In this document: one piece after another, positions 1 to 64,000 of the stretch | Layout: each line of letters starts with the position of its first letter | How positions within the stretch are numbered: the first letter of the stretch is position 1 | Source: Clostridia bacterium | GTDB lineage: Bacteria > Bacillota > Clostridia > UBA1212 > DUPL01 | NCBI GenBank assembly: GCA_050951325.1 | Contig: JBMNIW010000001.1 | Location: forward strand, 129,229-193,228 | Direction of reading: 5' to 3' | Length of the DNA stretch: 64,000 bases | Position numbers and translations under genes: made by a program | The notes under the pieces: model-generated | Told to the model about the DNA's origin: nothing | Databases searched by the model: none | The model's input: only the letters and a program-made list of their open reading frames with translations

Positions 1-9216: not shown

Positions 9217-10344
9217 TTATCTCAGCATCTTCTGAAGTTTCTTGACGGAGTAAACAACTATTGCCACAACAACCACGCCAACTGATATTAAGACTATAGT
9301 TAGAACTTGTTTGGTACGTGAAGGTTCTACAAGGTCATCAATTACTTCTGAAACAATTATTCTGTCAATTCCCATGAAGAGCTGATCCGCTATGTAAATC
9401 CTTCCGTTTGCAACAGCAACACCTGAGTAATTTACACATCCTGGCATCCAACCAACAACCTCAATCACTTTCAGATTTTTGTCCAGTATATACACATTGG
9501 ATTCGCCTTCGCCATATCTTGAAACAAATACATAATCCTTGTGCAAATGTATTCCATATGCATCGTCAAGGGCAAATATCCTCTGAACCTTTTTCCAATC
9601 CTTATCAATTTTAAGAACCGTATCCCCTTTTGGGCGAAACATGTTCATGTTTGCAGTTAAGTATATGCTGCCGTCCTCATCAATCTTCAGGTAATTTGCC
9701 TGCGCAATAGGACTTCCCAAAAACTTGTCGAGATAAATCACACCATTTATTCCAACATCCTTTGCCGGAGAAATATTGCCAGGGTCTGTTACATCATAGC
9801 ATCTAACGGTATTCACATCGTAGTTGGTTATGAAGTACATGTAATATCTCTCGCCCTTTTTGGCAACTTCCACACCGTTAATGCCTACCTTGCCATCAAT
9901 CTCTATGACCTCATAGGACAACTCATTCAAATCCTTGTCAAGACAGGCAATGCTGACACTTCCTTCTGCAGTTTCACTGGTTATTCCTATGTACACATAA
10001 CCTCTGTCATCTGTAGCAATGCCTTTTATCATTCCGTTGTCCTTGTCATAGTAACTTATGCCGTCAAAACTTCCATCAGAAGTGTTCAAACGGAACAAGC
10101 CATTTTCTCCATGGACAAGACCTACATAAAGGTATTTGCCATCTTTAGAAACGGCAAACCCCCTCATGTACATGGCTCCCATTCTTTCCATGCCGTAAGT
10201 TTCAAGGACTGAAAACTGTGCGTTGGAAAAAGTTACTTTTCTGTTGGTTTCTTCTTCGCGCTCTTCCTCCTGGGCTGATATGCCAACAAGACTTGTCAGA
10301 ACAAGTATGATTAAAAATATGCATGTAGCTCTTTTATGTACCAC
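9217..10344 (-). CDS. Beta-propeller-repeat exported protein with a C-terminal TM anchor; first gene of the operon.
   Basis: Repeated YVYIG / IYIAD / IYLTAN strands. Tail VLTIVLISVGVVVVAIVVYSVKKLQKMLR. Start re-placed from the ORF-track TTG 10407 to GTG 10344, which follows AAGAGAGGT and yields the signal peptide MVHKRATCIFLIILVLTSLVGISA. Confidence 0.55.
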   Translation of the reverse strand: MVHKRATCIFLIILVLTSLVGISAQEEEREEETNRKVTFSNAQFSVLETYGMERMGAMYMRGFAVSKDGKYLYVGLVHGENGLFRLNTSDGSFDGISYYDKDNGMIKGIATDDRGYVYIGITSETAEGSVSIACLDKDLNELSYEVIEIDGKVGINGVEVAKKGERYYMYFITNYDVNTVRCYDVTDPGNISPAKDVGINGVIYLDKFLGSPIAQANYLKIDEDGSIYLTANMNMFRPKGDTVLKIDKDWKKVQRIFALDDAYGIHLHKDYVFVSRYGEGESNVYILDKNLKVIEVVGWMPGCVNYSGVAVANGRIYIADQLFMGIDRIIVSEVIDDLVEPSRTKQVLTIVLISVGVVVVAIVVYSVKKLQKMLR

Positions 10345-10378
10345 GATAATACCTCTCTTTTGATAATCTAACACGGGT

Positions 10379-10407
10379 ATTATAATACGTCCTGACAGGT
10401 TTTTCAA
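10379..10407 (-). promoter_or_regulatory. Candidate sigma-A promoter for the 8-gene minus-strand operon.
   Basis: Minus-strand reading TTGAAA - 17 nt - TATAAT, about 30 nt upstream of the GTG at 10344. Confidence 0.3.
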
Positions 10408-10439
10408 TCAATTCGGTCTGCAAGCACATATAAATAAAG

Positions 10440-10469
10440 TTGCATAACCTGTATTCCTAATGTTATCAT
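10440..10469 (+). promoter_or_regulatory. Candidate promoter of the Fnr-like regulator gene.
   Basis: TTGCAT - 17/18 nt - TTATCAT, about 30 nt upstream of GGAGGGATAAAATG. Confidence 0.35.
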
Positions 10470-10499
10470 ATCTTTATACATTGCTTATGGAGGGATAAA

Positions 10500-11216
10500 A
10501 TGAAATCAACCAAAGGATGTTCATACTGCAATCACACAAGCTGTGTAAGCAAGGTACCCATCTTTTCCTCTCTTGATGAAAGGGATGCAAGAGACATCGC
10601 AGCATTGATAGAACACAAAAACTATAAAAAAGGCGACATTCTAATCAATGAGGGCGACAAGGTAAACTCCATAACCATCATTAACACCGGTAGTGTAAAG
10701 GCATATAAATATACTCCAGACGGGAGGGAACAGATACTTTACGTACTGACTGAAGGTGACTTTTTCGGAGAACGCAGCCTGTTAAGCTCTGAAAATGCCG
10801 ATTTTTACATAGAAGCTCTTGATGATGTGGGAGTATGCGTGATAACAAAGGAAAGGTTCCACAGCCTACTTTACACCCATCCAGACATCGCCATAAACAT
10901 AATAGATGAACTGGGTAAAAGGATTGCAACAATGGAAAACGCATTCCAAAGCATTAGTGTGAGAAACCTCGATGCACGCATTGCAGCACTTTTATTGGAT
11001 TACGCAAACAGGTACGGCATAATGACAAAAGACGGGGTTAAAATAAATCTTCCCATAAGCAGAGAAGGCATGGCTAATCAGCTTGGTATTGCAAGAGAAA
11101 CAATGAGCAGGAAGCTGAGCCAGCTTGAGAAAAAAGGTATAATTCTTTCAGAAAATAATAAAACTTTGATAATTTACAACATGGATATGCTGGATGAAAT
11201 GGCGGGGATAAAATAA
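10500..11216 (+). CDS. Crp/Fnr-family transcriptional regulator with an N-terminal Cys cluster (Fnr-like).
   Basis: N-terminal CSYCNHTSC. cNMP-binding-like fold (GDILINEGD..FFGERSLL). C-terminal HTH REGMANQLGIARETMSRKLSQLE. Confidence 0.85.
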   Translation: MKSTKGCSYCNHTSCVSKVPIFSSLDERDARDIAALIEHKNYKKGDILINEGDKVNSITIINTGSVKAYKYTPDGREQILYVLTEGDFFGERSLLSSENADFYIEALDDVGVCVITKERFHSLLYTHPDIAINIIDELGKRIATMENAFQSISVRNLDARIAALLLDYANRYGIMTKDGVKINLPISREGMANQLGIARETMSRKLSQLEKKGIILSENNKTLIIYNMDMLDEMAGIK

Positions 11217-11407
11217 TGCTCCGCTGATTTATTTTTAATTAATATAATCACAAATTTATTTTAACATTCCTCATTGTACATGACAAATTATTTAATAAAT
11301 TAATGGTATACTTCACCCCACAAGTTAACGCCAGGTGATTCAAATCACATACAGGTTTCGTTTTACCGGGTAGAATAAAACTGTAGAAAATGTAAAGGGG
11401 ATGGAGC

Positions 11408-11878
11408 ATGACAACTTCGTACAATGACATGACCAAACAGGAACTTGCAAAACATATTGAAGAGAAATACCACGCATACCTTAGGGAGAACCTCCCCAGG
11501 ACATCGGAACTTCTTTACACTGTCCTAAGCAGCCACGGCAGTGATTACCATGTACTGTTTGAAGTATACAGCCTGTTTGGTCAATTGAGAGCAATCCTTG
11601 AGCAGCATTTGCTGAAAGAGGAAACACTGCTCTTCAGCAAGCTGGGCCATGGGAACAATGCTTTTGCAAAGAAAGAAATTGCAATAGACCTCATGAAAGA
11701 ACACGACAGAACAAGGCATATTCTCAACAGGCTCAAGGATATAACCAATGGCTATGATACTACCAACATACTATGTTCTGACTTCAAGCAGGCATATGTA
11801 ATGTTGAACACAATAACGCAGGATTTGTTAAATCATTATTACCTTGAAGAAACCATGCTGTTAAAGGAGTTTGTTTAA
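11408..11878 (+). CDS. Hemerythrin-like (HHE cation-binding) di-iron protein, RIC/ScdA-like C-terminal domain type.
   Basis: Repeated H/E ligand spacing: EKYHAYLRENLP, EQHLLKEETLLF, HDRTRHIL. Length 156 aa. Confidence 0.55.
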   Translation: MTTSYNDMTKQELAKHIEEKYHAYLRENLPRTSELLYTVLSSHGSDYHVLFEVYSLFGQLRAILEQHLLKEETLLFSKLGHGNNAFAKKEIAIDLMKEHDRTRHILNRLKDITNGYDTTNILCSDFKQAYVMLNTITQDLLNHYYLEETMLLKEFV

Positions 11879-11879
11879 A

Positions 11880-12104
11880 ATGGAAAAAGTTATTGATTTG
11901 AATAAAACCGTATTTGAATTATGCAATGAGGATCCTGCAATAAAAGACATACTGGCGGATTCAGGTTTTACCGACATAACAAAACCGGGAATGCTTCAAA
12001 CCGCCGGCAGGTTCATGACAATACCAAAAGGAGCAAAGCTTAAGAAAATAGACTTGGAGACCATCAAAAAGAAATTTATTGATTTGGGATATGTAGTAAA
12101 ATAA
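11880..12104 (+). CDS. Small hypothetical protein, possibly DUF1858-like.
   Basis: 74 aa from the ATG at 11880 (AAAGGAG RBS); the ORF-track TTG at 11871 was disregarded. Overlaps the previous gene's stop. Confidence 0.35.
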   Translation: MEKVIDLNKTVFELCNEDPAIKDILADSGFTDITKPGMLQTAGRFMTIPKGAKLKKIDLETIKKKFIDLGYVVK

Positions 12105-12132
12105 TTCGCCCCTTCGGGGGTGAATTATTTTA
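12104..12132. terminator. Bidirectional intrinsic terminator between convergent genes.
   Basis: UUCGCCCC-UUCG-GGGGUGAA (8-bp stem with a GU wobble, UUCG tetraloop), flanked by T-runs on both strands. Confidence 0.6.
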
Positions 12133-12819
12133 TGAATCTATCCTTATCTTTACAAAGAAATACGAAAGAAAAACAAACGCAATCAGACATATGACAAGAA
12201 AGTCATCCCTAGTCTTGGGATTCCTGGGATTCATCGTATACACATTTATATTATCAACAGTCATCAATCCGTTTTCGCTGTAAAAACCCACACTCCCCTT
12301 TTCTGTCGCATACCGTTCTTTCAAATCAATACTGTATAAATGAGTATCATTTACAAATATGGAGACAGTAGACCCATCGTCATAAATGGAATACTTGTTT
12401 AATATGGATAAATCAAAACCTTCGGGAAAACCTGCACTTTGTTCATGACCTTTTACACTCACTGTAAACTTGTCATAATCCCCAATCACAAAAGTTACAC
12501 TAACATCTCCACCCCTTGTCACAACACCAAAGACTTCTGCGTCTTTTGGTGCCATATGAAACTCCAGCTTGTATTGACAAAATTCTTTTTCTGAATAAAA
12601 CTCTCCCGACAACTCAAACCTGCCCTGGCTTGTTATTTTTGATATATTTAAATCATCCATCACCCAGTCCTTTATCAAATCCTTTTCATCTTTTAACGAG
12701 CCGTCTTCAGTCTGGAAAGTCTCTTCAAACACAAGCGTATAGGAGTATTGTTTTAAATATTCATTTACATTGGCAACCAGCAGTATGCTAAGAAGAAATA
12801 TGATAAAACCGTTTTTCAC
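12130..12819 (-). CDS. Hypothetical exported protein with a beta-sandwich (LamG/DUF1080-like?) core and a C-terminal TM anchor.
   Basis: GTG 12819 follows AAGGAGA (ORF-track ATG 12837 is possible but has no RBS). Signal VKNGFIIFLLSILLVA. Tail FLVICLIAFVFLSYFFVKIRIDS. Confidence 0.5.
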   Translation of the reverse strand: MKNGFIIFLLSILLVANVNEYLKQYSYTLVFEETFQTEDGSLKDEKDLIKDWVMDDLNISKITSQGRFELSGEFYSEKEFCQYKLEFHMAPKDAEVFGVVTRGGDVSVTFVIGDYDKFTVSVKGHEQSAGFPEGFDLSILNKYSIYDDGSTVSIFVNDTHLYSIDLKERYATEKGSVGFYSENGLMTVDNINVYTMNPRNPKTRDDFLVICLIAFVFLSYFFVKIRIDS

Positions 12820-12894
12820 GCCAATCTCCTTTTCCATTGTATAACTATACTAAATATGGACGGTTTGACTGAAAAATATTTTGTTATTTTTTCA

Positions 12895-12925
12895 CAAGCA
12901 AAAACCCCGTTTACAACGGGGCTTT
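12895..12925 (-). terminator. Intrinsic terminator downstream of 12935..13246.
   Basis: Minus-strand transcript GCCCCGUUGUAAACGGGGUUUUUGC: 7-bp GC stem plus U5. Confidence 0.55.
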
Positions 12926-12934
12926 CACATGTGA

Positions 12935-13246
12935 TTAAAGCTTGTTACGTTTTAGTTGTTCGCTTGTTGGCAATACATTTTTCAAATCCTTGATATAATT
13001 GCCACCTCTGTTCCAACGTTTCATAAAGGCAGGTGTAAATGTAATACCTTGTTGTTTGATATGTACTCCGGAAATCCAAAATTGTGGTACGTTATTTACT
13101 ATAAATTTTTCATCGTTCAGTTCTAAAACTCGTACTCTGTCAAAACATATTACCCTGTACCCGCCATAATCCCTAATACGTACCGTGCCAGTACCTTCGC
13201 CATACTTGTTGCAGGTATCATCCATCGTCAATATCTTCCTCTCCAT
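12935..13246 (-). CDS. Hypothetical 103-aa protein, monocistronic.
   Basis: ORF with its own downstream terminator. A GGAGAGGAAG sequence precedes an internal ATG (13225), which is an alternative start. No family recognised. Confidence 0.4.
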   Translation of the reverse strand: MERKILTMDDTCNKYGEGTGTVRIRDYGGYRVICFDRVRVLELNDEKFIVNNVPQFWISGVHIKQQGITFTPAFMKRWNRGGNYIKDLKNVLPTSEQLKRNKL

Positions 13247-13358
13247 AAATAATGCGCATTCTGTTTTAACAGGATATGTTTACCACACGATTATGGATTA
13301 TACCACAACATCTTGTTGTTTACCATGTTGTTTATGATAAATTTATACTGTTTACATT

Positions 13359-16022
13359 TCATTTAAAATTTGTTTTCTTTACAACCTCCAAAAACACTGG
13401 AACAAGGCCCGGATCAAAATATCTGCCAGACTCGAATTCAATTTCTCTAATAATTTCCTCAAAGGACATTTTGTCCAGCATCCTGTCAAAAGCCTCTGCA
13501 ATTGCAACTATCCTTGATATGATGGGTATTTCTTCGCCCTTCAAACCTTTAGGATAGCCTGAACCGTCCCACTTCTCGTGGTGACTAAGTACACTGTCTG
13601 CATAATCAACCGTATACTCAAACAGATTGAGGATTCTATAACCAATAAACGAGTGCTGCTGCATGGTTTGCATTTCGTCTTCTGTTAAAGTTGATTTTGT
13701 AAGGAGATTCTTGTCAACTCCAATCTTTCCAATGTCATGCAAATATCCTATCTCTTTGAGTTTTCTGACATCAGGACGCTCAAAACCAAGAGCTTTTGCC
13801 ATCTCTTCGCAAAGCAGACTTACCCTCCTGGAATGTATCTTCTCCCTTTCAGCTCTCTCATGCAAAAGTTTCATAAAAGAACTTATGGCTTCTCTGCTGA
13901 ACTTGCCACTCATTCTTCCCTTGTTCTTGTACATTTCACTCTCGGCATTCGTAAGTATAAGTCTAATATCCTGAAACCTGCTGTTCTTGATGCTGTAACC
14001 CATCGCAATAGTACATCGAACAGCATGCACGTATTCATCAGAAACATCCTTGTTTATTGAATCTATAATCTCTTTTACAGCATCTTCATCCGTATTCGGC
14101 ATAAGAACGACAAACTCGTCTCCTCCAACCCTTGCAGTCACACTGTCTTCCTTTACATTCTTCCTTATGCAATTAGCCGCCTTTACAATAAGTTCATCGC
14201 CTGCATCATGTCCAAATATATCGTTTGTAAGTTTAAGACCATTCAAATCCGCATAAATTATAGCAAGGGGCAAGTTCTCTCTATTATCGTATTCATCCAA
14301 CAGTTGTTCAAAATATCTCTTGTTGACAAAACCCGTAAGGGAGTCGTGGTTCGAAAGATACATGATTCTCCTCTCTTCTTCCTTCCTACTTGTAATATCT
14401 ACAAAAGTAACCACTGCACCAATTATTTTGCCATCCTTGAACTGGGGATACGAGTAATATGAGACATTGATTTGAGTACCATCCTTCCTAACAAAGGTTT
14501 CATCATCAGAGAAATATCCAATACCGTCAATTATGCTTTTGACAACCTTGCAATCGCTTCTCTTTACCTTGTTTCCCTGCATGTCATAACCGTGCACAAG
14601 CTCATGCACGTCCTGCCCCAAAAGCTCTTCCTCGCTGTCATATCCCATCACCTGTATACAGCTTTTATTGCAGAACACACAAACTCCGTTTACATCAACA
14701 CCGAAAATACATTCCGCTGCGGAATCAAGAATAATTCTAAGCTGCTCTTCCTTCTCTTTAATTTGGATATTCAAATCCTCCAGTGCAGAAGTCCTCTCCT
14801 TGACCTTTTTCTCCAAATCATTTACAAGAGAATCGATGGTTTCTGCCATTTCATTGAATGCTCTTGTAATCTTTCCAAGCTCGTCGTTTCTTGAAACATC
14901 AACTCTTGTTGACAAGTCTCCTCTTGCAAATTTCTCAGTGGATTCTATAAGATGGTTTACCGGTCTTACCAATTTGTTGGTTATACCGTAGTATATGATA
15001 ATTGATGATATGAGAAAAAGAATTACCAAAACCGATGTAAGTGCAATGTTGATTCTTACGTCCTTCATTAGATAGCTTTCGGGAACAGCAGTACACACAA
15101 TCCAATCCATACCGCTTTCACTGTGAACGAAATTGAAATACATGCCTTTGTACTTAAACTGGCTTATGCCTGTTTTATTGAACTTGTCGTATGCCTCATC
15201 AAAAACATTATTTCCAATGTCGTAAATGTTTCTTCTTATCCTCTCTCCGTCCATTTCAACGTAATTTTCAAGACCAAGAGAGTTTGCTACAAGCAATCCC
15301 GTGTTCCTTTCAGCTATGAAAGCATATCCCTTCTTGCCTTTGACCGTTTCCGTCAAAAAATTATCAAGGTCTGAAAGAACAATGTGGACGCCCAACACAC
15401 CCAGAAAATCTCCGTTTTTTGTTAAAATGGACTTTGAAACAGAAACTGTAAATGCAGGCCTTACAAAATGATAATAGAGGTCTGAAAAAACAACGCTGCG
15501 TGTTGTCTGGGCCTTTTGGTACCAATCCCTCGTTCTTACATCAAACTTTCCAAACTTGCCTGTTAGCCGGCCAATTGTCAGATCATCATTTATAGAATAG
15601 TACCATGATTCACCATTGGTTTCCTTATTGTTTCTCATTATCTCAATAACGTCATTCTCATTTCTTCTAGCCCCGTAATACTCTCCATCCGGTGTGCCGA
15701 TACTGAAACTGTATATATTTTTGTCAAGAGACTTCAGGTTGCTAACAAAAAAATAATATAGCGCATCTTCGTCCTGAATATCGATTAGCTGGTTTTCAAA
15801 ATGTCTGCTGTTCACTTCGATGGTCATTATGGATATATCGAGAACTTGCTCAATCTTGTCGCAGATGGTGTGATGCAGGTCATAGGCCTGACTCTTCATA
15901 GTGTTCCGGGCTGAAAGGCTCCAGTTAACAAACACCACCGTAAGCGCAATAAACACTGCTACTATCATGGCTATTACGAATATTAGTACAATTATACCTC
16001 TAATAGACAGAACCTTCTTCAT
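13359..16022 (-). CDS. Membrane sensor protein: Cache-like periplasmic region, HAMP, PAS, GGDEF and HD-GYP domains (c-di-GMP turnover).
   Basis: N-terminal TM. HAMP LVRPVNHLIESTEKFARGDLSTRVD. GGDEF RVGGDEFVVL. HD-GYP HHEKWDGSGYPKGLKG. Start set to ATG 16022 (M4 of the ORF-track GTG start). Confidence 0.85.
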   Translation of the reverse strand: MKKVLSIRGIIVLIFVIAMIVAVFIALTVVFVNWSLSARNTMKSQAYDLHHTICDKIEQVLDISIMTIEVNSRHFENQLIDIQDEDALYYFFVSNLKSLDKNIYSFSIGTPDGEYYGARRNENDVIEIMRNNKETNGESWYYSINDDLTIGRLTGKFGKFDVRTRDWYQKAQTTRSVVFSDLYYHFVRPAFTVSVSKSILTKNGDFLGVLGVHIVLSDLDNFLTETVKGKKGYAFIAERNTGLLVANSLGLENYVEMDGERIRRNIYDIGNNVFDEAYDKFNKTGISQFKYKGMYFNFVHSESGMDWIVCTAVPESYLMKDVRINIALTSVLVILFLISSIIIYYGITNKLVRPVNHLIESTEKFARGDLSTRVDVSRNDELGKITRAFNEMAETIDSLVNDLEKKVKERTSALEDLNIQIKEKEEQLRIILDSAAECIFGVDVNGVCVFCNKSCIQVMGYDSEEELLGQDVHELVHGYDMQGNKVKRSDCKVVKSIIDGIGYFSDDETFVRKDGTQINVSYYSYPQFKDGKIIGAVVTFVDITSRKEEERRIMYLSNHDSLTGFVNKRYFEQLLDEYDNRENLPLAIIYADLNGLKLTNDIFGHDAGDELIVKAANCIRKNVKEDSVTARVGGDEFVVLMPNTDEDAVKEIIDSINKDVSDEYVHAVRCTIAMGYSIKNSRFQDIRLILTNAESEMYKNKGRMSGKFSREAISSFMKLLHERAEREKIHSRRVSLLCEEMAKALGFERPDVRKLKEIGYLHDIGKIGVDKNLLTKSTLTEDEMQTMQQHSFIGYRILNLFEYTVDYADSVLSHHEKWDGSGYPKGLKGEEIPIISRIVAIAEAFDRMLDKMSFEEIIREIEFESGRYFDPGLVPVFLEVVKKTNFK

Positions 16023-16118
16023 AGATGACACCCTGCAACAAATTCAAGCAATAAAATTTTATATTTTAAAACATTCAACCCATTGTACCTTATTTTAATA
16101 ATATTTACAATTATTTTT

Positions 16119-16475
16119 TTAGCTTCCCAGATGAGACCAATTAGCCCTCATCTCATAAAGTGCATCGACACTCCCTGATACATCTTCAATCTTAATGCAT
16201 CCCTTTAGCTTGTACAGATTTATTATCAAGTTGTTCATTTCTTTTCTTTCTATGGCAAACTGCATCCAACGAAACTTTTTTTGTGCCAATTCTTTGTAAA
16301 GAGCATCCGTCTTCTCGGATGCCTTGTCCCAGTCACCATTAAGAGCGCTGTTTTCTATGTCGTCAAAAAGTTCAGGTATGCTTTTAATAAACGGATGAAA
16401 GATAAAGGCCGTATTCATAACAAAAACAAACACAGCAATCAAAGCAATAGGAATTAAAGCCTTTACTATCTTCAT
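16119..16475 (-). CDS. DUF4363-family small membrane protein.
   Basis: 118 aa with an N-terminal TM, AAGGAGG RBS, paired with the upstream DUF421 gene (a pairing that recurs in Firmicutes). Confidence 0.55.
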   Translation of the reverse strand: MKIVKALIPIALIAVFVFVMNTAFIFHPFIKSIPELFDDIENSALNGDWDKASEKTDALYKELAQKKFRWMQFAIERKEMNNLIINLYKLKGCIKIEDVSGSVDALYEMRANWSHLGS

Positions 16476-16486
16476 ATTAAACCTCC

Positions 16487-17206
16487 TTAGTCGGTTATGT
16501 CAGTAACATTATCCCTGTTAATATGATCTTTGTACAAATCAACGTACAAAGTACCATCCTGTTTTCTTGACATGTACATGACCTCACCCGGTGAATCTAT
16601 ATTCATCTTTTTAAGCTCTCCATAAAGCCACTTTGTGTCCAGTTTCAGCTGCCTTAAATTTGAGTATATAACAACACCATCATAAATTATTTCTGTTGCC
16701 ACGCTCTCAGGCTGCACCGCCACATTCATGTCCTTTCGTGTAACACTTTGATGCTCAGCCTTTTTGAGAACGGAAAGCCTTCCATCCTTCTCAATTATCG
16801 CAAACTCCACCTGGGTTATGTCATATACGTCCTTCTGCCTAAGCTGCTCAACCAAATCATCAATCCTGTATCTTAGTTTCTTCATGGCATCTTCCATTAT
16901 CTTTCCGTTCATGATAACTATCGTAGGCTCACCATCAAGATATATGGAAAGCTTTCTTGATTTAGTGGTGATCCACTGGATTAACCAAACCAGCAAGGTC
17001 CACATAAAAAGACCAGCCCAATGAGGCCATGCTCTTGAATCCAGATCGGTGGTCAAAGATGCAGCCACAGAACCAATCGTTATCCCAAGAATGTAATCAA
17101 AGAAGGTAAGCTGACTAATCTGCTGCTTGCCAAGAACTCTTGTAAAAATCAGAAGTGTGAAAAAGGCAATAATACTCCTGACAATAACTACAATCGGTTC
17201 ATTCAT
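16487..17206 (-). CDS. DUF421 (YetF-like) membrane protein.
   Basis: Start moved to ATG 17206, which follows AAAGGGGGAAGAAGC. Product MNEPIVVIVRSIIAFFTLLIFTRVLGKQQISQLTFFDYILGITIGSVAA... Soluble C-terminal domain. Confidence 0.65.
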   Translation of the reverse strand: MNEPIVVIVRSIIAFFTLLIFTRVLGKQQISQLTFFDYILGITIGSVAASLTTDLDSRAWPHWAGLFMWTLLVWLIQWITTKSRKLSIYLDGEPTIVIMNGKIMEDAMKKLRYRIDDLVEQLRQKDVYDITQVEFAIIEKDGRLSVLKKAEHQSVTRKDMNVAVQPESVATEIIYDGVVIYSNLRQLKLDTKWLYGELKKMNIDSPGEVMYMSRKQDGTLYVDLYKDHINRDNVTDITD

Positions 17207-17365
17207 GCTTCTTCCCCCTTTTTTAGCTATTATCTCCAACCAGAGGAAAAAACATGCCTTAATCAACCAATTATGTCTTTTGAATTATACACTTGATAAT
17301 TCCCCTCTTCTCCATTTTCGCATCATATTGCACACTCTTTTCAAATGCCAGCACAATTTGTTACT

Positions 17366-17956
17366 TTACAACTTTGTAGAAGTTCTTGCCATTACCCTAT
17401 AATTCACCGGACATATGCCAAGTTTCTGCTTGAAAAGCCTTGAAAAATAGAAAGGATCAGAATATCCGCACAAATATGCTATCTCACTTACCGACATGTC
17501 AGAATACTGTAGTTTTTCACAAGCAATCTCGAGTTTCCTTTGAATAATGAAAAACATAGGACTTTTTCCAAAGGTTTTAGTAAAACTGCGCCTGAAGGTG
17601 GATAACGACATATTCATTACAGCTGCAAGTTCACTTACACTAATGCTCCTTGCAATATTCCTATTTATATACTCAATTGCAGGCATCATGTATTCAGTAT
17701 TATCAGGATAATTTATATCACTTGCACTGTCTTTTAGTGCTTCATACAGCATATCAAGCGCAAGACTCTGCACCTTTATTTGCAATGCCAAAGATTCGTC
17801 TTTTGAAAAATCCGCAAGTTTGGCACATATTTCACCTAAGATTTTCGCTTTTTCATCTTTGTATTTAAAGGGAATACTGCACAAGGACAGAAAATCAAAA
17901 AACTTGTTGTAAGTATATGAGATATGCGCCCAGCTCAATTTGCTCCACTCCGTCAC
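17366..17956 (-). CDS. AraC-family HTH regulator lacking an N-terminal sensor domain; possibly a degraded gene.
   Basis: C-terminal AraC HTH (ELAAVMNMSLSTFRRSFTKTFGKSPMFFIIQRKLEIACEKL..EIAYLCGYSDPFYFSRLFKQKLGICPVNYR). Only ~90 aa precede it. GTG start with no convincing RBS; the upstream in-frame region (to the stop at 18005) has no start codon. Confidence 0.5.
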   Translation of the reverse strand: MTEWSKLSWAHISYTYNKFFDFLSLCSIPFKYKDEKAKILGEICAKLADFSKDESLALQIKVQSLALDMLYEALKDSASDINYPDNTEYMMPAIEYINRNIARSISVSELAAVMNMSLSTFRRSFTKTFGKSPMFFIIQRKLEIACEKLQYSDMSVSEIAYLCGYSDPFYFSRLFKQKLGICPVNYRVMARTSTKL

Positions 17957-18073
17957 CTTTATATGATGCTTGACATAAGGTTTGATCCAGAAAGCATCTG
18001 TCCTTTATCCCATGCTCCCCTATTTCCTCTCCATTTTTTCCAATTATCCACCGTGGTTCCAATCCCATCGTAT

Positions 18074-21000
18074 TCAGCTTCCTTCTCTCTTCTTTCTCCT
18101 GATATAATGCACAGCTGTGCCGGCCACCACCAAAAGTCCCAAAGCAAGAAGCAAAGGCAAAGTGAAAAACTTATCTTTGACATCAGGATTAACAAGTTCC
18201 TCCTGTGCAATTTCTTCTCTGAACAACAAGGATACAACCTGATATTTTGCATGATTCCACGTTTTTACGCCATCCACTTCAACAGGCTCAATTGTTATCC
18301 TGATTCTGTCCTTTCCCTTTGTATACTTTTCTGGAATCTGAAAGGAATCATCAAGCCACTGGTAATATGGGTTGTTGTCTGCATAGTACCACTTCGCCTC
18401 TTCAACCAAAACATCATCCACATATATATTGGCACAGTGTCTTCCAACTTGCTGGGAGGACGTCCTGTTTAAAATAACACCTCTATTGTTTTTATCAATG
18501 TTTACATAAAAAGATATCCTGCCGTTGAAATCAACATGTATCAACCCTTCTTTGCTATCCGTGTTTATACCGTTGGCATAGGCGGAATAAACAGTTTTAG
18601 TGTCATAGCTTCCTGTAACAGTATAATCATGCTTGTCAAGGGATTCTTTGTCCGAAACATCGATTTCGTCCGTAACCACATATGCCTCCATGCTTTCAGG
18701 CAACATGTATAAAAAGATTTGTCCTGAATGACAGCCAAGCCCCTCGTTGGCACCCCCGTGTTCCAGTTCAAATCTAATGGACTGTTTGAAGTAGTATGAA
18801 TCTCCCAGCATGAGCCTCACCATGGACCAATAGGAGTTGGAGTTGTATGCTCCATTGTATCCGCTGAAGGGATTTGCTTGCGGTGGTGTTACGAATCCCC
18901 ACCCGTAGGAAGCCCAGCTTTCAGAGCCGTCACTTTCAATTTCGGGAGACTTGCGTCCATCAATGAATACCCTAACATCACCTTCGCACCCATTCATGAT
19001 ACCGTACCCGGACATAACACCATAAACCATGTGCCCCGAGCCTTCCACATTTGCAATTACACTGTTTTTTCCCTGTACATTCTCTGTTTTGGGATAGTAC
19101 TCAGAGGAGACAAAATAGCCAGTTTTCTGTTTGTCATACCGGCATACCGAACTGGGAGTAAAACCAATCTCAGCCCAATGTATATCAATATCCCTCATAC
19201 TGCTGTTATTGAGCTCCACCACCGCCCTTTCCCAAAAAGGCATTGGGAAGTAATTGTAACACTTAAGATATTCCCCTAGTTTAAGACTCATTCCAAGCAT
19301 GAGGTGATGGTTTTCACAACCAGACAGGTTGTATTGATTGCCAAAGAAAGTTCCAATTGGAGCTGACACATCACTTTCCTCATGTCCATCCCAATATATT
19401 CTAATCCAAAGATCTTTAAGAACACTGTGAGTTACATTCTCACCTGCAAGGTACAATTTAATAGAAGCAATTGAACCTTCAGCTTTTTTGTCAAAAATCT
19501 TTACAGACTCACCCGCATTAATGGTCAAGCCCTTTATTTCCCTGTATTCATTTTTCTCTGAATACTTTGGATCGTGTGTATGGTTTTCAGCCATGTTTTT
19601 AAGCTTTTCAACACCTATCTCCCTTTTATATACGTTATATGTATCATATTTCACATATGTTATATGACCCCAGCCACCTTCACCTTTGGCTTTATCATGC
19701 CCTTCAAGCTTGATATCCGATGTTACCTTGCAATACTTCTTGAACTCCATAGGTATAAAGCTTCTGACAACCCAGATGGGTCCTCTTCCTCCGTCTTCCG
19801 GCCCCTCATAAATATCTGCAAGCGGCTTGACAAACGGCTCTTTCCTACCAAACTCACTCAGCTTTATCTCATACCTGGGCTCTTTTTCATCATCGAAATA
19901 GAATCTGAAAGTAGGTTCCGGACTTGTAGGGTATCTATGCTGTGTGAAATTGTACAAGCAGCCAGGTCCATACGTCTCCATAAGAACCCATTCTCCCTTT
20001 TCGTCCTGATACATGCCCCAGTCCCAGTCTGCATTATCGCCTGCTTTGGAAATACTGCCTTCATAATTCACCATTGCTGAAAAATCCACAAGAGGCAAGG
20101 CCTGTGGATATACAAGTCTTGAAATCCCCCTCAACGGTACTGTTGGTTGAAACTCGTCAGGCTTGCAACCATTTCCTTCAACATGAAACTCCTCAGGCAA
20201 CAAAATCTCAACTTCAATATCCTTCGGCAATATTTTCCGTATCTCGGAAACATCAAGTGGATAATTGTATATAGTTAAATCTTCAATATAGCCTTCATAA
20301 GGAAAAGTTCCATCAATCAAAGCACCAATACTGGCATCCATTACAGAATCGCTGACATGTCCCGAGACAAAGGATCCGGACTTGACTTTTCCATCCACAT
20401 AAAACATTAAAATTTCTCCATCATAAACAACAGCAAAATGATGCTTCTTTCCATCGGCAATGTTAACACCTGAATAGACGGAGGAATTGAAGTTCATCTC
20501 AGGAGCGTAAAAAGCAAGCTCTCCGTTATTGAGCCAGACTTCATAATGCCCGTTTATTTTATCTCCTTTTGCAAATATAACGGCTATACCGTCTTTTTGA
20601 CTCGTTCTAACAACTCCCGTTATTGAAAAGGAAGAACCAATATTGACATCAAAATTGCTGACAATATGTCTTCCATTATCAGTCCTCTTTAAATCAAGGC
20701 CTTCATCTGCCAAAGTAACAAGCATAGTATTCATACCCTCCTCCTGCCATTCCTGTTTCCTTAAATTATACAACTCATCAATCTGGCTTTCTGTCAAAAC
20801 CTCATTGTAAAAGGCCAGATTTCTTAATTTTCCATTGTACTGATAAGTTCCATCATTAAGCCGTTTGAATGTAAGTTTTGCTGGAATATTCGATATTGTC
20901 CCCGATACTTGTAATTCTTTTAAGACTTCACCATTGTCATAAAACTTGAATATGCCATCACCATACACAACGGTAATATTATGCCATTTTCCATCGTTGA

Positions 21001-21328
21001 CATAATGACCTGAGTATATGGCATCACCATTATTCAACTCCGGTGCATAGAATGCAAGCTCACCGTTATAAAGCCAAACCTCAAAATGGCCTTCCGCTTT
21101 ATCATTCTTGGCAAACAGCACCTGGCAGTAATTATCCTGCGGACTTCCTGCCGATGTAGTCTGCATGTCAAAATTAATGGAAAACCTGTCGCCTGGTGTA
21201 TAAACAAAGTCTTCAACATCTTCCAGGCGTTCTTTAAAGAAAAAAGATGTATCAGGCAGAGTTAATGCAACAAACAGTAGTATAAAACACAGTCTTTTTA
21301 TGCAAATGTAAATATGGTCTAAAAACAT
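18074..21328 (-). CDS. C-terminally anchored exoprotein: 2x LamG/concanavalin-like domains plus a DUF2961-like (GH172-like) domain.
   Basis: Two repeats GHFEVWLYNGELAFYAPE / GHYEVWLNNGELAFYAPE. DUF2961-like motifs LWIRIYWDGHE..GTFFGNQYN, GDVRVFIDG, YFKQSIRFELEHGGAN. Tail FFTLPLLLALGLLVVAGTAVHYIRRKKREGS. ATG 21328 used instead of the ORF-track TTG. Confidence 0.7.
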   Translation of the reverse strand: MFLDHIYICIKRLCFILLFVALTLPDTSFFFKERLEDVEDFVYTPGDRFSINFDMQTTSAGSPQDNYCQVLFAKNDKAEGHFEVWLYNGELAFYAPELNNGDAIYSGHYVNDGKWHNITVVYGDGIFKFYDNGEVLKELQVSGTISNIPAKLTFKRLNDGTYQYNGKLRNLAFYNEVLTESQIDELYNLRKQEWQEEGMNTMLVTLADEGLDLKRTDNGRHIVSNFDVNIGSSFSITGVVRTSQKDGIAVIFAKGDKINGHYEVWLNNGELAFYAPEMNFNSSVYSGVNIADGKKHHFAVVYDGEILMFYVDGKVKSGSFVSGHVSDSVMDASIGALIDGTFPYEGYIEDLTIYNYPLDVSEIRKILPKDIEVEILLPEEFHVEGNGCKPDEFQPTVPLRGISRLVYPQALPLVDFSAMVNYEGSISKAGDNADWDWGMYQDEKGEWVLMETYGPGCLYNFTQHRYPTSPEPTFRFYFDDEKEPRYEIKLSEFGRKEPFVKPLADIYEGPEDGGRGPIWVVRSFIPMEFKKYCKVTSDIKLEGHDKAKGEGGWGHITYVKYDTYNVYKREIGVEKLKNMAENHTHDPKYSEKNEYREIKGLTINAGESVKIFDKKAEGSIASIKLYLAGENVTHSVLKDLWIRIYWDGHEESDVSAPIGTFFGNQYNLSGCENHHLMLGMSLKLGEYLKCYNYFPMPFWERAVVELNNSSMRDIDIHWAEIGFTPSSVCRYDKQKTGYFVSSEYYPKTENVQGKNSVIANVEGSGHMVYGVMSGYGIMNGCEGDVRVFIDGRKSPEIESDGSESWASYGWGFVTPPQANPFSGYNGAYNSNSYWSMVRLMLGDSYYFKQSIRFELEHGGANEGLGCHSGQIFLYMLPESMEAYVVTDEIDVSDKESLDKHDYTVTGSYDTKTVYSAYANGINTDSKEGLIHVDFNGRISFYVNIDKNNRGVILNRTSSQQVGRHCANIYVDDVLVEEAKWYYADNNPYYQWLDDSFQIPEKYTKGKDRIRITIEPVEVDGVKTWNHAKYQVVSLLFREEIAQEELVNPDVKDKFFTLPLLLALGLLVVAGTAVHYIRRKKREGS

Positions 21329-21346
21329 GGACAAATCGCTCAAGTA

Positions 21347-23296
21347 CTACTCTTTGGATATGAATAGGACCGCAGCCATTCTCTTTTCAGGGAGAGTGAT
21401 TGTAAAGCCTTCTGCCAAGTCGCTTCCCTTGACACTTTTGGCAGAATTCCTGCCATCCATATCAATAACGGTGTAATATTTGTCCATTTCAACACCTCTA
21501 ACCCTTATCGTTACTGATTCGTCTTCACACCTTTCCTGTCTGAAGGCCTGAATTACACCTTCCTGGGTAGTCGGATTAATGAACATATATACTGTCCACT
21601 TGTCGGTTTCATGCTCTGGATGCCATGGTGTAAGCACATAAAAATCATCGTAGAAATACTTTTTAACCTGCAGCCATTCATTTTGCGCCTGCCTTAACGT
21701 ATCATAATCCAGGTCCTTGTCCTGTGTATATTCAAATCCGTAGTTGAGTATGGGGAGGTAGGAAGCCCTTAAAACATAAATATCAGGCTTTCCGGCGGTC
21801 AATTGCTCTGTAGTTTCCTTGGTTGAAGCTCCACAGCAGGGTATCCACTGCATGAAGGACGTGGTCATGGCAAGTCTCAAACCTGTACTTGTTCTGTCGC
21901 TGTCGCTTCTTAGAAAAGGCACTGCCCTTCTCATGGACTCAAGATCATTGCGGCCTCCTCCACTGGCACAGGAGTCAATGAAAGGAAGCTTGTTTGCTCT
22001 TTTGCAGTAAGTGATAATATTGTCCCACAACCTGTAGTGACCTTGTATGTATAGATTTTCGGTAATTCCGTGTCTTTGTCCTTCTTCTTTGCCATCTCCC
22101 ACAGCCCACAGGCCTGCAGGATCGCAGTTGAAGTCCTCTCTGTACATATGCACGCCATGCTCATCCATCGTGCCAGTTATTCTGTCTGTCAAATATTCAA
22201 CACATTCCGGCAATGCAAGGTTTGCCAACATAACAGGGCCGCCGTTTGCCAATATCCATTCCTTTTTGAATCCATGATTCTTTGAAAGAGCTTCCACATT
22301 CGTTACCCTTTCAGGCTCGAACCACATCATGGTCTTTGCTCCTCGTTCATCTGCGTATTCAATGGACTCTCTGAAACTATCTCCCGGCCATTTTTCCCTA
22401 TCAAGAATCCAGGTACCCACAGTACCCCACCAGTCCGTTGGCACCGAATTATTCTCAGGGTCTACGTACCAGCCCGCATCCACCCATCTAATATCCATAT
22501 GCAGTCCTTCTGCGTAATATTTTTCCATGGAGGGTTTCCAGCTGCCGTAATATTCGGATATGCTGCCATCACTGTTCGGCCTTCCCGTATCAAGAGCAAG
22601 CCAGTTCGTAATCATAGGCTTTACAGGCGGCATATTGTATTTTACAAACCATCTGCGCCACAAATTCATTGCCTTTTCCGTATCTCTAACGATATCCGAC
22701 GACATTGTCAAAACAAGAGGAGTCCTTATCTTCTCACCTGGTTTTAGATATGTACAAAGGTTGTTAACTCCCTTGGCAATGAATCTTGCTCCTTCGTCTT
22801 CATATCGAAAACTTGCCGACCAGGTGCCTGCCCAACCAAGAGCCATGAAGTTCGAACCATTATCCGTCTCCAGCAAAAAGTATGGAAAGACAACATGGGT
22901 GGCTCTCCCCGTTTCCTGTTTGAAACTTGCCTCTTCCTCTTTAAGATTGATTTTATATGGTTTGTACTGGTGTATATGGTCTCCCAGTATTCCTTTCAAT
23001 ACAGGATTTCCACCCTGTATTTTCATGTCAGCACAGAAAAGTTCGGAGAACACTTTTGTATTTGCATCACCCTTGTTCTCAAACCAGACAGTGTAGCCAA
23101 AAGCATTGAATTCCTTGTTGTATTCTGTTTGCACAACAATATCGATGTTGTCCAAAAACCTAAATACATACTCTTCATATACAACATTGTCAACAATACT
23201 TCCTTTTTCCGAAATCAAATCAAAGTCATCAACTCCAAAATATTGATTGCCATCATATTTAAAGCTTGTCTTGACATCCGAAAGTCCCTTTTTCAT
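21347..23296 (-). CDS. GH36-family alpha-galactosidase-like enzyme, cytoplasmic.
   Basis: Motifs MMWFEPERV and DSCASGGGRND. No signal peptide. Start set to ATG 23296, which follows AGGAGGAAGAAAA. Confidence 0.85.
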   Translation of the reverse strand: MKKGLSDVKTSFKYDGNQYFGVDDFDLISEKGSIVDNVVYEEYVFRFLDNIDIVVQTEYNKEFNAFGYTVWFENKGDANTKVFSELFCADMKIQGGNPVLKGILGDHIHQYKPYKINLKEEEASFKQETGRATHVVFPYFLLETDNGSNFMALGWAGTWSASFRYEDEGARFIAKGVNNLCTYLKPGEKIRTPLVLTMSSDIVRDTEKAMNLWRRWFVKYNMPPVKPMITNWLALDTGRPNSDGSISEYYGSWKPSMEKYYAEGLHMDIRWVDAGWYVDPENNSVPTDWWGTVGTWILDREKWPGDSFRESIEYADERGAKTMMWFEPERVTNVEALSKNHGFKKEWILANGGPVMLANLALPECVEYLTDRITGTMDEHGVHMYREDFNCDPAGLWAVGDGKEEGQRHGITENLYIQGHYRLWDNIITYCKRANKLPFIDSCASGGGRNDLESMRRAVPFLRSDSDRTSTGLRLAMTTSFMQWIPCCGASTKETTEQLTAGKPDIYVLRASYLPILNYGFEYTQDKDLDYDTLRQAQNEWLQVKKYFYDDFYVLTPWHPEHETDKWTVYMFINPTTQEGVIQAFRQERCEDESVTIRVRGVEMDKYYTVIDMDGRNSAKSVKGSDLAEGFTITLPEKRMAAVLFISKE

Positions 23297-23494
23297 TTTT
23301 CTTCCTCCTACATTTTGCTGCAGTAATTGTACCATACATGTTCCGAAAAGTATAACGAATATTATGTCCTTTCCAAAATTTATAATGAAATAAAAAGAGG
23401 GGTATGTATAATGTAAATACTGTGATAAAATAAACACAATGGATTAAGTTGCACTGAAAACTGATTTTGATAACCAGAATTATGGAGGGAAACC

Positions 23495-25759
23495 ATGATA
23501 AGAATAATAATTAGACTTACCAGCCTGTTTCTTTTGTCCGCTTGTCTTGCTTCCTTCATTGGGTGCGGGAAGATAACAAGCCCGATAGATAAAAGGAGTA
23601 TTGCATTAATTGACAACAATGTAAAGTATGATCCAGAGGTGATACCAATAGATTGGAGCAAGTTTGATATTAAACCATTGACAGAAGAGCTGGCGGATGG
23701 AACAATATATCTAATCAGAAATGGAACCAAGTACATAGTTAATGACTGGTGGAACAGAGTTTGGAGATTCAGCCTGCAGGATTCAAAAGAATACCTTGCA
23801 ATGACCGGCAGAAACGAACATGACATAAGGCCTTTGACGCATATGGCGCTTACCTTGTCTTCCAGCATTGCCTTAGGAATATATGATGAATCTGTGACAG
23901 GAGTTTCAAAGGAAAATGCCAAAAACATGGCGATGAAACTTACAAAATCCGTTGCAAAAGCTCACTACTCAAATACAGAGGGCGGTTGGGGCAATGCCTG
24001 GCAGAGTGCTTTATGGGCATTCGATGTTGCCCTGGCAGGTTGGCTGTTTTGGGAGGAATTTAGCGAAAAGGATCGTGAATATATTCAAAACTGCGTAGTA
24101 ACGGAAGCAAACAGATTTATTGAATATACAGTGCCCTACTACAGGGATAAAAGTGGGAAAATAAGATTTCCTGGCGACTCAAAGGCTGAAGAAAACGCAT
24201 GGAATTCAAATATTTTGTCAATTGCCTGCGCCATGATGCCAAACCATGAAAACTACAACGCCTGGATGTACAAGAATGTGGAACTTATGCTTTCAGCCTT
24301 CGCAAGGCCAAGTGACGCAGACTCATCAAAAACCGTGAGCGGTTTTGTTCTTAAGTACCTGCTGGAAGGTTCAAATGTAAATGAAGATGGAACTGTAATC
24401 AACCACAACATAGTGCATCCGGATTACCAGGCCACGGTAGCTCTCAATCTTTTGAACGGGATTAGCTTTGCGCTGGCAAATACAAAAATACCTGAAGCTG
24501 TTGTCTTCAATGGAGATGTGATCTATGAGACCTTTGTAAACCTTGACCTTAAAGATATAAACAATAGCATGGCAAGTCAGTACATATACAAAAGGAAGAA
24601 TGACGGAAGCGCATCCCATGAAATAAACTATCCGAATGGAACAGACTGGGGTACAGACAGGCAGATATGTTTCTTCCTGGTGGATGTCTTTGCCGATGCA
24701 CTGAATCTTGACAAAAACTGTAAGATCAAGGCCAAAGACTTTGCACTGGCAAGACTTCCTGTTATGAAGGCAATGCAGGACAGAAATGACAACGGCCAAT
24801 ACTACACCGCCTCAGACAGCGACAAGTACAAGAGTCGTGAGGAATGGGTCATGTGGCATGCTACCTTGTCCTACATGGCATTGTGGGTAAAAGAAAACAA
24901 TCTGTTTGTTTTTGACAAGGAACTGCCCTTAAAACCCGCACCGCTTAATGAAGTTAAGCTTGAGATACCGCATGTCCTGCAATCTGGCACCACAAGCAAG
25001 GCAACTTATTCACTGAATCCAGGATTGGTTATTCTTCCTGATGATTTGAAAATAGCATACTCATCCAGCGACAAGGATATAGTATCCATAACGAATACTG
25101 GTACTGTATATGTAAAAAAGGAAGGAAAGGTCACAATTTCAATAACTGTCACATACAAGGACATAGTTGTTTCAGACAGCGTCGAAATAGAGGTGGTCAA
25201 AGACAAGAAACCCATTTACGACTTTGAGGACCTGCCGCTTGGCAACACCCTTCCTTTGGACTTTAGGTGGAACAATGTGGGCAATGCGGAAGTTGTTCAG
25301 GAAGATAACGGAAACAAAGCACTAAGACTTTCAGGTGCTGGATACAACTACATTTTCATAGGTGATGATTTTGAAGAAGACTTTACTGTAACTTTTAGAT
25401 TTAAGATGGAATCCCACCAGCAAAAAGGAGGGGCGCATCTTCTTTTCCGGGAAGATGACCTTTTGTTTACTGGACGTAATGGATACCAGTTCTGCATAGG
25501 CGACACAATGAATGGAGAATACGGACTTGAGCTTAGAAAACGCGATACCAGTCTTTCCGACAACAAGTATGCCGCCTGCGAGCTTGACTATGAGTGGCAC
25601 GACTTTGAGATAAGCATGGTTGGAAACAAGGTAACATTAAAAATGGATGGAGAGGAAGCCATGACCCATACTCTGACAGGATTTGATAAAGGCTGCATTG
25701 CCATTGCATCTTATCTGGATACCGTACTGTTTGACGATATATTGATAACTCTGCATTAA
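23495..25759 (+). CDS. Lipoprotein: unassigned Trp-rich ~440-aa domain, Big_2 domain and C-terminal DUF1080/LamG-like domain.
   Basis: Lipobox LLSAC. Core motifs NDWWNRVW, HYSNTEGGWGNAWQSALWAFDVALAGWLFW, NHNIVHPDYQAT, YPNGTDWGTDRQICFF, EEWVMWHATLSYMALW. Big_2-like segment LNPGLVILPDDLKIAYSSSDKDIVSI. Confidence 0.7.
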   Translation: MIRIIIRLTSLFLLSACLASFIGCGKITSPIDKRSIALIDNNVKYDPEVIPIDWSKFDIKPLTEELADGTIYLIRNGTKYIVNDWWNRVWRFSLQDSKEYLAMTGRNEHDIRPLTHMALTLSSSIALGIYDESVTGVSKENAKNMAMKLTKSVAKAHYSNTEGGWGNAWQSALWAFDVALAGWLFWEEFSEKDREYIQNCVVTEANRFIEYTVPYYRDKSGKIRFPGDSKAEENAWNSNILSIACAMMPNHENYNAWMYKNVELMLSAFARPSDADSSKTVSGFVLKYLLEGSNVNEDGTVINHNIVHPDYQATVALNLLNGISFALANTKIPEAVVFNGDVIYETFVNLDLKDINNSMASQYIYKRKNDGSASHEINYPNGTDWGTDRQICFFLVDVFADALNLDKNCKIKAKDFALARLPVMKAMQDRNDNGQYYTASDSDKYKSREEWVMWHATLSYMALWVKENNLFVFDKELPLKPAPLNEVKLEIPHVLQSGTTSKATYSLNPGLVILPDDLKIAYSSSDKDIVSITNTGTVYVKKEGKVTISITVTYKDIVVSDSVEIEVVKDKKPIYDFEDLPLGNTLPLDFRWNNVGNAEVVQEDNGNKALRLSGAGYNYIFIGDDFEEDFTVTFRFKMESHQQKGGAHLLFREDDLLFTGRNGYQFCIGDTMNGEYGLELRKRDTSLSDNKYAACELDYEWHDFEISMVGNKVTLKMDGEEAMTHTLTGFDKGCIAIASYLDTVLFDDILITLH

Positions 25760-25761
25760 TA

Positions 25762-25790
25762 AAGCGGTGGGAAACCCACCGCCTTTTTTA
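25762..25790. terminator. Bidirectional intrinsic terminator.
   Basis: GCGGUGGG-AAA-CCCACCGC followed by CUUUUUUAU. Confidence 0.7.
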
Positions 25791-25792
25791 TG

Positions 25793-26560
25793 TCATATTG
25801 CAGTCCATCCTCCATCTATAGACAGAAGCTGACCTGTTGTGTAGCTTGATGCATCGGAAGCAAAGTAAACAATTGCACCATCAAGTTCTCCATCTCTTCC
25901 TGGCCTTCCCATGGGACAATACGTTTTTACAACCTGTGCAAAGCCTTCATCATTAAGAACATCATCCGTCATTTCACTGGGGAAGTATGCAGGTCCTATC
26001 GCATTAACCGTGATGTTGTACTTTGCCCACTCATTTGCAAGAGCCTTTGTCATCATTTCAACTCCACCCTTTGAGGTGCAGTATGCACTGATTGGCAGCC
26101 CCGGCATGGCTACAGTGCTGTGTATCGATCCAACATTTATAATCTTTCCATACTTCTTCTCAATCATAACCTTGCCAACCTCGCGGGCAAAATAATATAC
26201 GCCGTTTACATTGACATTCATTACCCACTCCCAAGTATCATCGGACTGGGTTTCCGCAGGTTCCGCAGCGCCAACACCAGCATTGTTCACAAGAATATCT
26301 ATTGTTCCAAAGTAATCAACTATCTCTTTAACCGCAGCCTTGATTTCCTCTACATTGGAGACATCGCATTTTACCGCCAGGCTTTTTACTCCCAATGCTT
26401 CTATCTCCTTCTTCACATCGTTCAGCCTTTCAACTCTCCTTGCAACCAAGGCAACATTTGCGCCCTGTCTTGCCAATGCTTTTGCAAACTGGACTCCCAG
26501 ACCCGAAGAAGCTCCTGTAACGACTGCAACCTTGTTTGTCAAATCAAATAATCCTGCCAT
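25793..26560 (-). CDS. Short-chain dehydrogenase/reductase (KduD / gluconate-5-DH-like).
   Basis: TGASSGLG, NNAG, catalytic YCTSK. RBS AAAAGGAGAG. Confidence 0.9.
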   Translation of the reverse strand: MAGLFDLTNKVAVVTGASSGLGVQFAKALARQGANVALVARRVERLNDVKKEIEALGVKSLAVKCDVSNVEEIKAAVKEIVDYFGTIDILVNNAGVGAAEPAETQSDDTWEWVMNVNVNGVYYFAREVGKVMIEKKYGKIINVGSIHSTVAMPGLPISAYCTSKGGVEMMTKALANEWAKYNITVNAIGPAYFPSEMTDDVLNDEGFAQVVKTYCPMGRPGRDGELDGAIVYFASDASSYTTGQLLSIDGGWTAI

Positions 26561-26824
26561 ATTATACTCTCCTTTTCATAAATATTACTTATATAATTTG
26601 TCCTAACTCCCTAATTTATGCCATCTCCTACAATTGTTATAGGAAATGACTTTGACAACATTTTAACAAAATAATATATCCAGTGCAAATATTTTTAGTG
26701 AAGTTTTTATGAATTCAAAAAGAGTTCCGATTATTACACCCAAATTAATAAATATGGTTTAAAATTGGAAGAGTAACCACTTAATATAGTGTAAAATATT
26801 CGAAACAGCTTATGAGGTGAAACA

Positions 26825-28192
26825 ATGAACAAAAATTCATGTCTGTTATCATTAAAAAATTCAAATGTAGTTCCTATTGACTGGAGCAACTTGAACACCA
26901 AACCTTTAACCGGCGAGATGACAGAAGGAATAATAAATATTATTAACAATGGAAATAAATTTATTGTGAATGACTGGTGGAACAAGGTCTGGAATTTTAA
27001 TGACGATAACCATAAAGAATACCTGACAATGAAAGGTAACAAAGAACATAGCATAAGACCACTAACCCATATGTCACTGGCATTATCCGCAAGCATTGCA
27101 CTAAACATATATGATGAAAATACAACCGGAGTATCAGTAAAAGATGCTAAAGATATGGCTGTAAAGCTGATAAAATCCGTCGCAAAAGCCCATTACTCAA
27201 ACACTCCTGAAGGTTGGGGAAATGCATGGCAAAGTGCGTATTGGGCAGCAGATGTAGCTCTTGCTAGTTGGTTTTTTTGGGATAATTTTAGCAAAGAAGA
27301 TCAAAAATACATTCAAAACTGCATAGTAACCGAAGCCAATAGATTTATTGATTACATTGTCCCCTATTATATGGACAGAAAAGGAAATATACTGTTTCCA
27401 GGCGACTCAAAAGCGGAAGAAAACGCCTGGAATTCCAACATACTTTCTGCAGCTTGCGCCATGATGCCCAATCACGAAAACTATAACTTATGGATGTATA
27501 AGAACATGGAGCTTATACTTTCGGCCTTTGCAAGACCAAGCGATACGTTAAGGGATATCGAAATAAACGGCTTTAGGCTTAATGAATTTCTTAAAGGTTC
27601 CAACATCAATGAAGATGGCACCGTGGTCAACCACAACATCATTCACCCGGATTACCAGGCAACCATGGCCGTAAAACTTCTAAATGGTGTCTACTTTGCC
27701 TTCGGAAAGCAGAAAGTACCGCAAGCAGTCGTTTTCAACGGAGATGTTATATACGAAAGCTTTGTCAACCTTGATTTGAAAGACCTGAACAAGGACATGG
27801 CAGGACAGTATATTTACAAAAGAAAGCATGACGGGAGCGCTTCCCACGAAATAAATTACCCAAATGGTACCGACTGGGGAACCGACAGACAAATATGTTT
27901 CTTCCTTATGGATGTGTATGCAGATATGCTGAAGCTGGATAAAAACTTGCCGGTAAAAGCAAAAGACTTTGCTCTTGCAAGACTGCCCGTGATGAAAGCC
28001 ATGCAAAGCAGAACGGAAAATGGACAGTACTACCTGTCTACAGATAGCGACAGATACAGAAGCCGGGAGGAATGGGTTATGTGGCATGCAATTCACTCCT
28101 ACATGGCTTTATGGGTAGGAGAAAACGGCATGTATAACATTACCAACGAAAGTCCTTTCAAACCAGATATGCCATCACAGGATACACCTTAG
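26825..28192 (+). CDS. Cytoplasmic (signal-less) paralogue of the Trp-rich domain family; domain only.
   Basis: Same motifs (NDWWNKVW, HYSNTPEGWGNAWQSAYWAADVALASWFFW, NHNIIHPDYQAT). Starts MNKNSCLLSL after GAGGTGA. No lipobox or hydrophobic N-terminus. Confidence 0.65.
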   Translation: MNKNSCLLSLKNSNVVPIDWSNLNTKPLTGEMTEGIINIINNGNKFIVNDWWNKVWNFNDDNHKEYLTMKGNKEHSIRPLTHMSLALSASIALNIYDENTTGVSVKDAKDMAVKLIKSVAKAHYSNTPEGWGNAWQSAYWAADVALASWFFWDNFSKEDQKYIQNCIVTEANRFIDYIVPYYMDRKGNILFPGDSKAEENAWNSNILSAACAMMPNHENYNLWMYKNMELILSAFARPSDTLRDIEINGFRLNEFLKGSNINEDGTVVNHNIIHPDYQATMAVKLLNGVYFAFGKQKVPQAVVFNGDVIYESFVNLDLKDLNKDMAGQYIYKRKHDGSASHEINYPNGTDWGTDRQICFFLMDVYADMLKLDKNLPVKAKDFALARLPVMKAMQSRTENGQYYLSTDSDRYRSREEWVMWHAIHSYMALWVGENGMYNITNESPFKPDMPSQDTP

Positions 28193-28238
28193 CTTAACTT
28201 AACTTCACCTCCTGTGTATATTATACCTACAGTTGGTT

Positions 28239-28272
28239 AAAGCGATGGGAAAATTTCTCCCATCGCTTTAAC
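28239..28272. terminator. Bidirectional terminator hairpin.
   Basis: AAAGCGAUGGGA-7 nt-UCCCAUCGCUUU (12-bp stem). Confidence 0.55.
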
Positions 28273-28296
28273 CTGCAGCTCTACACGATATTTTAA

Positions 28297-28350
28297 TAAT
28301 TTGTAGTTATTTGTTGAACACTTCAATCTCACCAAGCTCCTGAAACTCTG
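28297..28350 (-). other. Detached native 3' end (last ~17 codons plus stop) of the GH-like gene 30442..32301, separated from it by the IS200/IS605 insertion.
   Basis: Minus frame encodes ...AGFSHAEFQELGEIEVFNK*. This aligns with the C-terminus of paralogue 6907..9168 (TTGYLFQLAEFEVYKSD). Confidence 0.5.
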
Positions 28351-28351
28351 C

Positions 28352-28600
28352 GTGGCTAAAGCCAGCAGGTTCTAACGTACTTTCCAACTTCTGCACTAAC
28401 CCGAAAGTATAGTGCCACTAATTGGTTTCCGTTAGACTTTTACCACCAATTGTTCCTACGAACAAATTAACGGTAGTTTAGGCTCGTTTCAAAACCCATT
28501 ATATAAACTCATATTACATTCTTTAATGCTTGTCTTACTTCACTATTATTTAATCTTTCAATTTCTTTATCATGTAGTATTTTAAACCTCTCAAAATCTC
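28352..28600 (-). ncRNA. Putative TnpB guide RNA (omegaRNA / reRNA) from the 3' end of tnpB plus the right end.
   Basis: Position only: in characterised IS200/IS605 elements the omegaRNA overlaps the tnpB 3' end and the right end. The 150-nt region 28355-28508 is non-coding. Confidence 0.3.
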
Positions 28601-29966
28601 GTTTACATTCTTCTTGATTAATATTGCATAAATCATCGTTAACGTGCTGTATTAAAAATGCACTATATAAATCCCTTTGTATTTTAATGCCGTTTAAATC
28701 ATTCCAACGTTGACTTAATTTTTTCTTATTATATCTGCAATTCAAATGATTATATTGGCTTGCTTTTACTTCTTTAGTATTAACTTTTATAAGTTTTTCA
28801 CCAAAATATTTTAATTTATTGTCTAGTATGGTTAATAATTTTGCTGGTGCTTTATTGGCTAAACTTTTACCAAACCGTTTCTTACGTTTAAATTTACCTT
28901 TATCGTTCTTTTCAGTTTTCTTGTTTCGTTTCTGCAATCCTTTAAAATTCATTTCTTCAACTTTTATCTTATTACCGAGAGATAATATATAATTACTTAA
29001 TAATTGGTGTTGATATTCTCTTACGTCTGCTTGTTTTCTATATAATTCTCTTAGTTTGTTCTGTGCTTTAATATATCTATTAGATTTGACCCATTTAAGT
29101 TTACCTTTTTTTATTGTACCATCTTCATTAAAATTATCAGGATTATTAGCACGTCTGCTTCTATCCATATACCTCAAAATTCTACGCTTTTCTTTTTCAA
29201 TATTATTTACTCTATCGGCTAATTCTAATAATTTTACATCTACATTTGATACTATTGCTATTGTTTGAGTACCAATATCTAACCCCACTGTACCATTTCC
29301 TATATGTCTTTTAACCTCACCATCTTTATTTATCTTCATAGGAGGTACACCTTTGAATACTATTTGAAGATAATATTTGTATTTACCTTTTATAAATCTA
29401 CGTTTAATTCTACAATAGCATATTTCATCTTTTAGTGCTTGGTACTCATAAGGATTATTATAATCTATTTTTACAGATATTTTTAACCCATTCCATATAA
29501 GAAAACCATCTTTAAATCTTATGCCTGTTTTATTGCTTTTACCTTCAAGAGAATCTAATTCTCCATATTTTTTGAAGTGTACTATTTCACCATCTCCAAA
29601 CAATAAATCTTCAAATGCACTCCATACTCTTGTTGCTATTTTTTGTGCTGTGAAACTATCTATATTTTCCGAGAAATGATGTTGCATTTCTTGTATATCT
29701 TCATGTAGTGAATATTCATTGAGCCTATATTGCTTATACATTTCATTTAATTGCTTATATAATAGTTTCTTCTCTTTTTCATTTGCATTATTAATTTGCT
29801 CCTTTAACTGCCTATATTTTTTAGTTTCAATCATAGATTTATAACGTTTATATGCTTTAGATAATACAGCATTGTATAATTGTCTGCTAATTTCAAAACG
29901 CTTATTTAAAATAGTTTCTTGATACTTTTCAGTTATTAATGGAAATGTTACACAATATCGACTCAT
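28509..29966 (-). CDS. tnpB: TnpB (IS605 OrfB-type RuvC-like, RNA-guided nuclease family), 485 aa.
   Basis: N-terminal YCVTFPLITEKYQETILNKRFEISRQLYN. RuvC-I VGLDIGTQTIAIVS. RuvC-II IKVEEMNFKGL. RuvC-III QRDLYSAFLI. The zinc-finger region has only three Cys (NCRYN ... CNINQEEC). RBS AAAGGTGGTGAATATTT. Confidence 0.85.
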   Translation of the reverse strand: MSRYCVTFPLITEKYQETILNKRFEISRQLYNAVLSKAYKRYKSMIETKKYRQLKEQINNANEKEKKLLYKQLNEMYKQYRLNEYSLHEDIQEMQHHFSENIDSFTAQKIATRVWSAFEDLLFGDGEIVHFKKYGELDSLEGKSNKTGIRFKDGFLIWNGLKISVKIDYNNPYEYQALKDEICYCRIKRRFIKGKYKYYLQIVFKGVPPMKINKDGEVKRHIGNGTVGLDIGTQTIAIVSNVDVKLLELADRVNNIEKEKRRILRYMDRSRRANNPDNFNEDGTIKKGKLKWVKSNRYIKAQNKLRELYRKQADVREYQHQLLSNYILSLGNKIKVEEMNFKGLQKRNKKTEKNDKGKFKRKKRFGKSLANKAPAKLLTILDNKLKYFGEKLIKVNTKEVKASQYNHLNCRYNKKKLSQRWNDLNGIKIQRDLYSAFLIQHVNDDLCNINQEECKRDFERFKILHDKEIERLNNSEVRQALKNVI

Positions 29967-29983
29967 AAATATTCACCACCTTT

Positions 29984-30382
29984 CTATACGTTTTTTTGAT
30001 TTTCTATATATTTTTGTATTGTTTCTTCTGAAATATATCCTATAGTGCAACAAAAATAACTTCGTGTCCAAAGAGAAGGTATTCTACTTCTTAACTCTGG
30101 ATATTTATTTCTTAATATCCTACTACTTGTTCCTTTAAAATATCTTATTAATTCATGCAGTGGTTGTCGTGGGTCAAAACTTATAAACATATGAACATGG
30201 TCGGGCATTATTTCTAATGCTTTTATTTCAACATTCTTTTCTTTTGCAATATCATAAAATATTTGTCTTAAATCTTTTTCAATATTACCAACCAATACTT
30301 TCCTTCTATATTTAGGACAAAACACTATATGATATTGGTTAAGATATACAATACCTTCTTTGTGTATATATTTATCATTCAT
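29984..30382 (-). CDS. tnpA: IS200-type Y1 (HUH) transposase TnpA.
   Basis: 132 aa. HUH motif MPDHVHMFISF. Catalytic Tyr region SYFCCTIGY. RBS TAGGTGGTGAATATCTA. Confidence 0.9.
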   Translation of the reverse strand: MNDKYIHKEGIVYLNQYHIVFCPKYRRKVLVGNIEKDLRQIFYDIAKEKNVEIKALEIMPDHVHMFISFDPRQPLHELIRYFKGTSSRILRNKYPELRSRIPSLWTRSYFCCTIGYISEETIQKYIENQKNV

Positions 30383-30441
30383 TAGATATTCACCACCTAT
30401 CTAATTATAATATAGCATAATATTAGATGGGTGTCAAGTAT

Positions 30442-32301
30442 CTAATAAGCCTTCATCCCAACGACTAAAGTCGTGGGCTTTCGGCTAAGTTTTCTGTAAA
30501 CCCAGCCATACTTGTTTCGTATGAGTTTTGGAACAACAAACTTTATATACCTGGCTTTTGTTTTTTCAATATTAATCTTTAACTCCTTTTCAACAGGCAG
30601 TGCAACCTGCTCATTGGCTATTTCTACCCAGTTATCGTTGCCATCTGACACCAATATCTTAAACCTCTGTGGAAACACGGTACCATCAGCAGGATGTAAT
30701 ACAATCTCGTTAAACTCCTTTTGGGTTCTAAAATCAAACAAAACAAACTGCTCCGTACTTTCCTTTGCTATACCCATATACCCTTTATTATCAAGAGTAG
30801 CATTCTTTTGCCCATCCACAAGATGAACGAGATAGTACCCCTCCTCTCCATAAGAGCTGGATGCGGACATAACTGCATTTTTTAACATGTTAGTCTTGCT
30901 ATCATCCTGCTCTGCTACCTCATCCAAAGTACCTATGACATTGACTCCTTCCCTGAAGACAAACAGCGCCGCTCCACCAGGTTCAAGAGTTTTTGTAAGG
31001 ATGCCTTTCCTTTTGTACATACCTTTTTTGTAGTCAGCCTTTATTTCCTTTCCCGTTTCCTTTGATATCTCTTTAATATAATCGATTCCGTCAATCTCAA
31101 ATTTGACAGTCTGGCTGCGGAGAAAGTCCTTGTTCACAATCATCATGTAGTTTCTTTTTGTATCCCGATGTTCCATGAGGGAAATGATTGAGTATGTATC
31201 CCCTATTGGCTGAATGAACAAATCCTTTGGAACCTCCTTGTAAGTCACACCATCCTGTTTCATCCCCGAATGATATATCTCCAAGGCATCCAGCTTTGCC
31301 AGATGAGAACCTATTGCATGAATTTGCTTGTTTACCTTGCATAAAGGCTCATACAAATCTGTAGGATTTCCTTCATAATCCATTATTGCAAGGGATGCAT
31401 TCCCTTCATTTTTGGGCGGTGTAGCCCAGCAGAAAAACTTAAGCTGCTTGAATCCATAAGCCAGTGCCGCCATCATGTTGTATCTTAGCACATCGATATC
31501 CGGTCGTCTGTAATACCCCGGAATACCCAAAGCCTGCACATAAACTGCCGTGTTAATCCCGTAATCCAGCCCCACCTGCCTCATGATTTCATAATCATTA
31601 AACATGTCAGTCTCGTTGTTGCTTTTGGGATCTTCTCCAAAGGTATATACATCAAACGACAAAATATCTCTTTTATCCTGTAAAAGCATGCAGTAATCTC
31701 TAAGCTGCTTTTCCCAGATCTCATACGACGGATAACCAAAATGAGGCATGAAGTTGACATCGCATATTGCATCCGTGTCATATGTTCGCATTAGTCTGAC
31801 AACCCTTGCAAAGGGGTTGGCATTCTTCGGTTCATCGTAGAGATAATATCCGCCAACCCCTGGCAGGTCCTTGTACTCATCTACAATTCCTTTTATTTCT
31901 TCATCCGTTCTGTTCAAAATGCTTTGGATTCTTGTGTCTCTTACCAATATTTTAAGTCCGTACTTGTCTGCCACTTCCGCCGCTTTCTTGTATCTTTCCT
32001 CTGTATGCTCACTTGAAACAAAAGTCTCACTGAAATAGATATGCGTAACCAAATCAATATCAGCATCCTTCATGTATTTCATTTGCTGTTCCATGTGCTC
32101 ATCATCGTACAAAGGCACAAGGTAGGAAGTAATAATTATATTATCAAGATCCATTGCCCTTGGCCTCTCAACACCTTCTCTTTTACGCATAAAATCCTTC
32201 TCATACATTCTACCAATCACTCCATTTGATACAAGCAGTATTGCTGCGATAAGCAATAAAGCTGCAAATACATACAATACTGCTTTTCCAATCGCTCTCA
32301 T
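30442..32301 (-). CDS. GH-like TIM-barrel protein, paralogue of 6907..9168, with an N-terminal signal-anchor. Its 3' end is rewritten by the IS insertion.
   Basis: GGYYLYDEPKNANPFARVVRLM and downstream blocks collinear with 6907..9168. The final ~17 residues (RKLSRKPTTLVVGMKAY*) are read from the IS left end. ATG 32301 used (ORF track TTG 32307). Confidence 0.7.
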   Translation of the reverse strand: MRAIGKAVLYVFAALLLIAAILLVSNGVIGRMYEKDFMRKREGVERPRAMDLDNIIITSYLVPLYDDEHMEQQMKYMKDADIDLVTHIYFSETFVSSEHTEERYKKAAEVADKYGLKILVRDTRIQSILNRTDEEIKGIVDEYKDLPGVGGYYLYDEPKNANPFARVVRLMRTYDTDAICDVNFMPHFGYPSYEIWEKQLRDYCMLLQDKRDILSFDVYTFGEDPKSNNETDMFNDYEIMRQVGLDYGINTAVYVQALGIPGYYRRPDIDVLRYNMMAALAYGFKQLKFFCWATPPKNEGNASLAIMDYEGNPTDLYEPLCKVNKQIHAIGSHLAKLDALEIYHSGMKQDGVTYKEVPKDLFIQPIGDTYSIISLMEHRDTKRNYMMIVNKDFLRSQTVKFEIDGIDYIKEISKETGKEIKADYKKGMYKRKGILTKTLEPGGAALFVFREGVNVIGTLDEVAEQDDSKTNMLKNAVMSASSSYGEEGYYLVHLVDGQKNATLDNKGYMGIAKESTEQFVLFDFRTQKEFNEIVLHPADGTVFPQRFKILVSDGNDNWVEIANEQVALPVEKELKINIEKTKARYIKFVVPKLIRNKYGWVYRKLSRKPTTLVVGMKAY

Positions 32302-32313
32302 CTTCAATCATCC

Positions 32314-33021
32314 TTACCACGGTTCTGACAGCGGACCATATAAATTGTTCGGCGTCTTCGTGTAATGAATTCTAAGACTAAAAGTTTTGTCTTCCCACAG
32401 CTGATCATCCTTGAAAGCCCTGTGGCTCTCATGGCCAGCAACCCTGTTGAATACACCAATAAAAGTAAAGCTCTCATCATTTAAGATATACAAGAGATAC
32501 TCGCCATCTGGGAGTGGATCAAATGAAAGTTCAACATTTTCCCAGTCATTGAAGTTTACCTTTTTCTCCTCTACCAGTGGCTCGCTTTTCAAGGTATCAT
32601 CGTACGTCCCCTGCCATGCAAAAAGGTAATAGTAGATATGGTAAGGTGGATCCTTGGGAGCACCGTATGTAACAAAGGCCACACTTAACTTGTCAAACTC
32701 TGTAGTGGCAAAGAATTGAGCTGCCATTGAACCAGTAACCTGAGTAGGATCTCCGCTATCATTTTCATCATAGAACAACGCCCAGACTTCTTCATCACTT
32801 GCAATACCTCCTGCGTACTGTCCGGTGCCAGGCGGTATTGTCTCCTTTGGTTCTTGTGTGGGTTCGGAAGTAGGTTCCTCAGTAGGTGCGGTAGTAGGCT
32901 CCTCAGTTGTAACAGGTGTAGGAGTAGCATCACCTTCCGAGGCTTTCTCAATGCAACCTACTAATAATCCTATAGTTATTGCAAAAGTTAAAAATAACAA
33001 TAAAATACATTTATTTGACAT
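32314..33021 (-). CDS. Lipoprotein with a Pro/Thr-rich linker and a beta-domain homologous to the N-terminal domain of the 848-aa GH-like proteins.
   Basis: Lipobox LLVGC. PTPVTTEEPTTAPTEEPTSEPTQEP linker. Motifs AAQFFATTEFDKLSVAF..GEYLLYILNDESF match QFHATTSFNGFNIFF..GEYLLVVNDAYG in 37852..40350. ATG 33021 follows ACAGGAGGCGATTTG. Confidence 0.6.
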   Translation of the reverse strand: MSNKCILLLFLTFAITIGLLVGCIEKASEGDATPTPVTTEEPTTAPTEEPTSEPTQEPKETIPPGTGQYAGGIASDEEVWALFYDENDSGDPTQVTGSMAAQFFATTEFDKLSVAFVTYGAPKDPPYHIYYYLFAWQGTYDDTLKSEPLVEEKKVNFNDWENVELSFDPLPDGEYLLYILNDESFTFIGVFNRVAGHESHRAFKDDQLWEDKTFSLRIHYTKTPNNLYGPLSEPW

Positions 33022-33135
33022 CAAATCGCCTCCTGTATCAAGTTAATTTATTCTAGCATGTAAACTTAGTACGAAATTAACAATCTAGTTGACTTTTTTT
33101 AACCCCTTTAATATATTTATTAACGGGGTGATTGC

Positions 33136-34212
33136 ATGATTACTGTAGATCAGTTAAAGCCATACCTGATGAAAATGACAGATGAAGAGTCTATATACAA
33201 AAAAATATATGAACTAAGGAAGGAACCAGATAAATTCAAAGAGTACATGCTCAATCTGGACAGAAAAGCCTTGCTCAATCAAGGCATATGGCTGCCGAAA
33301 CCCTCAGAAGAAGCAGGAGGCTGGAATTTTCCTGAATACCTAATCAGCAACGAAACCCAAAACATTGATGTTTCCAAACACAACAGGTACAATCCACTTT
33401 TCTATCACGGTCATGATGTCTTTGAAATGATATATATATACGAAGGCAAATGCGAAAACACTGTCGAAGAACTTCCTGGTAAGTTTGTAAAAATGAATAT
33501 GGAAAAGGATGACATATGTATACTTGCACCAGGCATCAAGCACACCATGGGAGTTTACGATGATGACAGTATTGTTATAAATATTATTATCAGGCAATCG
33601 ACATTCAAAAGAATATTTTTCAACTTGCTGACACATAAAAATCCTTTGTCCTTTTTCTTTTACAACACCTTCTACTCTGACAACCCAAACAGCTACATAT
33701 ACTTCAAAACAAAAGATGACCAGGAACTTCACAGGGTCTTTGAAAACCTAATAGTAGAGTGCATAAACAAAAGAGAATATTTCACAGAAAACAGCGAAAA
33801 CCTTCTCAGGTCCGTATTCTTCTATTTACTGCGCAACCATGCCAAGGATGCCATCTTGCCCAACTCCCCCTTTAAAGCACCAATCTTCATTTACGACATC
33901 CTTGCATTTATACAGGAACACTACAATACTGTAACACTTCGTCAGCTTTCATACAAATTCAACTATTCAGAGCAATATCTTTGCAAACTTATAAAAAAGC
34001 ATACTGGTTCCACTTTCAACAGAATCCTTGAAGATATCAGGTTTGCAAAATGTGCCAGCATGTTGGAATCATCAAATCTGCCAATATCCGAAATCAGCAA
34101 ACTAGTACAACATCACCGCACAAGACTTTTAGTATGTCTCCATCTGAAACTTTTTCTTTGTCAGTCTCAACCTTGGCTTCGTAAAGACCGTCTAAATTAC
34201 AGTTTTCAATAA
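33136..34212 (+). CDS. AraC-family regulator (cupin plus HTH) whose final recognition helix is missing or replaced; probably degraded.
   Basis: The first HTH and the start of the second are intact (..FNRILEDIRFAKCASMLESSNLPISEISKLV). The last 36 aa (QHHRTRLLVCLHLKLF...) are antisense to the 3' end of 34094..34858 and do not match the GYSDxxYFSRxFKK consensus. Confidence 0.55.
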   Translation: MITVDQLKPYLMKMTDEESIYKKIYELRKEPDKFKEYMLNLDRKALLNQGIWLPKPSEEAGGWNFPEYLISNETQNIDVSKHNRYNPLFYHGHDVFEMIYIYEGKCENTVEELPGKFVKMNMEKDDICILAPGIKHTMGVYDDDSIVINIIIRQSTFKRIFFNLLTHKNPLSFFFYNTFYSDNPNSYIYFKTKDDQELHRVFENLIVECINKREYFTENSENLLRSVFFYLLRNHAKDAILPNSPFKAPIFIYDILAFIQEHYNTVTLRQLSYKFNYSEQYLCKLIKKHTGSTFNRILEDIRFAKCASMLESSNLPISEISKLVQHHRTRLLVCLHLKLFLCQSQPWLRKDRLNYSFQ

Positions 34213-34858
34213 ATATTTCTTTAGAAACTTCCTCTTCTATTTCAATTATTCTCTCTTGAATATCAATCTTGTATGGAGAATCTACAAATCTAAACCCATC
34301 GATATCTACCTCATTGATTGCAGCCCAACCATTTTGAACCTCATTGTCAAGCATGGTTATTTTCACATACTTGCCATAAAAACCATCAAAACTGTCTGTT
34401 GTATTATACCCTTCATCGTTGTTGGAACGGTCCGCTATCAACACCCAATCATCTCCGTCATAACTTGCGTATAACTCATAATAGTAAATGCGGCCAGTTT
34501 CAAGCCATGTAAAATGAGCCTTGCTTAATATGAATGGTGCACCAAAATCAAAAATCACATCGGTAGGGAATCTCTTGAAAGCCCACCTGGTATAAGGATC
34601 ACCATCGACCATAAGCTCTTTCGGTCTGGGTTCAGGGCCTTCTTCATATCCTTCTACAGTTATTTCTGCTTTCTTGGCAAAATCCGGTCCATAGTACTTT
34701 TCTTTAGGTTCCGGAGTTGGCGATGGTGTTGGTGTTGGCGTACTTGCTTTTGTAGTTTCTGTCGGGACAGGCTCTTCCGGTTTTCTATCACATCCAACCA
34801 TCATAATACAGCAAATATGTATGACACACATAACAAGAATAAAGATTCTTCTCCACAT
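34094..34858 (-). CDS. Lipoprotein: PT linker, F5/8 type C (discoidin) domain and a small C-terminal domain.
   Basis: Lipobox MMVGC. MVDGDPYTRWAFKRFPTDVIFDFGAPF...GWAAINEVDIDGFRF. RBS AAAGGAGGAATTATA. Confidence 0.7.
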   Translation of the reverse strand: MWRRIFILVMCVIHICCIMMVGCDRKPEEPVPTETTKASTPTPTPSPTPEPKEKYYGPDFAKKAEITVEGYEEGPEPRPKELMVDGDPYTRWAFKRFPTDVIFDFGAPFILSKAHFTWLETGRIYYYELYASYDGDDWVLIADRSNNDEGYNTTDSFDGFYGKYVKITMLDNEVQNGWAAINEVDIDGFRFVDSPYKIDIQERIIEIEEEVSKEIFIENCNLDGLYEAKVETDKEKVSDGDILKVLCGDVVLVC

Positions 34859-35074
34859 TATAATTCCTCCTTTGAACCTTTTCTACGCCCAGTATATAGC
34901 TGCATATATTACTTGTCGTTTGTGTTTCGGTTGTAGGGAAAACTACTTGTGATAAAAACGGAATTGAATATAATTTGTACGATATTTTTTAACGAATTCC
35001 GATTTATGCACGACTACACTATTTAACAGTTGATATAATTTATAAAGCAACATTAATGTGAAAGGAAAATTGTT

Positions 35075-36784
35075 ATGTGTATTGCATGGAGGTTATTACT
35101 CATATTTATTACATTGTCAATAGTTTTACTCCTCTTTGGGTGCAATAAAAAGGCAAACCAAGTATTACTGCAAAAAATAGCTGATAATGAAGTAGAATAC
35201 GATGAGAATGTAGTCCCAATCAACTGGGATAATCTTGACTTGAATGTGCTGGACAGCGATATTGCAAAAGGACTTGTTCAAGCGATAAACAACTCAAACA
35301 GATATGCAGTAAATACATGGTGGACGCAAGTTAAAAAGTTTGACAAGCAGGACGATCAAGAATACATAAGTATCGGGGGAAAATCAGAAGCAACAATAAG
35401 AAGCATATCTGAAATGGCCAGGCTCCTTGCTGTTTCAATAAAACTAAACATATATGACGAAAGTCATACTGAAGTTCCACTTGAAGAAGCCAGAGCAATG
35501 ATGCTGAAGCTGGTAAAATCCCTTGCCAAAGCACATCTTGCAAACACAGAAGGAGGCTGGGGCGACCATTGGCAAAGCGCCTTCTGGGCAGCTGACGTTG
35601 CATTTTCCGGATGGCTCTTTTGGGAGAATTTTGGTATGGAAGATCAAGAAATGATTAGAAAGGTTGTGGTGCATGAAGCCAACCGCTTTATTTCATACGA
35701 AGTTCCCTACTACATGGACAAGGAAGGCAAAATCGTTTTCAAAGGAGACACAAAGGCTGAAGAAAATGCATGGAATGCAAACATTACTACTTTGGCCTGC
35801 GCGATGATGCCCAATCACGAAAACCACAATTTATGGATGTACAAGAACCTGGAACTGATAATATCCTCCTATGCTTTACCGGAAGATGTCACATCAAACA
35901 AGCTGGTAAATAAGTTCAGGTTGAAGGAAATTTTAGACGGCTCAAATATAAATAGCGATGGAACGGTTGTAAATCATAATATAGTACATCCTGACTATCA
36001 GACATCCGTGCTGACACAAAATATGACAAAAGCAGCCTATTTTGCATTTGGAGGCATGGAGGTACCGGAAGCACTGATTTTCAATGCTGATATAATCTAC
36101 AGCGCACTTATAACTCTTGACATAGGCAAGTTTAATGCGGATAAGAAAGGCAGCTACATATATGAAAGGAATCCGGACGGAAGCGCATCTCCCGAAATAA
36201 ACTATCCAACGGGAACGGATTGGGGTGTTGACAGACAGCTTAACTTCTTCACCTCGGATGTCTTTGCCCATGTATTCAATCTGGACAGGGATTGTCCTGT
36301 AAAAGCAATAGATTATGCCCATGCACGCATGCAGGTAATTTTATCAATGCAGGGACGCAGTGACACAGGACAATATTACCAGGCAGGCGACAGCGACTCC
36401 TATGCCCTTAGAGAAGAATGGGTGGCGTTCCACTTGATTAACACTTATCTGGTTTTATGGGCTGAAAATAACGGGCTTGTCAACATTTCGAAAGATACAT
36501 TTCTAAAGCCGGCACCCTTGCGTTCTGCCCTGCCTGTTTTGCCAGAGAAAATATATGTTGGCAATGAGTTTCCTATAAGCTTTGAAGTAAACAAGGATCT
36601 GGTTGTACTGCCAAAGGATTTGAAGGTCAAATATTACAGCAGTGATGAAAGTATAGTTGTCATTAAAAATGGTGTATTCAAAGCAGTTGAAGTTGGCCAG
36701 TGTAAAATAACTGTTGTTGTGGAATATGGCAAACTTCGCACCAGTGGCACTGTAAGTGTAACCATTAACGATTACAATTATTAG
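35075..36784 (+). CDS. Lipoprotein paralogue of the Trp-rich domain family with a C-terminal Big_2 domain.
   Basis: Lipobox LLFGC. NTWWTQVKKF, HLANTEGGWGDHWQSAFWAADVAFSGWLFW, NHNIVHPDYQTS, EEWVAFHLINTYLVLW. Big_2-like LPKDLKVKYYSSDESIVVIKNG. Confidence 0.7.
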   Translation: MCIAWRLLLIFITLSIVLLLFGCNKKANQVLLQKIADNEVEYDENVVPINWDNLDLNVLDSDIAKGLVQAINNSNRYAVNTWWTQVKKFDKQDDQEYISIGGKSEATIRSISEMARLLAVSIKLNIYDESHTEVPLEEARAMMLKLVKSLAKAHLANTEGGWGDHWQSAFWAADVAFSGWLFWENFGMEDQEMIRKVVVHEANRFISYEVPYYMDKEGKIVFKGDTKAEENAWNANITTLACAMMPNHENHNLWMYKNLELIISSYALPEDVTSNKLVNKFRLKEILDGSNINSDGTVVNHNIVHPDYQTSVLTQNMTKAAYFAFGGMEVPEALIFNADIIYSALITLDIGKFNADKKGSYIYERNPDGSASPEINYPTGTDWGVDRQLNFFTSDVFAHVFNLDRDCPVKAIDYAHARMQVILSMQGRSDTGQYYQAGDSDSYALREEWVAFHLINTYLVLWAENNGLVNISKDTFLKPAPLRSALPVLPEKIYVGNEFPISFEVNKDLVVLPKDLKVKYYSSDESIVVIKNGVFKAVEVGQCKITVVVEYGKLRTSGTVSVTINDYNY

Positions 36785-37638
36785 AATCTCGCCTTTGTCC
36801 TATAATGTTTTATCCTGTACTCGGTTGGCGTCACGCCAACCATTTTCTTAAACACATGACTAAAATACTGTGAACTGCTAAAACCTGCTTCACATGCCAC
36901 TTTTACTACGGAAAGTGAGCGGTCTGCAAGAAGCTTTTTTGCAAGATTAATGCGCTGAAGAGTTATGAAATGGTTTACGTTTACGCCAAAGGCTTCCTTG
37001 AACTTCTTTCTCAAGTAGCGGGAGCTGATTCCGAATACATCACACATGTCTTCTATCACTATTTTTTCAGACAAATGCATGTTTATATACTCAATAATGC
37101 GCTGAAGTTTCTTGTCCTTGACAGTGTCATCATGGATTTTGGTCAGGCTGATTGACAGATGGACCACAAGTTCCAGAACGTATAACATAATAAGGGAGCT
37201 TGATTCCATATTATTATTTATACGGTTTATACATCCTTTTACATCAAGGCAAGAATCAATTACTTCATACTGCTTTTTTGAATAAAGACTATTTATGAAC
37301 TCATAGGATTTAGACAGTTCTTCAACATCATGCAAATCTGAAAGACTGAACTGAATTTGGGTAATGCGGCATTTAGCTTTTTCATCTATGATAAACTTAT
37401 GATTAACGCAGGGATATATAATAATCGCTTCTCCTTTGTTTACATAAACATACTTGTTGTCTGCAACAAAGTTGATAATGCAGACACCGCTATCAACGCA
37501 CACTATCTCAATGTCGTCATGTTTATGGGGACCATATGTATAACCTGCAGGGAAAAGGCGTACTCCTGCAAGTTTTATTGAAGACTTTACTTCGCTTTTT
37601 TCAAGATAATATAACAACTCGCTTTCAGAATATGCCAC
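36781..37638 (-). CDS. AraC-family transcriptional regulator (cupin plus complete HTH).
   Basis: C-terminal IEDMCDVFGISSRYLRKKFKEAFGVNVNHFITLQRINLAKKLL...VACEAGFSSSQYFSHVFKKMVGVTPTEYR. GTG start after GAGGGGAG. Confidence 0.8.
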   Translation of the reverse strand: MAYSESELLYYLEKSEVKSSIKLAGVRLFPAGYTYGPHKHDDIEIVCVDSGVCIINFVADNKYVYVNKGEAIIIYPCVNHKFIIDEKAKCRITQIQFSLSDLHDVEELSKSYEFINSLYSKKQYEVIDSCLDVKGCINRINNNMESSSLIMLYVLELVVHLSISLTKIHDDTVKDKKLQRIIEYINMHLSEKIVIEDMCDVFGISSRYLRKKFKEAFGVNVNHFITLQRINLAKKLLADRSLSVVKVACEAGFSSSQYFSHVFKKMVGVTPTEYRIKHYRTKARF

Positions 37639-37851
37639 GGCACTCCCCTCACTATATATTGCATTTTTCTATACTTTTGATTGTATTATACTGTCTGCAA
37701 CATGCCTTTACAAGCTGCTTCGCAAGGTCTTGTATGTTTTTTGAACAGGATATTTAATAAGTTCCGAAAATTGAACGACTCTGAAAATCTTGCAAAGATA
37801 TAATTGCCATCAAGAGAAGTAATGCAACCTACAAATTTATGGAGGAGTGTC

Positions 37852-40350
37852 ATGAGAAAGTTGCTGTTTTTTGTAATTGCTTCAATACTATTTTTAGTGA
37901 TGCTGATGCTTGCTGCCAGCAACGAACAGACCAATATAATTTCAATCGAGCCATATTACCACAACATGTATGAAGAAAGTGGAGAATCTTATGAAGTTGC
38001 CTTAAACAACAACACGGAAGTGGCTGTTCAGTTCCACGCAACCACCTCGTTTAATGGATTTAACATATTCTTCTCTGGTGGGCTAATATCGAGAAATCCA
38101 TACTTGACCGTGTCTTTGTATGAATGGAATGCAAACTATGCCAAAACCATCAAAGGCAATCCTGTGTTTACACAGAAGTACTTTATTAACAAAAGAGGCA
38201 TATGGCTGGAAGTTAACACACCCGAAACGAAAAAAGGTGAGTACCTTTTAGTTGTAAACGATGCTTATGGAGGTCTGAATGCAGAGGTGGTACTCCCTGC
38301 CACACCAAATACCATGACATATGTGGACAGAACGGAAACCTATGGCAGTCTCATGTGTACAATCAAATATATTAACACACCTGATAAAAAACTAGGTGCA
38401 ATCTCTGAAAATTACAGAGAGTACAACAATACTGCAGACACTTGGGTTTATACAGATGGCCTTGGAAGGAAAAATCCAGATTATTCAAAGGTGAGATCAA
38501 AACAAAAGGATAAGTTTGTCGGAATATTTTATCATACATGGCATGCAAAACACTCAAAAGTAAATAGCAGGAATATTACTGAAATACTAAAGGAACATCC
38601 CGAAATCAAGAACAATTATAGCAGCCCTATATGGCCAAAGGAATCCACAAACTATTTCTGGAATGAACCCTTGTTTGGATATTACAATAACGGAGTTGAC
38701 AGATGGGTACTAAGAAAGCATGCAGAAATGCTTGCAGATGCAGGAGTTGATGTGGTCATCTTCGACCAGACAAATGGCACAGACACTTTTATGGAAGCAA
38801 TAATGACATTGCTTGAAGTGTTTGCCAAAGCCAGGGCTGATGGTGTCAAGGCACCCTGCATTACAGCCATGCTGCCTATGTTTGATTATGGCAATGCCGC
38901 CATCCAGCTAAGGGAGATGTATGACAAAATTTACTCAAAAGGTCTATATAAAGACCTATGGTTCTACTGGGATGGAAAGCCTTTGATGCTGACATGGCCT
39001 GGCAATCTGAATATTAACAACCCAAAAGACAAGGAGATATTTGAGTTCTTTACATACCGTCCGATAAACCCATCATATAGAGAGGATGACGCCCAGGCTC
39101 TGGGACCTGATGGTGAAATAACCATCAAATGGAGTCCGCCTCAAGGCGTCAGGGAGGACTATATCAACTGGAAATGGATAAGCATTTATCCTCAAGCGGT
39201 GGCTTACAGAAAGGATGGAACACCTGAACAAATGTGTGTATGCATCGCACAAAACTGGAGCAAGGAACAAGGCATAACCGCAATGAATGCAGGAGACCAT
39301 GTATTCGGCCGTTCCTACTCTGATAAAAAAGGATATGACTTGAGTAAGGACGGAAAGCTTTATGGTGCAAACTTTGCCGAACAGTTTGAATATGCTTTGA
39401 AGGTTGATCCGGACTTCATCTTCATAACCGGCTGGAATGAATGGGTGGCAGGCAGATTCCAGGAGATGTGGGGTACTGAAAATGCATTTCCTGATAACTT
39501 CAGTGACAACTACAGTAGAGATATTGAGCCATCCAAGGGAGATTTGAAGGATCACTACTACTACCAAATGGTCACGTATATTAGACGTTTCAAAGGTACG
39601 GACGGTTTTCAAAGAAGCAGCGGCAAGAAGAAAATAGACATATACTCGGATTCTGATCAATGGCACGATGTAAAACCTTGGTTTCACGCCTACGAAGGAA
39701 ATACCTTTGCAAGAGAATATGACGGATACAAAGGTTTTACTTACTTTAACGATACAGGCAGAAATGATATTATTGGCGCAAAGGTTGCTTACGATGACAA
39801 CAACATATACTTCATGGTTGAAACCAGAGATGATTTAACCAGCCACACGGATAAAGCCTGGATGCGTTTGTTTATTGATGTAAATGACTCCAAAGATAAT
39901 TGGGAAACATTTGAATATGTAATAAACAGAATCAATCCAAGCGACAAGAAAGCATATTTGGAAAGGTCAACGGGAGGATACAATTGGGAACTGGTTGGAG
40001 AGGTTGACTATGCCGCAAAAGGCAACAGACTGCAGATTGCGGTGCCTAAAAAACTACTTGGCATTAAGGGAGACAAATTCGAATTCAATTTTAAATGGGC
40101 TGACAACACACAAGAAGAAGGAGATGTAATGGACTTCTATATTAGTGGAGACACTGCTCCTCTTGGCAGATTCAAATACCGTTTTGTATCAGCATCGCAA
40201 GGAAAGTGGCTCGATTTCAAAAACAGCCCCTTCCCAATAATCATAATCGCATCATTGTCTCTAATACTTCTATTTTCTTTTGTATTTTTTGTCTGGAAGA
40301 TAAGACTAAGGAAAAATATAAACAGGGGTGATACCAATGAGAGGAATTAA
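37852..40350 (+). CDS. Membrane-anchored TIM-barrel glycoside-hydrolase-like protein (N-terminal beta-domain, catalytic-like barrel, C-terminal beta-region, TM anchor).
   Basis: ATG 37852 follows GGAGGAG. Signal MRKLLFFVIASILFLVMLMLAAS. FYHTWHAKHS, FWNEPLFGYY, AGVDVVIFDQTNG, FIFITGWNEWVAGRF. Tail PIIIIASLSLILLFSFVFFVWKIRLRKN. Paralogue of 1..1524. Confidence 0.75.
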   Translation: MRKLLFFVIASILFLVMLMLAASNEQTNIISIEPYYHNMYEESGESYEVALNNNTEVAVQFHATTSFNGFNIFFSGGLISRNPYLTVSLYEWNANYAKTIKGNPVFTQKYFINKRGIWLEVNTPETKKGEYLLVVNDAYGGLNAEVVLPATPNTMTYVDRTETYGSLMCTIKYINTPDKKLGAISENYREYNNTADTWVYTDGLGRKNPDYSKVRSKQKDKFVGIFYHTWHAKHSKVNSRNITEILKEHPEIKNNYSSPIWPKESTNYFWNEPLFGYYNNGVDRWVLRKHAEMLADAGVDVVIFDQTNGTDTFMEAIMTLLEVFAKARADGVKAPCITAMLPMFDYGNAAIQLREMYDKIYSKGLYKDLWFYWDGKPLMLTWPGNLNINNPKDKEIFEFFTYRPINPSYREDDAQALGPDGEITIKWSPPQGVREDYINWKWISIYPQAVAYRKDGTPEQMCVCIAQNWSKEQGITAMNAGDHVFGRSYSDKKGYDLSKDGKLYGANFAEQFEYALKVDPDFIFITGWNEWVAGRFQEMWGTENAFPDNFSDNYSRDIEPSKGDLKDHYYYQMVTYIRRFKGTDGFQRSSGKKKIDIYSDSDQWHDVKPWFHAYEGNTFAREYDGYKGFTYFNDTGRNDIIGAKVAYDDNNIYFMVETRDDLTSHTDKAWMRLFIDVNDSKDNWETFEYVINRINPSDKKAYLERSTGGYNWELVGEVDYAAKGNRLQIAVPKKLLGIKGDKFEFNFKWADNTQEEGDVMDFYISGDTAPLGRFKYRFVSASQGKWLDFKNSPFPIIIIASLSLILLFSFVFFVWKIRLRKNINRGDTNERN

Positions 40351-42043
40351 GCATCACGTTGATTTCTGTGTAGTAGGCGGTGGTATGGCTGGTGTTTGTG
40401 CTGCATTGTCTGCAGCAAGACACGGAGTCAAAGTTGCACTTATGCAGGACAGGCCTGTTCTCGGCGGAAATGCGTCCTCAGAAATTCGTATGTGGATTTG
40501 TGGCGCAAGAGGCAAAAACAATAGAGAAACAGGTATTCTGGAAGAACTTGTTCTTGAGAATCTGTACAGAAATAACCCTCCCAACTACCATATCTGGGAC
40601 AGTGTCCTATATGAGAAAGTCAAAGAGAATGAAAATATTTTTCTTTTACTCAACTGCAGCTGTCTGGATGCAGAGATGGAGGGAAACGTTATAAAATCAG
40701 TCACAGGATGGCAAACCACCACCCAGACAAAACACCAGATTTTCGCAAAATACTTTGCTGACTGTTCCGGAGACAGTATACTTGCTCCTTTGACGAATGC
40801 CGAATACAGGGTTGGAAGAGAATCGAGAGATGAGTTTGGCGAGTCAATACAACCAGAGAGTCCTGACAGGAAAACCATGGGGCACAGCATTTTGCTTCAA
40901 ATAAGAGAGACAAATACAAAATCAACCTTTATACCTCCCAAATTTGCATACAAATTTGATGAAGATGACTTGCAATACCGAAATCATCAAATTGGCTCCA
41001 ACTTCTGGTGGATAGAACTGGGCGGAGAAGACGATACAATATATGATACGGAGTCCATAAGAGATGAACTCCTTAAGATTGCTTTTGGGGTTTGGGACCA
41101 TATGAAAAACCACGGCAACCATGGTGTTGACAACTATGTGCTTGACTGGATTGGGTTCTTGCCCGGAAAACGAGAAAGCAGAAGGTATGTTGGGGATTAC
41201 ATAATGACTCAAAACGACATAGAAAAAGAAGGCAGATTCCATGACATAGTTGCCTATGGCGGTTGGTCCATGGACGATCATCCTCCAGGAGGATTCAGAC
41301 ATAAAGGAAAACCAACAACCCACCATCCCGCCCCCTCCCCTTACGGCATCCCCTATAGGGTTCTGTACTCAAAAAACATAGAAAACCTGTTCTTTGCAGG
41401 CAGAAACATAAGCGTCACCCACGCAGCTTTAAGCTCAACAAGAGTCATGGGTACTTGCAGCGTGCTTGGCCAGGCTGTGGGCACAGCCGCTTCGATTTGT
41501 ATCAAGAACAACCTAACACCAAGAGGAATTTACGAAAGCAAGATAAAGGAGCTGCAAAAGCTTCTGATGTTTGATGATTGCTATCTTCCATTTATGAAAA
41601 GAGAAGTAACACCTCTTGCCAAAGAGGCAGTATTGGATGAAAAATATGAGAATATAAGGAATGGGTATGACAGACCTATAGAAGATGAGGACAATGGCGT
41701 TTACCTCAATCTTGGAGAGAGTATTGAATTTTCATATGATCAGTATGTGAAAACAAAGGGCTTGAGAATTGTATTTGACAGCAACCTTAACCGAAAAAAT
41801 CACAACATGCCTTGTTATTACCCATTGGAAATTGCAGACTTTCATGTTCCAAAGACTCTGGTAAAGGAATTTATTGTTACTGCAGATACTCCTGAAGGAA
41901 CCAAGGTTGTGCACAAGGAAGAAAACAACTACCAGAGACTGGTTTTTCTTGAGTTTAATGAAACAGTAAAGTCAATAAGTATAACACTGGTTTCCACATG
42001 GGGAGAAGAAAGGGCCCATATTTTCTCAATAGACGTTCTGTAA
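40337..42043 (+). CDS. FAD-dependent oxidoreductase (FAD_oxidored / PF12831-like).
   Basis: DFCVVGGGMAGVCAAL (GxGxxG). ATG 40337 follows AGGGGTGATACCA and overlaps the upstream stop by 14 nt. Confidence 0.7.
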   Translation: MRGIKHHVDFCVVGGGMAGVCAALSAARHGVKVALMQDRPVLGGNASSEIRMWICGARGKNNRETGILEELVLENLYRNNPPNYHIWDSVLYEKVKENENIFLLLNCSCLDAEMEGNVIKSVTGWQTTTQTKHQIFAKYFADCSGDSILAPLTNAEYRVGRESRDEFGESIQPESPDRKTMGHSILLQIRETNTKSTFIPPKFAYKFDEDDLQYRNHQIGSNFWWIELGGEDDTIYDTESIRDELLKIAFGVWDHMKNHGNHGVDNYVLDWIGFLPGKRESRRYVGDYIMTQNDIEKEGRFHDIVAYGGWSMDDHPPGGFRHKGKPTTHHPAPSPYGIPYRVLYSKNIENLFFAGRNISVTHAALSSTRVMGTCSVLGQAVGTAASICIKNNLTPRGIYESKIKELQKLLMFDDCYLPFMKREVTPLAKEAVLDEKYENIRNGYDRPIEDEDNGVYLNLGESIEFSYDQYVKTKGLRIVFDSNLNRKNHNMPCYYPLEIADFHVPKTLVKEFIVTADTPEGTKVVHKEENNYQRLVFLEFNETVKSISITLVSTWGEERAHIFSIDVL

Positions 42044-42153
42044 CGGCTTTCCGAAATATCTACAATATTTTTTCAGATAACCGTTATACATAAGACAGGA
42101 AAAAGCTTATGGTATAGAATTTATTAACCAGACAGATATGAGGTGAAACATAT

Positions 42154-42939
42154 ATGAAAAATACCTTAGTCAAATGTTTAAATTTATTGATTGTGATAAT
42201 GCTGCTTTCGACATCGGGATGTAAAAACAAAGATGAAGTTGAAAACTCACCCACTCCATATATTACGCCTCTGAAGACTGCAGAACCCACCAGTTCACCA
42301 ACACCAGTACCAAGAGAAATATATGATGGACCGGATTTCGGAAAAAAAGCAGAAATAGAAGTTGATGGGCACCAAATGGATCCAACCGAACGACCTAAAG
42401 AGTTAATGGTGGATGAAGATCCTGATACAAGATGGGCGTTCAAGCTGTTCCCAACCGATGTCATATTCGATTTCGGCGCACCCTTTGTACTTAGTAAAAT
42501 TATTTTTACCTGGCTTAATCTAGAGCGCGAATACTACTACGAAGTATATGCAAGTGTGGATAATAAAAATTGGGAACTAGTAGTTGACCGTTCACAAGAC
42601 TCGGAACCGTATACAACTGTTGATGATTTAAAGGGTGTTTATGCCAGATATCTTTGCATAACACTTATAGACAACTCCGACCAAAACGGATGGGCGGCTA
42701 TTAACGAAGTGGATATTGAAGGTTTCAGGTTCGGTGACTCTGATTATGATGTTGACCTTGAGAATAAACGAATCAAGGTGTCTGAACCATGTGATGTTGA
42801 TACATTTATCAACAACTGCAAACTGGGCAGACTATATGAGGCTTCTGTCCAAACAGATGAAGAGGAAATTAAAGACGGAGATGTTTTGGTTGTAAAATGT
42901 GGCGATGTTGATTTTGAATATGTAATCGTAGTGAATTAA
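42154..42939 (+). CDS. Discoidin-domain lipoprotein, intact copy.
   Basis: Lipobox STSGC. Same architecture as 34094..34858. About 97% nucleotide identity to 44540-44880 over ~340 bp. Confidence 0.7.
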   Translation: MKNTLVKCLNLLIVIMLLSTSGCKNKDEVENSPTPYITPLKTAEPTSSPTPVPREIYDGPDFGKKAEIEVDGHQMDPTERPKELMVDEDPDTRWAFKLFPTDVIFDFGAPFVLSKIIFTWLNLEREYYYEVYASVDNKNWELVVDRSQDSEPYTTVDDLKGVYARYLCITLIDNSDQNGWAAINEVDIEGFRFGDSDYDVDLENKRIKVSEPCDVDTFINNCKLGRLYEASVQTDEEEIKDGDVLVVKCGDVDFEYVIVVN

Positions 42940-42943
42940 GCTA

Positions 42944-42978
42944 ATATGCGGGATATAAACAATCCCGCATATTTTCAA
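42944..42978. terminator. Bidirectional intrinsic terminator.
   Basis: AUAUGCGGGAU-7 nt-AUCCCGCAUAU followed by UUUUC. Confidence 0.6.
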
Positions 42979-42997
42979 TCCAGCTTTTAACTTTCTG

Positions 42998-43798
42998 TTA
43001 ATCATGCATCATCATAAACTCAAGAAGGTTTCCACCAAGAATCCTTTCCTTGTCTTCATCATCAACATTCAGTGACAAAATACAGGAAATGGCTTCCTTG
43101 ATTTTGTCAGGACCGTTATAAGGGAAATCCAGACCAAAGATTAATCGCTTGACACTTGTCTGCCATATAAGTTCTTCAACTTTCTCATTGCCTAAATACC
43201 AGCATCGGTTTGTACCTCTATCAAACACACTGGTTATTCCAGCATATGTGTTTTTAGGGTTGTTGGACATAACCGCTACAGCCTCATTGAAGAAAGAATA
43301 GCCGCCAACATGTTCAAGGGTAAACTTAAGGTTTCTAAAATTGAATGCAACTTCATCAAACAAAAGGGTGTGACTTTCTCGAATTCTAGCTTTGTGTACT
43401 CCCGTATGAAAAGAGATTGGCAGACCCAATTGTTCTGCTTTCTCATATACCGAATATGCTTTTTTATCGTCCACGGCAAAATGTTGAAAAGCAGGATGCA
43501 TCTTTATTCCATTTAAACCAAGGTCATAAATCTCTTGCACCTGCTCAACGACATTATCCTTATTCATATCTATAACTCCAAATCCATAAAGTCTGTCATC
43601 ATCCTTTATTTTTGAATAAAGCCACCTATTGGGGTTGGTATTCGGTTCCTCATCGTAGTTGAAGTGTCTTGGAAAAGGAGCAAAAGCTACTGCCTGGCTT
43701 ATGCCGCATTCATCCATTACTTGTTTAAGTACGGAAATGGTTCCTTGTGGTCTTTTTGATTCTTGAAAAACATGAGCATGATTTGCAATAATTTTCAT
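42998..43798 (-). CDS. Amidohydrolase-2 family (TIM-barrel metal-dependent hydrolase).
   Basis: MKIIANHAHVF...HTGVH...GLDFPYN. ATG 43798 follows ACAGGAGGCAATGTT; the longer ORF-track start at 43834 has no RBS. Confidence 0.7.
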   Translation of the reverse strand: MKIIANHAHVFQESKRPQGTISVLKQVMDECGISQAVAFAPFPRHFNYDEEPNTNPNRWLYSKIKDDDRLYGFGVIDMNKDNVVEQVQEIYDLGLNGIKMHPAFQHFAVDDKKAYSVYEKAEQLGLPISFHTGVHKARIRESHTLLFDEVAFNFRNLKFTLEHVGGYSFFNEAVAVMSNNPKNTYAGITSVFDRGTNRCWYLGNEKVEELIWQTSVKRLIFGLDFPYNGPDKIKEAISCILSLNVDDEDKERILGGNLLEFMMMHD

Positions 43799-44086
43799 AA
43801 CATTGCCTCCTGTCAGTTTTATTCCATAGCACATATGTCTTTTTCAACTCAGCAAATATATTATACAAAAGCCAATTTCTTTTCTTGTAATTTCACGCCA
43901 CATTTTAAATATTAGTGTAATAATCGGAACTCCTTATTGAGTTTGTAATAACTAAAATTATACTTTCCGTTTTTTATACTACATATTGCTCATAAATCCG
44001 AAACATTAACGTCAATATCTCTTACGGATTTTATACTACAAGAACAACAGAGAAAGAAATAACTGCTTTTTCGGAGGTGATTTAAA

Positions 44087-44873
44087 ATGAAAAAAATTAT
44101 AGCAAAATGCATAAGTGCACTAATGGTACTGGCACTCCTTTTATTACGGGTTGTGACAAGGAAGAAACGTTAAACACACCCACGCAATCTTCCCCTGCAA
44201 CGCCTAGTACAACTGTCCAGCCTACCATCTCGCCAACACGCGAACCTGTTGAAATATATGATGGACCGGATTTCGGAAAAAAAGCTGATATAGAAGTAGA
44301 AGGACATCAAACGAGTCCTAGCGAACGACCCAAAAAGTTTATGGTTGATGGCAATCCTCTTACAAGATGGGCATTTAAACAGTTTCCTACAGACGTGTTC
44401 TTTGATTTTGGCGCACCTTTCATATTAAGCAAGATACATTTAACATGGCACGAGGTTGGACGCACCTACTATTATGAACTGTATGCCAGTTATGATGGAG
44501 AGAAGTGGATATGCTTGCAGATCGTTCGGAAGACTCAGAACCGTATACAACTGTTGATGATTTAAATGGTATTTATGCCAGATATCTTTGCATAACACTT
44601 GTTGACAACTCCGACCATAATGGATGGGCGGCTATTAATGAAGTGGATATTGAAGGTTTCAGGTTCGGTGACTCTGATTATGATATTGACCTTGAGAATA
44701 AACGAATCAAGGTATCTGAACCATGTGATGTTGATACATTTATCAACAACTGCAAACTGGGCAGACTATATGAGGCTTCTGTCCAAACAGATGAAGAGGA
44801 AATTAAAGACGGAGATGTTTTGGTTGTAAAATGCGGTGATGTTGTTTTTGAATATGAGATTGTAATTGGATAA
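44087..44873 (+). pseudogene. Frameshifted copy of the discoidin-lipoprotein gene.
   Basis: RBS GGAGGTGATTTAAA plus ATG 44087. The signal peptide (MKKIIAKCISALMVLALLLL) is in a different frame from the lipobox TGCDKEE (~44150). A second shift near 44500 (DGEKW | VDMLADRSEDSEPY). Each is a 1-nt frameshift relative to the 42154 copy. Confidence 0.65.
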
Positions 44874-44888
44874 GCGCAGTTAGTAAAA

Positions 44889-44928
44889 GATAACGGGACG
44901 TGGCAACACACGTCCCATTATCTTTGAT
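44889..44928 (+). terminator. Intrinsic terminator.
   Basis: GAUAACGGGACGUG-6 nt-CACGUCCCAUUAUC followed by UUUGAUUG. Confidence 0.6.
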
Positions 44929-45098
44929 TGCGCAGAATGCTGTAGTCATCCAACAATACAGGAGGTAGTTATTGGTCTTGTTTTTATCCAAACAGGTAGC
45001 GATACTTATTCCCCCTAATGCACTCTGCAAGTACATATTTTTGCCGTCCTAAAACCAATGCGCATCGCCTACCAAGGTGATTTCAAATATTTCATATA

Positions 45099-45424
45099 TA
45101 TTATACTAAATTAATCGGATTTTTATAATATTTTTTTATCACTTTTTATAATTTTTGTACAGAAATCGGAACTCTTTTTTATTTGTAAATTTTATGTTAA
45201 CACCCTTGATTATGACGTTACGTAATGTTTTATACTATCAGGGAGGTGATAAATAATGAATGAAGACTGCTTGTTTACAGTAGGAGAACTTGCAAAAAAA
45301 TGTGGAGTTACTGTGCGAACGCTGCAATACTACGACCAATGCGGATTACTTTCGCCCAGCCGCTACTCGGAAGGTGGAAGACGCCTTTACAGTATTGATG
45401 ATGTTTTGCGTTTGCAGCAAATCC
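45099..45424. repeat. Left copy of a 326-bp direct repeat (target duplication) flanking the IS1634-like composite.
   Basis: Identical to 51049..51374 at every position compared by eye. Carries the merR promoter region and codons 1-56. Confidence 0.85.
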
Positions 45425-45453
45425 CCGTCTTCCGTCATAAGGTACTAGTATAA
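45256..45453 (+). pseudogene. 5' fragment of the merR-like gene (codons 1-56), reading into the IS end.
   Basis: MNEDCLFTVGELAKKCGVTVRTLQYYDQCGLLSPSRYSEGGRRLYSIDDVLRLQQI is identical to the N-terminus of 51206..51988, then diverges (PVFRHKVLV*). Confidence 0.75.
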
Positions 45454-45620
45454 TCCGTAATTCCAAAATAGATATGCATTGTTATTAACTTATAAACCTT
45501 GGAAAACCTACATTTTATTTGTGTTTACACCAGAAAAATCTGGTGTTTTTTTCTTGCAAAAAAATTTTATGCATGATATAATAATAGTACTTCATAGTAC
45601 CCTGAAAACGGAGGATTAAC

Positions 45621-46441
45621 ATGGCATACTTTTTACGTAAAGATAAAAGAAAAAATGGTTTATATCTTCAAATGTACGAAAATTATTGGGATAAGAATTT
45701 GAAACAGGCAAGAACAAGACATATTTGTTCCTTCGGATATGTTGAGGATCTTGTTTCCGACGATATTCCTGATCCTATTGCATAACAACTTCAATCAAAA
45801 TCGAAGAACATAATTATGGTCTTTACATTTATTACAATAAGACAAATGCAGCTGCAGAAGAAAATAGACTCTTCGATCATGTAGACAGGTTAGAAAAAGA
45901 AATCATAAAGAAAATGAAGCCGGTGCGCCACAACCGCTATACAAAGTATTATACTATCGAAGAGGCTAAAGAAGGTGAGATTCGTTCTTTTGAAAGAAAC
46001 TATGACAAAATTGCAGAAGCTTGCGAGCTATTAGGTGTGTTTTGCTTCTTAAGCACTGAGCAAGGAATGTCCCCTGCAGAAGCGCTAGAACTATACAAGA
46101 GACGAGATGAAATTGAAAAGATTTATGATGTATCAAAAAATGAACTTGATGCAGATCGTTTTTTGGTTCAAACGGATCAAACTGCAAAAGGCAAACATTT
46201 TGTTCATTTCTTAGCGCTAATCTTATGGGCTGACTTGCAAAGAAAAGTTCGTCAGTGCGATAACAAACCCGAGAAGACAATAGAGCGCATGCTTTGTGAA
46301 ATCAAGAAAATCAAATATATTGAATACGAAAGTGGCCGAACTCTTGCTGAACCTCTTACACGTAAACAAAAGGATATTTTAGACTGCTGTGGTATTGATA
46401 AGAATACTTTTGTAGAAAGAATAGTAGCGGGTGTTATGTAG
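45621..46441 (+). pseudogene. IS1634-type transposase remnants: N-terminal 54 codons (45621..45785) and a C-terminal DDE fragment of a second copy (45914..46441).
   Basis: MAYFLRKDKRKNGLYLQMYENYW...IPDPIA* resembles IS1634-family TnpA N-termini. The 175-aa fragment has the YKRRDEIEKIYDVSKNEL (Y-R-E-K) C-terminal motif. Confidence 0.5.
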
Positions 46442-46661
46442 ACTATAAAAGCAACGGGAATTCAGGTTAAATAAATCAAGTTTGCTAGGTTTATTCCGCT
46501 TTCTTGGCTTTCCTTTATATCCTTCATGATATTTCTTTACCGTCCTCCAATCCATATTATATTTTCTACCAAGAGCTGCATAGTTAGGTTTAATCTCTAA
46601 GTTATCCATAATTGTCAGTTCTCCTTGTAAATTGTATTGCATATTGATCCACCTCCATAGA
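46379..46661 (-). pseudogene. N-terminal HTH fragment of another transposase (IS21/IS30-like?) preceded by a 41-nt IS-end sequence that recurs at 48841..48881.
   Basis: MQYNLQGELTIMDNLEIKPNYAALGRKYNMDWRTVKKYHEGYKGKPRKR. The shared 41 nt are TACTTTCTATGGAGGTGGATCAATATGCAATACAATTTACA. Confidence 0.35.
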
Positions 46662-47097
46662 AAGTATACCAATATATTCAAAAAGACAAAATAAGAATGT
46701 AGGTTTTACGACAATTTTATTTTGCATTTTTCCTACATTCTTATTATAAACTTTGCAAAAGACCTTGGGACGCTGTCCCAAACCCTGTCCTCGCCAGAAG
46801 GCAGCCGGTCTATTATTTAGACCAGCAAGCAAGAGGATAATAGGTTATCTTTGTCAAGGGTCAAGATAAATTCGCTTTCGCTCCCCCTTGACAAAACTTT
46901 TAAGGAGTCAGGGCTATTTTAGTGTACCCTTCTTTATAAAAAACATTAAAAAGAAAAAAGACTTCATTTACTGGAAAACAGGTCATTTTAGGCGATTAAA
47001 CAGCTGAATTTACCACAATAATGTATGGGATATTTCTAAATAAAACACCATCACTATTTATTACAACTTTTCCGAAATTATTCATGTAAAGTAATTA

Positions 47098-47126
47098 TTG
47101 ACAATGTGTTAGATTTCGTGTATTAT
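47098..47126 (+). promoter_or_regulatory. Strong consensus-like sigma-A promoter inside the AT-rich cargo.
   Basis: TTGACA - 17 nt - TATTAT. A second TG-extended -10 (TGATATAAT) lies 10 nt downstream. Confidence 0.4.
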
Positions 47127-47612
47127 AAAAACAGTGATATAATACGAGTTATATAGATGCAGTATATTTGAAATAAAACTAAAAGTGGGATTAGTGTAAG
47201 GATTCGAAAAATGTAATTATATTGTAGTGTCATATAGATTAAAAAAACTTGAGAATTTAATTTTAATGATTAGGTGGATTTTGGTGCTATTCCAGATTAT
47301 GCAAAGGTCATCGCAAGCCTGATGCTTATACCACATTTAGGGTGACTTACTGCATGAAAATTGTAGAGGGGAATTATCAGCCTGTAATTCATATGCAGTA
47401 TTACTTGTCTGGTTCTAAGTACATGGTATGATAATAATAAAAGGAGTTGCAAGTATTTTAGGGAACTAGGTTGTTTCTGATTAGGTGTTATACAACGAAA
47501 GAAAACTCAGAGAAAACAGTCTAGTAGTACAACTAATTTGTAGTTTTCACACGATGGAAAAGCCTCTTTAAGAAAGTAAAAGAGTTTATTAGTAAAAAGG
47601 AGAGATTTACTC

Positions 47613-48305
47613 ATGTATATTCGGAAAGCTATTGTTATTATTTTGATGCTTATTATGACATTTACTTTAGCTACTACTGCAAAAGAGAAAGATAATGTTG
47701 ACGATATTTTTAAAGAGGCAGAAGTAGCATATTCGTGGTTTACTAGTTTCTGTATTCATACGACAATTGGTAAATTAGATTTTGAAAACCCACCTTTAGT
47801 ATTAGACGGTACTAAATACTATAAGCTTATCGATGGCATAACAAACATGGATAACCTAAAAAGTCATTTATTAACTTTGTTTTCACCAGAGGTGGTCGAG
47901 AATCTTCTTTCAAGCGAGATTGATGGCCATAAATATTTTATAGAGAAAGATAGAAACTTATACTATACATTAGATGCGATAGGGTTAAATGATTATACTA
48001 TTGGCGAACGAAAGCTAACTATCAAGGGAGAGTATGGTAATAGTATAACTTGCGAGCTTGAATATAAGGTTGTTGACGATGATGGAAATATGTACAAAAA
48101 AGAGTACATTGAGTATCAACTTGTAAAGAACGATTCAGGTAATTACGTTTTCACCAGTTTTACTCTTCCTGCTTCAAAATGGACTTTTTACGAGAATAAC
48201 CCACAATCCGATGATACTGTATCAAAGATTGGTTTTATTATTATACTAGCTGTAGTTACTGTGATCTTTAAAAGATACAACTATCTATATATTAATTCTA
48301 ATTAG
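47613..48305 (+). CDS. Hypothetical secreted protein with a C-terminal TM anchor, AT-rich cargo gene.
   Basis: Signal MYIRKAIVIILMLIMTFTLATTA. Tail IGFIIILAVVTVIFKRYN. RBS AAAAGGAGAG. Codon usage is visibly more AT-rich than the surrounding genes. Confidence 0.5.
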   Translation: MYIRKAIVIILMLIMTFTLATTAKEKDNVDDIFKEAEVAYSWFTSFCIHTTIGKLDFENPPLVLDGTKYYKLIDGITNMDNLKSHLLTLFSPEVVENLLSSEIDGHKYFIEKDRNLYYTLDAIGLNDYTIGERKLTIKGEYGNSITCELEYKVVDDDGNMYKKEYIEYQLVKNDSGNYVFTSFTLPASKWTFYENNPQSDDTVSKIGFIIILAVVTVIFKRYNYLYINSN

Positions 48306-48974
48306 CGCTTATAAAAATGATACTATATCTTCTTAATGAGTGAGCAAAGGGTTTTCAAAACTCTTGATTTTGATGAAGGGAACTACCTAGTCCCTTCGTT
48401 TTACTGTGTGTCGGCATGACACAAGCCTTGCAGGTGAAAGTCCTGCCACAGGTATAAAGTGTACCCCTTGTCAAGGACATTTCGGGTTTTTGTTATTCCG
48501 GTCACACAAGTATTATGTTATACTAATGTTGTTTTACCACAGGAGGGATTTAGCCTCTGTTCTCAAAAAAAGCTCATAGTTATGCGGTTTTGATGTTAAA
48601 ATTGGTATGTTGCAAATTCGGGCTAATTTTTGATAGAATAAAGCAAAACTAAAAGACAAGGAAGAAACATTTTGAGGAATAACTACTTAGCAAAATTAGT
48701 AAAATACATGAAAGAAGTCTATGATATTGAAAAAGGTTTAAATAACCTTGCCGATGGAAGAGTAAGAAACATGCTTACACAAGTTTCATTACACACAAGG
48801 GTTTGTATCATCATATTACTGATGATGTACCGGATGAGTTTACTTTCTATGGAGGTGGATCAATATGCAATACAATTTACAGTACCTTGAAAATTTAACA
48901 CAAACCTCCAATATTCATATGTAATGTGGTATAATATATACATACACACTACATATAGATTTAAGGAGAAATTC

Positions 48975-49469
48975 ATGGCTTTTGTTGAAAATAACAGTAA
49001 CCAACTAACTTTTAATGACAGTTTTTTAGGCTTAACTCAGCGTGAAAGAAATTTTTTACTAAAGTCTTGAGCAAAACCTTTTGCAGAACTTATTTTCCCT
49101 GCAATCGATGAAAAGCCCTTTATTGTATTATACAGTGATAATCCTGCAAGTCGTTCTAATACACCAGTTAACGTGATTATTGGCTTGTTGATTCTTAAGG
49201 AGTACTTAGGATTATCTGATGATGAAGTTTTAGAATCCTTGTTGTTTGATGTCAGATTCCAATATGCACTTCATACAACAAGTTATGAAGAACAACCTAT
49301 GAGTGATAGAACACTTAGTAGGTTTAGAGCAAGATGTCTCGCATATGAGAAGGAAACAGGAGTAGATCTGATTAAAGAATGCATTAATTCACTATCAGGA
49401 AAGATTGCAGCATTGCATATTACACCGAGGTCGTTAGGCAGAAGGAAATTGAGCGTAAAAAAATGCTAA
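48975..49469 (+). pseudogene. IS1182/IS5-type transposase N-terminal (DUF772-like) fragment with a premature stop.
   Basis: MAFVENNSNQLTFNDSFLGLTQRERNFLLKS*(TGA)AKPFAELIFPAIDEKPFIVLYSDNPASRSNTPVNVIIGLLILKEYLGLSDDEVLESLLFDVRFQYAL...SDRTLSRFRARC. Confidence 0.45.
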
Positions 49470-51013
49470 ATGAGGATATGCGTCCAAGAGCATTTGGGGA
49501 TTGTGTTGAAAAAAATGTTGGATATTTCCTGTTCCATTCCTTGATTGAGGAACTTGAGGTCAAGGAAGTAATAGATATTCTCGCCTCTGTCTGTAAGTTT
49601 CGTTTTAGTGTTTACGACCTGCTTACCCAACTTATCTATTCCAGGATCATATGTCCTTGCTCGAAATCCAAGACTGTTTCGGATGTTTTCCCACTCTTGT
49701 ATCGGTATTCTCCGATATCTGAAGACCAGGTTTATGACGGACTTTTCTTTATTGGCGGATCCTATAAGAAGTATATAGAGTTATTTAACAAACAATACGA
49801 GAAGTTCTACAAAAGAAACTACAATAGAGCTTATTTTGATTGTACGAATTATTACTTCGAGATAGACTTTCCGAAGGATGACAAGCAGAAAGGTCCTTCA
49901 AAAGAAAATAGCAAAAACCCCATCATTGGGCAGGCTATGCTTCTTGATTCGGACCTTGTTCCGATTAGTATGCAAATGTATCCGGGAAACGAGTCCGAGA
50001 AGCCATATATAAGGAAAATAATCGAAGAGATGAAGCAGAAATACAATGTGACCGGTAAGACTGTTCAAATTGCAGACAAGGGGCTTAACTGTGCCCGTAA
50101 CATATATGCTGCCGTTGTAGAGGCTAATGACGGATACATCTTTACAAAAGCCATTAAAGGTAGAAAACTAAGCAATAAAGAGAAAAATTGGATCCTGCTC
50201 GAGAATCAAGACAATGTATTTACCGATTATACAGACGCTAAGGGAAACTTGTTATACCGCCTGAAGAGCTGCGTTGATACTTTTGAATATTCCTTCGAAG
50301 AAACTGATCCTGATACCGGCGAGAACAGGAAAATCACTTTCTCGGTAAAAGAAAAGTGCGTAGTTTCATACAATCCATGCCTTGCAAGGAAGCAGCAGGC
50401 TGAGATAAAAAAGATGGTAGACAAAACTCTCAACTACGTTACCCATAAACAGTTGGTAAAAGAAGAGATAGGAGATGCTTCAAAATATTTGAAAGTCACC
50501 AACAAAGACAAACACGGCAGGAAAATTGAGCCTATAATTGAAATAGACACAGCCAAAGTTGAAGAGGACATGAAATTAGCCGGGTACAATCTTATTGTCA
50601 CATCCGAAATCGACATGACGCCGAATCAGATATACGAGGCATATCACGGACTATGGAAGATTGAAGAGAGCTTCCGAATCTCTAAATCCTATCTTGACGC
50701 AAGACCTGCTTATGTACAAAAGCAAGAAACAATTTACGGGCATTTTCTTATATGTTACCTTAGTTTGTTTCTTTTACGTATATTGGAAATCAAGTGTTTC
50801 AAAGACAAAGTTAATGCCTATGACATCATAACATTCATACGTGACTTCAGAGTCGTGAAGAAGGATGACAACACGTACATAAACCTTTCCCGCAATCGAA
50901 GTGCTAATGAAAAGATTAAGTCTGTTACTGGGATCAATGTATTGGATGCTCTGTACTTAACAGAACGAGAACTTGACAATTTATTTGATTCTACTATCCT
51001 AATCGACTACTAA
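49463..51013 (+). CDS. IS4-superfamily DDE transposase body, IS1634-like; lacks the ~70-aa N-terminus, which appears to sit at 45621..45785.
   Basis: D..T..YYFE (NRAYFDCTNYYFEID), QIADKGLN, and the C-terminal YEAYHGLWKIEESFRISKSYL signature. 516 aa. Confidence 0.7.
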   Translation: MLNEDMRPRAFGDCVEKNVGYFLFHSLIEELEVKEVIDILASVCKFRFSVYDLLTQLIYSRIICPCSKSKTVSDVFPLLYRYSPISEDQVYDGLFFIGGSYKKYIELFNKQYEKFYKRNYNRAYFDCTNYYFEIDFPKDDKQKGPSKENSKNPIIGQAMLLDSDLVPISMQMYPGNESEKPYIRKIIEEMKQKYNVTGKTVQIADKGLNCARNIYAAVVEANDGYIFTKAIKGRKLSNKEKNWILLENQDNVFTDYTDAKGNLLYRLKSCVDTFEYSFEETDPDTGENRKITFSVKEKCVVSYNPCLARKQQAEIKKMVDKTLNYVTHKQLVKEEIGDASKYLKVTNKDKHGRKIEPIIEIDTAKVEEDMKLAGYNLIVTSEIDMTPNQIYEAYHGLWKIEESFRISKSYLDARPAYVQKQETIYGHFLICYLSLFLLRILEIKCFKDKVNAYDIITFIRDFRVVKKDDNTYINLSRNRSANEKIKSVTGINVLDALYLTERELDNLFDSTILIDY

Positions 51014-51048
51014 GGTACTATGTTTTGAGTTGAACGACGGAAGTCAGG

Positions 51049-51374
51049 TATTATACTAAATTAATCGGATTTTTATAATATTTTTTTATCACTTTTTATA
51101 ATTTTTGTACAGAAATCGGAACTCTTTTTTATTTGTAAATTTTATGTTAACACCCTTGATTATGACGTTACGTAATGTTTTATACTATCAGGGAGGTGAT
51201 AAATAATGAATGAAGACTGCTTGTTTACAGTAGGAGAACTTGCAAAAAAATGTGGAGTTACTGTGCGAACGCTGCAATACTACGACCAATGCGGATTACT
51301 TTCGCCCAGCCGCTACTCGGAAGGTGGAAGACGCCTTTACAGTATTGATGATGTTTTGCGTTTGCAGCAAATCC
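51049..51374. repeat. Right copy of the 326-bp direct repeat (part of the intact merR-like gene and its promoter).
   Basis: Identical to 45099..45424. Confidence 0.85.
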
Positions 51375-51988
51375 TGTTCTTCAAGGGCTTTGGATTCACG
51401 CTTGAAGAAATACGCAATAGATTAATGACAATAAACTCAGCCCAGGATTTTGCCAAATTACTTGCAAAACAAAAAAATGTCATCGAGGAACAAATAAGAC
51501 ATTTAGAGAAGATAGTATCTCTTATGGATGAAACCATAGAGAGAATAGGCCCTAGTGAGAACCTCTCAATAAACATGGTTATGGCAATATTGAAAGCTGC
51601 AAAACAAAATGACTTTTATTCTCTGGTAATTGACAGTATAGACAAGAAATACATGGATTCCTTTTTATTAAATGAAGCCAAAACCGACTTAAAAGATTGG
51701 GACTCTCTTTTGACAAGATTAAAAGAATTACATAAGAAAGATGCAGACCCTTTTGGACAGGAAGCAGAAAAACTGGCAGAAGACTGGTGGAACAGGATAA
51801 TGGAATTGACAGGAGGAGATCCTAATTTGATTGCTACTGTATTTAGTGCTGGAGAGTCCTTGCCCAACTGGCCGGAAGAAACTGATGACATAAAGACTGC
51901 CATTGAAAAGATCCTATCCCCTGCTCTTGGCAGTTACCTGCTAAAACAAGGTATCGTCCCACCGGGCATGGAGGATGGTTTCAAATGA
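51206..51988 (+). CDS. MerR-family transcriptional regulator with a C-terminal effector domain.
   Basis: N-terminal MerR HTH FTVGELAKKCGVTVRTLQYYDQCGLL, coiled-coil region, 260 aa. Confidence 0.8.
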   Translation: MNEDCLFTVGELAKKCGVTVRTLQYYDQCGLLSPSRYSEGGRRLYSIDDVLRLQQILFFKGFGFTLEEIRNRLMTINSAQDFAKLLAKQKNVIEEQIRHLEKIVSLMDETIERIGPSENLSINMVMAILKAAKQNDFYSLVIDSIDKKYMDSFLLNEAKTDLKDWDSLLTRLKELHKKDADPFGQEAEKLAEDWWNRIMELTGGDPNLIATVFSAGESLPNWPEETDDIKTAIEKILSPALGSYLLKQGIVPPGMEDGFK

Positions 51989-52890
51989 CTCTGGCAGTTC
52001 AAGTAAACTCGTTGGTAAAGAAATACGGTTCAAATACGGCTGTCGACAATATCTCTTTTAATATATATAAAGGCGAAGTCTTTGGTCTGTTGGGACCAAA
52101 TGGAGCCGGAAAAACCACAACTCTTGAAATTATTGAAGGTCTGCGCATGCCAACATTGGGAGAAGTTTATGTAGAAGGCCTAAGTCCAATAAGAGATACA
52201 AAAGAACTAAGAAAAGTCCTGGGAGTTCAATTGCAGATATCCACGCTGCCTGAAGTCATGCGTGTTGACGAGGCAATGGAACTTATTTGCACCTTCAAAG
52301 GCATAAAGCCCAGGTACGATTTGCTTGAAAGGTTCGGATTGGTAAAACAAAAAAAGCAGCAATATGGAAAACTCTCTACAGGACAAAAGAGAAGACTTCA
52401 ACTTGCCTTGGCTATCTGTGGCAATCCCAAAGTTGTAATACTGGATGAACCAACAGCAGGTGTAGATGTTCAAGGAAGGGCGCAGCTTCATAATGCCATT
52501 AGGGAACTTAGAAAAAATGGCGTTACAGTAGTTATAGCGACTCATGACATGGCAGAGGCCGAAAGCTTGTGTGACAGAATCGCCATAATCATAAACGGCA
52601 AACTTGCAGCTTTGGGAAGCCCCGATGAAGTAACAGCAAAAGGCAGCTTTCAAACAAGAATAACCATCCGCACCAAGAAAGGAAATTTAACTTCACAAGG
52701 TAATATTAAAAAAGCCACTTTTGCAAGCCAAAAGGAAAACAATGCCTTATGGCTCTGCACGGATACAGCTTCTGCAATAATTGAAATGCTGTCTGCCATT
52801 GATGCAGATGATGAGGTTCTTGTTCTGAGAGTGGAAAGACCGTCTCTTGAAGAAAGATTCTTGGAACTTATGGAAGGAGGAAACTCATGA
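51985..52890 (+). CDS. ABC transporter ATP-binding protein.
   Basis: Walker A GPNGAGKTT. Signature LSTGQKRRLQLALAI. Walker B ILDEPTAGVD. ATGA overlap with merR. Confidence 0.9.
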   Translation: MTLAVQVNSLVKKYGSNTAVDNISFNIYKGEVFGLLGPNGAGKTTTLEIIEGLRMPTLGEVYVEGLSPIRDTKELRKVLGVQLQISTLPEVMRVDEAMELICTFKGIKPRYDLLERFGLVKQKKQQYGKLSTGQKRRLQLALAICGNPKVVILDEPTAGVDVQGRAQLHNAIRELRKNGVTVVIATHDMAEAESLCDRIAIIINGKLAALGSPDEVTAKGSFQTRITIRTKKGNLTSQGNIKKATFASQKENNALWLCTDTASAIIEMLSAIDADDEVLVLRVERPSLEERFLELMEGGNS

Positions 52891-53627
52891 AGGCGTTAAT
52901 AAAACAACTCAGCATACAATTGAAAATGGATGTCAGGGACAAAGGAACTTTAATGGTATTCTACTTGGTTCCCCTTGGATTCTTTATTGTGGTAGGTGCT
53001 GTATTTTCTTCTGTAAATCCGGAGATTAAACCAATCCTGTCTGCTACCATGGCTATTTTCTCAACTACCATGGGTGCTGTTATTGGAATACCACCTGCAA
53101 TAGTCAGAATGAAGGAATCAGGTGCAATACGCGCCTATCAGGCAAGTGGCATACCCATGATCAGTGTGGTTATCACTACAGGACTAAGTGCTTTAATACA
53201 TCTTTCCATAGTGTCAATTGCAATATCCTTGACAGCACCTTTTTTGTACGGGGCAAACATGCCTGAATCCATCACAGGTTATGCGGTAACCCTCCTGTTT
53301 CTTCTCTTATGTAATGTTTCTATTGGTCTTTTGTTAGGTGCAGTAGCTAAAAACACACAAACTGCCACTTTGCTTTCACAAGCTGTATTCATGCCTTCTT
53401 TGATGCTCAGCGGAATCATGTTTCCAACAAGTCTGCTTCCAACACCATTACAGATGATTGGAAACCTCTTTCCCGCAACTTATATAAATCATGCCTTCAG
53501 AGGTTTGGCCTACCGTTTCGACACTGAAATTGCCCCACACACCTCTATGGCTATAATTATGTCAGTTACAATATTAACTCTAGCCTTGTCCATTCGGTAT
53601 TTGGGCAAAATCACAAGTGTAAGATAA
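52887..53627 (+). CDS. ABC-2-type transporter permease.
   Basis: Six predicted TM segments. ATGA overlap with the ATPase gene. Confidence 0.75.
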   Translation: MKALIKQLSIQLKMDVRDKGTLMVFYLVPLGFFIVVGAVFSSVNPEIKPILSATMAIFSTTMGAVIGIPPAIVRMKESGAIRAYQASGIPMISVVITTGLSALIHLSIVSIAISLTAPFLYGANMPESITGYAVTLLFLLLCNVSIGLLLGAVAKNTQTATLLSQAVFMPSLMLSGIMFPTSLLPTPLQMIGNLFPATYINHAFRGLAYRFDTEIAPHTSMAIIMSVTILTLALSIRYLGKITSVR

Positions 53628-53695
53628 CATATATTGTTGACTAATGCGGGAATATAAAATAACATAGAGGTATTAAACAAAGAAGGGAGCAAACT

Positions 53696-54805
53696 GTGAG
53701 ACCAGTAACACTGCTAATCAAGCCTGCATCGAGCTTATGCAATTTAAGATGCACATATTGTTTCTATCATGACGTTGCAAAAAAAAGACTGTCACCTTCA
53801 TACGGCCTTATGACAGAGAAAACCCTTGAAGTCCTTGTACGGAAAGTTTTCCAGTATGCAAAAGGTTTTGCATACTTTGGTTTTCAAGGTGGCGAGCCTA
53901 CATTGGTAGGCTTGACGTTTTTCGAAAAACTGGTGGAGCTTCAAAAGAAGTACAATATCTGGGGTGTTAAAGTTATTAATGCCATACAGACAAACGGAAC
54001 ACATTTGAACAAGAACTGGGCAGAGTTTTTCCATAAAAACAATTTCCTTGTTGGTATCTCCTTGGATGGTCCGCCCAACATACACGACAGATTCAGATTA
54101 AATGCTGATGGAAAAGGTTCTTTTGACAAGGTAATGGGTGCTGTCAAACTGATGGAAAAACACGAGGTTGAATACAATATTCTGTGTGTAGTTAACAATG
54201 TGGTGGCAGAAAATGCAGCCAGGGTTTACAGGTTTTTTAAATCGAACAATATAAAATACATACAATTTATTCCCTGTTTGAATCCCTTCGGAGACGAACA
54301 TGTATATTACGACTACACTTTAACCAGTGAAAACTATTTGAACTTCCTCAAAACCACATTTGATCTTTGGTACGAAGACTGGTCAAGAGGCACACCAATT
54401 AGTATAAGAACCTTTGACAATTACGTGAGCATGATTGCTGGTTACCCTCCAGAAGCCTGCGGAATGAGTGGTGTCTGCTCATGCTACTTCCTTGTTGAAT
54501 CCGATGGAAGCGTCTATCCCTGCGATTTCTATGTTCTTGATGAATACAGGTTAGGGAATGTACTTGAAAACTCTTTGGAAGAGATGATGGAGACGGATAC
54601 TGCGAATGCATTTGTTGAAGAATCCAGGATAATTCATGACAAATGCAAAAATTGCAAATGGTACAGGATCTGCAGAAGCGGATGCAAAAGAAACCGAGAC
54701 CCAAACACACACGAAAACCTGTACTGCGATGCATACTACAACTTTTTTGAGTATGCATATGACAAAATGGACCAGATAGCAAATATATTGAAGAGGCAGA
54801 TATGA
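53696..54805 (+). CDS. Anaerobic sulfatase-maturating enzyme (radical SAM plus SPASM domain, AtsB/ChuR-like).
   Basis: CNLRCTYCFY (CxxxCxxC). C-terminal SPASM cysteines (CGMSGVCSCYF..YPCDFY..CKNCKWYRICRSGC). GTG start after AAGAAGGGAG. Confidence 0.85.
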   Translation: MRPVTLLIKPASSLCNLRCTYCFYHDVAKKRLSPSYGLMTEKTLEVLVRKVFQYAKGFAYFGFQGGEPTLVGLTFFEKLVELQKKYNIWGVKVINAIQTNGTHLNKNWAEFFHKNNFLVGISLDGPPNIHDRFRLNADGKGSFDKVMGAVKLMEKHEVEYNILCVVNNVVAENAARVYRFFKSNNIKYIQFIPCLNPFGDEHVYYDYTLTSENYLNFLKTTFDLWYEDWSRGTPISIRTFDNYVSMIAGYPPEACGMSGVCSCYFLVESDGSVYPCDFYVLDEYRLGNVLENSLEEMMETDTANAFVEESRIIHDKCKNCKWYRICRSGCKRNRDPNTHENLYCDAYYNFFEYAYDKMDQIANILKRQI

Positions 54806-54810
54806 AAAAT

Positions 54811-54836
54811 CTGGCGTTTTTTCGCCAGCCTCTTTA
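54811..54836 (+). terminator. Weak intrinsic terminator after the anSME gene.
   Basis: CUGGCG-UUUUUU-CGCCAG (6-bp stem) just after the stop. Confidence 0.35.
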
Positions 54837-54960
54837 ACAACTGAGCAAACCAAACCCCTTCCCTTGCCAATTCGTCTATATTCGGCGTCCTAACCGGATA
54901 TTTCCCATTATATCATAACAGTCATATCTCAACTAATCAGCCGTTATTAACAGTACATAG

Positions 54961-55016
54961 TATCTCCTCTTTTGCTTTTTGGCTTATGATACAACCAAAA
55001 AGCAAAAGAGGAGATG
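54961..55016. repeat. Perfect 21-bp inverted repeat with a 12-nt loop.
   Basis: ATCTCCTCTTTTGCTTTTTGG cttatgatacaa CCAAAAAGCAAAAGAGGAGAT. No flanking U-tract. Confidence 0.8.
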
Positions 55017-55093
55017 CGTTCCAAATACTAGATTGCATGCCGATATTACTCATTTAAGAAAACTCTTGAACCCAAAACGGCCTCAAGCATATA

Positions 55094-58024
55094 TTACGGT
55101 ATATTCACAAGCTCTATTTCATCAAAATAGAAGACTCCACTGCTTGCACTGTCTGCAGGATCAAATCTAAGCCTTGTAAGATTTCCAATCCATTTCTCCA
55201 CATTACTCATGTCAAGCACTATTTCCTCAAAATCCGTCATATTACTTTTCAACGTAAACATCTTGAACTGTCCGGCAATATTCGGATGAACTGTTGTGGT
55301 AAAGTAAACCTGACATCTTGTTGAATTAGTCGTATTCATATACCTAATCTTTACCGCATTGTACTTCTCAAGAGGAACCGACAAATCAGTCTTCATCATG
55401 TAAGCATCCTGTCCTGTAATGTTGCATCCAAGTTTCCCATCCTTAACCTCGAAGGTCATGTTGTTGGCAGCCCTCCAGCCTTCTGCATCCTTTTCAAAAG
55501 ACCATGTAACCTCCGGGGATTTTCCGACCAGCTCAATAGAATCGTAGAGTATTGATCCAGAATCGGCATTATCTATGCCGTCTATCCGTATCTGCACAAT
55601 ATTGTCCTTCCAGCCTTCATATTTCCCAAGGTCAATGAAGTAAGTGACAAAATCATCCATGTATGATGGAATGTATATCCTCTCGCTCTTTTTCTGGATA
55701 TTGTACTGGCCATCCGAGGAAGTTATCCAATAAACTTCCATTTCCCAGGCACTGGACATATTCTTAAACCTTATCTTCAACACCGATGCCTCAACACTAT
55801 TGATATTTATCTCCGGCGAATGAATATATGCATCCGTTTCATTAACAGTAAACTTGATACAGCCATTTTCCCGTTCAAGGTTGCCCTTTCTTGCAACTGG
55901 TACAAAGAATCCGTCAAGACCATCATCAAACTGCCAGGAAACTATCGCTTCTCCCAAACCCTTTGGAGCAGTTACAAGCTGTTCATACACCATTTTGTTC
56001 TTTTCCATATCTACAAAAGATGGTGTCATGTTTGGCAACCACTTTACCTCATCCCTTTTTTCAAAGGAGTCAAAATATGCATGGGTTCTTTTAATATCCT
56101 CATTAGTAAGGTTGACCTTATCTCCAGCAACAATGATAAGATCTCCGTAAACCGCAACCTTCTTCTTAAGCTTTCCGGATTCCACATATCCATCCTTGCC
56201 TTTTACCCCCAGGATATCAGCTGGCAGATATATCTTCTTGCCGTCCTTTTTAGGAACCAGAACAAGCTTGCCATCATACCCTTTGTTAATAACAGACCTT
56301 GTTCCTATTCTGAACACAACGGCATCCTTAATCTTTCCAAGATACTCAGTATCCGCATTCTCTATTACCACTTTTGGATATTCTTTTATGGCACTATCCT
56401 TTTCAACCTCTTTTGCAAATTTCTTCACCCACCCATCCCATGCAATATATTCTATTGGAACCTCGGCATTGGAATTATATGCATTATTCTTAACAGGCAT
56501 TGCTTGAGGAGTTTTAGCCAAGTGTTCCTCTATATAACCTTTCAACTCTTCCACTTTATCAGGATATTTGTCAGCAAGATTTACCGTTTCAGAAATGTTT
56601 TCCTTGAGATTGTAAAGCTCATATCTTTCTTTTCTACCCTGAAGAGTTTCGTAATTTACAATAAGTTTCCACTCTCCCGAATTCACTGCTATGGCCGAGG
56701 TGTTGCCAGGCGCAGGTACATTCTGCAAAAAGACTGTAAATATGCCCTTGCGCTCAAGAGTCTTTTTTGTTCCATTTAAAAGAGGGACCAACGACACACC
56801 GTCAAGAACCTGTGTGCGATCTTCCAAACAGTGATGGTTTGCATTTTTAAATTTTGAGGGATCTATTGTAATGTCAGCCAGTTCAAGCAACGTCGGATAG
56901 AAGTCAACAGCATGAATATTTTCCTTTATGACTCCTCCTTTGGTCATACCAGGAACCTTCATTACACAAGGTACCCTTATGCCTCCTTCGTAAATTGTTC
57001 CCTTGCCCTGCCTGAGCGGATAGTTGTTTGTCGGAAAAGATCCGTCAACACTGTCATACATATTGCCGCCGTTGTCTCCCATAAACACAATGACGGTATT
57101 GTCATACACTCCGTTTCTTTTCAGACTGTCTACTACCTTTCCTATCGCATCGTCCAACGCCTTTATCATGGCGGCCATCTGATAGCAGTTCTCCTGTTTG
57201 CTGCCTGGTGCATCCTTATTCTTGAAGTACTCTATGTATTCTTTCTTTGCATGGAAAGGTCCATGAACTGAAAAATCCCACAACTCAAGCAGGAAGGGTT
57301 CTCCCTTCTTAACTGCATCCGTGATAAATTTATCCGCTTCTCTTGCCAGTCTGTCAGTTATGTGTTCATCCTCCATGAAAAGCTCACCATTGTCCCATAC
57401 ATTACCAGGAAAACCGCCAAAGTATGGTGGATAATATCTACCAGGACCTGCAACCGGCATTCCCAGGTCCACGTCAAAACCTCTATTTCTCATCTGATGC
57501 TCTTCACCCCTGCCCAGGTGATGCTTGCCGATAAACCCGGTGAAATATCCATTATCCTGGAACGCCTGTCCAATGGTAAACAGATTTTCTGGCAGTGCAT
57601 TAAGAGAATTTTTTGTTCTGTACTCCTGCCATGGACTTGCTCCTCCGTCAACATTGAATTTCTCATCGCTTCCCTCCAGGTGCCCCCTGGGAGCATTAAT
57701 CATTGTTCTGTGAGGATACTGTCCAGTTAGAAGCGCTGAACGAGTTGGGGAACACAATGGATGAGCATATGCGTTTGTAAACGTTATACCATCTCTAGCA
57801 AGATTTTGCAGATTGGGCGTTTCATAAAAAGTACTGCCATTCAAAGCGGTATCCATATACCCAAAATCATCACCCAGTATAAATACAAAATTCATCTTAC
57901 CGCTGTAAGCCTTATCCTTTTTATCTGTTTTCTTAAAATGCCTATACACCATACCTGCCGAAACAGCTGAAGCTGCAGCAACAGATATGGCAACTGCAGC
58001 TGTGATAAATTTTTTACGTTTCAT
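55094..58024 (-). CDS. Cys-type sulfatase (976 aa) with two tandem C-terminal ~150-aa domains of unknown function.
   Basis: Signal peptide. Sulfatase signature LCSPTRSALLTG (C-x-P-x-R). The C-terminal repeats (..GCIKFTVNETDAYIHSP..VLKIRFKNMSS..IVQIRIDG..ILYDSIELV / ..LGCNITGQDAYMMKT..AVKIRYMNTTN..LTRLRFDP..VFYFDEIELV) match the domain of 1521..2351 and 61217..61930. Confidence 0.85.
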   Translation of the reverse strand: MKRKKFITAAVAISVAAASAVSAGMVYRHFKKTDKKDKAYSGKMNFVFILGDDFGYMDTALNGSTFYETPNLQNLARDGITFTNAYAHPLCSPTRSALLTGQYPHRTMINAPRGHLEGSDEKFNVDGGASPWQEYRTKNSLNALPENLFTIGQAFQDNGYFTGFIGKHHLGRGEEHQMRNRGFDVDLGMPVAGPGRYYPPYFGGFPGNVWDNGELFMEDEHITDRLAREADKFITDAVKKGEPFLLELWDFSVHGPFHAKKEYIEYFKNKDAPGSKQENCYQMAAMIKALDDAIGKVVDSLKRNGVYDNTVIVFMGDNGGNMYDSVDGSFPTNNYPLRQGKGTIYEGGIRVPCVMKVPGMTKGGVIKENIHAVDFYPTLLELADITIDPSKFKNANHHCLEDRTQVLDGVSLVPLLNGTKKTLERKGIFTVFLQNVPAPGNTSAIAVNSGEWKLIVNYETLQGRKERYELYNLKENISETVNLADKYPDKVEELKGYIEEHLAKTPQAMPVKNNAYNSNAEVPIEYIAWDGWVKKFAKEVEKDSAIKEYPKVVIENADTEYLGKIKDAVVFRIGTRSVINKGYDGKLVLVPKKDGKKIYLPADILGVKGKDGYVESGKLKKKVAVYGDLIIVAGDKVNLTNEDIKRTHAYFDSFEKRDEVKWLPNMTPSFVDMEKNKMVYEQLVTAPKGLGEAIVSWQFDDGLDGFFVPVARKGNLERENGCIKFTVNETDAYIHSPEININSVEASVLKIRFKNMSSAWEMEVYWITSSDGQYNIQKKSERIYIPSYMDDFVTYFIDLGKYEGWKDNIVQIRIDGIDNADSGSILYDSIELVGKSPEVTWSFEKDAEGWRAANNMTFEVKDGKLGCNITGQDAYMMKTDLSVPLEKYNAVKIRYMNTTNSTRCQVYFTTTVHPNIAGQFKMFTLKSNMTDFEEIVLDMSNVEKWIGNLTRLRFDPADSASSGVFYFDEIELVNIP

Positions 58025-58051
58025 TCAAAAACCTCCCTTAATCAACTCCAC

Positions 58052-59575
58052 TTACACTCTTCTACTTATTTTCCTGGGATCTCCCGGGTCTTCGGTCTCC
58101 TCCATCCACATGTCAATTACCTTCCTGAGTTTCTCAACAACCTTTAATTGTTCTTTTTCATTCATCAGGTTCTTTGTCTGACCAGGGTCATTGTCAATAT
58201 CGTACAATTCCTCATAAGGTCTGGAAAAGACGCTCATCATCAAATCATATTCAAAGGGGTATTCATCCTTTGCATTGACTATGGCATCATAGGAAAGATT
58301 ACCCCAGTCCTTGCCATAAAGGTCTGCAGGCAGCTTGTATTCCAGTTCCGGCATAAGATTTCTTATGTACAAATATCTTCCATCAAAAACCGCTCTTGAC
58401 GGATAGATCTCTCCAGGACCGTGAGCATTGTGCTCAGTAAACACATACTTTCTGCCCTTAGCACCTTTCTGTCCTTCAAGAATCGGTCTTAACGAAATAC
58501 CCTGCATATTATCAGGAATCCTTACACCAATGCAATCAAGTATCGTTGGTGCAATATCAATCAAACTGACAAGCTCGTCGGTATTCACATTGCTCTTAAT
58601 ACCCGGTCCTTTGATTGACAGAGGAACATGGGTTCCGTCAAAATACACTGATGCTTTGGCACGAGGATACGCATACCCTTGGTCGCTTGTGTATATGATA
58701 ATGGTTCTGTCCATTTCGCCAGATTCCTCAAGCTCTTCAAGCACATGGCCAATTGCGGCATCCATAGTCTGTACGGAAGACAGATAATTGGCGTAATCCT
58801 GCCTGACCATAGGAATGTCAGGAAGGCCCACAGGCAAGACAACATTATCAGTTTTCACCTTGTATCTGCCATCAATACCCGACTGCCACTCCCTGTGTGT
58901 ATTACCGAAGTTTACCATTAGAAAAAATGGATCATCTTTGTTTTTTCTTCTGACCATATTTAGAAATGTCTTTACAGATTGCGCGCCGCTTGTCACAGGA
59001 AGTCTTGGTGACTGCAGTCTGTAGTCAAAAGGATATTTCCAATGAGGACTCAAGTGCCATTTCTGCGTTATTCCGGTAACATACCCCTCTTCCTTCAGAA
59101 TTTCAAGAAGGGTTGGGATATCTTCATGAACTCCCACAGTATCCTGCATTGAAGACTCTCTGCCAAACTCCTTTTCTGGCGCATTTATTGGTGGAGTTAT
59201 TGTATTTCTCCAATGACCATTTGAGTGCGGATACATTCCTGTGAAAATAGAACTTCTGCTGGGAGAACACGATGCACAAGAAGAAAAGGCGTTTGTGAAA
59301 AAGGTACTATCTCTTGCCAACTTGTCAATGTTCGGTGTTGAAAGACCAGGCGTACCAACATGCGATAGATGGTAGCTTTGATCGTCCGCAAGCATCAATA
59401 CTATATTCGGTTTTCTTTCAAGTCCTCCAATAATGGTCATGGACTGGGTAGGTCTTGGACTAAAATCCAAATTGTCCTTGTCTCCTTCATTTTTTAAACT
59501 ACTGCATCCTCCCAGTGCACTTACAGCAAACAAGGAGGTAAGACCCAAAGAAACGGTTTTTCTAACAAAGCTCAT
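58052..59575 (-). CDS. Cys-type sulfatase lipoprotein.
   Basis: ATG 59575 follows GGTGGAG. Lipobox ALGGC. Signature SCSPSRSSIFTG. LMLADDQSYH metal-binding N-terminus. Confidence 0.85.
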   Translation of the reverse strand: MSFVRKTVSLGLTSLFAVSALGGCSSLKNEGDKDNLDFSPRPTQSMTIIGGLERKPNIVLMLADDQSYHLSHVGTPGLSTPNIDKLARDSTFFTNAFSSCASCSPSRSSIFTGMYPHSNGHWRNTITPPINAPEKEFGRESSMQDTVGVHEDIPTLLEILKEEGYVTGITQKWHLSPHWKYPFDYRLQSPRLPVTSGAQSVKTFLNMVRRKNKDDPFFLMVNFGNTHREWQSGIDGRYKVKTDNVVLPVGLPDIPMVRQDYANYLSSVQTMDAAIGHVLEELEESGEMDRTIIIYTSDQGYAYPRAKASVYFDGTHVPLSIKGPGIKSNVNTDELVSLIDIAPTILDCIGVRIPDNMQGISLRPILEGQKGAKGRKYVFTEHNAHGPGEIYPSRAVFDGRYLYIRNLMPELEYKLPADLYGKDWGNLSYDAIVNAKDEYPFEYDLMMSVFSRPYEELYDIDNDPGQTKNLMNEKEQLKVVEKLRKVIDMWMEETEDPGDPRKISRRV

Positions 59576-59720
59576 CAGCTCCACCAACTTTCATATTCTA
59601 ATTAATCGTTTACTATACATTTATATTATCACAACAAATAATCAGTTTTCAATTGTTTAAAAAGATTGACCAAAGAAAATATTTTCCGTATTATTAAAAA
59701 AACAAGCAAAGGAGAAGAAA

Positions 59721-61124
59721 ATGAAAGAAAACCTCACTTTATTCTTTGATGACAAGAATATACTGTCAAGAAACGGATTTACAAGAAAACTGGGAAGCCC
59801 AAAAGCAATTGAAATCTACAAAGATCCTAGCGCTACAACAGCAACCGGCTTTCCTTCAATATGGCATGATGAGCAAAACGGTAAATACCATATGTTCTAC
59901 AACGGACATGTAAACGGCAAACTGGTTCCCTTAGCTGCAATAAGTGATGACGGTATACACTTCAGTCCCAGAAACACTGCAGAAGAAGCAGGTCTCAATA
60001 ATCCTACAGCCCCCAACCAGGTGATGATTGGATGCGGGGAACTTGCAAATGTTTATGTAGATAAAAAAGGACCCTCATCCGAAAGGTTGAAAGCTTTAGT
60101 TACATACGGTGACTCAAAGACAACAAGAATTATAAACGACCCATTGTACACCTCACCAGACGGAATAAATTGGACAAGACAGCCTGTGCAGTGGCACAAC
60201 CACGCAGCAGAGCCTGGGGCGATGTGTTTCTACAACCATGTTATAGACAAACACTGCATCATTGCAAGGCCGGATGCAGGTGTTAGAAGAGTTGGGCTTA
60301 TTGAAACATCTGATTTCAAATCTTTTTCAGACGCTCGCCTTGTCATGACACCCGATTCATTGGATGAGCCCCTTGCAGAGCACTATGGAATGCCTGTATT
60401 TCCTTATGAAAACTATTTCATAGGTTTTCTGTGGATATATCATGTGCCGAATGTGAGAAAAAGAAAGTATTACGGTGGAACAATTGACGCCCAGCTTGTT
60501 TACTCCTACAACGGAACAAACTTTAACAGAACCTTGAGGGAAGCATTTTTCTCAAAACAAAAGGGTATGATATTTCCCAGCTGCATGTATGAAAGTACCG
60601 ATGGAAAACTGCTGGTTGTCGCAAGCACATGCGAAAACGAGCATGGATACTTTAAAAATAATGGAGTAATTGAAATATATGAAATAAGGAAAGATGGCTT
60701 CATATCCCTGCACGCAGATGATAACGCCGATCTTATAACCATCCCCATGCTTTACAGAGGCGGGGATATAAAAGTCAACATTAATGCCGAGCACTGCACA
60801 TGCGCACTGTATACGGATGACAGTGACAAACATCCTCTTAATCTTCTTGAACATGAGCTTCTGCCTCTTGAGGGATTCTCCCATGAAGAATGTAAAGCCT
60901 TCTCCGGGGATTGTTTAGTCTGGACTCCTAAATGGAAAGAAAAAGATGTAAATTGTCTTGAAGGAAGAATAATCTACATCGAATTAAAACTAAAAAAGGG
61001 AGATATCTATTCCATAAAAGGAAATCTTACCCCAATGATGATATGCGATCTAGCAAGGTATCACCTGCATGGAAGTAGATATCACATCGAATTAAAACTA
61101 ACAAAGGGAGATATGTTTCCATAA
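59721..61124 (+). CDS. Cytoplasmic five-bladed beta-propeller glycoside-hydrolase-like protein (GH43/GH32/GH130 superfamily).
   Basis: No signal peptide. Propeller-like repeats. RBS AGGAGAAGAAA. The 3' end carries an internal tandem duplication. Confidence 0.55.
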   Translation: MKENLTLFFDDKNILSRNGFTRKLGSPKAIEIYKDPSATTATGFPSIWHDEQNGKYHMFYNGHVNGKLVPLAAISDDGIHFSPRNTAEEAGLNNPTAPNQVMIGCGELANVYVDKKGPSSERLKALVTYGDSKTTRIINDPLYTSPDGINWTRQPVQWHNHAAEPGAMCFYNHVIDKHCIIARPDAGVRRVGLIETSDFKSFSDARLVMTPDSLDEPLAEHYGMPVFPYENYFIGFLWIYHVPNVRKRKYYGGTIDAQLVYSYNGTNFNRTLREAFFSKQKGMIFPSCMYESTDGKLLVVASTCENEHGYFKNNGVIEIYEIRKDGFISLHADDNADLITIPMLYRGGDIKVNINAEHCTCALYTDDSDKHPLNLLEHELLPLEGFSHEECKAFSGDCLVWTPKWKEKDVNCLEGRIIYIELKLKKGDIYSIKGNLTPMMICDLARYHLHGSRYHIELKLTKGDMFP

Positions 61125-61183
61125 AGATGAACAACTTACCCCAAGATGTATGCGATCTGCAAGGTATCACCTGCATGGAGTAG
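60974..61183 (+). repeat. Imperfect ~105-bp tandem duplication spanning the stop codon of 59721..61124.
   Basis: Unit 1: ATCTACATCGAATTAAAACTAAAAAAGGGAGATATCTATTCC...GGTATCACCTGCATGGAAGTAG. Unit 2: ATATCACATCGAATTAAAACTAACAAAGGGAGATATGTTTCC...GGTATCACCTGCATGGAGTAG. Confidence 0.7.
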
Positions 61184-61216
61184 TTCCAGGTGTATGTTAT
61201 TTAATGTAATAATTTT

Positions 61217-61930
61217 TTACTCCCCTCGTCTATTAGGTGGCACATAGGCTTCAGCATCTTCCATTGACTTAAAGAAACCAAAGTAATCCACAGTAATTGT
61301 GGAATTTGCGATATTGCCTCCCAATATATCCGCTCTGAAATCCGTTAGAATTTCTGCTCCTTCGGGCTTGATTTCGTTAAAATCCATATATATTACCTGC
61401 CATTCATCTGTTGCTTCTGCTGTGAACGTACGGGCTTGGTTCTTACCAAATCCTACTTTGTCACCATCATATGCAAAATACATTTGTCCACCTGTAGCTT
61501 TTGCTGAATTTTTGAAAAGCATCTTGAATATTGCATACTCTGTAATATCAATCATGCCCTCAGGCAGAGGAACAGTAAAGTACGGATCAGGAACATCTTC
61601 AACTGTAATCAACAGCCCTTCATCGGTATACTCATGGGTGGAGTTGGCAGGTTTCAAGGGAATACCCTCAAACATACTGTCAATGATATCTTCACCCTCG
61701 AATGCAAAACGATATAAAATGGCATCTATATCTGCATCGGGGTCTGGTGTTGGAGTCGGTGTTGGTTCAGGAGTATCTGTAGGTTCAGGAGTATCTGTAG
61801 GTTCGGGTGTATTCGTTGTATCCGGTGGAACATCAGTAGCTTTAGGACCTACCCCCATACCGTCACACCCAGCAAACACCAACATTAAAATAATTACAAA
61901 TAAAATACAAATTGCCCTTTTAACTCTCAT
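61217..61930 (-). CDS. Lipoprotein: PT/PE-rich linker encoded by tandem 18-nt repeats, plus the same unassigned ~150-aa domain as 1521..2351.
   Basis: Lipobox VFAGC. TPEPTDTPEPTDTPEPTPTPTP. ..EYAIFKMLFKNSAKATGGQMYF..FRADILGG..TVDYFGFFKSMEDAEAY. Confidence 0.65.
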   Translation of the reverse strand: MRVKRAICILFVIILMLVFAGCDGMGVGPKATDVPPDTTNTPEPTDTPEPTDTPEPTPTPTPDPDADIDAILYRFAFEGEDIIDSMFEGIPLKPANSTHEYTDEGLLITVEDVPDPYFTVPLPEGMIDITEYAIFKMLFKNSAKATGGQMYFAYDGDKVGFGKNQARTFTAEATDEWQVIYMDFNEIKPEGAEILTDFRADILGGNIANSTITVDYFGFFKSMEDAEAYVPPNRRGE

Positions 61931-61955
61931 TGAGACACCTCGCAGTCTTTACGTA

Positions 61956-63251
61956 TTATTCAAATATTAATGCATCCTTGAGATAAACAGGCTGAAACAA
62001 GAGTAAAGATCCATCATTGTCAATAACTTCAACACGAACATATTTCTCGCCGTTTAGTGTGTATTGGCCCTCTTTGGTTGTTTGCTCTAACAATACCTTG
62101 CCTTCCTCAGTAATAAACCTATATGTAAAAGTGTTATTATCAGGCTGCTTTGGATCCCTGGCCTTAACCTTTATGATGTCACCCTCTAAAACCAAGTACT
62201 CTGGAAAGAGACCTGTAGAGGCACAAAACCGCCCATTATCAATAGCTTTTCTCATAGATTCATATGCAATATCTTCAGTATAGATAATGTTGTAGCTTTT
62301 ATTCACATCTCCCAATTGGTGCATATCGTCATTTCCAAAACCATAAACCAATCTACCTTTTGTAAGCAAGTAATCCCACACATCTGTGGCAATAGGCTCA
62401 CCTGTCGGCAAACGGTTAATCAGCATGTTTATTGCTTCTATCCCTATATAGCCTTTTAGATTAAGCAGTCTGTACTTGTTCCAAAACCATTGTTGAGGCC
62501 AGTTTGGATGAGCCAAAATTGTAAAGCCTCCCGCTTCTTTTGCCATGTTAATTGCAGTCTGATGGTCATACTCATGAAGAGATTGATCACAGCCAACTGT
62601 CACCATGTGCTCTTGTACCGAGTATTCCACCCCTGGTACCATGGTCATGTTTTTATCTGTAAACTCCGATGTATCCGAAAACAAATCATGATTGGATATT
62701 GCAAGAAAGCTAAAATTCGCTTCTCTATAAGCGTTAACCACTACATCAATATCATTCGAACCACAGGTATTTGGGCCAGTGCCCGCATGTGTATGGAAAT
62801 TTGCTTTTCTCCATTTTCCTTTACTTAAGTTCTGGTATGGGTTTACATACATTGAGTTGCCTTCAACGTTGGAACCCCAAAACATGTTAAAACTTCCTTT
62901 ATGTTCATCACCAATCATTGTCACTATATACTCCCCTGCACTTTCCAAATCTACTTTAAATTCTGAGGTTCCAACTGAGTTTTTTACATAAACCAGTTTC
63001 CTCTCCGCATCTTTAACATAGACATCCAGATTGCCACTCTCAGTGACAAAACTAAAGTGTAAAGATGGTTTTACCCCTTCATCAATAGTAATAACTTCGC
63101 TCTTCTCGCCATAAAAGTTGTCATAACTTACATTTATCGAATACTCAGTGGTATTCTCTGTAGCGTTTTTGAATGAATACCCAGCTTCTTTGCATGATTG
63201 CAGCATAAGCGAAGATAATACAAGAATGAATATTGCTAACCTTCTCTTCAT
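61956..63251 (-). CDS. PHP-domain (CehA/McbA-like) metal-dependent hydrolase lipoprotein.
   Basis: Lipobox MLQSC. ANFHTHAGTGPNTCGSND, AISNHD, ILAHPNW histidine motifs. RBS AGAAGGGA. Confidence 0.65.
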   Translation of the reverse strand: MKRRLAIFILVLSSLMLQSCKEAGYSFKNATENTTEYSINVSYDNFYGEKSEVITIDEGVKPSLHFSFVTESGNLDVYVKDAERKLVYVKNSVGTSEFKVDLESAGEYIVTMIGDEHKGSFNMFWGSNVEGNSMYVNPYQNLSKGKWRKANFHTHAGTGPNTCGSNDIDVVVNAYREANFSFLAISNHDLFSDTSEFTDKNMTMVPGVEYSVQEHMVTVGCDQSLHEYDHQTAINMAKEAGGFTILAHPNWPQQWFWNKYRLLNLKGYIGIEAINMLINRLPTGEPIATDVWDYLLTKGRLVYGFGNDDMHQLGDVNKSYNIIYTEDIAYESMRKAIDNGRFCASTGLFPEYLVLEGDIIKVKARDPKQPDNNTFTYRFITEEGKVLLEQTTKEGQYTLNGEKYVRVEVIDNDGSLLLFQPVYLKDALIFE

Positions 63252-63269
63252 AACGATCCCTTCTCTTTT

Positions 63270-63377
63270 TTATATCAAATCAGAAAAATCACCAAAATTG
63301 TCACCACTTGCTGTAATAACATCATCGCTTTCAAAAACATATATTTCAAAGTCAGGTAGCTCATAACTCATTTTCAT
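63270..63377 (-). CDS. Unlisted small ORF: 35-aa acidic peptide, MKMSYELPDFEIYVFESDDVITASGDNFGDFSDLI.
   Basis: ATG 63377 follows AAGGGGGATTTTCA. Its stop lies 18 nt before the PHP-lipoprotein start. Below the 60-aa cutoff of the ORF track. Confidence 0.3.
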   Translation of the reverse strand: MKMSYELPDFEIYVFESDDVITASGDNFGDFSDLI

Positions 63378-63484
63378 TGAAAATCCCCCTTACTCAATAT
63401 TTTGTAGTCCTGCATCTCTGGAAAATCCCACTTTACCTTCCAGCAGAGTCGCTAAAGCCAACTCTGCCGGAAAGCAACAGTTCT

Positions 63485-64000
63485 TCAGCCAGCTTGCACC
63501 TTTACGAATACATCCTCTTCAGGCATGATGAAAGTATCATGACTAAGCAAAACATTATTTGCCAGTAAATCGTAATGAACTCCCGGTGCGATATCAATTT
63601 CTATCAATACGGTTTCACCGGGCATAAAAATGCCGGCATTCGTCAACCTGCCATTAAGGTACACATCTGTGTATGAATCTACATCAACGACATACATTCC
63701 CTTGCTATAATATATTGTCTGAGACTGGGAATGACAATCGTATGCGACAACAGTTATTGCATAATCATCCGCCTTCCTTTCAAAGCCAAACTCAATCTCA
63801 TCTGGCATGTCATCCATACTATGTATTGCATACTGAGAAGACAAACACATAACTTCTTTCTCTATCACACCGTCTACAATCTGATACAAAGTGACTATGT
63901 AATATTCCACAGGACTGCTTCCATTCTTTGCACTTCGGAATTTACCTGTAATTACATCTGAAGTTTCCGATGTAATAGTAATTTCCTCTTCATCAAAACG
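63485..64000 (-). CDS. Hypothetical protein, C-terminal part (5' end beyond the window end).
   Basis: The frame stays open upstream of the ORF-track Met to position 64000 (..GKFRSAKNGSSPVEYYIVTLYQ..). No family recognised. Confidence 0.45.
   Translation of the reverse strand, partial: RFDEEEITITSETSDVITGKFRSAKNGSSPVEYYIVTLYQIVDGVIEKEVMCLSSQYAIHSMDDMPDEIEFGFERKADDYAITVVAYDCHSQSQTIYYSKGMYVVDVDSYTDVYLNGRLTNAGIFMPGETVLIEIDIAPGVHYDLLANNVLLSHDTFIMPEEDVFVKVQAG

Follow-up and report, generated by a model that had tools for sequence, protein, structure and literature searches.

An IS200/IS605-family element with a zinc-finger-less TnpB, inserted into a discoidin-domain gene of a Clostridia bacterium

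The closest described systems are of two kinds, elements and TnpB proteins. IS608 of Helicobacter pylori, in the IS200/IS605 family, carries tnpA and, downstream on the same strand, tnpB, and has subterminal hairpins instead of terminal inverted repeats. Its right hairpin is preceded 5' by the tetranucleotide GAAT, and its right cleavage tetranucleotide is TCAA. IS608 inserts 3' of TTAC without duplication and presents AAAG immediately 5' of the foot of the left hairpin; its left cleavage site precedes that hairpin by about 18-19 nt, and its right one follows the right hairpin by a few nt (PMC3201880).

The TnpB proteins of ISDra2 (the OMEGA system) and ISFba1 share a fold with a RuvC D-E-D triad. 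Their partner RNA is structured and lies at the 3' end of its element, where it overlaps the 3' coding region of tnpB; the flanking DNA serves as guide, and the TAM, the motif required beside the target of TnpB, should coincide with the transposase target. To our knowledge, a C4 zinc finger is present in every solved TnpB. Its loss in large TnpB branches has nevertheless been published by Altae-Tran et al. 2023, the main text of which names one major clade without it, RIIIr-4, with RuvC-III Asp changed to His (PMC10691335). The C4 zinc finger is thus not strictly defining for TnpB.

The element analyzed here occupies positions 28340-30495 (2156 bp, minus strand) of a 64,000-nucleotide stretch of DNA from a Clostridia bacterium, hereafter the window. 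It has the gene order, the hairpin ends and the insertion behaviour of IS608, and is an ordinary representative of this well-known IS200/IS605 type, currently mobile. Taken together, the data make it very probable that it represents an intact insertion sequence, organised like IS608 and recently mobile, with an RNA-guided TnpB and its omegaRNA.

Ends, target and transposase

The limits of the element were fixed by at least 8 independent copies and 3 contigs with empty sites. In a multi-copy alignment the termini stay identical while the sequence outside them differs, with 8 distinct left and 11 distinct right flanks. Identical copies at 8 separate insertion sites, with unrelated right flanks, all have TTAC just before their left end, and so do diverged relatives (L002, L085 and L111, 72% identical and more distant). 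On the right, every copy finishes with ...GCAGAGTTTCAG at 28340 and diverges beyond. Logan unitigs break k-1 nt inside either end (on the left, 25 nt of the element plus the shared TTTAC make up k-1), which marks the repeat boundaries independently of the copy alignment. In the window the TTAC lies at 30496-30499 (minus strand) in host DNA, where the interrupted gene has its GTT-TAC codons. The element adjoins it on its 3' side and target duplication is absent; this TTAC would be both the TnpA target and the left cleavage site. The first-pass annotation had proposed a tnpA-tnpB IS200/IS605 element inserted 3' of TTAC without duplication, and both points are borne out, the former by a Y1 TnpA, a TnpB fold and hairpin ends, the latter by the 8 sites and the joined empty alleles. 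Its right boundary, at about 28352 or 28366, was wrong according to the mapping of other copies, and its span of 28297-30495 took in 43 nt of host DNA.

The left end, bounded by the same alignment, covers 113 nt (30383-30495, minus strand, as are all features below). It includes a linker of 18 nt and the AAAG guide tetranucleotide (30478-30481), which stands 5' of the hairpin foot and matches GL of IS608 (PMC3201880). The left hairpin, CCCACGAC-TTTA-GTCGTTGGG (30457-30477), is retained despite base changes in L002, L111 and L125. A predicted promoter, TTGACA-17-TATATT, lies at 30409-30437 (best match, 11/12 with TG). At the right end, GAAC (28369-28372) stands 5' of the hairpin CTGCTGGC-TTTA-GCCACGCAG (28348-28368), and the terminus is TCAG (28340-28343), in contrast with the right cleavage tetranucleotide of IS608. 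The two ends therefore carry subterminal imperfect palindromes, both with TTTA loops, and no terminal inverted repeats. Hairpin distances are similar to those of IS608 (PMC3201880), and in L002 and viral relatives compensatory changes preserve the stems. The element has a GC content of 28%, the host one of 40%.

The tnpA gene (29984-30382) encodes a canonical 132-aa Y1/HUH transposase with HVH at residues 62-64 and Tyr125. It matches Pfam Y1_Tnp over positions 2-121 of 121 (E 2.8e-42) and scores above the cutoff of NCBIfam transpos_IS200 (E 2e-44, 150.8 bits, cutoff 55); in sequence, unlike in IS608, it is no more than a distant relative of the family model. Family membership suggests 'peel and paste' single-strand transposition with a circular ssDNA intermediate. 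TnpA would recognise both subterminal hairpins, and both excision and insertion would involve the top strand in single-stranded form. Its left cut would fall 3' of TTAC, directed by the AAAG beside the left hairpin, and its right cut 3' of TCAG. Such a cleavage scheme would produce an insertion exactly after GTT-TAC, no duplication, and a seamless in-frame empty site.

The interrupted gene and its alleles

The body of the interrupted gene (30496-32307; start codon tentative) encodes a GH-like protein that ends in an F5/8 type C (discoidin) domain. Against Pfam, its product matches F5_F8_type_C (E 3.4e-11) and, weakly, Glyco_hydro_42 (0.0037). In the window the open reading frame runs from 32307 to 30442: its native part ends ...NKYGWVY and is followed by a chimeric tail, RKLSRKPTTLVVGMKAY and a stop (30442-30495), of 17 element-derived codons read through the left end. 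The surviving native 3' end, ELGEIEVFNK and a stop, lies on the other side of the element at 28307-28339. These observations agree with the earlier description of the ORF end, of GTT-TAC as the source of TTAC, and of a replaced 3' end with the true tail beyond the element; the tail itself comprises 10 codons, not 19. The stretch 28307-28366 translates as AGFSHAEFQELGEIEVFNK and a stop, but AGFSHAEFQ was rejected as native gene tail, these 9 residues being the translated right-end hairpin of the element. Once rebuilt, the gene end gives a gap-free alignment with each of the two discoidin domains in the paralogue at 6907-9168 (E 5e-15 and 2e-9); the paralogue alignment first proposed was in the wrong register, and its FQ-to-FQ pairing a coincidence. 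The insertion trades the last 10 residues of the discoidin domain, including the final beta-strand, for 17 element-encoded ones.

A 100%-identical TnpB is present on 84 contigs, together with at least 120 variants that are 98-100% identical, and one assembly contains at least 6 copies of the element. Empty sites, in which TTAC or TGAC is joined directly to GAGCTT, were also found. Three empty-site contigs (L004, L165 and L082) are joined exactly at 30496/28339 and encode ...GWV[D/Y]ELGEIEVFNK before the stop; the L004 allele matches at 728/730 positions, that of L165 differs at 4/6708, and in the latter the intact gene is called as 612 aa. A second locus likewise shows TTTAC empty sites. Most haplotypes of the host-gene locus carry the insertion, and occupied and empty alleles coexist in one sample. 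The element is thus polymorphic, by presence or absence, in natural populations.

That precise removal restores the frame, in a clostridial host and for an insertion lying in sense orientation inside a coding sequence, would also suit an IStron, in which an IS605-type element is combined with a group I intron. The element would then be spliced from the host mRNA, leaving a GGGTTTAC/GAGCTTGG junction, and the normal protein would still be made. However, 113 nt from the left end to tnpA and 17 nt from tnpA to tnpB leave no room for a group I intron core, and a permissive scan of 27500-31500 (E<=1) returned neither Intron_gpI nor any other Rfam family, the scaffold region described below included. 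Some occupied alleles elsewhere bear further interruptions, the gene being called as 231+344 aa and 385+234 aa, which fits with an inactivated host gene. We consider splicing the least probable of all the readings discussed here, and retain a mobile Insertion Sequence that truncates the gene.

A TnpB clade without the C4 zinc finger

The tnpB gene (28509-29966) encodes a 485-aa homologue of RNA-guided nucleases, about 80-100 residues longer than the TnpBs of ISDra2 and ISFba1. It matches phrog_506 (E 2e-53) and, below the respective thresholds, NCBIfam guided_TnpB (E 3e-22, 79.3 bits, cutoff 100) and HTH_OrfB_IS605 (18.8, threshold 21); Pfam OrfB_IS605 and OrfB_Zn_ribbon gave no match. The failed curated thresholds are those of a TnpB of a divergent clade. 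The AlphaFold2 model (pLDDT 92.4) is confident throughout, the region equivalent to the zinc finger included; it agrees with a RuvC-like nuclease fold of WED/REC architecture, and its best Foldseek matches are the solved TnpBs of ISFba1 (8iaz, 3e-13) and ISDra2 (8exa, 1e-12), with 8h1j also among them; the target-normalised TM is 0.72-0.75 for a sequence identity of 14-16%. The RuvC D, E and D noted at first reading correspond to D230, E337 and D432, a triad kept in 36-37 of 40 clade representatives.

Three cysteines near the C-terminus, without CxxC...CxxC, had been taken as a degenerate zinc finger. The count is correct, but a C4 finger between RuvC-II and RuvC-III is absent from the whole clade rather than degenerate. 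Among the 40 representatives sampled (the family comprises 2793 clusters at 50% identity), the corresponding segment contains 0-2 Cys in all 40 and none in 29. The replacement residues H407 (37/40), Y405, Y412, R420 and W421 are conserved. The best sequence-profile match among solved structures is RdCas12n (type V-N, PDB 9J09; E 2.5e-10, RuvC-II to RuvC-III), which is CRISPR-associated whereas the present TnpB is transposon-associated; where it has CxxC...CxxC, the clade shows SQYNHxT...RW...G. The zinc-finger-less branches in the main text of Altae-Tran et al. 2023 share the loss of the finger with this clade, also a large one, which differs from RIIIr-4 in keeping the RuvC-III Asp, in a QRDLYSAF motif (PMC10691335). 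Many members of the family occur in phage contigs and it is abundant in IMG/VR contigs. This is therefore a large, phage-rich, Y1-associated TnpB clade that has swapped the C4 zinc finger for a cysteine-free module while keeping RuvC D-E-D; the literature searched yielded no experimentally characterised member.

The missing CxxC...CxxC, the lack of Pfam OrfB_IS605 or Zn_ribbon matches and the sub-threshold NCBIfam score could also be read as decay, the finger having eroded in this copy and the element surviving on TnpA alone with an inactive tnpB. Decay is nonetheless quite unlikely: the C4-less segment is common to all representatives with its own conserved residues, the catalytic residues are conserved, the 84 contigs carry the same full-length ORF, the structure model is confident throughout, and structural selection on the partner RNA is strong. 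Comparison across the clade indicates that the finger is missing as a trait of the lineage and not through decay. Less probable still is a domesticated RNA-guided regulator that does not cut, like TldR, or a fixed immobile relic. The divergence of the clade, the larger than typical size of the protein and an insertion found in most haplotypes would be in keeping with these, but D-E-D is intact, an intact tnpA and both transposon ends accompany tnpB, many identical copies occupy different sites with different guides, and presence or absence varies even inside one sample. For the mobile element that we favour, RNA-guided, TAM-dependent cleavage by TnpB would be expected, with TTAC, the transposase target, as the probable TAM; given the sub-cutoff score, the unmatched Pfam OrfB models and the lack of a C4 zinc finger, nuclease activity is not guaranteed.

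The omegaRNA scaffold, its predicted guide and the TGAC alleles

The omegaRNA had been placed at the right end of the element, which covariation and a sharp boundary support; its interval, 28352-28600, is here replaced by 28340-28497 for the demonstrably conserved part. This 158-nt scaffold, with six covarying helices and the right-end hairpin, starts 11 nt past the tnpB stop and runs to the right end of the element, so that, unlike in the ISDra2 and ISFba1 systems, it is wholly downstream of tnpB; the 5' part of the omegaRNA may reach into the ORF. Searches with nhmmer recover this non-coding stretch at 48 loci, where the TnpBs share only 50-67% identity. RNAalifold and pair counts gave 38 predicted pairs, 97.6% paired versus 33-45% with slid partners, and compensatory changes at 30 of them, with 0/500 shuffles as good. 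Many invariant U-G pairs are compatible with the tnpB-sense strand only, and the MFE z-score is -3.5. No similarity to Rfam families or to RAGATH-18 was found for the scaffold.

In at least 37 relatives the homology stops sharply at ...TCAG and the sequences are unrelated beyond, the pattern of a classic boundary between omegaRNA scaffold and guide. Immediately 3' of it lies the candidate guide flank GAGCTTGGTGAGATTGAAGT (28320-28339), which in the empty alleles sits directly 3' of TTAC or TGAC. Read-through from the scaffold into the flank, followed by processing, would supply a guide GAGCTTGGTGAG..., for which we assume a length of 16-20 nt from characterised TnpBs. By analogy with ISDra2 and Geobacillus elements, the TnpB-omegaRNA complex may cut the empty site, next to TTAC, that excision leaves behind, thereby promoting re-copying of the element.

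In the two empty alleles that are fully assembled, TGAC takes the place of TTAC; one of them shows no other difference within about 5.8 kb, a near-isogenic background. TGAC empty alleles are outside the prediction of the simple model. Rather than a coincidence, TGAC could be a natural immunity or escape allele, in which one base change in the shared TnpA target and TnpB TAM leaves an element-free copy that persists though the element is nearly fixed. We regard this as a speculative and rather unlikely reading. If true, the TGAC alleles would be field evidence of TnpB/TnpA targeting shaping host alleles.

These results provide a clean annotation of an IS200/IS605 element truncating a carbohydrate-binding domain, and define the exact ends, target, promoter and guide RNA of a very abundant clostridial and phage element. 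For a large zinc-finger-less TnpB clade, they define the protein and a 158-nt scaffold whose structure is supported by covariation and whose boundary with the guide is sharp, so that the need for the zinc finger in RNA-guided cleavage can be tested directly. The locus also offers a natural three-allele series in public read sets (element after TTAC, empty TTAC and empty TGAC), which could show whether a mutated TAM or target shields empty sites in natural populations.

Element ends and the interrupted gene

Copies of the element were recovered by a reference-genome scan and by exact-protein look-ups. In their multi-copy alignment every copy starts with AGAAAACTTAGCCGAAAGCCCACGAC..., directly 3' of TTAC and behind eight unrelated left flanks, and every copy ends with ...CCTGCTGGCTTTAGCCACGCAGAGTTTCAG, beyond which eleven right flanks are mutually unrelated. 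A relative on contig L002, whose TnpB is 72% identical, has its ends arranged alike, and both of its hairpins carry compensatory changes. These shared termini at unrelated flanks, together with the L002 arrangement, place the element at 28340-30495 on the minus strand (2156 bp), with no target duplication. As an independent check, Logan unitigs entered from either unique flank end k-1 = 30 nt inside the repeat, counted from these boundaries. The first-pass annotation had read an IS200/IS605 insertion in the end of a gene, spanning 28297-30495; the core of this reading stands, and the right boundary is corrected to 28340 by the multi-copy ends. The window holds only one copy, and the 2.2-kb block has a G+C content of 28% vs 40% in the rest of the window. 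GC skew was considered for placing the element top strand on the lagging-strand template and was discarded: its sign changes within the window and is confounded by gene orientation. Two irregular copies were also observed. The L002 relative carries about 1.8 kb extra (623-2408) with a 451-aa ORF between tnpA and tnpB; the extra stretch is probably a different mobile element nested in this one. Contigs L006 and L014 share the left flank of the element with L008, whose right flank differs; either copies have recombined, or the assembly is chimeric at the repeat.

The tnpA gene (132-aa ORF, 29984-30382, minus strand), 17 nt from the tnpB ORF, encodes a canonical IS200-type Y1 transposase (Pfam 2.8e-42, NCBIfam 2e-44, both well above threshold). 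The left end is ordered as TTAC, an 18-nt linker, AAAG and a 21-nt hairpin with a TTTA loop, and the right end as GAAC, a hairpin with a TTTA loop and 8 nt finishing in TCAG. In IS608, TTAC lies 19 nt 5' of the left hairpin, the guide tetranucleotide is AAAG, and the right hairpin is followed, 10 nt further 3', by the right cleavage site (PMC3201880). The layout of TTAC, AAAG and hairpins is thus IS608-like, and by analogy we infer that the element would transpose by a single-strand mechanism. A near-consensus promoter, TTGACA-17-TGnTATATT, lies in the left end upstream of tnpA, and the same AGGTGGTGAA ribosome-binding context precedes both genes. The 21-nt translation-initiation regions before tnpB (29966-29986) and tnpA (30383-30403) are near-identical, TAGA[A/T]AGGTGGTGAATAT[T/C]TA.

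The interrupted GH-like ORF (621 aa, 30442-32307, minus strand) has a C-terminal F5/8 type C, or discoidin, domain (E 3.4e-11); it also matches GH42 weakly. After ...NKYGWVY the frame runs on for 17 codons to a stop. When 30496 is joined to 28339, the product reads, in frame, ...NKYGWVY/ELGEIEVFNK and a stop (the slash marks the join). This uninterrupted junction is exactly present in three public contigs, some of them reached via exact-protein look-ups of neighbouring genes: L004, which matches the window at 728 of 730 positions, L165, which differs at 4 of 6708, and L082, which has the same join. The ends of both discoidin domains in the 6907-9168 paralogue, ...HVVEIGEIEIYN and ...GYLFQLAEFEVY, align without gaps to the rebuilt domain (E 5e-15 and 2e-9). 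The empty sites and the paralogue alignment therefore bear out that the true tail of the gene survives across the element, and they shorten it from the 19 residues first proposed to 10 codons (28307-28339, minus strand). AGFSHAEFQ is the right-end hairpin translated in the same frame as the native tail, and the match of its FQ to the paralogue, previously taken as part of that tail, is fortuitous. By the insertion the final beta-strand of the discoidin domain was swapped for RKLSRKPTTLVVGMKAY. The proposed domain check on this strand was uninformative, the F5_F8_type_C alignment stopping at 114-115 of 127 in rebuilt and truncated C-termini alike; the empty sites settled the matter. An IStron reading of the element was considered and rejected.

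In two occupied alleles from other assemblies (L166, 3744-5577, and L167, 3721-5579), gene calling splits the GH-like gene in two, into 231+344 aa and 385+234 aa. The splits suggest that the gene went on decaying after the insertion, in keeping with a loss of importance once it had been interrupted. The copies on L007, L008, L009 and L012 (the window locus) lie in or beside genes that encode carbohydrate-binding domains of the F5/8 type C or NPCBM kind; they come from the same assemblies, and in a genome rich in such genes this may be no more than chance. Between the GH-like gene and a convergent 455-aa gene, a hairpin with a 19-bp perfect stem (28235-28273) is likely a bidirectional terminator; it drew the only match of a permissive Rfam scan, a spurious one to the miRNA MIR3444. 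The 455-aa protein (26825-28192, plus strand) is paralogous to the N-terminal ~450 residues of a 754-aa protein encoded two genes away (23495-25759, plus strand), with DNA about 75% identical in part, and the region common to both matches no Pfam family.

A zinc-finger-less TnpB and its RNA

The tnpB gene (485-aa ORF, 28509-29966, minus strand) encodes a divergent TnpB. A Pfam scan found neither OrfB_IS605 nor Zn_ribbon in it; the NCBIfam guided_TnpB model scored 79 bits (cutoff 100), and PHROG 506 matched at 2e-53. A phmmer search against PDB sequences returned nothing relevant, whereas a profile search matched the Cas12n structure 9J09. An exhaustive search yielded relatives in 2793 clusters (50% identity) at E<=1e-3, 846 of them reaching E<=1e-30. 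A further 269 relatives lie on IMG/VR contigs. A tnpA homologue lies inside the locus in at least 34 of the 81 loci searched (80 kept plus L002).

The residues D230, E337 and D432 are kept in 36-37 of 40 TnpB representatives. In the profile alignment, ASQYNHxT...RW...G...QRD of the clade stands opposite CxxC...CxxC...DRD of 9J09. The zinc-finger segment has no cysteine in 29 of the 40 representatives and never more than two, while H407, Y405, Y412, K414, R420 and W421 are conserved there. AlphaFold2 modelled the protein with confidence (pLDDT 92.4, about 90 in the zinc-finger segment), and the best matches of the model are the solved TnpBs 8iaz, 8exa and 8h1j, then Cas12f and Fanzor2. Because the cysteine-poor segment and its conserved residues extend across the clade and the model is confident, the loss of the zinc finger is real and is a lineage trait, not a defect of this copy. 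The finger had earlier been described as degenerate: its absence is confirmed, and the term does not hold, since all 40 representatives have at most two cysteines there. Readings of the protein as a decayed gene or as TldR-like were considered and rejected. In a diversity survey (PMC10691335), loss of the zinc finger is already recorded in some large TnpB branches, and the named zinc-finger-less branch RIIIr-4 has His at RuvC-III; as the present clade keeps Asp at that position, it is not placed in RIIIr-4 as described there.

The 169 nt from the tnpB stop to the right end are conserved: nhmmer recognised them in 48 loci with protein identities of only 50-67%. RNAalifold predicted six helices (38 pairs) on a 37-sequence alignment, with 97.6% of cells paired and double compensatory changes at thirty pairs. 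The covariation score was 0.48, compared to at most 0.10 with partners slid by 1-3 columns, and was reached in 0 of 500 shuffles. The invariant U-G pairs place the RNA on the tnpB sense strand, since the opposite strand would have A-C in their stead. The right-end hairpin covaries by eye and lies outside the scored pairs owing to alignment gaps. The demonstrably conserved part of this omegaRNA scaffold (28340-28497, minus strand) starts 11 nt after the tnpB stop codon, unlike in ISDra2. No Rfam family matched it in the permissive scan. Sequences of the region finish at (T/A)TCAG, with similarity gone beyond, as would be expected of the boundary between scaffold and guide; L097, L109 and L113 end in TCGC. 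Among relatives such as L140, L148, L129, L114, L098 and L109, the central stem-loop is expanded by 12-31 nt in some, and in others the right-end hairpin is about 9 nt shorter. The predicted guide of this copy would be GAGCTTGGTGAGATTGAAGT, which lies directly 3' of TTAC in the empty allele.

Occupied and empty alleles

The IS200/IS605 element described here is ordinary, well preserved and mobile at present. Its identical TnpB protein occurs on 84 contigs, the best 120 TnpB matches are all 98-100% identical, and at least six copies lie at different sites in one assembly. Most of the sampled haplotypes of the window locus carry the element; the haplotypes differ by up to 0.36%, are mosaic, and have empty alleles nested among occupied ones. 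The allele junction k-mers are GGGTTTACAGAAAAC (split as GGGTTTAC/AGAAAAC), GGGTTTAC/GAGCTTGG and GGGTTGAC/GAGCTTGG. When metagenomes were scanned with the 18-mer AAGTATGGCTGGGTTNAC, 60 loci came back, every one a chance match. Contig L082 (SRR31905293_14832) crosses the empty TTAC junction and stops exactly k-1 = 30 nt on, which indicates that an occupied allele is also present in sample SRR31905293; the two would coexist by ongoing excision or as mixed strains.

The occupied left junction reads TTAC in 12 of 12 contigs. Both fully crossed empty sites, L004 (position 288) and L165 (position 5524), read TGAC, and the third empty allele, L082, has TTAC. The two TGAC alleles come from two samples and two haplotypes; the differing base, window 30498, is the minus-strand T of TTAC, and the change converts Tyr to Asp. 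L165 has four host differences from the window in 6.7 kb, and as the other three lie 3.6-4.1 kb away, the target-motif base is the only difference in about 5.8 kb. Were the change unrelated to the element, such a placement would have a chance of about 4 in 5800, the observation being post hoc. The aligned paralogue residue is Val or Phe, which speaks weakly for Tyr (T) having come first. No sequence matching a paralogous donor of TGAC by gene conversion was found in any locus compared.

TGAC is expected to serve neither TnpA as a target nor TnpB as a TAM (the motif needed beside the target), and it could be an allele protected from the element that has escaped TnpB. Two points argue against a simple form of such escape: a cell without the element at the site makes no cognate guide any more, and a TGAC allele that is occupied would not be expected to allow excision. 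We consider it unlikely that TGAC reflects selection imposed by the element. At the L007 insertion site the TTTAC is intact in 4 of 4 empty contigs, which is the normal case; since this site is mostly unoccupied, it shows normal target sites and says nothing on escape.

The natural allele series at the window locus offers a test of TAM-dependent protection, and the element supplies a protein and its RNA, both with fully defined limits, from a zinc-finger-less TnpB clade that is uncharacterised.

Follow-up and report, generated by a model that had tools for sequence, protein, structure and literature searches.

The question raised by this locus is how the 5' region of a merR-family regulator gene came to stand on both sides of a 5.6-kb insert, and in what order the parts of that insert arrived. 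Comparison at the sequence level makes it very probable that an insertion sequence, here called IS-A, transposed into the merR 5' region with a 325-bp duplication, and that a 3627-bp block then entered its transposase gene at codon 54/55. Coordinates refer to the window, the whole 64,000-nt stretch analysed (Clostridia bacterium GCA_050951325.1, contig JBMNIW010000001.1, positions 129,229-193,228, forward strand). The host belongs to an uncultured low-GC Clostridia lineage from an anaerobic digester.

The insert is bracketed by a pair of repeats, 45099-45424 and 51049-51374, which match exactly over 326 bp, as originally predicted, and identity ends at either side. No further copies of the repeat or the insert were found in the window. 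The IS ends directly abut the repeats (CCGTCTTCCGTC... on the left, ...GACGGAAGTCAGG on the right), and the imperfect inverted termini proposed at these junctions are present, with 11 of 13 positions common to both. The repeat had been taken as a 326-bp target duplication; the repeat stands, but the duplication proper is one base shorter. The final base is C in 13/13 distinct left flanks of IS-A, and at two IS-A sites the native target base is other than C, so the element starts at 45424. Because base 326 doubles as its first base, the true duplication is 325 bp, and the match of 51374 to 45424 is a coincidence. The element and its flanking copies are arranged as follows.

45099..45423, + strand: left copy of the 325-bp target duplication, in exact identity with 51049-51373
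45424..45784, + strand: left part of IS-A, which aligns collinearly with the first 360 bp of intact 1989/1990-bp copies (L012-L021, L045-L053)
45424-36: IRL of IS-A, CCCGTCTTCCGTC, aligned to IRR at 11/13 positions
45527-46: terminator-like hairpin in IS-A, conserved in the relative L011
45554-82: promoter-like site in IS-A, conserved in L011
from 45621, + strand: IS-A transposase codons 1-54
49420..51048, + strand: right part of IS-A, with transposase codons 55-585 and the stop at 51011-13
51036-48: IRR of IS-A, ...GACGGAAGTCAGG
51049..51373, + strand: right copy of the 325-bp target duplication, running on into intact merR

After removal of the nested block, IS-A measures 1990 bp and has 13-bp inverted ends CC(C/T)G(T/A)CTTCCGTC. 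About 20 intact copies, alignable over positions 1-1989 at 99.4-99.5% identity, define where the element begins and ends. Joining the two transposase halves, a check suggested beforehand, does give an uninterrupted ORF: excision of 45785-49419 yields a 585-aa frame (45621-45784 joined to 49420-51013). Both parts had been recognized, the N-terminus at 45621-45785 and the body at 49463..51013, but the frame resumes at 49412/49420 and not at the ATG at 49463. The rebuilt transposase is 99% identical to the intact protein P0001, and its gene shows 99.5% DNA identity to many intact metagenome copies.

IS-A had been described as IS1634-like, and the NCBIfam IS1634 model NF033559 (cut-off 100 bits) agrees. 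The body alone scores 295.1 bits and the rebuilt 585-aa protein, aligned to profile positions 2-475 of 483, reaches 299.9 bits, whereas the runner-up families (IS4, IS701) remain below 35 bits. By this family-level HMM, IS-A is assigned to the IS1634 family, for which the criteria of ISfinder and De Palmenaer et al. 2008 were used. Its 1990 bp lie within the family range of 1500-2000 bp. The family's terminal consensus, C-----YT (PMC2266710), is found at both ends, IRL beginning CCCGTCTT... and IRR (reverse complement) CCTGACTT..., with C1, T7 and T8 in each. The motif YHGLWKIEESFRISK, read from the rebuilt protein, fits Y-(2)-L-(3)-E-(6)-K with L instead of R; the YREK motif is incomplete in most family members and the R is usually missing (PMC2266710).

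An ancestral repeat had been considered as an alternative, to be checked against empty sites. Seven contigs of other samples (L002, L003, L005-L009) carry the merR site, the one IS-A locus for which empty sites were sought, with one 326-bp copy and contiguous flanks. These flanks are 99.3-100% identical to the window, except for a diverged upstream stretch in L005. Related assemblies thus hold a single copy, so the repeat was generated by the insertion. Contigs with the filled site come from four independent assemblies or more (L001, 68 kb; L004; L057, 404 kb; L058), and a one-off assembly artefact is unlikely because they share the filled structure. That the duplication reflects a repeat-induced mis-join of short reads is indeed barely credible. 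All data are assemblies, and IS contigs are sometimes chimeric or cut at IS ends (L047; L012 versus L013; L010, which begins exactly at 51049); in L047, an intact IS-A is joined to the merR right junction, yet its 25-bp left flank is unrelated. Nevertheless, the same structure was obtained by different pipelines (JGI, ENA metaSPAdes, NCBI MAG) on contigs of up to 404 kb, both IS-repeat junctions are unique sequences that need real reads, and like architecture is seen at other sites within single long contigs. In addition, gene calls on 13 contigs from other assemblies include an identical 65-aa truncated merR product (P0248).

The predicted outcome for merR, a 5' fragment of 56 codons on the left and the intact gene on the right, corresponds to two ORFs.

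45256..45453, + strand: truncated merR' ORF of 65 aa from the ORF list, with 56 native residues (MerR HTH) and 9 IS-encoded ones
51206..51988, + strand: intact merR-family regulator of 260 aa (Pfam MerR_1, MerR, MerR-DNA-bind)

The duplicated stretch begins some 157 bp ahead of the merR start codon and extends to codon 56, so that on the right merR is complete and keeps a MerR-type promoter of its own. It opens a merR / ABC-2 transporter cluster (51985-53627) whose gene order is kept in all related loci. The left copy has the promoter (TTGATT at 45206-11, a 19-nt spacer and TATACT at 45231-36), an RBS and merR codons 1-56, and forms an HTH-only stub that reads into the terminator-like hairpin of IS-A. 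Given a complete gene on one side and a stub running into a hairpin on the other, the insertion was probably near-neutral for the merR / ABC-transporter cluster.

Long duplications are not confined to merR. Within single contigs, IS-A is flanked by repeats of 427 bp (L045, one mismatch) and 53 bp (L046); contigs with the order IS-repeat-IS give 96 bp (L050) and 223 bp (L013), and cross-sample pairs 104 bp and 176 bp, most of these copies coming from short-read metagenome assemblies, where a multicopy IS can be mis-joined. A 68%-identical relative, L023, has an 85-bp duplication on a 34.8-kb contig, and no flanking repeat was found around the relative L011. The long variable duplication is therefore a property of IS-A, and its attribution to IS1634-family transposition gains support from these other copies. 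No 5-6-bp target duplication, typical of family members, was found at any IS-A junction, where the repeats span 53-427 bp. This does not exclude family membership, because long repeats are a known atypical behaviour of IS1634 and IS1549, which make direct repeats of 8-514 bp (PMC2266710), just as had been noted for IS1634. The cause of the long duplication is unexplained even for these type elements (PMC2266710), and IS-A provides a clear new example of the behaviour.

The repeat could also have arisen from two ordinary IS-A insertions 325 bp apart on sister or related chromosomes, with homologous recombination leaving one IS and a duplication. Recombination substrates exist, since IS-A is multicopy in these populations, and a 9-SNP patch at 50113-50357, which sets the window element apart from all intact copies, hints at exchange between IS-A variants. 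This origin is nonetheless highly improbable: it demands paired, close hits in the same orientation at each of at least seven sites (53-427 bp), no junction shows a 5-6-bp duplication, and among the merR loci seen no strain has the IS at just one position. It is also unneeded, as a single step suffices given the published behaviour of IS1634/IS1549 (PMC2266710).

In the preferred reading of direct transposition, the IS-A ends would have been joined to target positions 325 bp apart in the merR 5' region. Repair of the single-stranded 325-bp stretch would then have produced the duplication, by analogy with the ordinary duplication at a staggered cut. Later, the 3627-bp block would have entered the transposase gene with an 8-bp duplication, leaving IS-A with intact ends and without its own transposase. 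It may have arrived either by transposition, as a unit not recognised as such, or by being copied from a second locus through microhomology. The events are recent, because the repeat copies are identical and the window element differs from active-looking copies at only 10 positions.

The nested block is flanked by the 8-bp duplication ATTGCATA and composed as follows.

45777..45784, + strand: left copy of the 8-bp duplication ATTGCATA, an octamer that occurs once in the intact IS
45785..46466, + strand: IS-B, a second IS1634-family element reduced to its 3' part (108 bits on the NCBIfam IS1634 model over profile positions 322-482)
46467..46669, - strand: IS21-family 5' fragment with ATG at 46642 and about 58 codons left, cut off by the right end of IS-B
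46626..46669: IS21-like 5' end that forms a 44-nt inverted repeat (left arm) with 48838-48881, at 98% complementarity
46670..48837, + strand: AT-rich segment of 2168 bp between two inverted IS21-like 5' ends
48838..48881, + strand: IS21-like 5' stub that forms the right arm of the 44-nt repeat and is truncated by the left end of the IS1182-like fragment
48884..49411, + strand: IS1182-like 5' fragment with IRL ACCTTGAAAATTTAACAC, ATG at 48975 and about 146 codons
49412..49419, + strand: right copy of the 8-bp duplication ATTGCATA

That the block holds another IS1634-like C-terminal fragment had been foreseen, and the 108-bit score of IS-B bears this out. Its frame is open from 45785 to a stop at 46442-46444, followed by an IRR-like end, AACGGGAATTCAGG, at 46453-66; it shares only 31% identity with IS-A, and L055 holds a longer pseudogenised relative. 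The fragment first called IS21/IS30-like belongs to the IS21 family, with a transposase of the IstA type. Itself too short to score, it takes its family from full-length homologues of 401-538 aa (P0376, P0394, P0395; NF033546 192-229 bits versus a cut-off of 160), with whose N-termini its own 58-aa N-terminus shares 59-71% identity. The AT-rich segment encodes a 230-aa ORF (47613-48305) with hydrophobic N- and C-termini, and no Pfam, NCBIfam or PHROG family match was found for 46670..48837. In L034 and L032, positions 47258-47432 are swapped for an unrelated 132 bp. IS1182 transposases combine an N-terminal DUF772 domain with a C-terminal DDE_Tnp_1_6 domain; the IS1182-like fragment scores 37.8 bits on Pfam DUF772, and its scores on the IS5 and IS1182 models are both weak. 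It has 86% DNA identity to a near-complete element in L054, whose second ORF finds its best match in NCBIfam IS1182, its 94.7 bits falling short of the 270-bit cut-off. The homology ends at codon ~146. The TGG to TGA change reported for this fragment is genuine: TGA stands at 49068-70, its last base (49070) being A in the window where L001, L027 and L044 have G.

The description of the insert as a nested IS graveyard of ~3.7 kb is thus correct as to the IS remnants, but they form one 3627-bp block and not a simple stack of insertions, since the block edges lie within IS remnants. No IS terminus was found at either edge, and terminal inverted repeats are likewise absent from them. How such a block entered can be read in two ways. 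It may well, with a likelihood a little short of even, have been copied by illegitimate recombination or template switching at 1-2-nt microhomologies, from a similar graveyard locus or from the one seen in ten other contigs (context S). Copying would have re-entered IS-A 8 nt upstream of its exit and so produced the 8-bp repeat. In context S, the sequence is continuous over the left edge and read through by a 213-aa ORF, S and IS-A have only TA in common at the left junction, and the IS1182-like homology stops about 1 nt from the right junction. Arbitrary break points in two IS remnants also suit a process independent of a transposase. Against copying, a perfect 8-bp duplication with exact target restoration is the classic signature of transposition, and the contexts seen are without the donor's right side. 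Few bacterial cases of a 3.6-kb template switch between loci are known.

The same signature is the attraction of the other reading, possible though rather doubtful, in which the segment is a discrete non-autonomous unit moved in trans with a genuine 8-bp target duplication. An exact direct repeat flanks the segment, excision restores the ORF perfectly, and the left edge coincides, within 2 bp, with the switch to a different neighbour in the ten contigs of context S. This unit would, however, have edges inside coding IS remnants, with no recognisable terminus or terminal inverted repeats. Only two contexts are available, the right edge of S was not recovered, and IS-B-type homology may extend a few bases past the left edge in S, although this last signal is weak.

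By parsimony, IS-A came first and the nested block second; a clean intermediate, with intact IS-A between both merR repeats, was not recovered. The composite had been thought probably immobile. It is non-autonomous, but both IS-A ends are intact, and intact IS-A copies are present in one metagenome assembly that also has the filled site. Among the assemblies searched, the composite was seen at no other location.

A bolder pair of proposals, improbable when taken jointly, is that IS-A and its relatives choose their targets asymmetrically and, separately, that the nested 3.6-kb block is a new terminus-less unit making 8-bp duplications. Under asymmetric choice, the right end would lie almost always beside T, usually TAT or TTA and often a -10-like hexamer, and the left end would join 53-427 bp downstream at motif-free positions. 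If true, the two strand transfers would be uncoupled, one end being directed by sequence and the other free, and this would give a first concrete handle on the long-duplication mechanism of IS1634-type elements.

Among known systems, the composite transposons Tn5 and Tn10 resemble the nested block in that two inverted IS21-family 5' ends bracket its 2.2-kb one-ORF segment. Unlike in Tn5 and Tn10, only 44-203 bp are left of each IS21 copy and no transposase remains, the transposase-proximal (left) ends face the cargo, and the pair has no flanking target duplication. ISGka5 of Geobacillus kaustophilus, whose transposition was demonstrated experimentally (PMC8024623), is an ordinary element of the same family as IS-A. 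Such ordinary members make 5-6-bp AT-rich duplications (PMC2266710, PMC8024623), whereas IS-A and its 68%-identical relative duplicate tens to hundreds of bp wherever both flanks are readable, with the exception of L011. IS1549 of Mycobacterium smegmatis, likened to IS-A by description, is the other published member with long variable duplications (PMC2266710), although its host is a high-GC actinobacterium. The closest parallel is the type element, IS1634 of Mycoplasma mycoides subsp. mycoides SC, which shares its transposase family with IS-A according to the NCBIfam equivalog model. Their hosts, a mycoplasma and a low-GC anaerobic-digester Clostridia, differ; the two are likened at the level of the family profile, and the window copy of IS-A has its transposase gene broken by 3.6 kb of foreign DNA. 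Both are about 2 kb long, insert into AT-rich targets, encode one large transposase and end in short inverted repeats that match imperfectly, and in both the repeat length varies from copy to copy, over 8-514 bp in IS1634/IS1549 (PMC2266710) and 53-427 bp in IS-A.

Positions 45099-45424 and 51049-51374 of the window are identical over exactly 326 bp, and direct comparison places the end of identity on both sides at these limits; the repeat finder lists the first 300 nt of this repeat. The copies enclose an insert of 5.6 kb, which starts with CCGTCTTCCGTC and ends with GACGGAAGTCAGG, and no further copy of the repeat or the insert occurs in the window. Each copy contains the beginning of a MerR-family gene:

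51156-51186, duplicate at 45206-45236: merR promoter TTGATT-19-TATACT, typical of MerR-regulated promoters
45256-45453: merR' ORF in the left repeat copy, truncated, 65 aa, consisting of 56 MerR codons and 9 codons from the insert
51206-51988: intact MerR-family gene in the right repeat copy, 260 aa, followed by ABC-2 transporter genes

A lookup of the exact MerR protein in public assemblies returned ten loci. In L002, L003 and L005-L009, the flank up to 45098, a single 326-bp copy and the flank from 51375 onwards are contiguous, and these empty sites share 99.3-100% flank identity with the window except for a diverged upstream stretch in L005. The filled structure was found as in the window in L001 (a 68-kb JGI contig), L004, L057 (a 404-kb ENA contig) and L058, and the 65-aa merR' product is recorded on 13 contigs. 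Since empty and filled sites both exist across assemblies, the repeat was generated by the insertion and is not ancestral, a conclusion independent of any one assembly. The original prediction, that the repeat arose by insertion into a site with a single copy, is upheld by the contiguous empty sites, and its observation and interpretation were essentially right overall.

The interrupted element, IS-A, belongs to the IS1634 family. The NCBIfam IS1634-family model (cut-off 100) gives 295 bits for the 516-aa ORF at 49463-51013. Locus L011 holds a relative with an intact 583-aa gene, and the first 54 residues of its product correspond to the small ORF at 45621-45785. The octamer ATTGCATA is found at 45777-84 and again at 49412-19. 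The proposed rebuilding of an uninterrupted transposase gene worked: deletion of 45785-49419 joins the two parts in frame into a 585-aa ORF, within an element of 1989 bp by the ends first assigned. With the same model the reconstructed transposase reaches 299.9 bits; it is 99% identical to P0001, an intact protein encoded on many short metagenome contigs. About 20 contigs align to positions 1-1989 of the rebuilt element at 99.4-99.5% identity, and many terminate right at its ends or no more than a few bases from them, a pattern expected of a multicopy repeat.

The left boundary required a correction of one base. All 13 distinct left flanks of IS-A end in C, and at two sites the native target base in that position is not C; therefore the element starts at 45424 and is 1990 bp long. 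The identity over 326 bp is thus exact, but the true duplication is 325 bp (45099-45423 and 51049-51373), the extra base belonging to the element. From this start the ends align without gaps (CCCGTCTTCCGTC versus CCTGACTTCCGTC, 11 of 13 positions matching) and fit the published family consensus C-----YT (PMC2266710). The motif YHGLWKIEESFRISK corresponds to the YREK motif without its arginine, which is the case in most IS1634-family members (PMC2266710).

The host lineage is uncultured, represented by MAGs assigned to Clostridia or 'Clostridiaceae'; a biogas-fermenter metagenome is the source of at least one contig with intact IS-A. IS-A is abundant and apparently active in anaerobic-digester Clostridia. 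A megablast of the whole region against plasmids gave no match, and a scan of genome contigs with the transposase gave a single locus, the 84%-identical L011. This intact relative (contig CAYLYN010000294.1) lies in a MAG labelled Rikenellaceae, and the label of one IS-A cluster member is Fervidobacterium; such labels point to horizontal spread or else to a multicopy IS that was binned wrongly.

Other insertions of IS-A are also bordered by long repeats. In L045, a 21.9-kb contig, intact IS-A lies between 427-bp repeats with one mismatch, which duplicate part of an EamA gene, and L046 (110 kb) has a 53-bp repeat at IS-A. L050 presents the IS right end, 96 bp and the IS left end again, and L013 the same order with 223 bp; both are taken to be a repeat-flanked IS in collapsed form, but two IS copies in tandem with a 96- or 223-bp spacer are possible instead. 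Left and right flanks from different samples overlap by 104 bp (L014/L012) and 176 bp (L019/L016), and a 68%-identical relative on the 34.8-kb contig L023 has an 85-bp repeat. L011 lacks a flanking repeat and is uninformative on duplications. Two long contigs with relatives, L022 and L024, were set aside, as one IS runs off the contig end and no right end was found for the other. Duplication lengths spread from 53 to 427 bp over at least seven insertion sites, and the long duplication is a property of the IS-A element. Together with the empty and filled alleles, these sites are raw material for work on the mechanism.

Right junctions were counted in the window (51049), in ten loci with IS-A (L012, L013, L016, L018, L045, L046, L048-L050 and L052) and in the relatives L011, L022 and L023. 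Thirteen of these 14 distinct junctions start with T, eight of them with TAT; the left junctions have nothing in common beyond the element's own first C. One suggestive but unproven reading is that the site is chosen by the right end, and that the distance at which the left end joins varies. Such an asymmetry in target choice might bear on the origin of the long duplications.

The duplicated stretch includes TTGATT, a 19-nt spacer and TATACT, with the palindrome TTACGTAA inside the spacer, and a 19-bp spacer is a hallmark of MerR-regulated promoters. The RBS and the first 56 merR codons were also duplicated, and the operator was doubled by the insertion. This makes the right copy a complete merR gene under its own promoter. 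From the left copy only an HTH stub would be expressed, before transcription meets a terminator-like hairpin within the IS (45527-46), and the insertion is probably nearly neutral for merR. At the right end of IS-A (51025-51057), TTGAGT/TTGAAC stand at -35 distance from TATTAT/TATACT in the target, a possible candidate for an outward hybrid promoter toward merR. An insertion that would split merR has left an intact self-promoted gene, a spare promoter and an HTH stub; because merR is kept intact, insertions of such elements can be silent and make small segmental duplications. In annotation, the 65-aa 'MerR' and the 54-, 175-, 98- and 516-aa ORFs should be recognized as by-products of a single insertion event.

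The DNA that splits the transposase gene of IS-A is itself composed of fragments:

45785-49411: nested block, 3627 bp, 33% GC
leftmost in the block, to 46466: 3' remnant of IS-B, a second IS1634-like element, ending with the IRR-like AACGGGAATTCAGG; 108 bits on the IS1634-family model (profile positions 322-482)
minus strand: start of an IS21-family transposase, about 58 codons, cut by the IS-B end; with the IS21 model, full-length homologues reach 192-229 bits
between the IS21 5' ends: AT-rich segment, 2168 bp, with a 230-aa ORF with hydrophobic ends
second IS21 5' end: 44 nt, inverted relative to the first, cut by the IS1182-like left end
46626-46669 and 48838-48881: 44-nt inverted repeat, 98% complementary, formed by the two IS21-family 5' ends, which face each other with 2168 bp between them
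rightmost in the block: IS1182-like left end with the first ~146 codons, 86% identical to the near-complete L054

The predicted second IS1634-like C-terminal fragment is real; IS-B shares only 31% identity with IS-A, and its relatives in the database are all short or pseudogenised. The transposase start initially described as 'IS21/IS30-like' is assigned to IS21 by its full-length homologues. The reported TGG to TGA change was borne out as well: the in-frame TGA at 49068-70 reads TGG in L001, L027 and L044, and is thus a nonsense mutation specific to the strain. No family in Pfam, NCBIfam or PHROGs matches the 230-aa cargo ORF, and the homologues recovered are near-identical only. The IS21 pair around this putatively membrane-anchored product may be what is left of a composite transposon. 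A 175-bp stretch (47258-47432) upstream of this ORF is replaced by an unrelated 132 bp in L034 (1806-1937) and L032 (1-124). An Rfam search of 44800-51600 gave sub-threshold chance matches only.

Two readings have been considered for the entry of the block. The perfect 8-bp duplication of IS-A sequence around it looks like transposition, in this case of an unrecognised unit, but both edges lie inside coding remnants and terminal inverted repeats are absent. Block DNA from 45783 rightwards is also present in a second setting, context S, on ten contigs (L034-L043), where it is joined directly to the end of a 213-aa gene with only TA common at the junction. A microhomology-mediated copy from S is slightly favoured over transposition. 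A discrete mobile unit would predict the same right-hand limit (49411) in context S, with an 8-bp repeat of CAAGTTTA next to it; copying would predict that S continues into a complete IS1182-like gene. Scans of metagenome and viral contigs with the block right edge, the 44-nt arm and the S junction gave no match, and the right boundary of S was not recovered. L044 was considered as a third context, with a match bounded by N runs in a scaffold and hence uninformative on junctions. A microhomology crossover in which the right-hand ATTGCATA was part of the IS1182-like remnant was rejected, as homology to L054 stops about 1 nt into the octamer. The 213-aa gene, whose native 3' end is not established, and an upstream 84-aa ORF lie beside the second copy of the nested DNA (L036, 229-870); searches of Pfam, PHROGs, plasmids, phages and viral contigs gave no match to either. 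The IS-A end core GACGGAAGT occurs 24 nt before the junction in L036, possibly by chance.

In the window, as in L001, no base differs between the two 325-bp copies. Judged by sequence, the insertion of IS-A and that of the nested block are both recent. Window IS-A differs from intact copies at 10 positions, nine of them in a 245-bp patch (50113-50357), and at eight of the patch differences L001 has the alleles of the intact copies. This hints at exchange between IS-A variants; the patch could be due to gene conversion or to read mixing in the L001 assembly. L047 was set aside as an intermediate with intact IS-A beside merR, its 25-bp left flank being unrelated to the merR repeat and the assembly possibly chimeric. 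The composite of IS-A and block is found at the merR site only. Intact IS-A copies are present in the same assembly as a filled site (ERZ2648087), and therefore the composite, predicted to be probably no longer mobile, is shown to be non-autonomous but not proven immobile.

In the neighbouring region, two overlapping ORFs of 152 and 122 aa (44107-44565 and 44505-44873) share 83% DNA identity with part of a 261-aa F5/8-type-C gene (42154-42939). They look like a frameshifted paralogue, and L001, L002 and L003 also have split ORFs called at this position.

IS-A is a new and well-documented IS1634-family element. It shows the rare long-duplication behaviour in a new group of hosts, and its empty and filled alleles both occur naturally. 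It is not a new kind of system; only the way the nested block entered and the asymmetry of target choice could lead to something new. Typical family members generate 5-6-bp AT-rich duplications, and long variable ones have been published for only two insertion sequences, IS1634 and IS1549 (8-514 bp), for which, according to the 2008 family review, no mechanism had been proposed (PMC2266710). IS-A is a new element with atypical long-duplication behaviour, the third lineage with this rare property: its duplications are long and variable as in IS1634 and IS1549, unlike the 6-bp duplication of ISGka5 (PMC8024623).

Follow-up and report, generated by a model that had tools for sequence, protein, structure and literature searches.

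We argue that a segment present four times in the window belongs to a very large family without a name, as a module of roughly 140 residues that most likely acts as a non-catalytic glycan binder outside the cell. We give this reading a probability of about 0.6. The window is the whole stretch of DNA that was analysed, 64,000 nucleotides from a Clostridia bacterium. The segment is about 140-145 residues long and is one homologous domain that occurs twice in a sulfatase and once each in two small proteins, A and B. Both the binding of carbohydrate by the module and its choice of carbohydrate are things we infer. The features around the sulfatase are:

53696..54805, plus strand: anaerobic sulfatase-maturating enzyme (NCBIfam PRK13758, 480 bits against an equivalog cutoff of 441; Radical_SAM and SPASM)
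55094..58024, minus strand: sulfatase gene, 976 aa (ORF; Pfam Sulfatase E=1.3e-54, and SGSH_C)
56516..57892, minus strand: sulfatase catalytic region, residues 45-503 (Pfam PF00884 at 45-385, PF16347 (SGSH_C) at 341-503)
55952..56515, minus strand: sulfatase linker or stalk, residues 504-691 (without a Pfam match at E<=1)
55517..55951, minus strand: domain copy d1, residues 692-836 (BLASTP against d2; family HMM 112 bits)
55097..55516, minus strand: domain copy d2, residues 837-976 (family HMM 153 bits; AF2 model)
58052..59587, minus strand: second sulfatase, 511 aa, without the domain (Pfam Sulfatase E=5.4e-47)

The 976-aa sulfatase begins with an N-terminal hydrophobic signal or anchor. A catalytic domain of the S1 formylglycine type and a linker follow, and then d1 and d2, which together are its last 285 residues. 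It has the CSPTR sequence (a C-x-P-x-R motif) and a maturase encoded next to it, as an S1 formylglycine sulfatase should. The anaerobic sulfatase-maturating enzyme activates Cys-type sulfatases. The catalytic domain is akin to carbohydrate sulfatases of groups S1_16 and S1_19. Among solved sequences it is nearest to the kappa-carrageenan sulfatase S1_16 (9fo1, E=2.7e-72) and to GalNAc-6-sulfatases. The second sulfatase is 27 nt upstream on the same strand, and this order is kept on four metagenome contigs. The linker has no similarity among 163 family proteins, save for the identical P0017. An earlier sequence-only reading proposed a tandem duplication at the C-terminus of this protein. That proposal holds, since d1 and d2 align end to end in BLASTP (E=9.5e-19, 27% identity, 139 columns). 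The motifs it quoted are all there as written: SWQFDDGLDGF/TWSFEKDAEGW, GCIKFT/GCNITG, DAYI/DAYM, VLKIRFKN/AVKIRYMN, IVQIRID/LTRLRFD and YDSIELV/FDEIELV.

The same reading claimed one copy of the domain in each of two surface-anchored exoproteins at opposite ends of the window. These proteins, and the enzyme encoded beside one of them, are:

1..1524, minus strand: enzyme X, 5' part, cut off by the window start (reading frame; model and fold search)
1521..2351, minus strand: protein A, 276 aa, with a signal peptide, a domain copy, a linker and a C-terminal transmembrane anchor
1668..2276, minus strand: domain copy in A, about residues 26-228 (family HMM 63.6 bits; hhalign 99.4%)
37804..40350, plus strand: full paralog of X
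61217..61930, minus strand: protein B, 237 aa, with a lipoprotein signal (VFAGC), a Pro/Thr linker and a domain copy
61229..61735, minus strand: domain copy in B, about residues 66-234 (family HMM 54.3 bits; hhalign 99.4%)

Pairwise comparison goes only part of the way here. In BLASTP, d2 matches A (E=1.3e-6) and A matches B (E=1.1e-10), and neither d1 nor d2 has a significant match to B. Direct pairwise support for the kinship of A and B is thus transitive only, and the matter is settled by profile methods. A family HMM was built from 305 domain copies in 146 other proteins, with the window's own proteins excluded. Its scores are 112 bits for d1, 153 for d2, 63.6 for A (residues 74-221) and 54.3 for B (residues 96-228). 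When a profile of A and B only is aligned by hhalign with a 41-member family profile, the probability is 99.4% (E=1.1e-21, 150 aligned columns), and residues 70-230 of B are placed on family columns 5-155. The domain is therefore in both A and B, as claimed. In a six-frame scan of the window no segment scores beyond these four, the next-best ORF having E>1. Chance similarity and low-complexity repeats were considered and are ruled out by E-values of 1e-19 to 1e-49 against the independent HMM. The similarity is well above significance. The copy in A has about 25 inserted residues and, at its C-terminal end, a GFFKTREEADAY helix motif; that in B ends in GFFKSMEDAEAY.

The anchoring signals are present in both sequences, so the claim that A and B are anchored exoproteins stands as well. 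As read from sequence, A starts with a signal peptide that can be cleaved (..VMA|SEA) and closes with a transmembrane helix and a basic tail, and B has the lipobox VFAGC and a Pro/Thr-rich linker. An LPXTG sortase anchor was considered for A and rejected, because only the hydrophobic basic tail fits (Pfam E=0.21) and there is no LPXTG-like motif beside the helix. Each protein thus has an export signal, a surface tether and no other Pfam domain, which gives it the non-catalytic layout of a surface glycan-binding protein (SGBP). Tandem paralogs of A and B, each individually anchored, are found on contigs L001 and L002.

The gene for A is tied to that for X. The stop codon of A (TGA, 1523-1521) overlaps the start codon of X (ATG, 1524-1522) in an ATGA overlap, with X directly downstream, and A is on this arrangement predicted to be co-transcribed with X and translationally coupled to it. 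The model of X (pLDDT 88) has a barrel like those of GH99 and GH71 in a fold search, which makes X a putative glycoside hydrolase, GH99/GH71-like and unclassified. A homolog of X (L2_862) is on one contig with two A-like genes. In other bacteria an X-like catalytic region is fused to the domain itself in 14 of the 146 top family members.

It is worth considering whether the domain already has a name. The sequence-only reading could not match it to a named family, and searches of Pfam-A and NCBIfam agree, assigning the segment to no named family, described CBM or Ig-like family. Pfam has no match even at E<=1 in sulfatase residues ~504-976 or in the domains of A and B. Among 41 diverse domain copies none reaches any Pfam gathering score, and no Pfam family recurs in more than two of the 41. 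Searching the literature for an earlier description of the family turned up nothing specific. The only recurring weak echoes in the curated libraries are Pfam DUF4979 (PF16351; 7e-4 and 0.017, partial and far under the curated cutoff) and the NCBIfam Riean_0653 family (NF052634; partial, 28 bits against a cutoff of 57), and the function of neither is known. Judged against Pfam, NCBIfam and the PDB, this is a new and unnamed family of very large size, although its kind, a CBM-like module, is already known.

The fold is where the likeness to CBMs appears. The AF2 model of d2 (pLDDT 92.5) is an 11-strand beta-sandwich, and on this one model the predicted fold is the beta-jelly-roll of carbohydrate-binding modules (galactose-binding-domain-like). 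Nearly all of its best PDB fold matches in Foldseek are CBMs: CBM86 (6sgf), CBM11 (1v0a), CBM6, CBM29, CBM4, CBM30, CBM28 and CBM15. Gingipain cleaved-adhesin domains and Cry-toxin domain III are also among them. These matches have probability 1.00 and a TM-score of about 0.6. The proposal of a CBM-like module is borne out in part: the CBM-type beta-sandwich is what the d2 model and Foldseek give, and glycan binding would be in line with that fold.

One can imagine that the domain is simply a divergent member of a defined CBM family, such as CBM6/35, CBM4/9/22, CBM32, CBM11 or CBM86, or of a recent one that lacks a structure or a Pfam model. The Foldseek probability of 1.00 to many CBM families fits this, as do scattered sub-threshold Pfam matches among the members (DUF4979 7e-4, Endotoxin_C 7e-4, Agarase_CBM 0.008, Cleaved_Adhesin 0.085). 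CBM86 (a xylan-binding module of Roseburia intestinalis), CBM11 (C. thermocellum Lic26A-Cel5E), CBM6, CBM29 and CBM4 have a beta-jelly-roll of similar size and share the role of an appendage on secreted glycan-active enzymes. However, Foldseek relates the domain to these five at E 5e-7 to 1e-5, TM 0.6-0.65 and only 8-15% identity, so the likeness is at the level of the superfold and is not family membership. The failure of all 41 copies at the Pfam gathering scores argues the same way, and the family profile searched against all PDB sequences retrieves no CBM chain at E<=1. On these Pfam and PDB searches we consider membership in a defined CBM family very unlikely.

The one PDB sequence that the family profile does retrieve significantly, and so the only member with a solved structure, is Megatron (8gtc_M; E=4.3e-12, profile positions 5-141). 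It is also the PDB chain with which d2 has its highest TM-score (0.78 to residues 488-626, rmsd 3.0, 25% identity). It takes the family profile to reach significance, since phmmer with the tandem domain finds only Megatron in the PDB and at a non-significant E=0.88. Megatron is from the baseplate of roseophage vB_DshS-R4C; its residues 482-629 were labelled a carbohydrate-binding domain from fold alone, and chain M of 8gtc was built as a backbone model only (PMC10276861). That domain shares with the family a W/Y-x-F..EGW start, a DP turn, the W..tIt.lRfD motif and a terminal I-x-x-I-R strand. Unlike d1, d2 and the copies in A and B, which belong to an enzyme and to surface proteins of a bacterium, it sits inserted in a phage tail protein. 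Tail-tip and straight-fibre proteins of phages match at TM 0.76-0.81.

The size of the family only becomes clear in an exhaustive search. A word-indexed protein search with the tandem domain gave only three near-identical fragments, as if the domain were an orphan, and exhaustive HMMER searching corrected this. A scan of a genome collection with the tandem domain found a single distant match, in a Planctomycetota MAG at 29% identity. With HMMER, 2,388 cluster representatives pass E<=1e-3 and 793 of them pass E<=1e-10, the clusters being of proteins at 50% identity. This leaves a gap in annotation: no fewer than 2,388 clusters contain a domain, often in multiple copies, for which Pfam and NCBIfam have no model. 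As a result, long parts of the glycan-degrading enzymes that bacteria of gut, rumen, soil and sea secrete go without annotation, as do long parts of phage tail proteins. CAZyme annotation would gain from a family name and a ligand.

Most family members are large secreted multidomain proteins that typically have 2-8 copies each. The partner domains in 54 members are the T9SS tail (8), beta-helix (6) and SLH (5), then SASA, GDSL, CBM6, CBM35, WbsX and GH99 with two each, and PL8, GH18, GH28, sulfatase and dockerin with one each. This is company typical of CBMs. A second, divergent sulfatase (P0070, catalytic domain 37% identical) bears three C-terminal copies. As the generic CAZy criterion has it, the domain is a discretely folded contiguous segment attached to carbohydrate-active enzymes, here a carbohydrate-type sulfatase and elsewhere PL8, GH18, GH28, GH99-like, SASA and GDSL proteins. 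For an accessory module that binds sugar, both the fold and the enzyme partners are unremarkable.

The arrays could also be taken to mean that the domain is a ligand-free spacer or display element that projects catalytic domains, as Ig-like, fn3 and DUF1735-type spacers do, with A and B as scaffold or filler. As many as 7-8 tandem copies in one protein would suit a spacer. The residues conserved across the family (W-x-F, EGW, G-x-DP, K-N, Y-x-x-D, W-x-G, R-x-DP and I-D-Y-I) may belong to the structural core or to a metal site and not to a platform for binding; conservation appears concentrated in core-looking positions and no conserved aromatic platform was identified. Some copies share their proteins with bona fide CBMs (CBM6, CBM35, CBM_4_9, F5/8 type C), which could make another CBM redundant. 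However, the singly anchored copies in A, B and the tandem paralogs have nothing to space, and in B a Pro/Thr stalk is already beneath the domain. Its nearest folds belong to ligand-binding CBMs and not to Ig or fn3 spacers, and phages carry the domain in receptor-binding tail tips. We find a pure spacer unlikely.

A related scenario is that the module does bind, but not the substrate. It could hold the protein on the cell's own wall or capsule polysaccharide, or bind a protein partner in adhesion or assembly. Two of the fold neighbours, the gingipain cleaved-adhesin domains and the phage tail-tip proteins, lend themselves to this, and the many unrelated catalytic activities in family proteins would suit generic surface attachment. 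Against it, a dedicated anchor is usually present already (T9SS tail, SLH, dockerin, lipobox or transmembrane helix), so most members have no need of a second retention device. The recurrent fusion to glycan-active catalytic domains, X-like in 14 of 146 and sulfatase twice, fits substrate targeting better. Non-substrate binding is thus improbable in our view, and we return to the module as a binder of substrate glycans.

As such a binder it would work in two ways in this organism. In the sulfatase, d1 and d2 sit behind the catalytic domain and linker and would keep the enzyme, itself tethered to the membrane, in contact with a polymeric glycan, the two sites adding avidity. A, on its transmembrane helix, and B, on a lipid anchor and a Pro/Thr stalk, would be surface glycan binders that retain substrate for neighbouring enzymes. 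The partner of A would be the GH99/GH71-like X encoded by the overlapping downstream gene.

The sequence-only reading went further and proposed a sulfated or otherwise decorated glycan as the target. This is unsupported. The copies d1 and d2 and those in A and B are all acidic (pI 4.0-4.9), the family median is pI 4.6, and only 3% of copies are above pI 7. These values rule out a basic, sulfate-binding character for the domain, and they are a weak argument against electrostatic binding of polyanionic sulfated glycans. The enzymes attached to the family are also very different from each other, so no single ligand can be read from context.

A and B are similar to the SGBPs of Bacteroidota PULs and to the CBM-only surface proteins of Gram-positive gut bacteria in being non-catalytic, tethered and single-module. 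Linkage to a putative glycan-degrading enzyme is seen for A, whose gene overlaps that of the glycosidase-like X, but the gene context of B is not conserved between the window and L001. In contrast to SGBPs, there is no SusC/D context here, the host looks, from the names given to homologs, like a monoderm member of the Clostridia, and A and B are putative binders. A wider reading is possible, and we offer it tentatively, at somewhat less than even odds. It is that this is a major unnamed CBM family whose members number in the thousands and are spread over Bacillota, Bacteroidota, Planctomycetota and tailed phages. In uncultured anaerobic Clostridia it would serve both as a fused part of enzymes and in free-standing SGBPs with a membrane or lipid anchor, which would partner an equally unclassified GH99/GH71-like glycosidase family in an operon that also encodes a glycyl-radical enzyme. 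If this is true, to define the ligand would be to found a new CBM family and to describe an analogue of SGBPs in Gram-positive bacteria. A ligand would also explain how the membrane-tethered sulfatases and GH99/GH71-like enzymes of uncultured Clostridia find their substrates, and would offer a handle on how phages with the same module recognise their hosts. The biology we expect is conventional, an accessory beta-sandwich that targets substrate, which makes this a useful family discovery and no surprise.

It must be noted that the single locus assumed by the sequence-only reading does not hold. The three domain genes are 53-60 kb apart, and a transposase, a TnpB-like gene, regulators and unrelated operons intervene. 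Scanning for promoters and terminators around 54.7-63.6 kb gave nothing informative. The 976-aa sulfatase itself is present in identical form in 75 blocks of the public assembly collection.

The repeated segment of about 145 residues is a real and well delimited domain. The 976-aa sulfatase that ends in two copies of it, d1 and d2, has zero Pfam matches C-terminal of SGSH_C, even at E<=1. The two copies make up its C-terminal 285 residues and align over their full length (BLASTP E=9.5e-19, 27% identity), so the tandem pair described in the sequence-only reading is borne out, and every motif quoted there is found as written. A six-frame scan of the window gives exactly four copies and no others, the remaining two being in the small exported proteins A and B.

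55094..58024 (-), sulfatase ORF, 976 aa, with Pfam Sulfatase at residues 45-385 and SGSH_C at 341-503
55517..55951 (-), d1, sulfatase residues 692-836
55097..55516 (-), d2, sulfatase residues 837-976
1521..2351 (-), protein A, 276 aa
61217..61930 (-), protein B, 237 aa

Pairwise comparison joins A and B to d2 transitively only (d2 vs A 1.3e-6; A vs B 1.1e-10), and neither d1 nor d2 is significantly similar to B. Profiles settle the matter. A family HMM made from 305 domain copies in 146 proteins other than the window's own scores 153 bits on d2, 112 on d1, 63.6 on A and 54.3 on B. A profile of A and B only matches a 41-member family profile in hhalign at 99.4% (E=1.1e-21) over 150 columns, which is the whole domain. 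The claim of one copy each in A and B therefore stands above significance by profiles, with the pairwise link to B being transitive. A and B share an extra C-terminal helix motif, GFF-x-[ST]-x-E-x-A-E-x-Y. This ending also occurs in some copies within the large database proteins P0105, P0106 and P0115.

No model in Pfam-A or NCBIfam covers the domain in the window proteins, ten relatives or 41 diverse isolated copies, in line with the sequence-only reading, which could match it to no named family. There are only scattered sub-threshold echoes (DUF4979, Endotoxin_C, Agarase_CBM, Cleaved_Adhesin, Riean_0653). A word-indexed protein search returned 3 and later 15 matches, which made the domain look like an orphan. 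Searching 1.84 billion cluster representatives exhaustively with HMMER overturned that view: 2,388 proteins pass E<=1e-3, of which 793 also pass E<=1e-10 and 97 pass E<=1e-30. For the 146 top scorers that do not belong to the window's own groups, the median length is ~1,040 aa, and each protein has 2-8 matched stretches. The family signature is W-x-F-x4-E-G-W ... G-x-L ... T-G-x-D-P ... [IV]-x-[IV]-[RK]-x-K-N, continuing as [YF]-[FW]-x-T ... Y-x-x-D-[ML]-S ... W-x-G-x-[IL]-x-x-[LI]-R-x-D-P ... G-x3-I-D-Y-I. The family is a sizeable hole in domain annotation, and the biology expected of it is conventional.

Structure prediction and a fold search had been proposed as a check, and they give a CBM-type beta-sandwich. 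The AlphaFold2 model of d2 (15-row alignment; pLDDT 92.5, pTM 0.85) has 11 strands. Its top Foldseek matches in the PDB are almost exclusively CBMs, namely CBM86 (6sgf), CBM11 (1v0a), CBM6 and CBM29, together with CBM4, CBM30, CBM28 and CBM15. Gingipain adhesin domains, Cry-toxin domain III and CIA30-type assembly factors also match. The fold matches listed have TM ~0.5-0.65 and 8-15% identity. The best TM-score (0.78, 25% identity) belongs to Megatron, the tail protein of roseophage R4C (8gtc chain M). Residues 488-626 of Megatron are also the sole significant match of the family profile among PDB sequences (E=4.3e-12). Residues 482-629 were termed a "carbohydrate-binding" domain and proposed to attach to the capsule, a name given by fold alone, and the structure is a backbone model only (PMC10276861). 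Megatron's domain, related in both sequence and fold, is the only member of the family with a solved structure, and it is phage-borne. Tip-attachment and straight-fibre proteins from a viral structure library are matches as well (TM 0.76-0.81). The domain is an unnamed family in the CBM-type (galactose-binding-domain-like) jelly-roll superfold, and it spans several bacterial phyla and tailed phages. That it belongs, in divergent form, to one of the numbered CBM families is improbable, since neither Pfam models nor PDB sequences, the sets compared, support this; membership was tested for CBM families with a Pfam model or a solved structure and was not found. Set apart by Pfam models, NCBIfam and PDB sequences, it is a new family of a familiar kind.

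Partner domains were counted with Pfam on 54 family members. A T9SS sorting tail is found in 8, a right-handed beta-helix in 6, SLH in 5 and fn3 in 3. SASA esterase, GDSL, CBM6, CBM35, WbsX and GH99 occur in 2 members each, and PL8, GH18, GH28, sulfatase, dockerin and CBM_4_9 in 1 each. Such partners are those of an accessory module on glycan-active proteins, either secreted or at the surface. One recurrent fusion is P0070, a 928-aa metagenome protein with a divergent sulfatase (catalytic domain 37% identical) and three C-terminal copies, so the architecture of sulfatase plus domain is not confined to the window's organism.

Topology signals were read straight off the sequences. At the start of the sulfatase is a hydrophobic signal or anchor. 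Protein A opens with a cleavable signal peptide and finishes in a transmembrane helix with a basic tail; no LPXTG motif adjoins that helix, and the Pfam Gram_pos_anchor match is no better than E=0.21. B has the lipobox VFAGC followed by a Pro/Thr-rich linker. These signals fit the earlier description of A and B as anchored exoproteins, and all four copies should lie on the outer face of the membrane.

We argue, at a probability of roughly 60%, that the domain is a non-catalytic glycan-binding module. The d1 and d2 copies would bring the tethered sulfatase to its polymeric substrate, with the pairing adding avidity, and A and B would act as free-standing surface glycan binders. One can imagine a ligand-free spacer instead, which the long domain arrays and the conservation at positions that look like core favour. 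This is unlikely given that some copies stand alone on an anchor and that phages have the domain in a receptor-binding setting. Binding to the cell's own wall or to a protein seems just as unlikely. The CBM-like interpretation put forward earlier is reasonable and is backed by fold and context, though a generic CBM definition demands demonstrated binding; the ligand specificity attached to it lacks support. Specificity for sulfated glycans is unsupported because the four copies are acidic (pI 4.0-4.9; family median 4.6) and the partners act on many glycans. It may still apply to d1 and d2 themselves.

The catalytic domain of the sulfatase has its nearest matches among carbohydrate sulfatases, with the kappa-carrageenan sulfatase S1_16 (9fo1, E=2.7e-72), GalNAc-6-sulfatases and an iota-carrageenan sulfatase as the closest. 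On the same strand, 27 nt upstream, is another sulfatase. Downstream is a convergent anaerobic sulfatase maturase scoring above its equivalog cutoff. The gene is intact and widespread, the identical protein with the same neighbours being present in 75 blocks of a public assembly collection (contigs <=50 kb). The ~190 residues between the catalytic domain and d1 (55952..56515 (-), residues 504-691) have no family match, nor any counterpart in the 162 further family proteins compared. They are possibly a stalk or a further domain. In the database protein P0002 (317 aa, JGI), d2 directly follows the N-terminal ~186 residues of the window's ABC ATPase, with a shared 'VT' at the join. These parts are on opposite strands in the window (51985..52890 (+) and 55097..55516 (-)), and P0002 probably arose as a chimera in metagenome assembly or represents a rearranged variant.

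The genes for the sulfatase, A and B do not make up a single locus: distances of 53-60 kb separate them, and unrelated operons and mobile-element genes intervene. Between the domain-bearing genes are a TnpB-like RNA-guided-endonuclease family gene and a DDE transposase (28509..29966 (-), 49463..51013 (+)). The window is rich in other glycan-related proteins (6907..9168 (-), 18074..21343 (-), 21347..23437 (-), 23495..25759 (+), 30442..32307 (-), 42154..42939 (+)). They include three with F5/8 type C (CBM32-like) domains, one with DUF2961 and LamG, one that is melibiase-like and one with Big_2 and 3-keto-disaccharide-hydrolase-like domains.

A probably works together with X, a putative GH99/GH71-like glycosidase, and the strongest functional clue to this is the combination of fusion and adjacency. 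The ATG of X (1524-1522) overlaps the TGA stop of A (1523-1521), and X leaves the window at its start. Upstream of A the genes follow one another with no gap or overlap above 8 nt. This makes A gene four of five in a minus-strand unit, with its translation coupled to that of X.

5405..6490 (-), Zn-dependent alcohol dehydrogenase
3240..5408 (-), glycyl-radical enzyme, below every NCBIfam equivalog cutoff (TIGR01774: 457 bits, cutoff 678)
2357..3247 (-), glycyl-radical-enzyme activase
1521..2351 (-), protein A
1..1524 (-), X, 5' part

Elsewhere the X-homologous catalytic region is fused to the domain, in 14 of the 146 best family members, and a related metagenome contig has two tandem A-like genes with an X homolog ~5 kb off. 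Fusion plus adjacency ties the domain to an unclassified glycosidase family. X opens with a signal-anchor too and has no match in Pfam, NCBIfam or PDB sequences. Its homologs number >1,616; those with a name come from uncultured "Clostridia bacterium" MAGs, and CBM6 or dockerin is present in some. In its AlphaFold2 model (pLDDT 88.3) a central barrel stands between two sandwiches, one at the N-terminus and a CBM9-like one at the C-terminus. This barrel most resembles GH99 endo-alpha-mannosidases and GH71 (target-normalised TM 0.45-0.54, 11-15% identity). X may be a new glycoside hydrolase family. A full paralog of X (848 aa) is at 37804..40350 (+), and a more weakly similar, N-terminal-like fragment is at 32443..32859 (-). 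The stretch 1..6490 (-) has a cytoplasmic radical-enzyme pathway and surface glycan-handling proteins in one operon, an unusual pairing.

Beside B are a 467-aa protein with neither a family match nor an obvious signal peptide (59721..61124 (+)) and, 25 nt upstream of B on the same strand, a 431-aa lipoprotein (61956..63251 (-)) with a sub-threshold CehA/McbA-type metallohydrolase match (74 bits, cutoff 80). B-like genes are tandem paralogs in contig L001, where the remaining neighbours differ from those of the window's B. Adjacent paralog pairs are found there (5314..6742, B-like) and in contig L002 (812..2499, A-like), both from other uncultured bacteria. Identity of the second copy is 54% to B of the window in the first pair and 43% to A in the other, which suggests that these small surface proteins have diversified.
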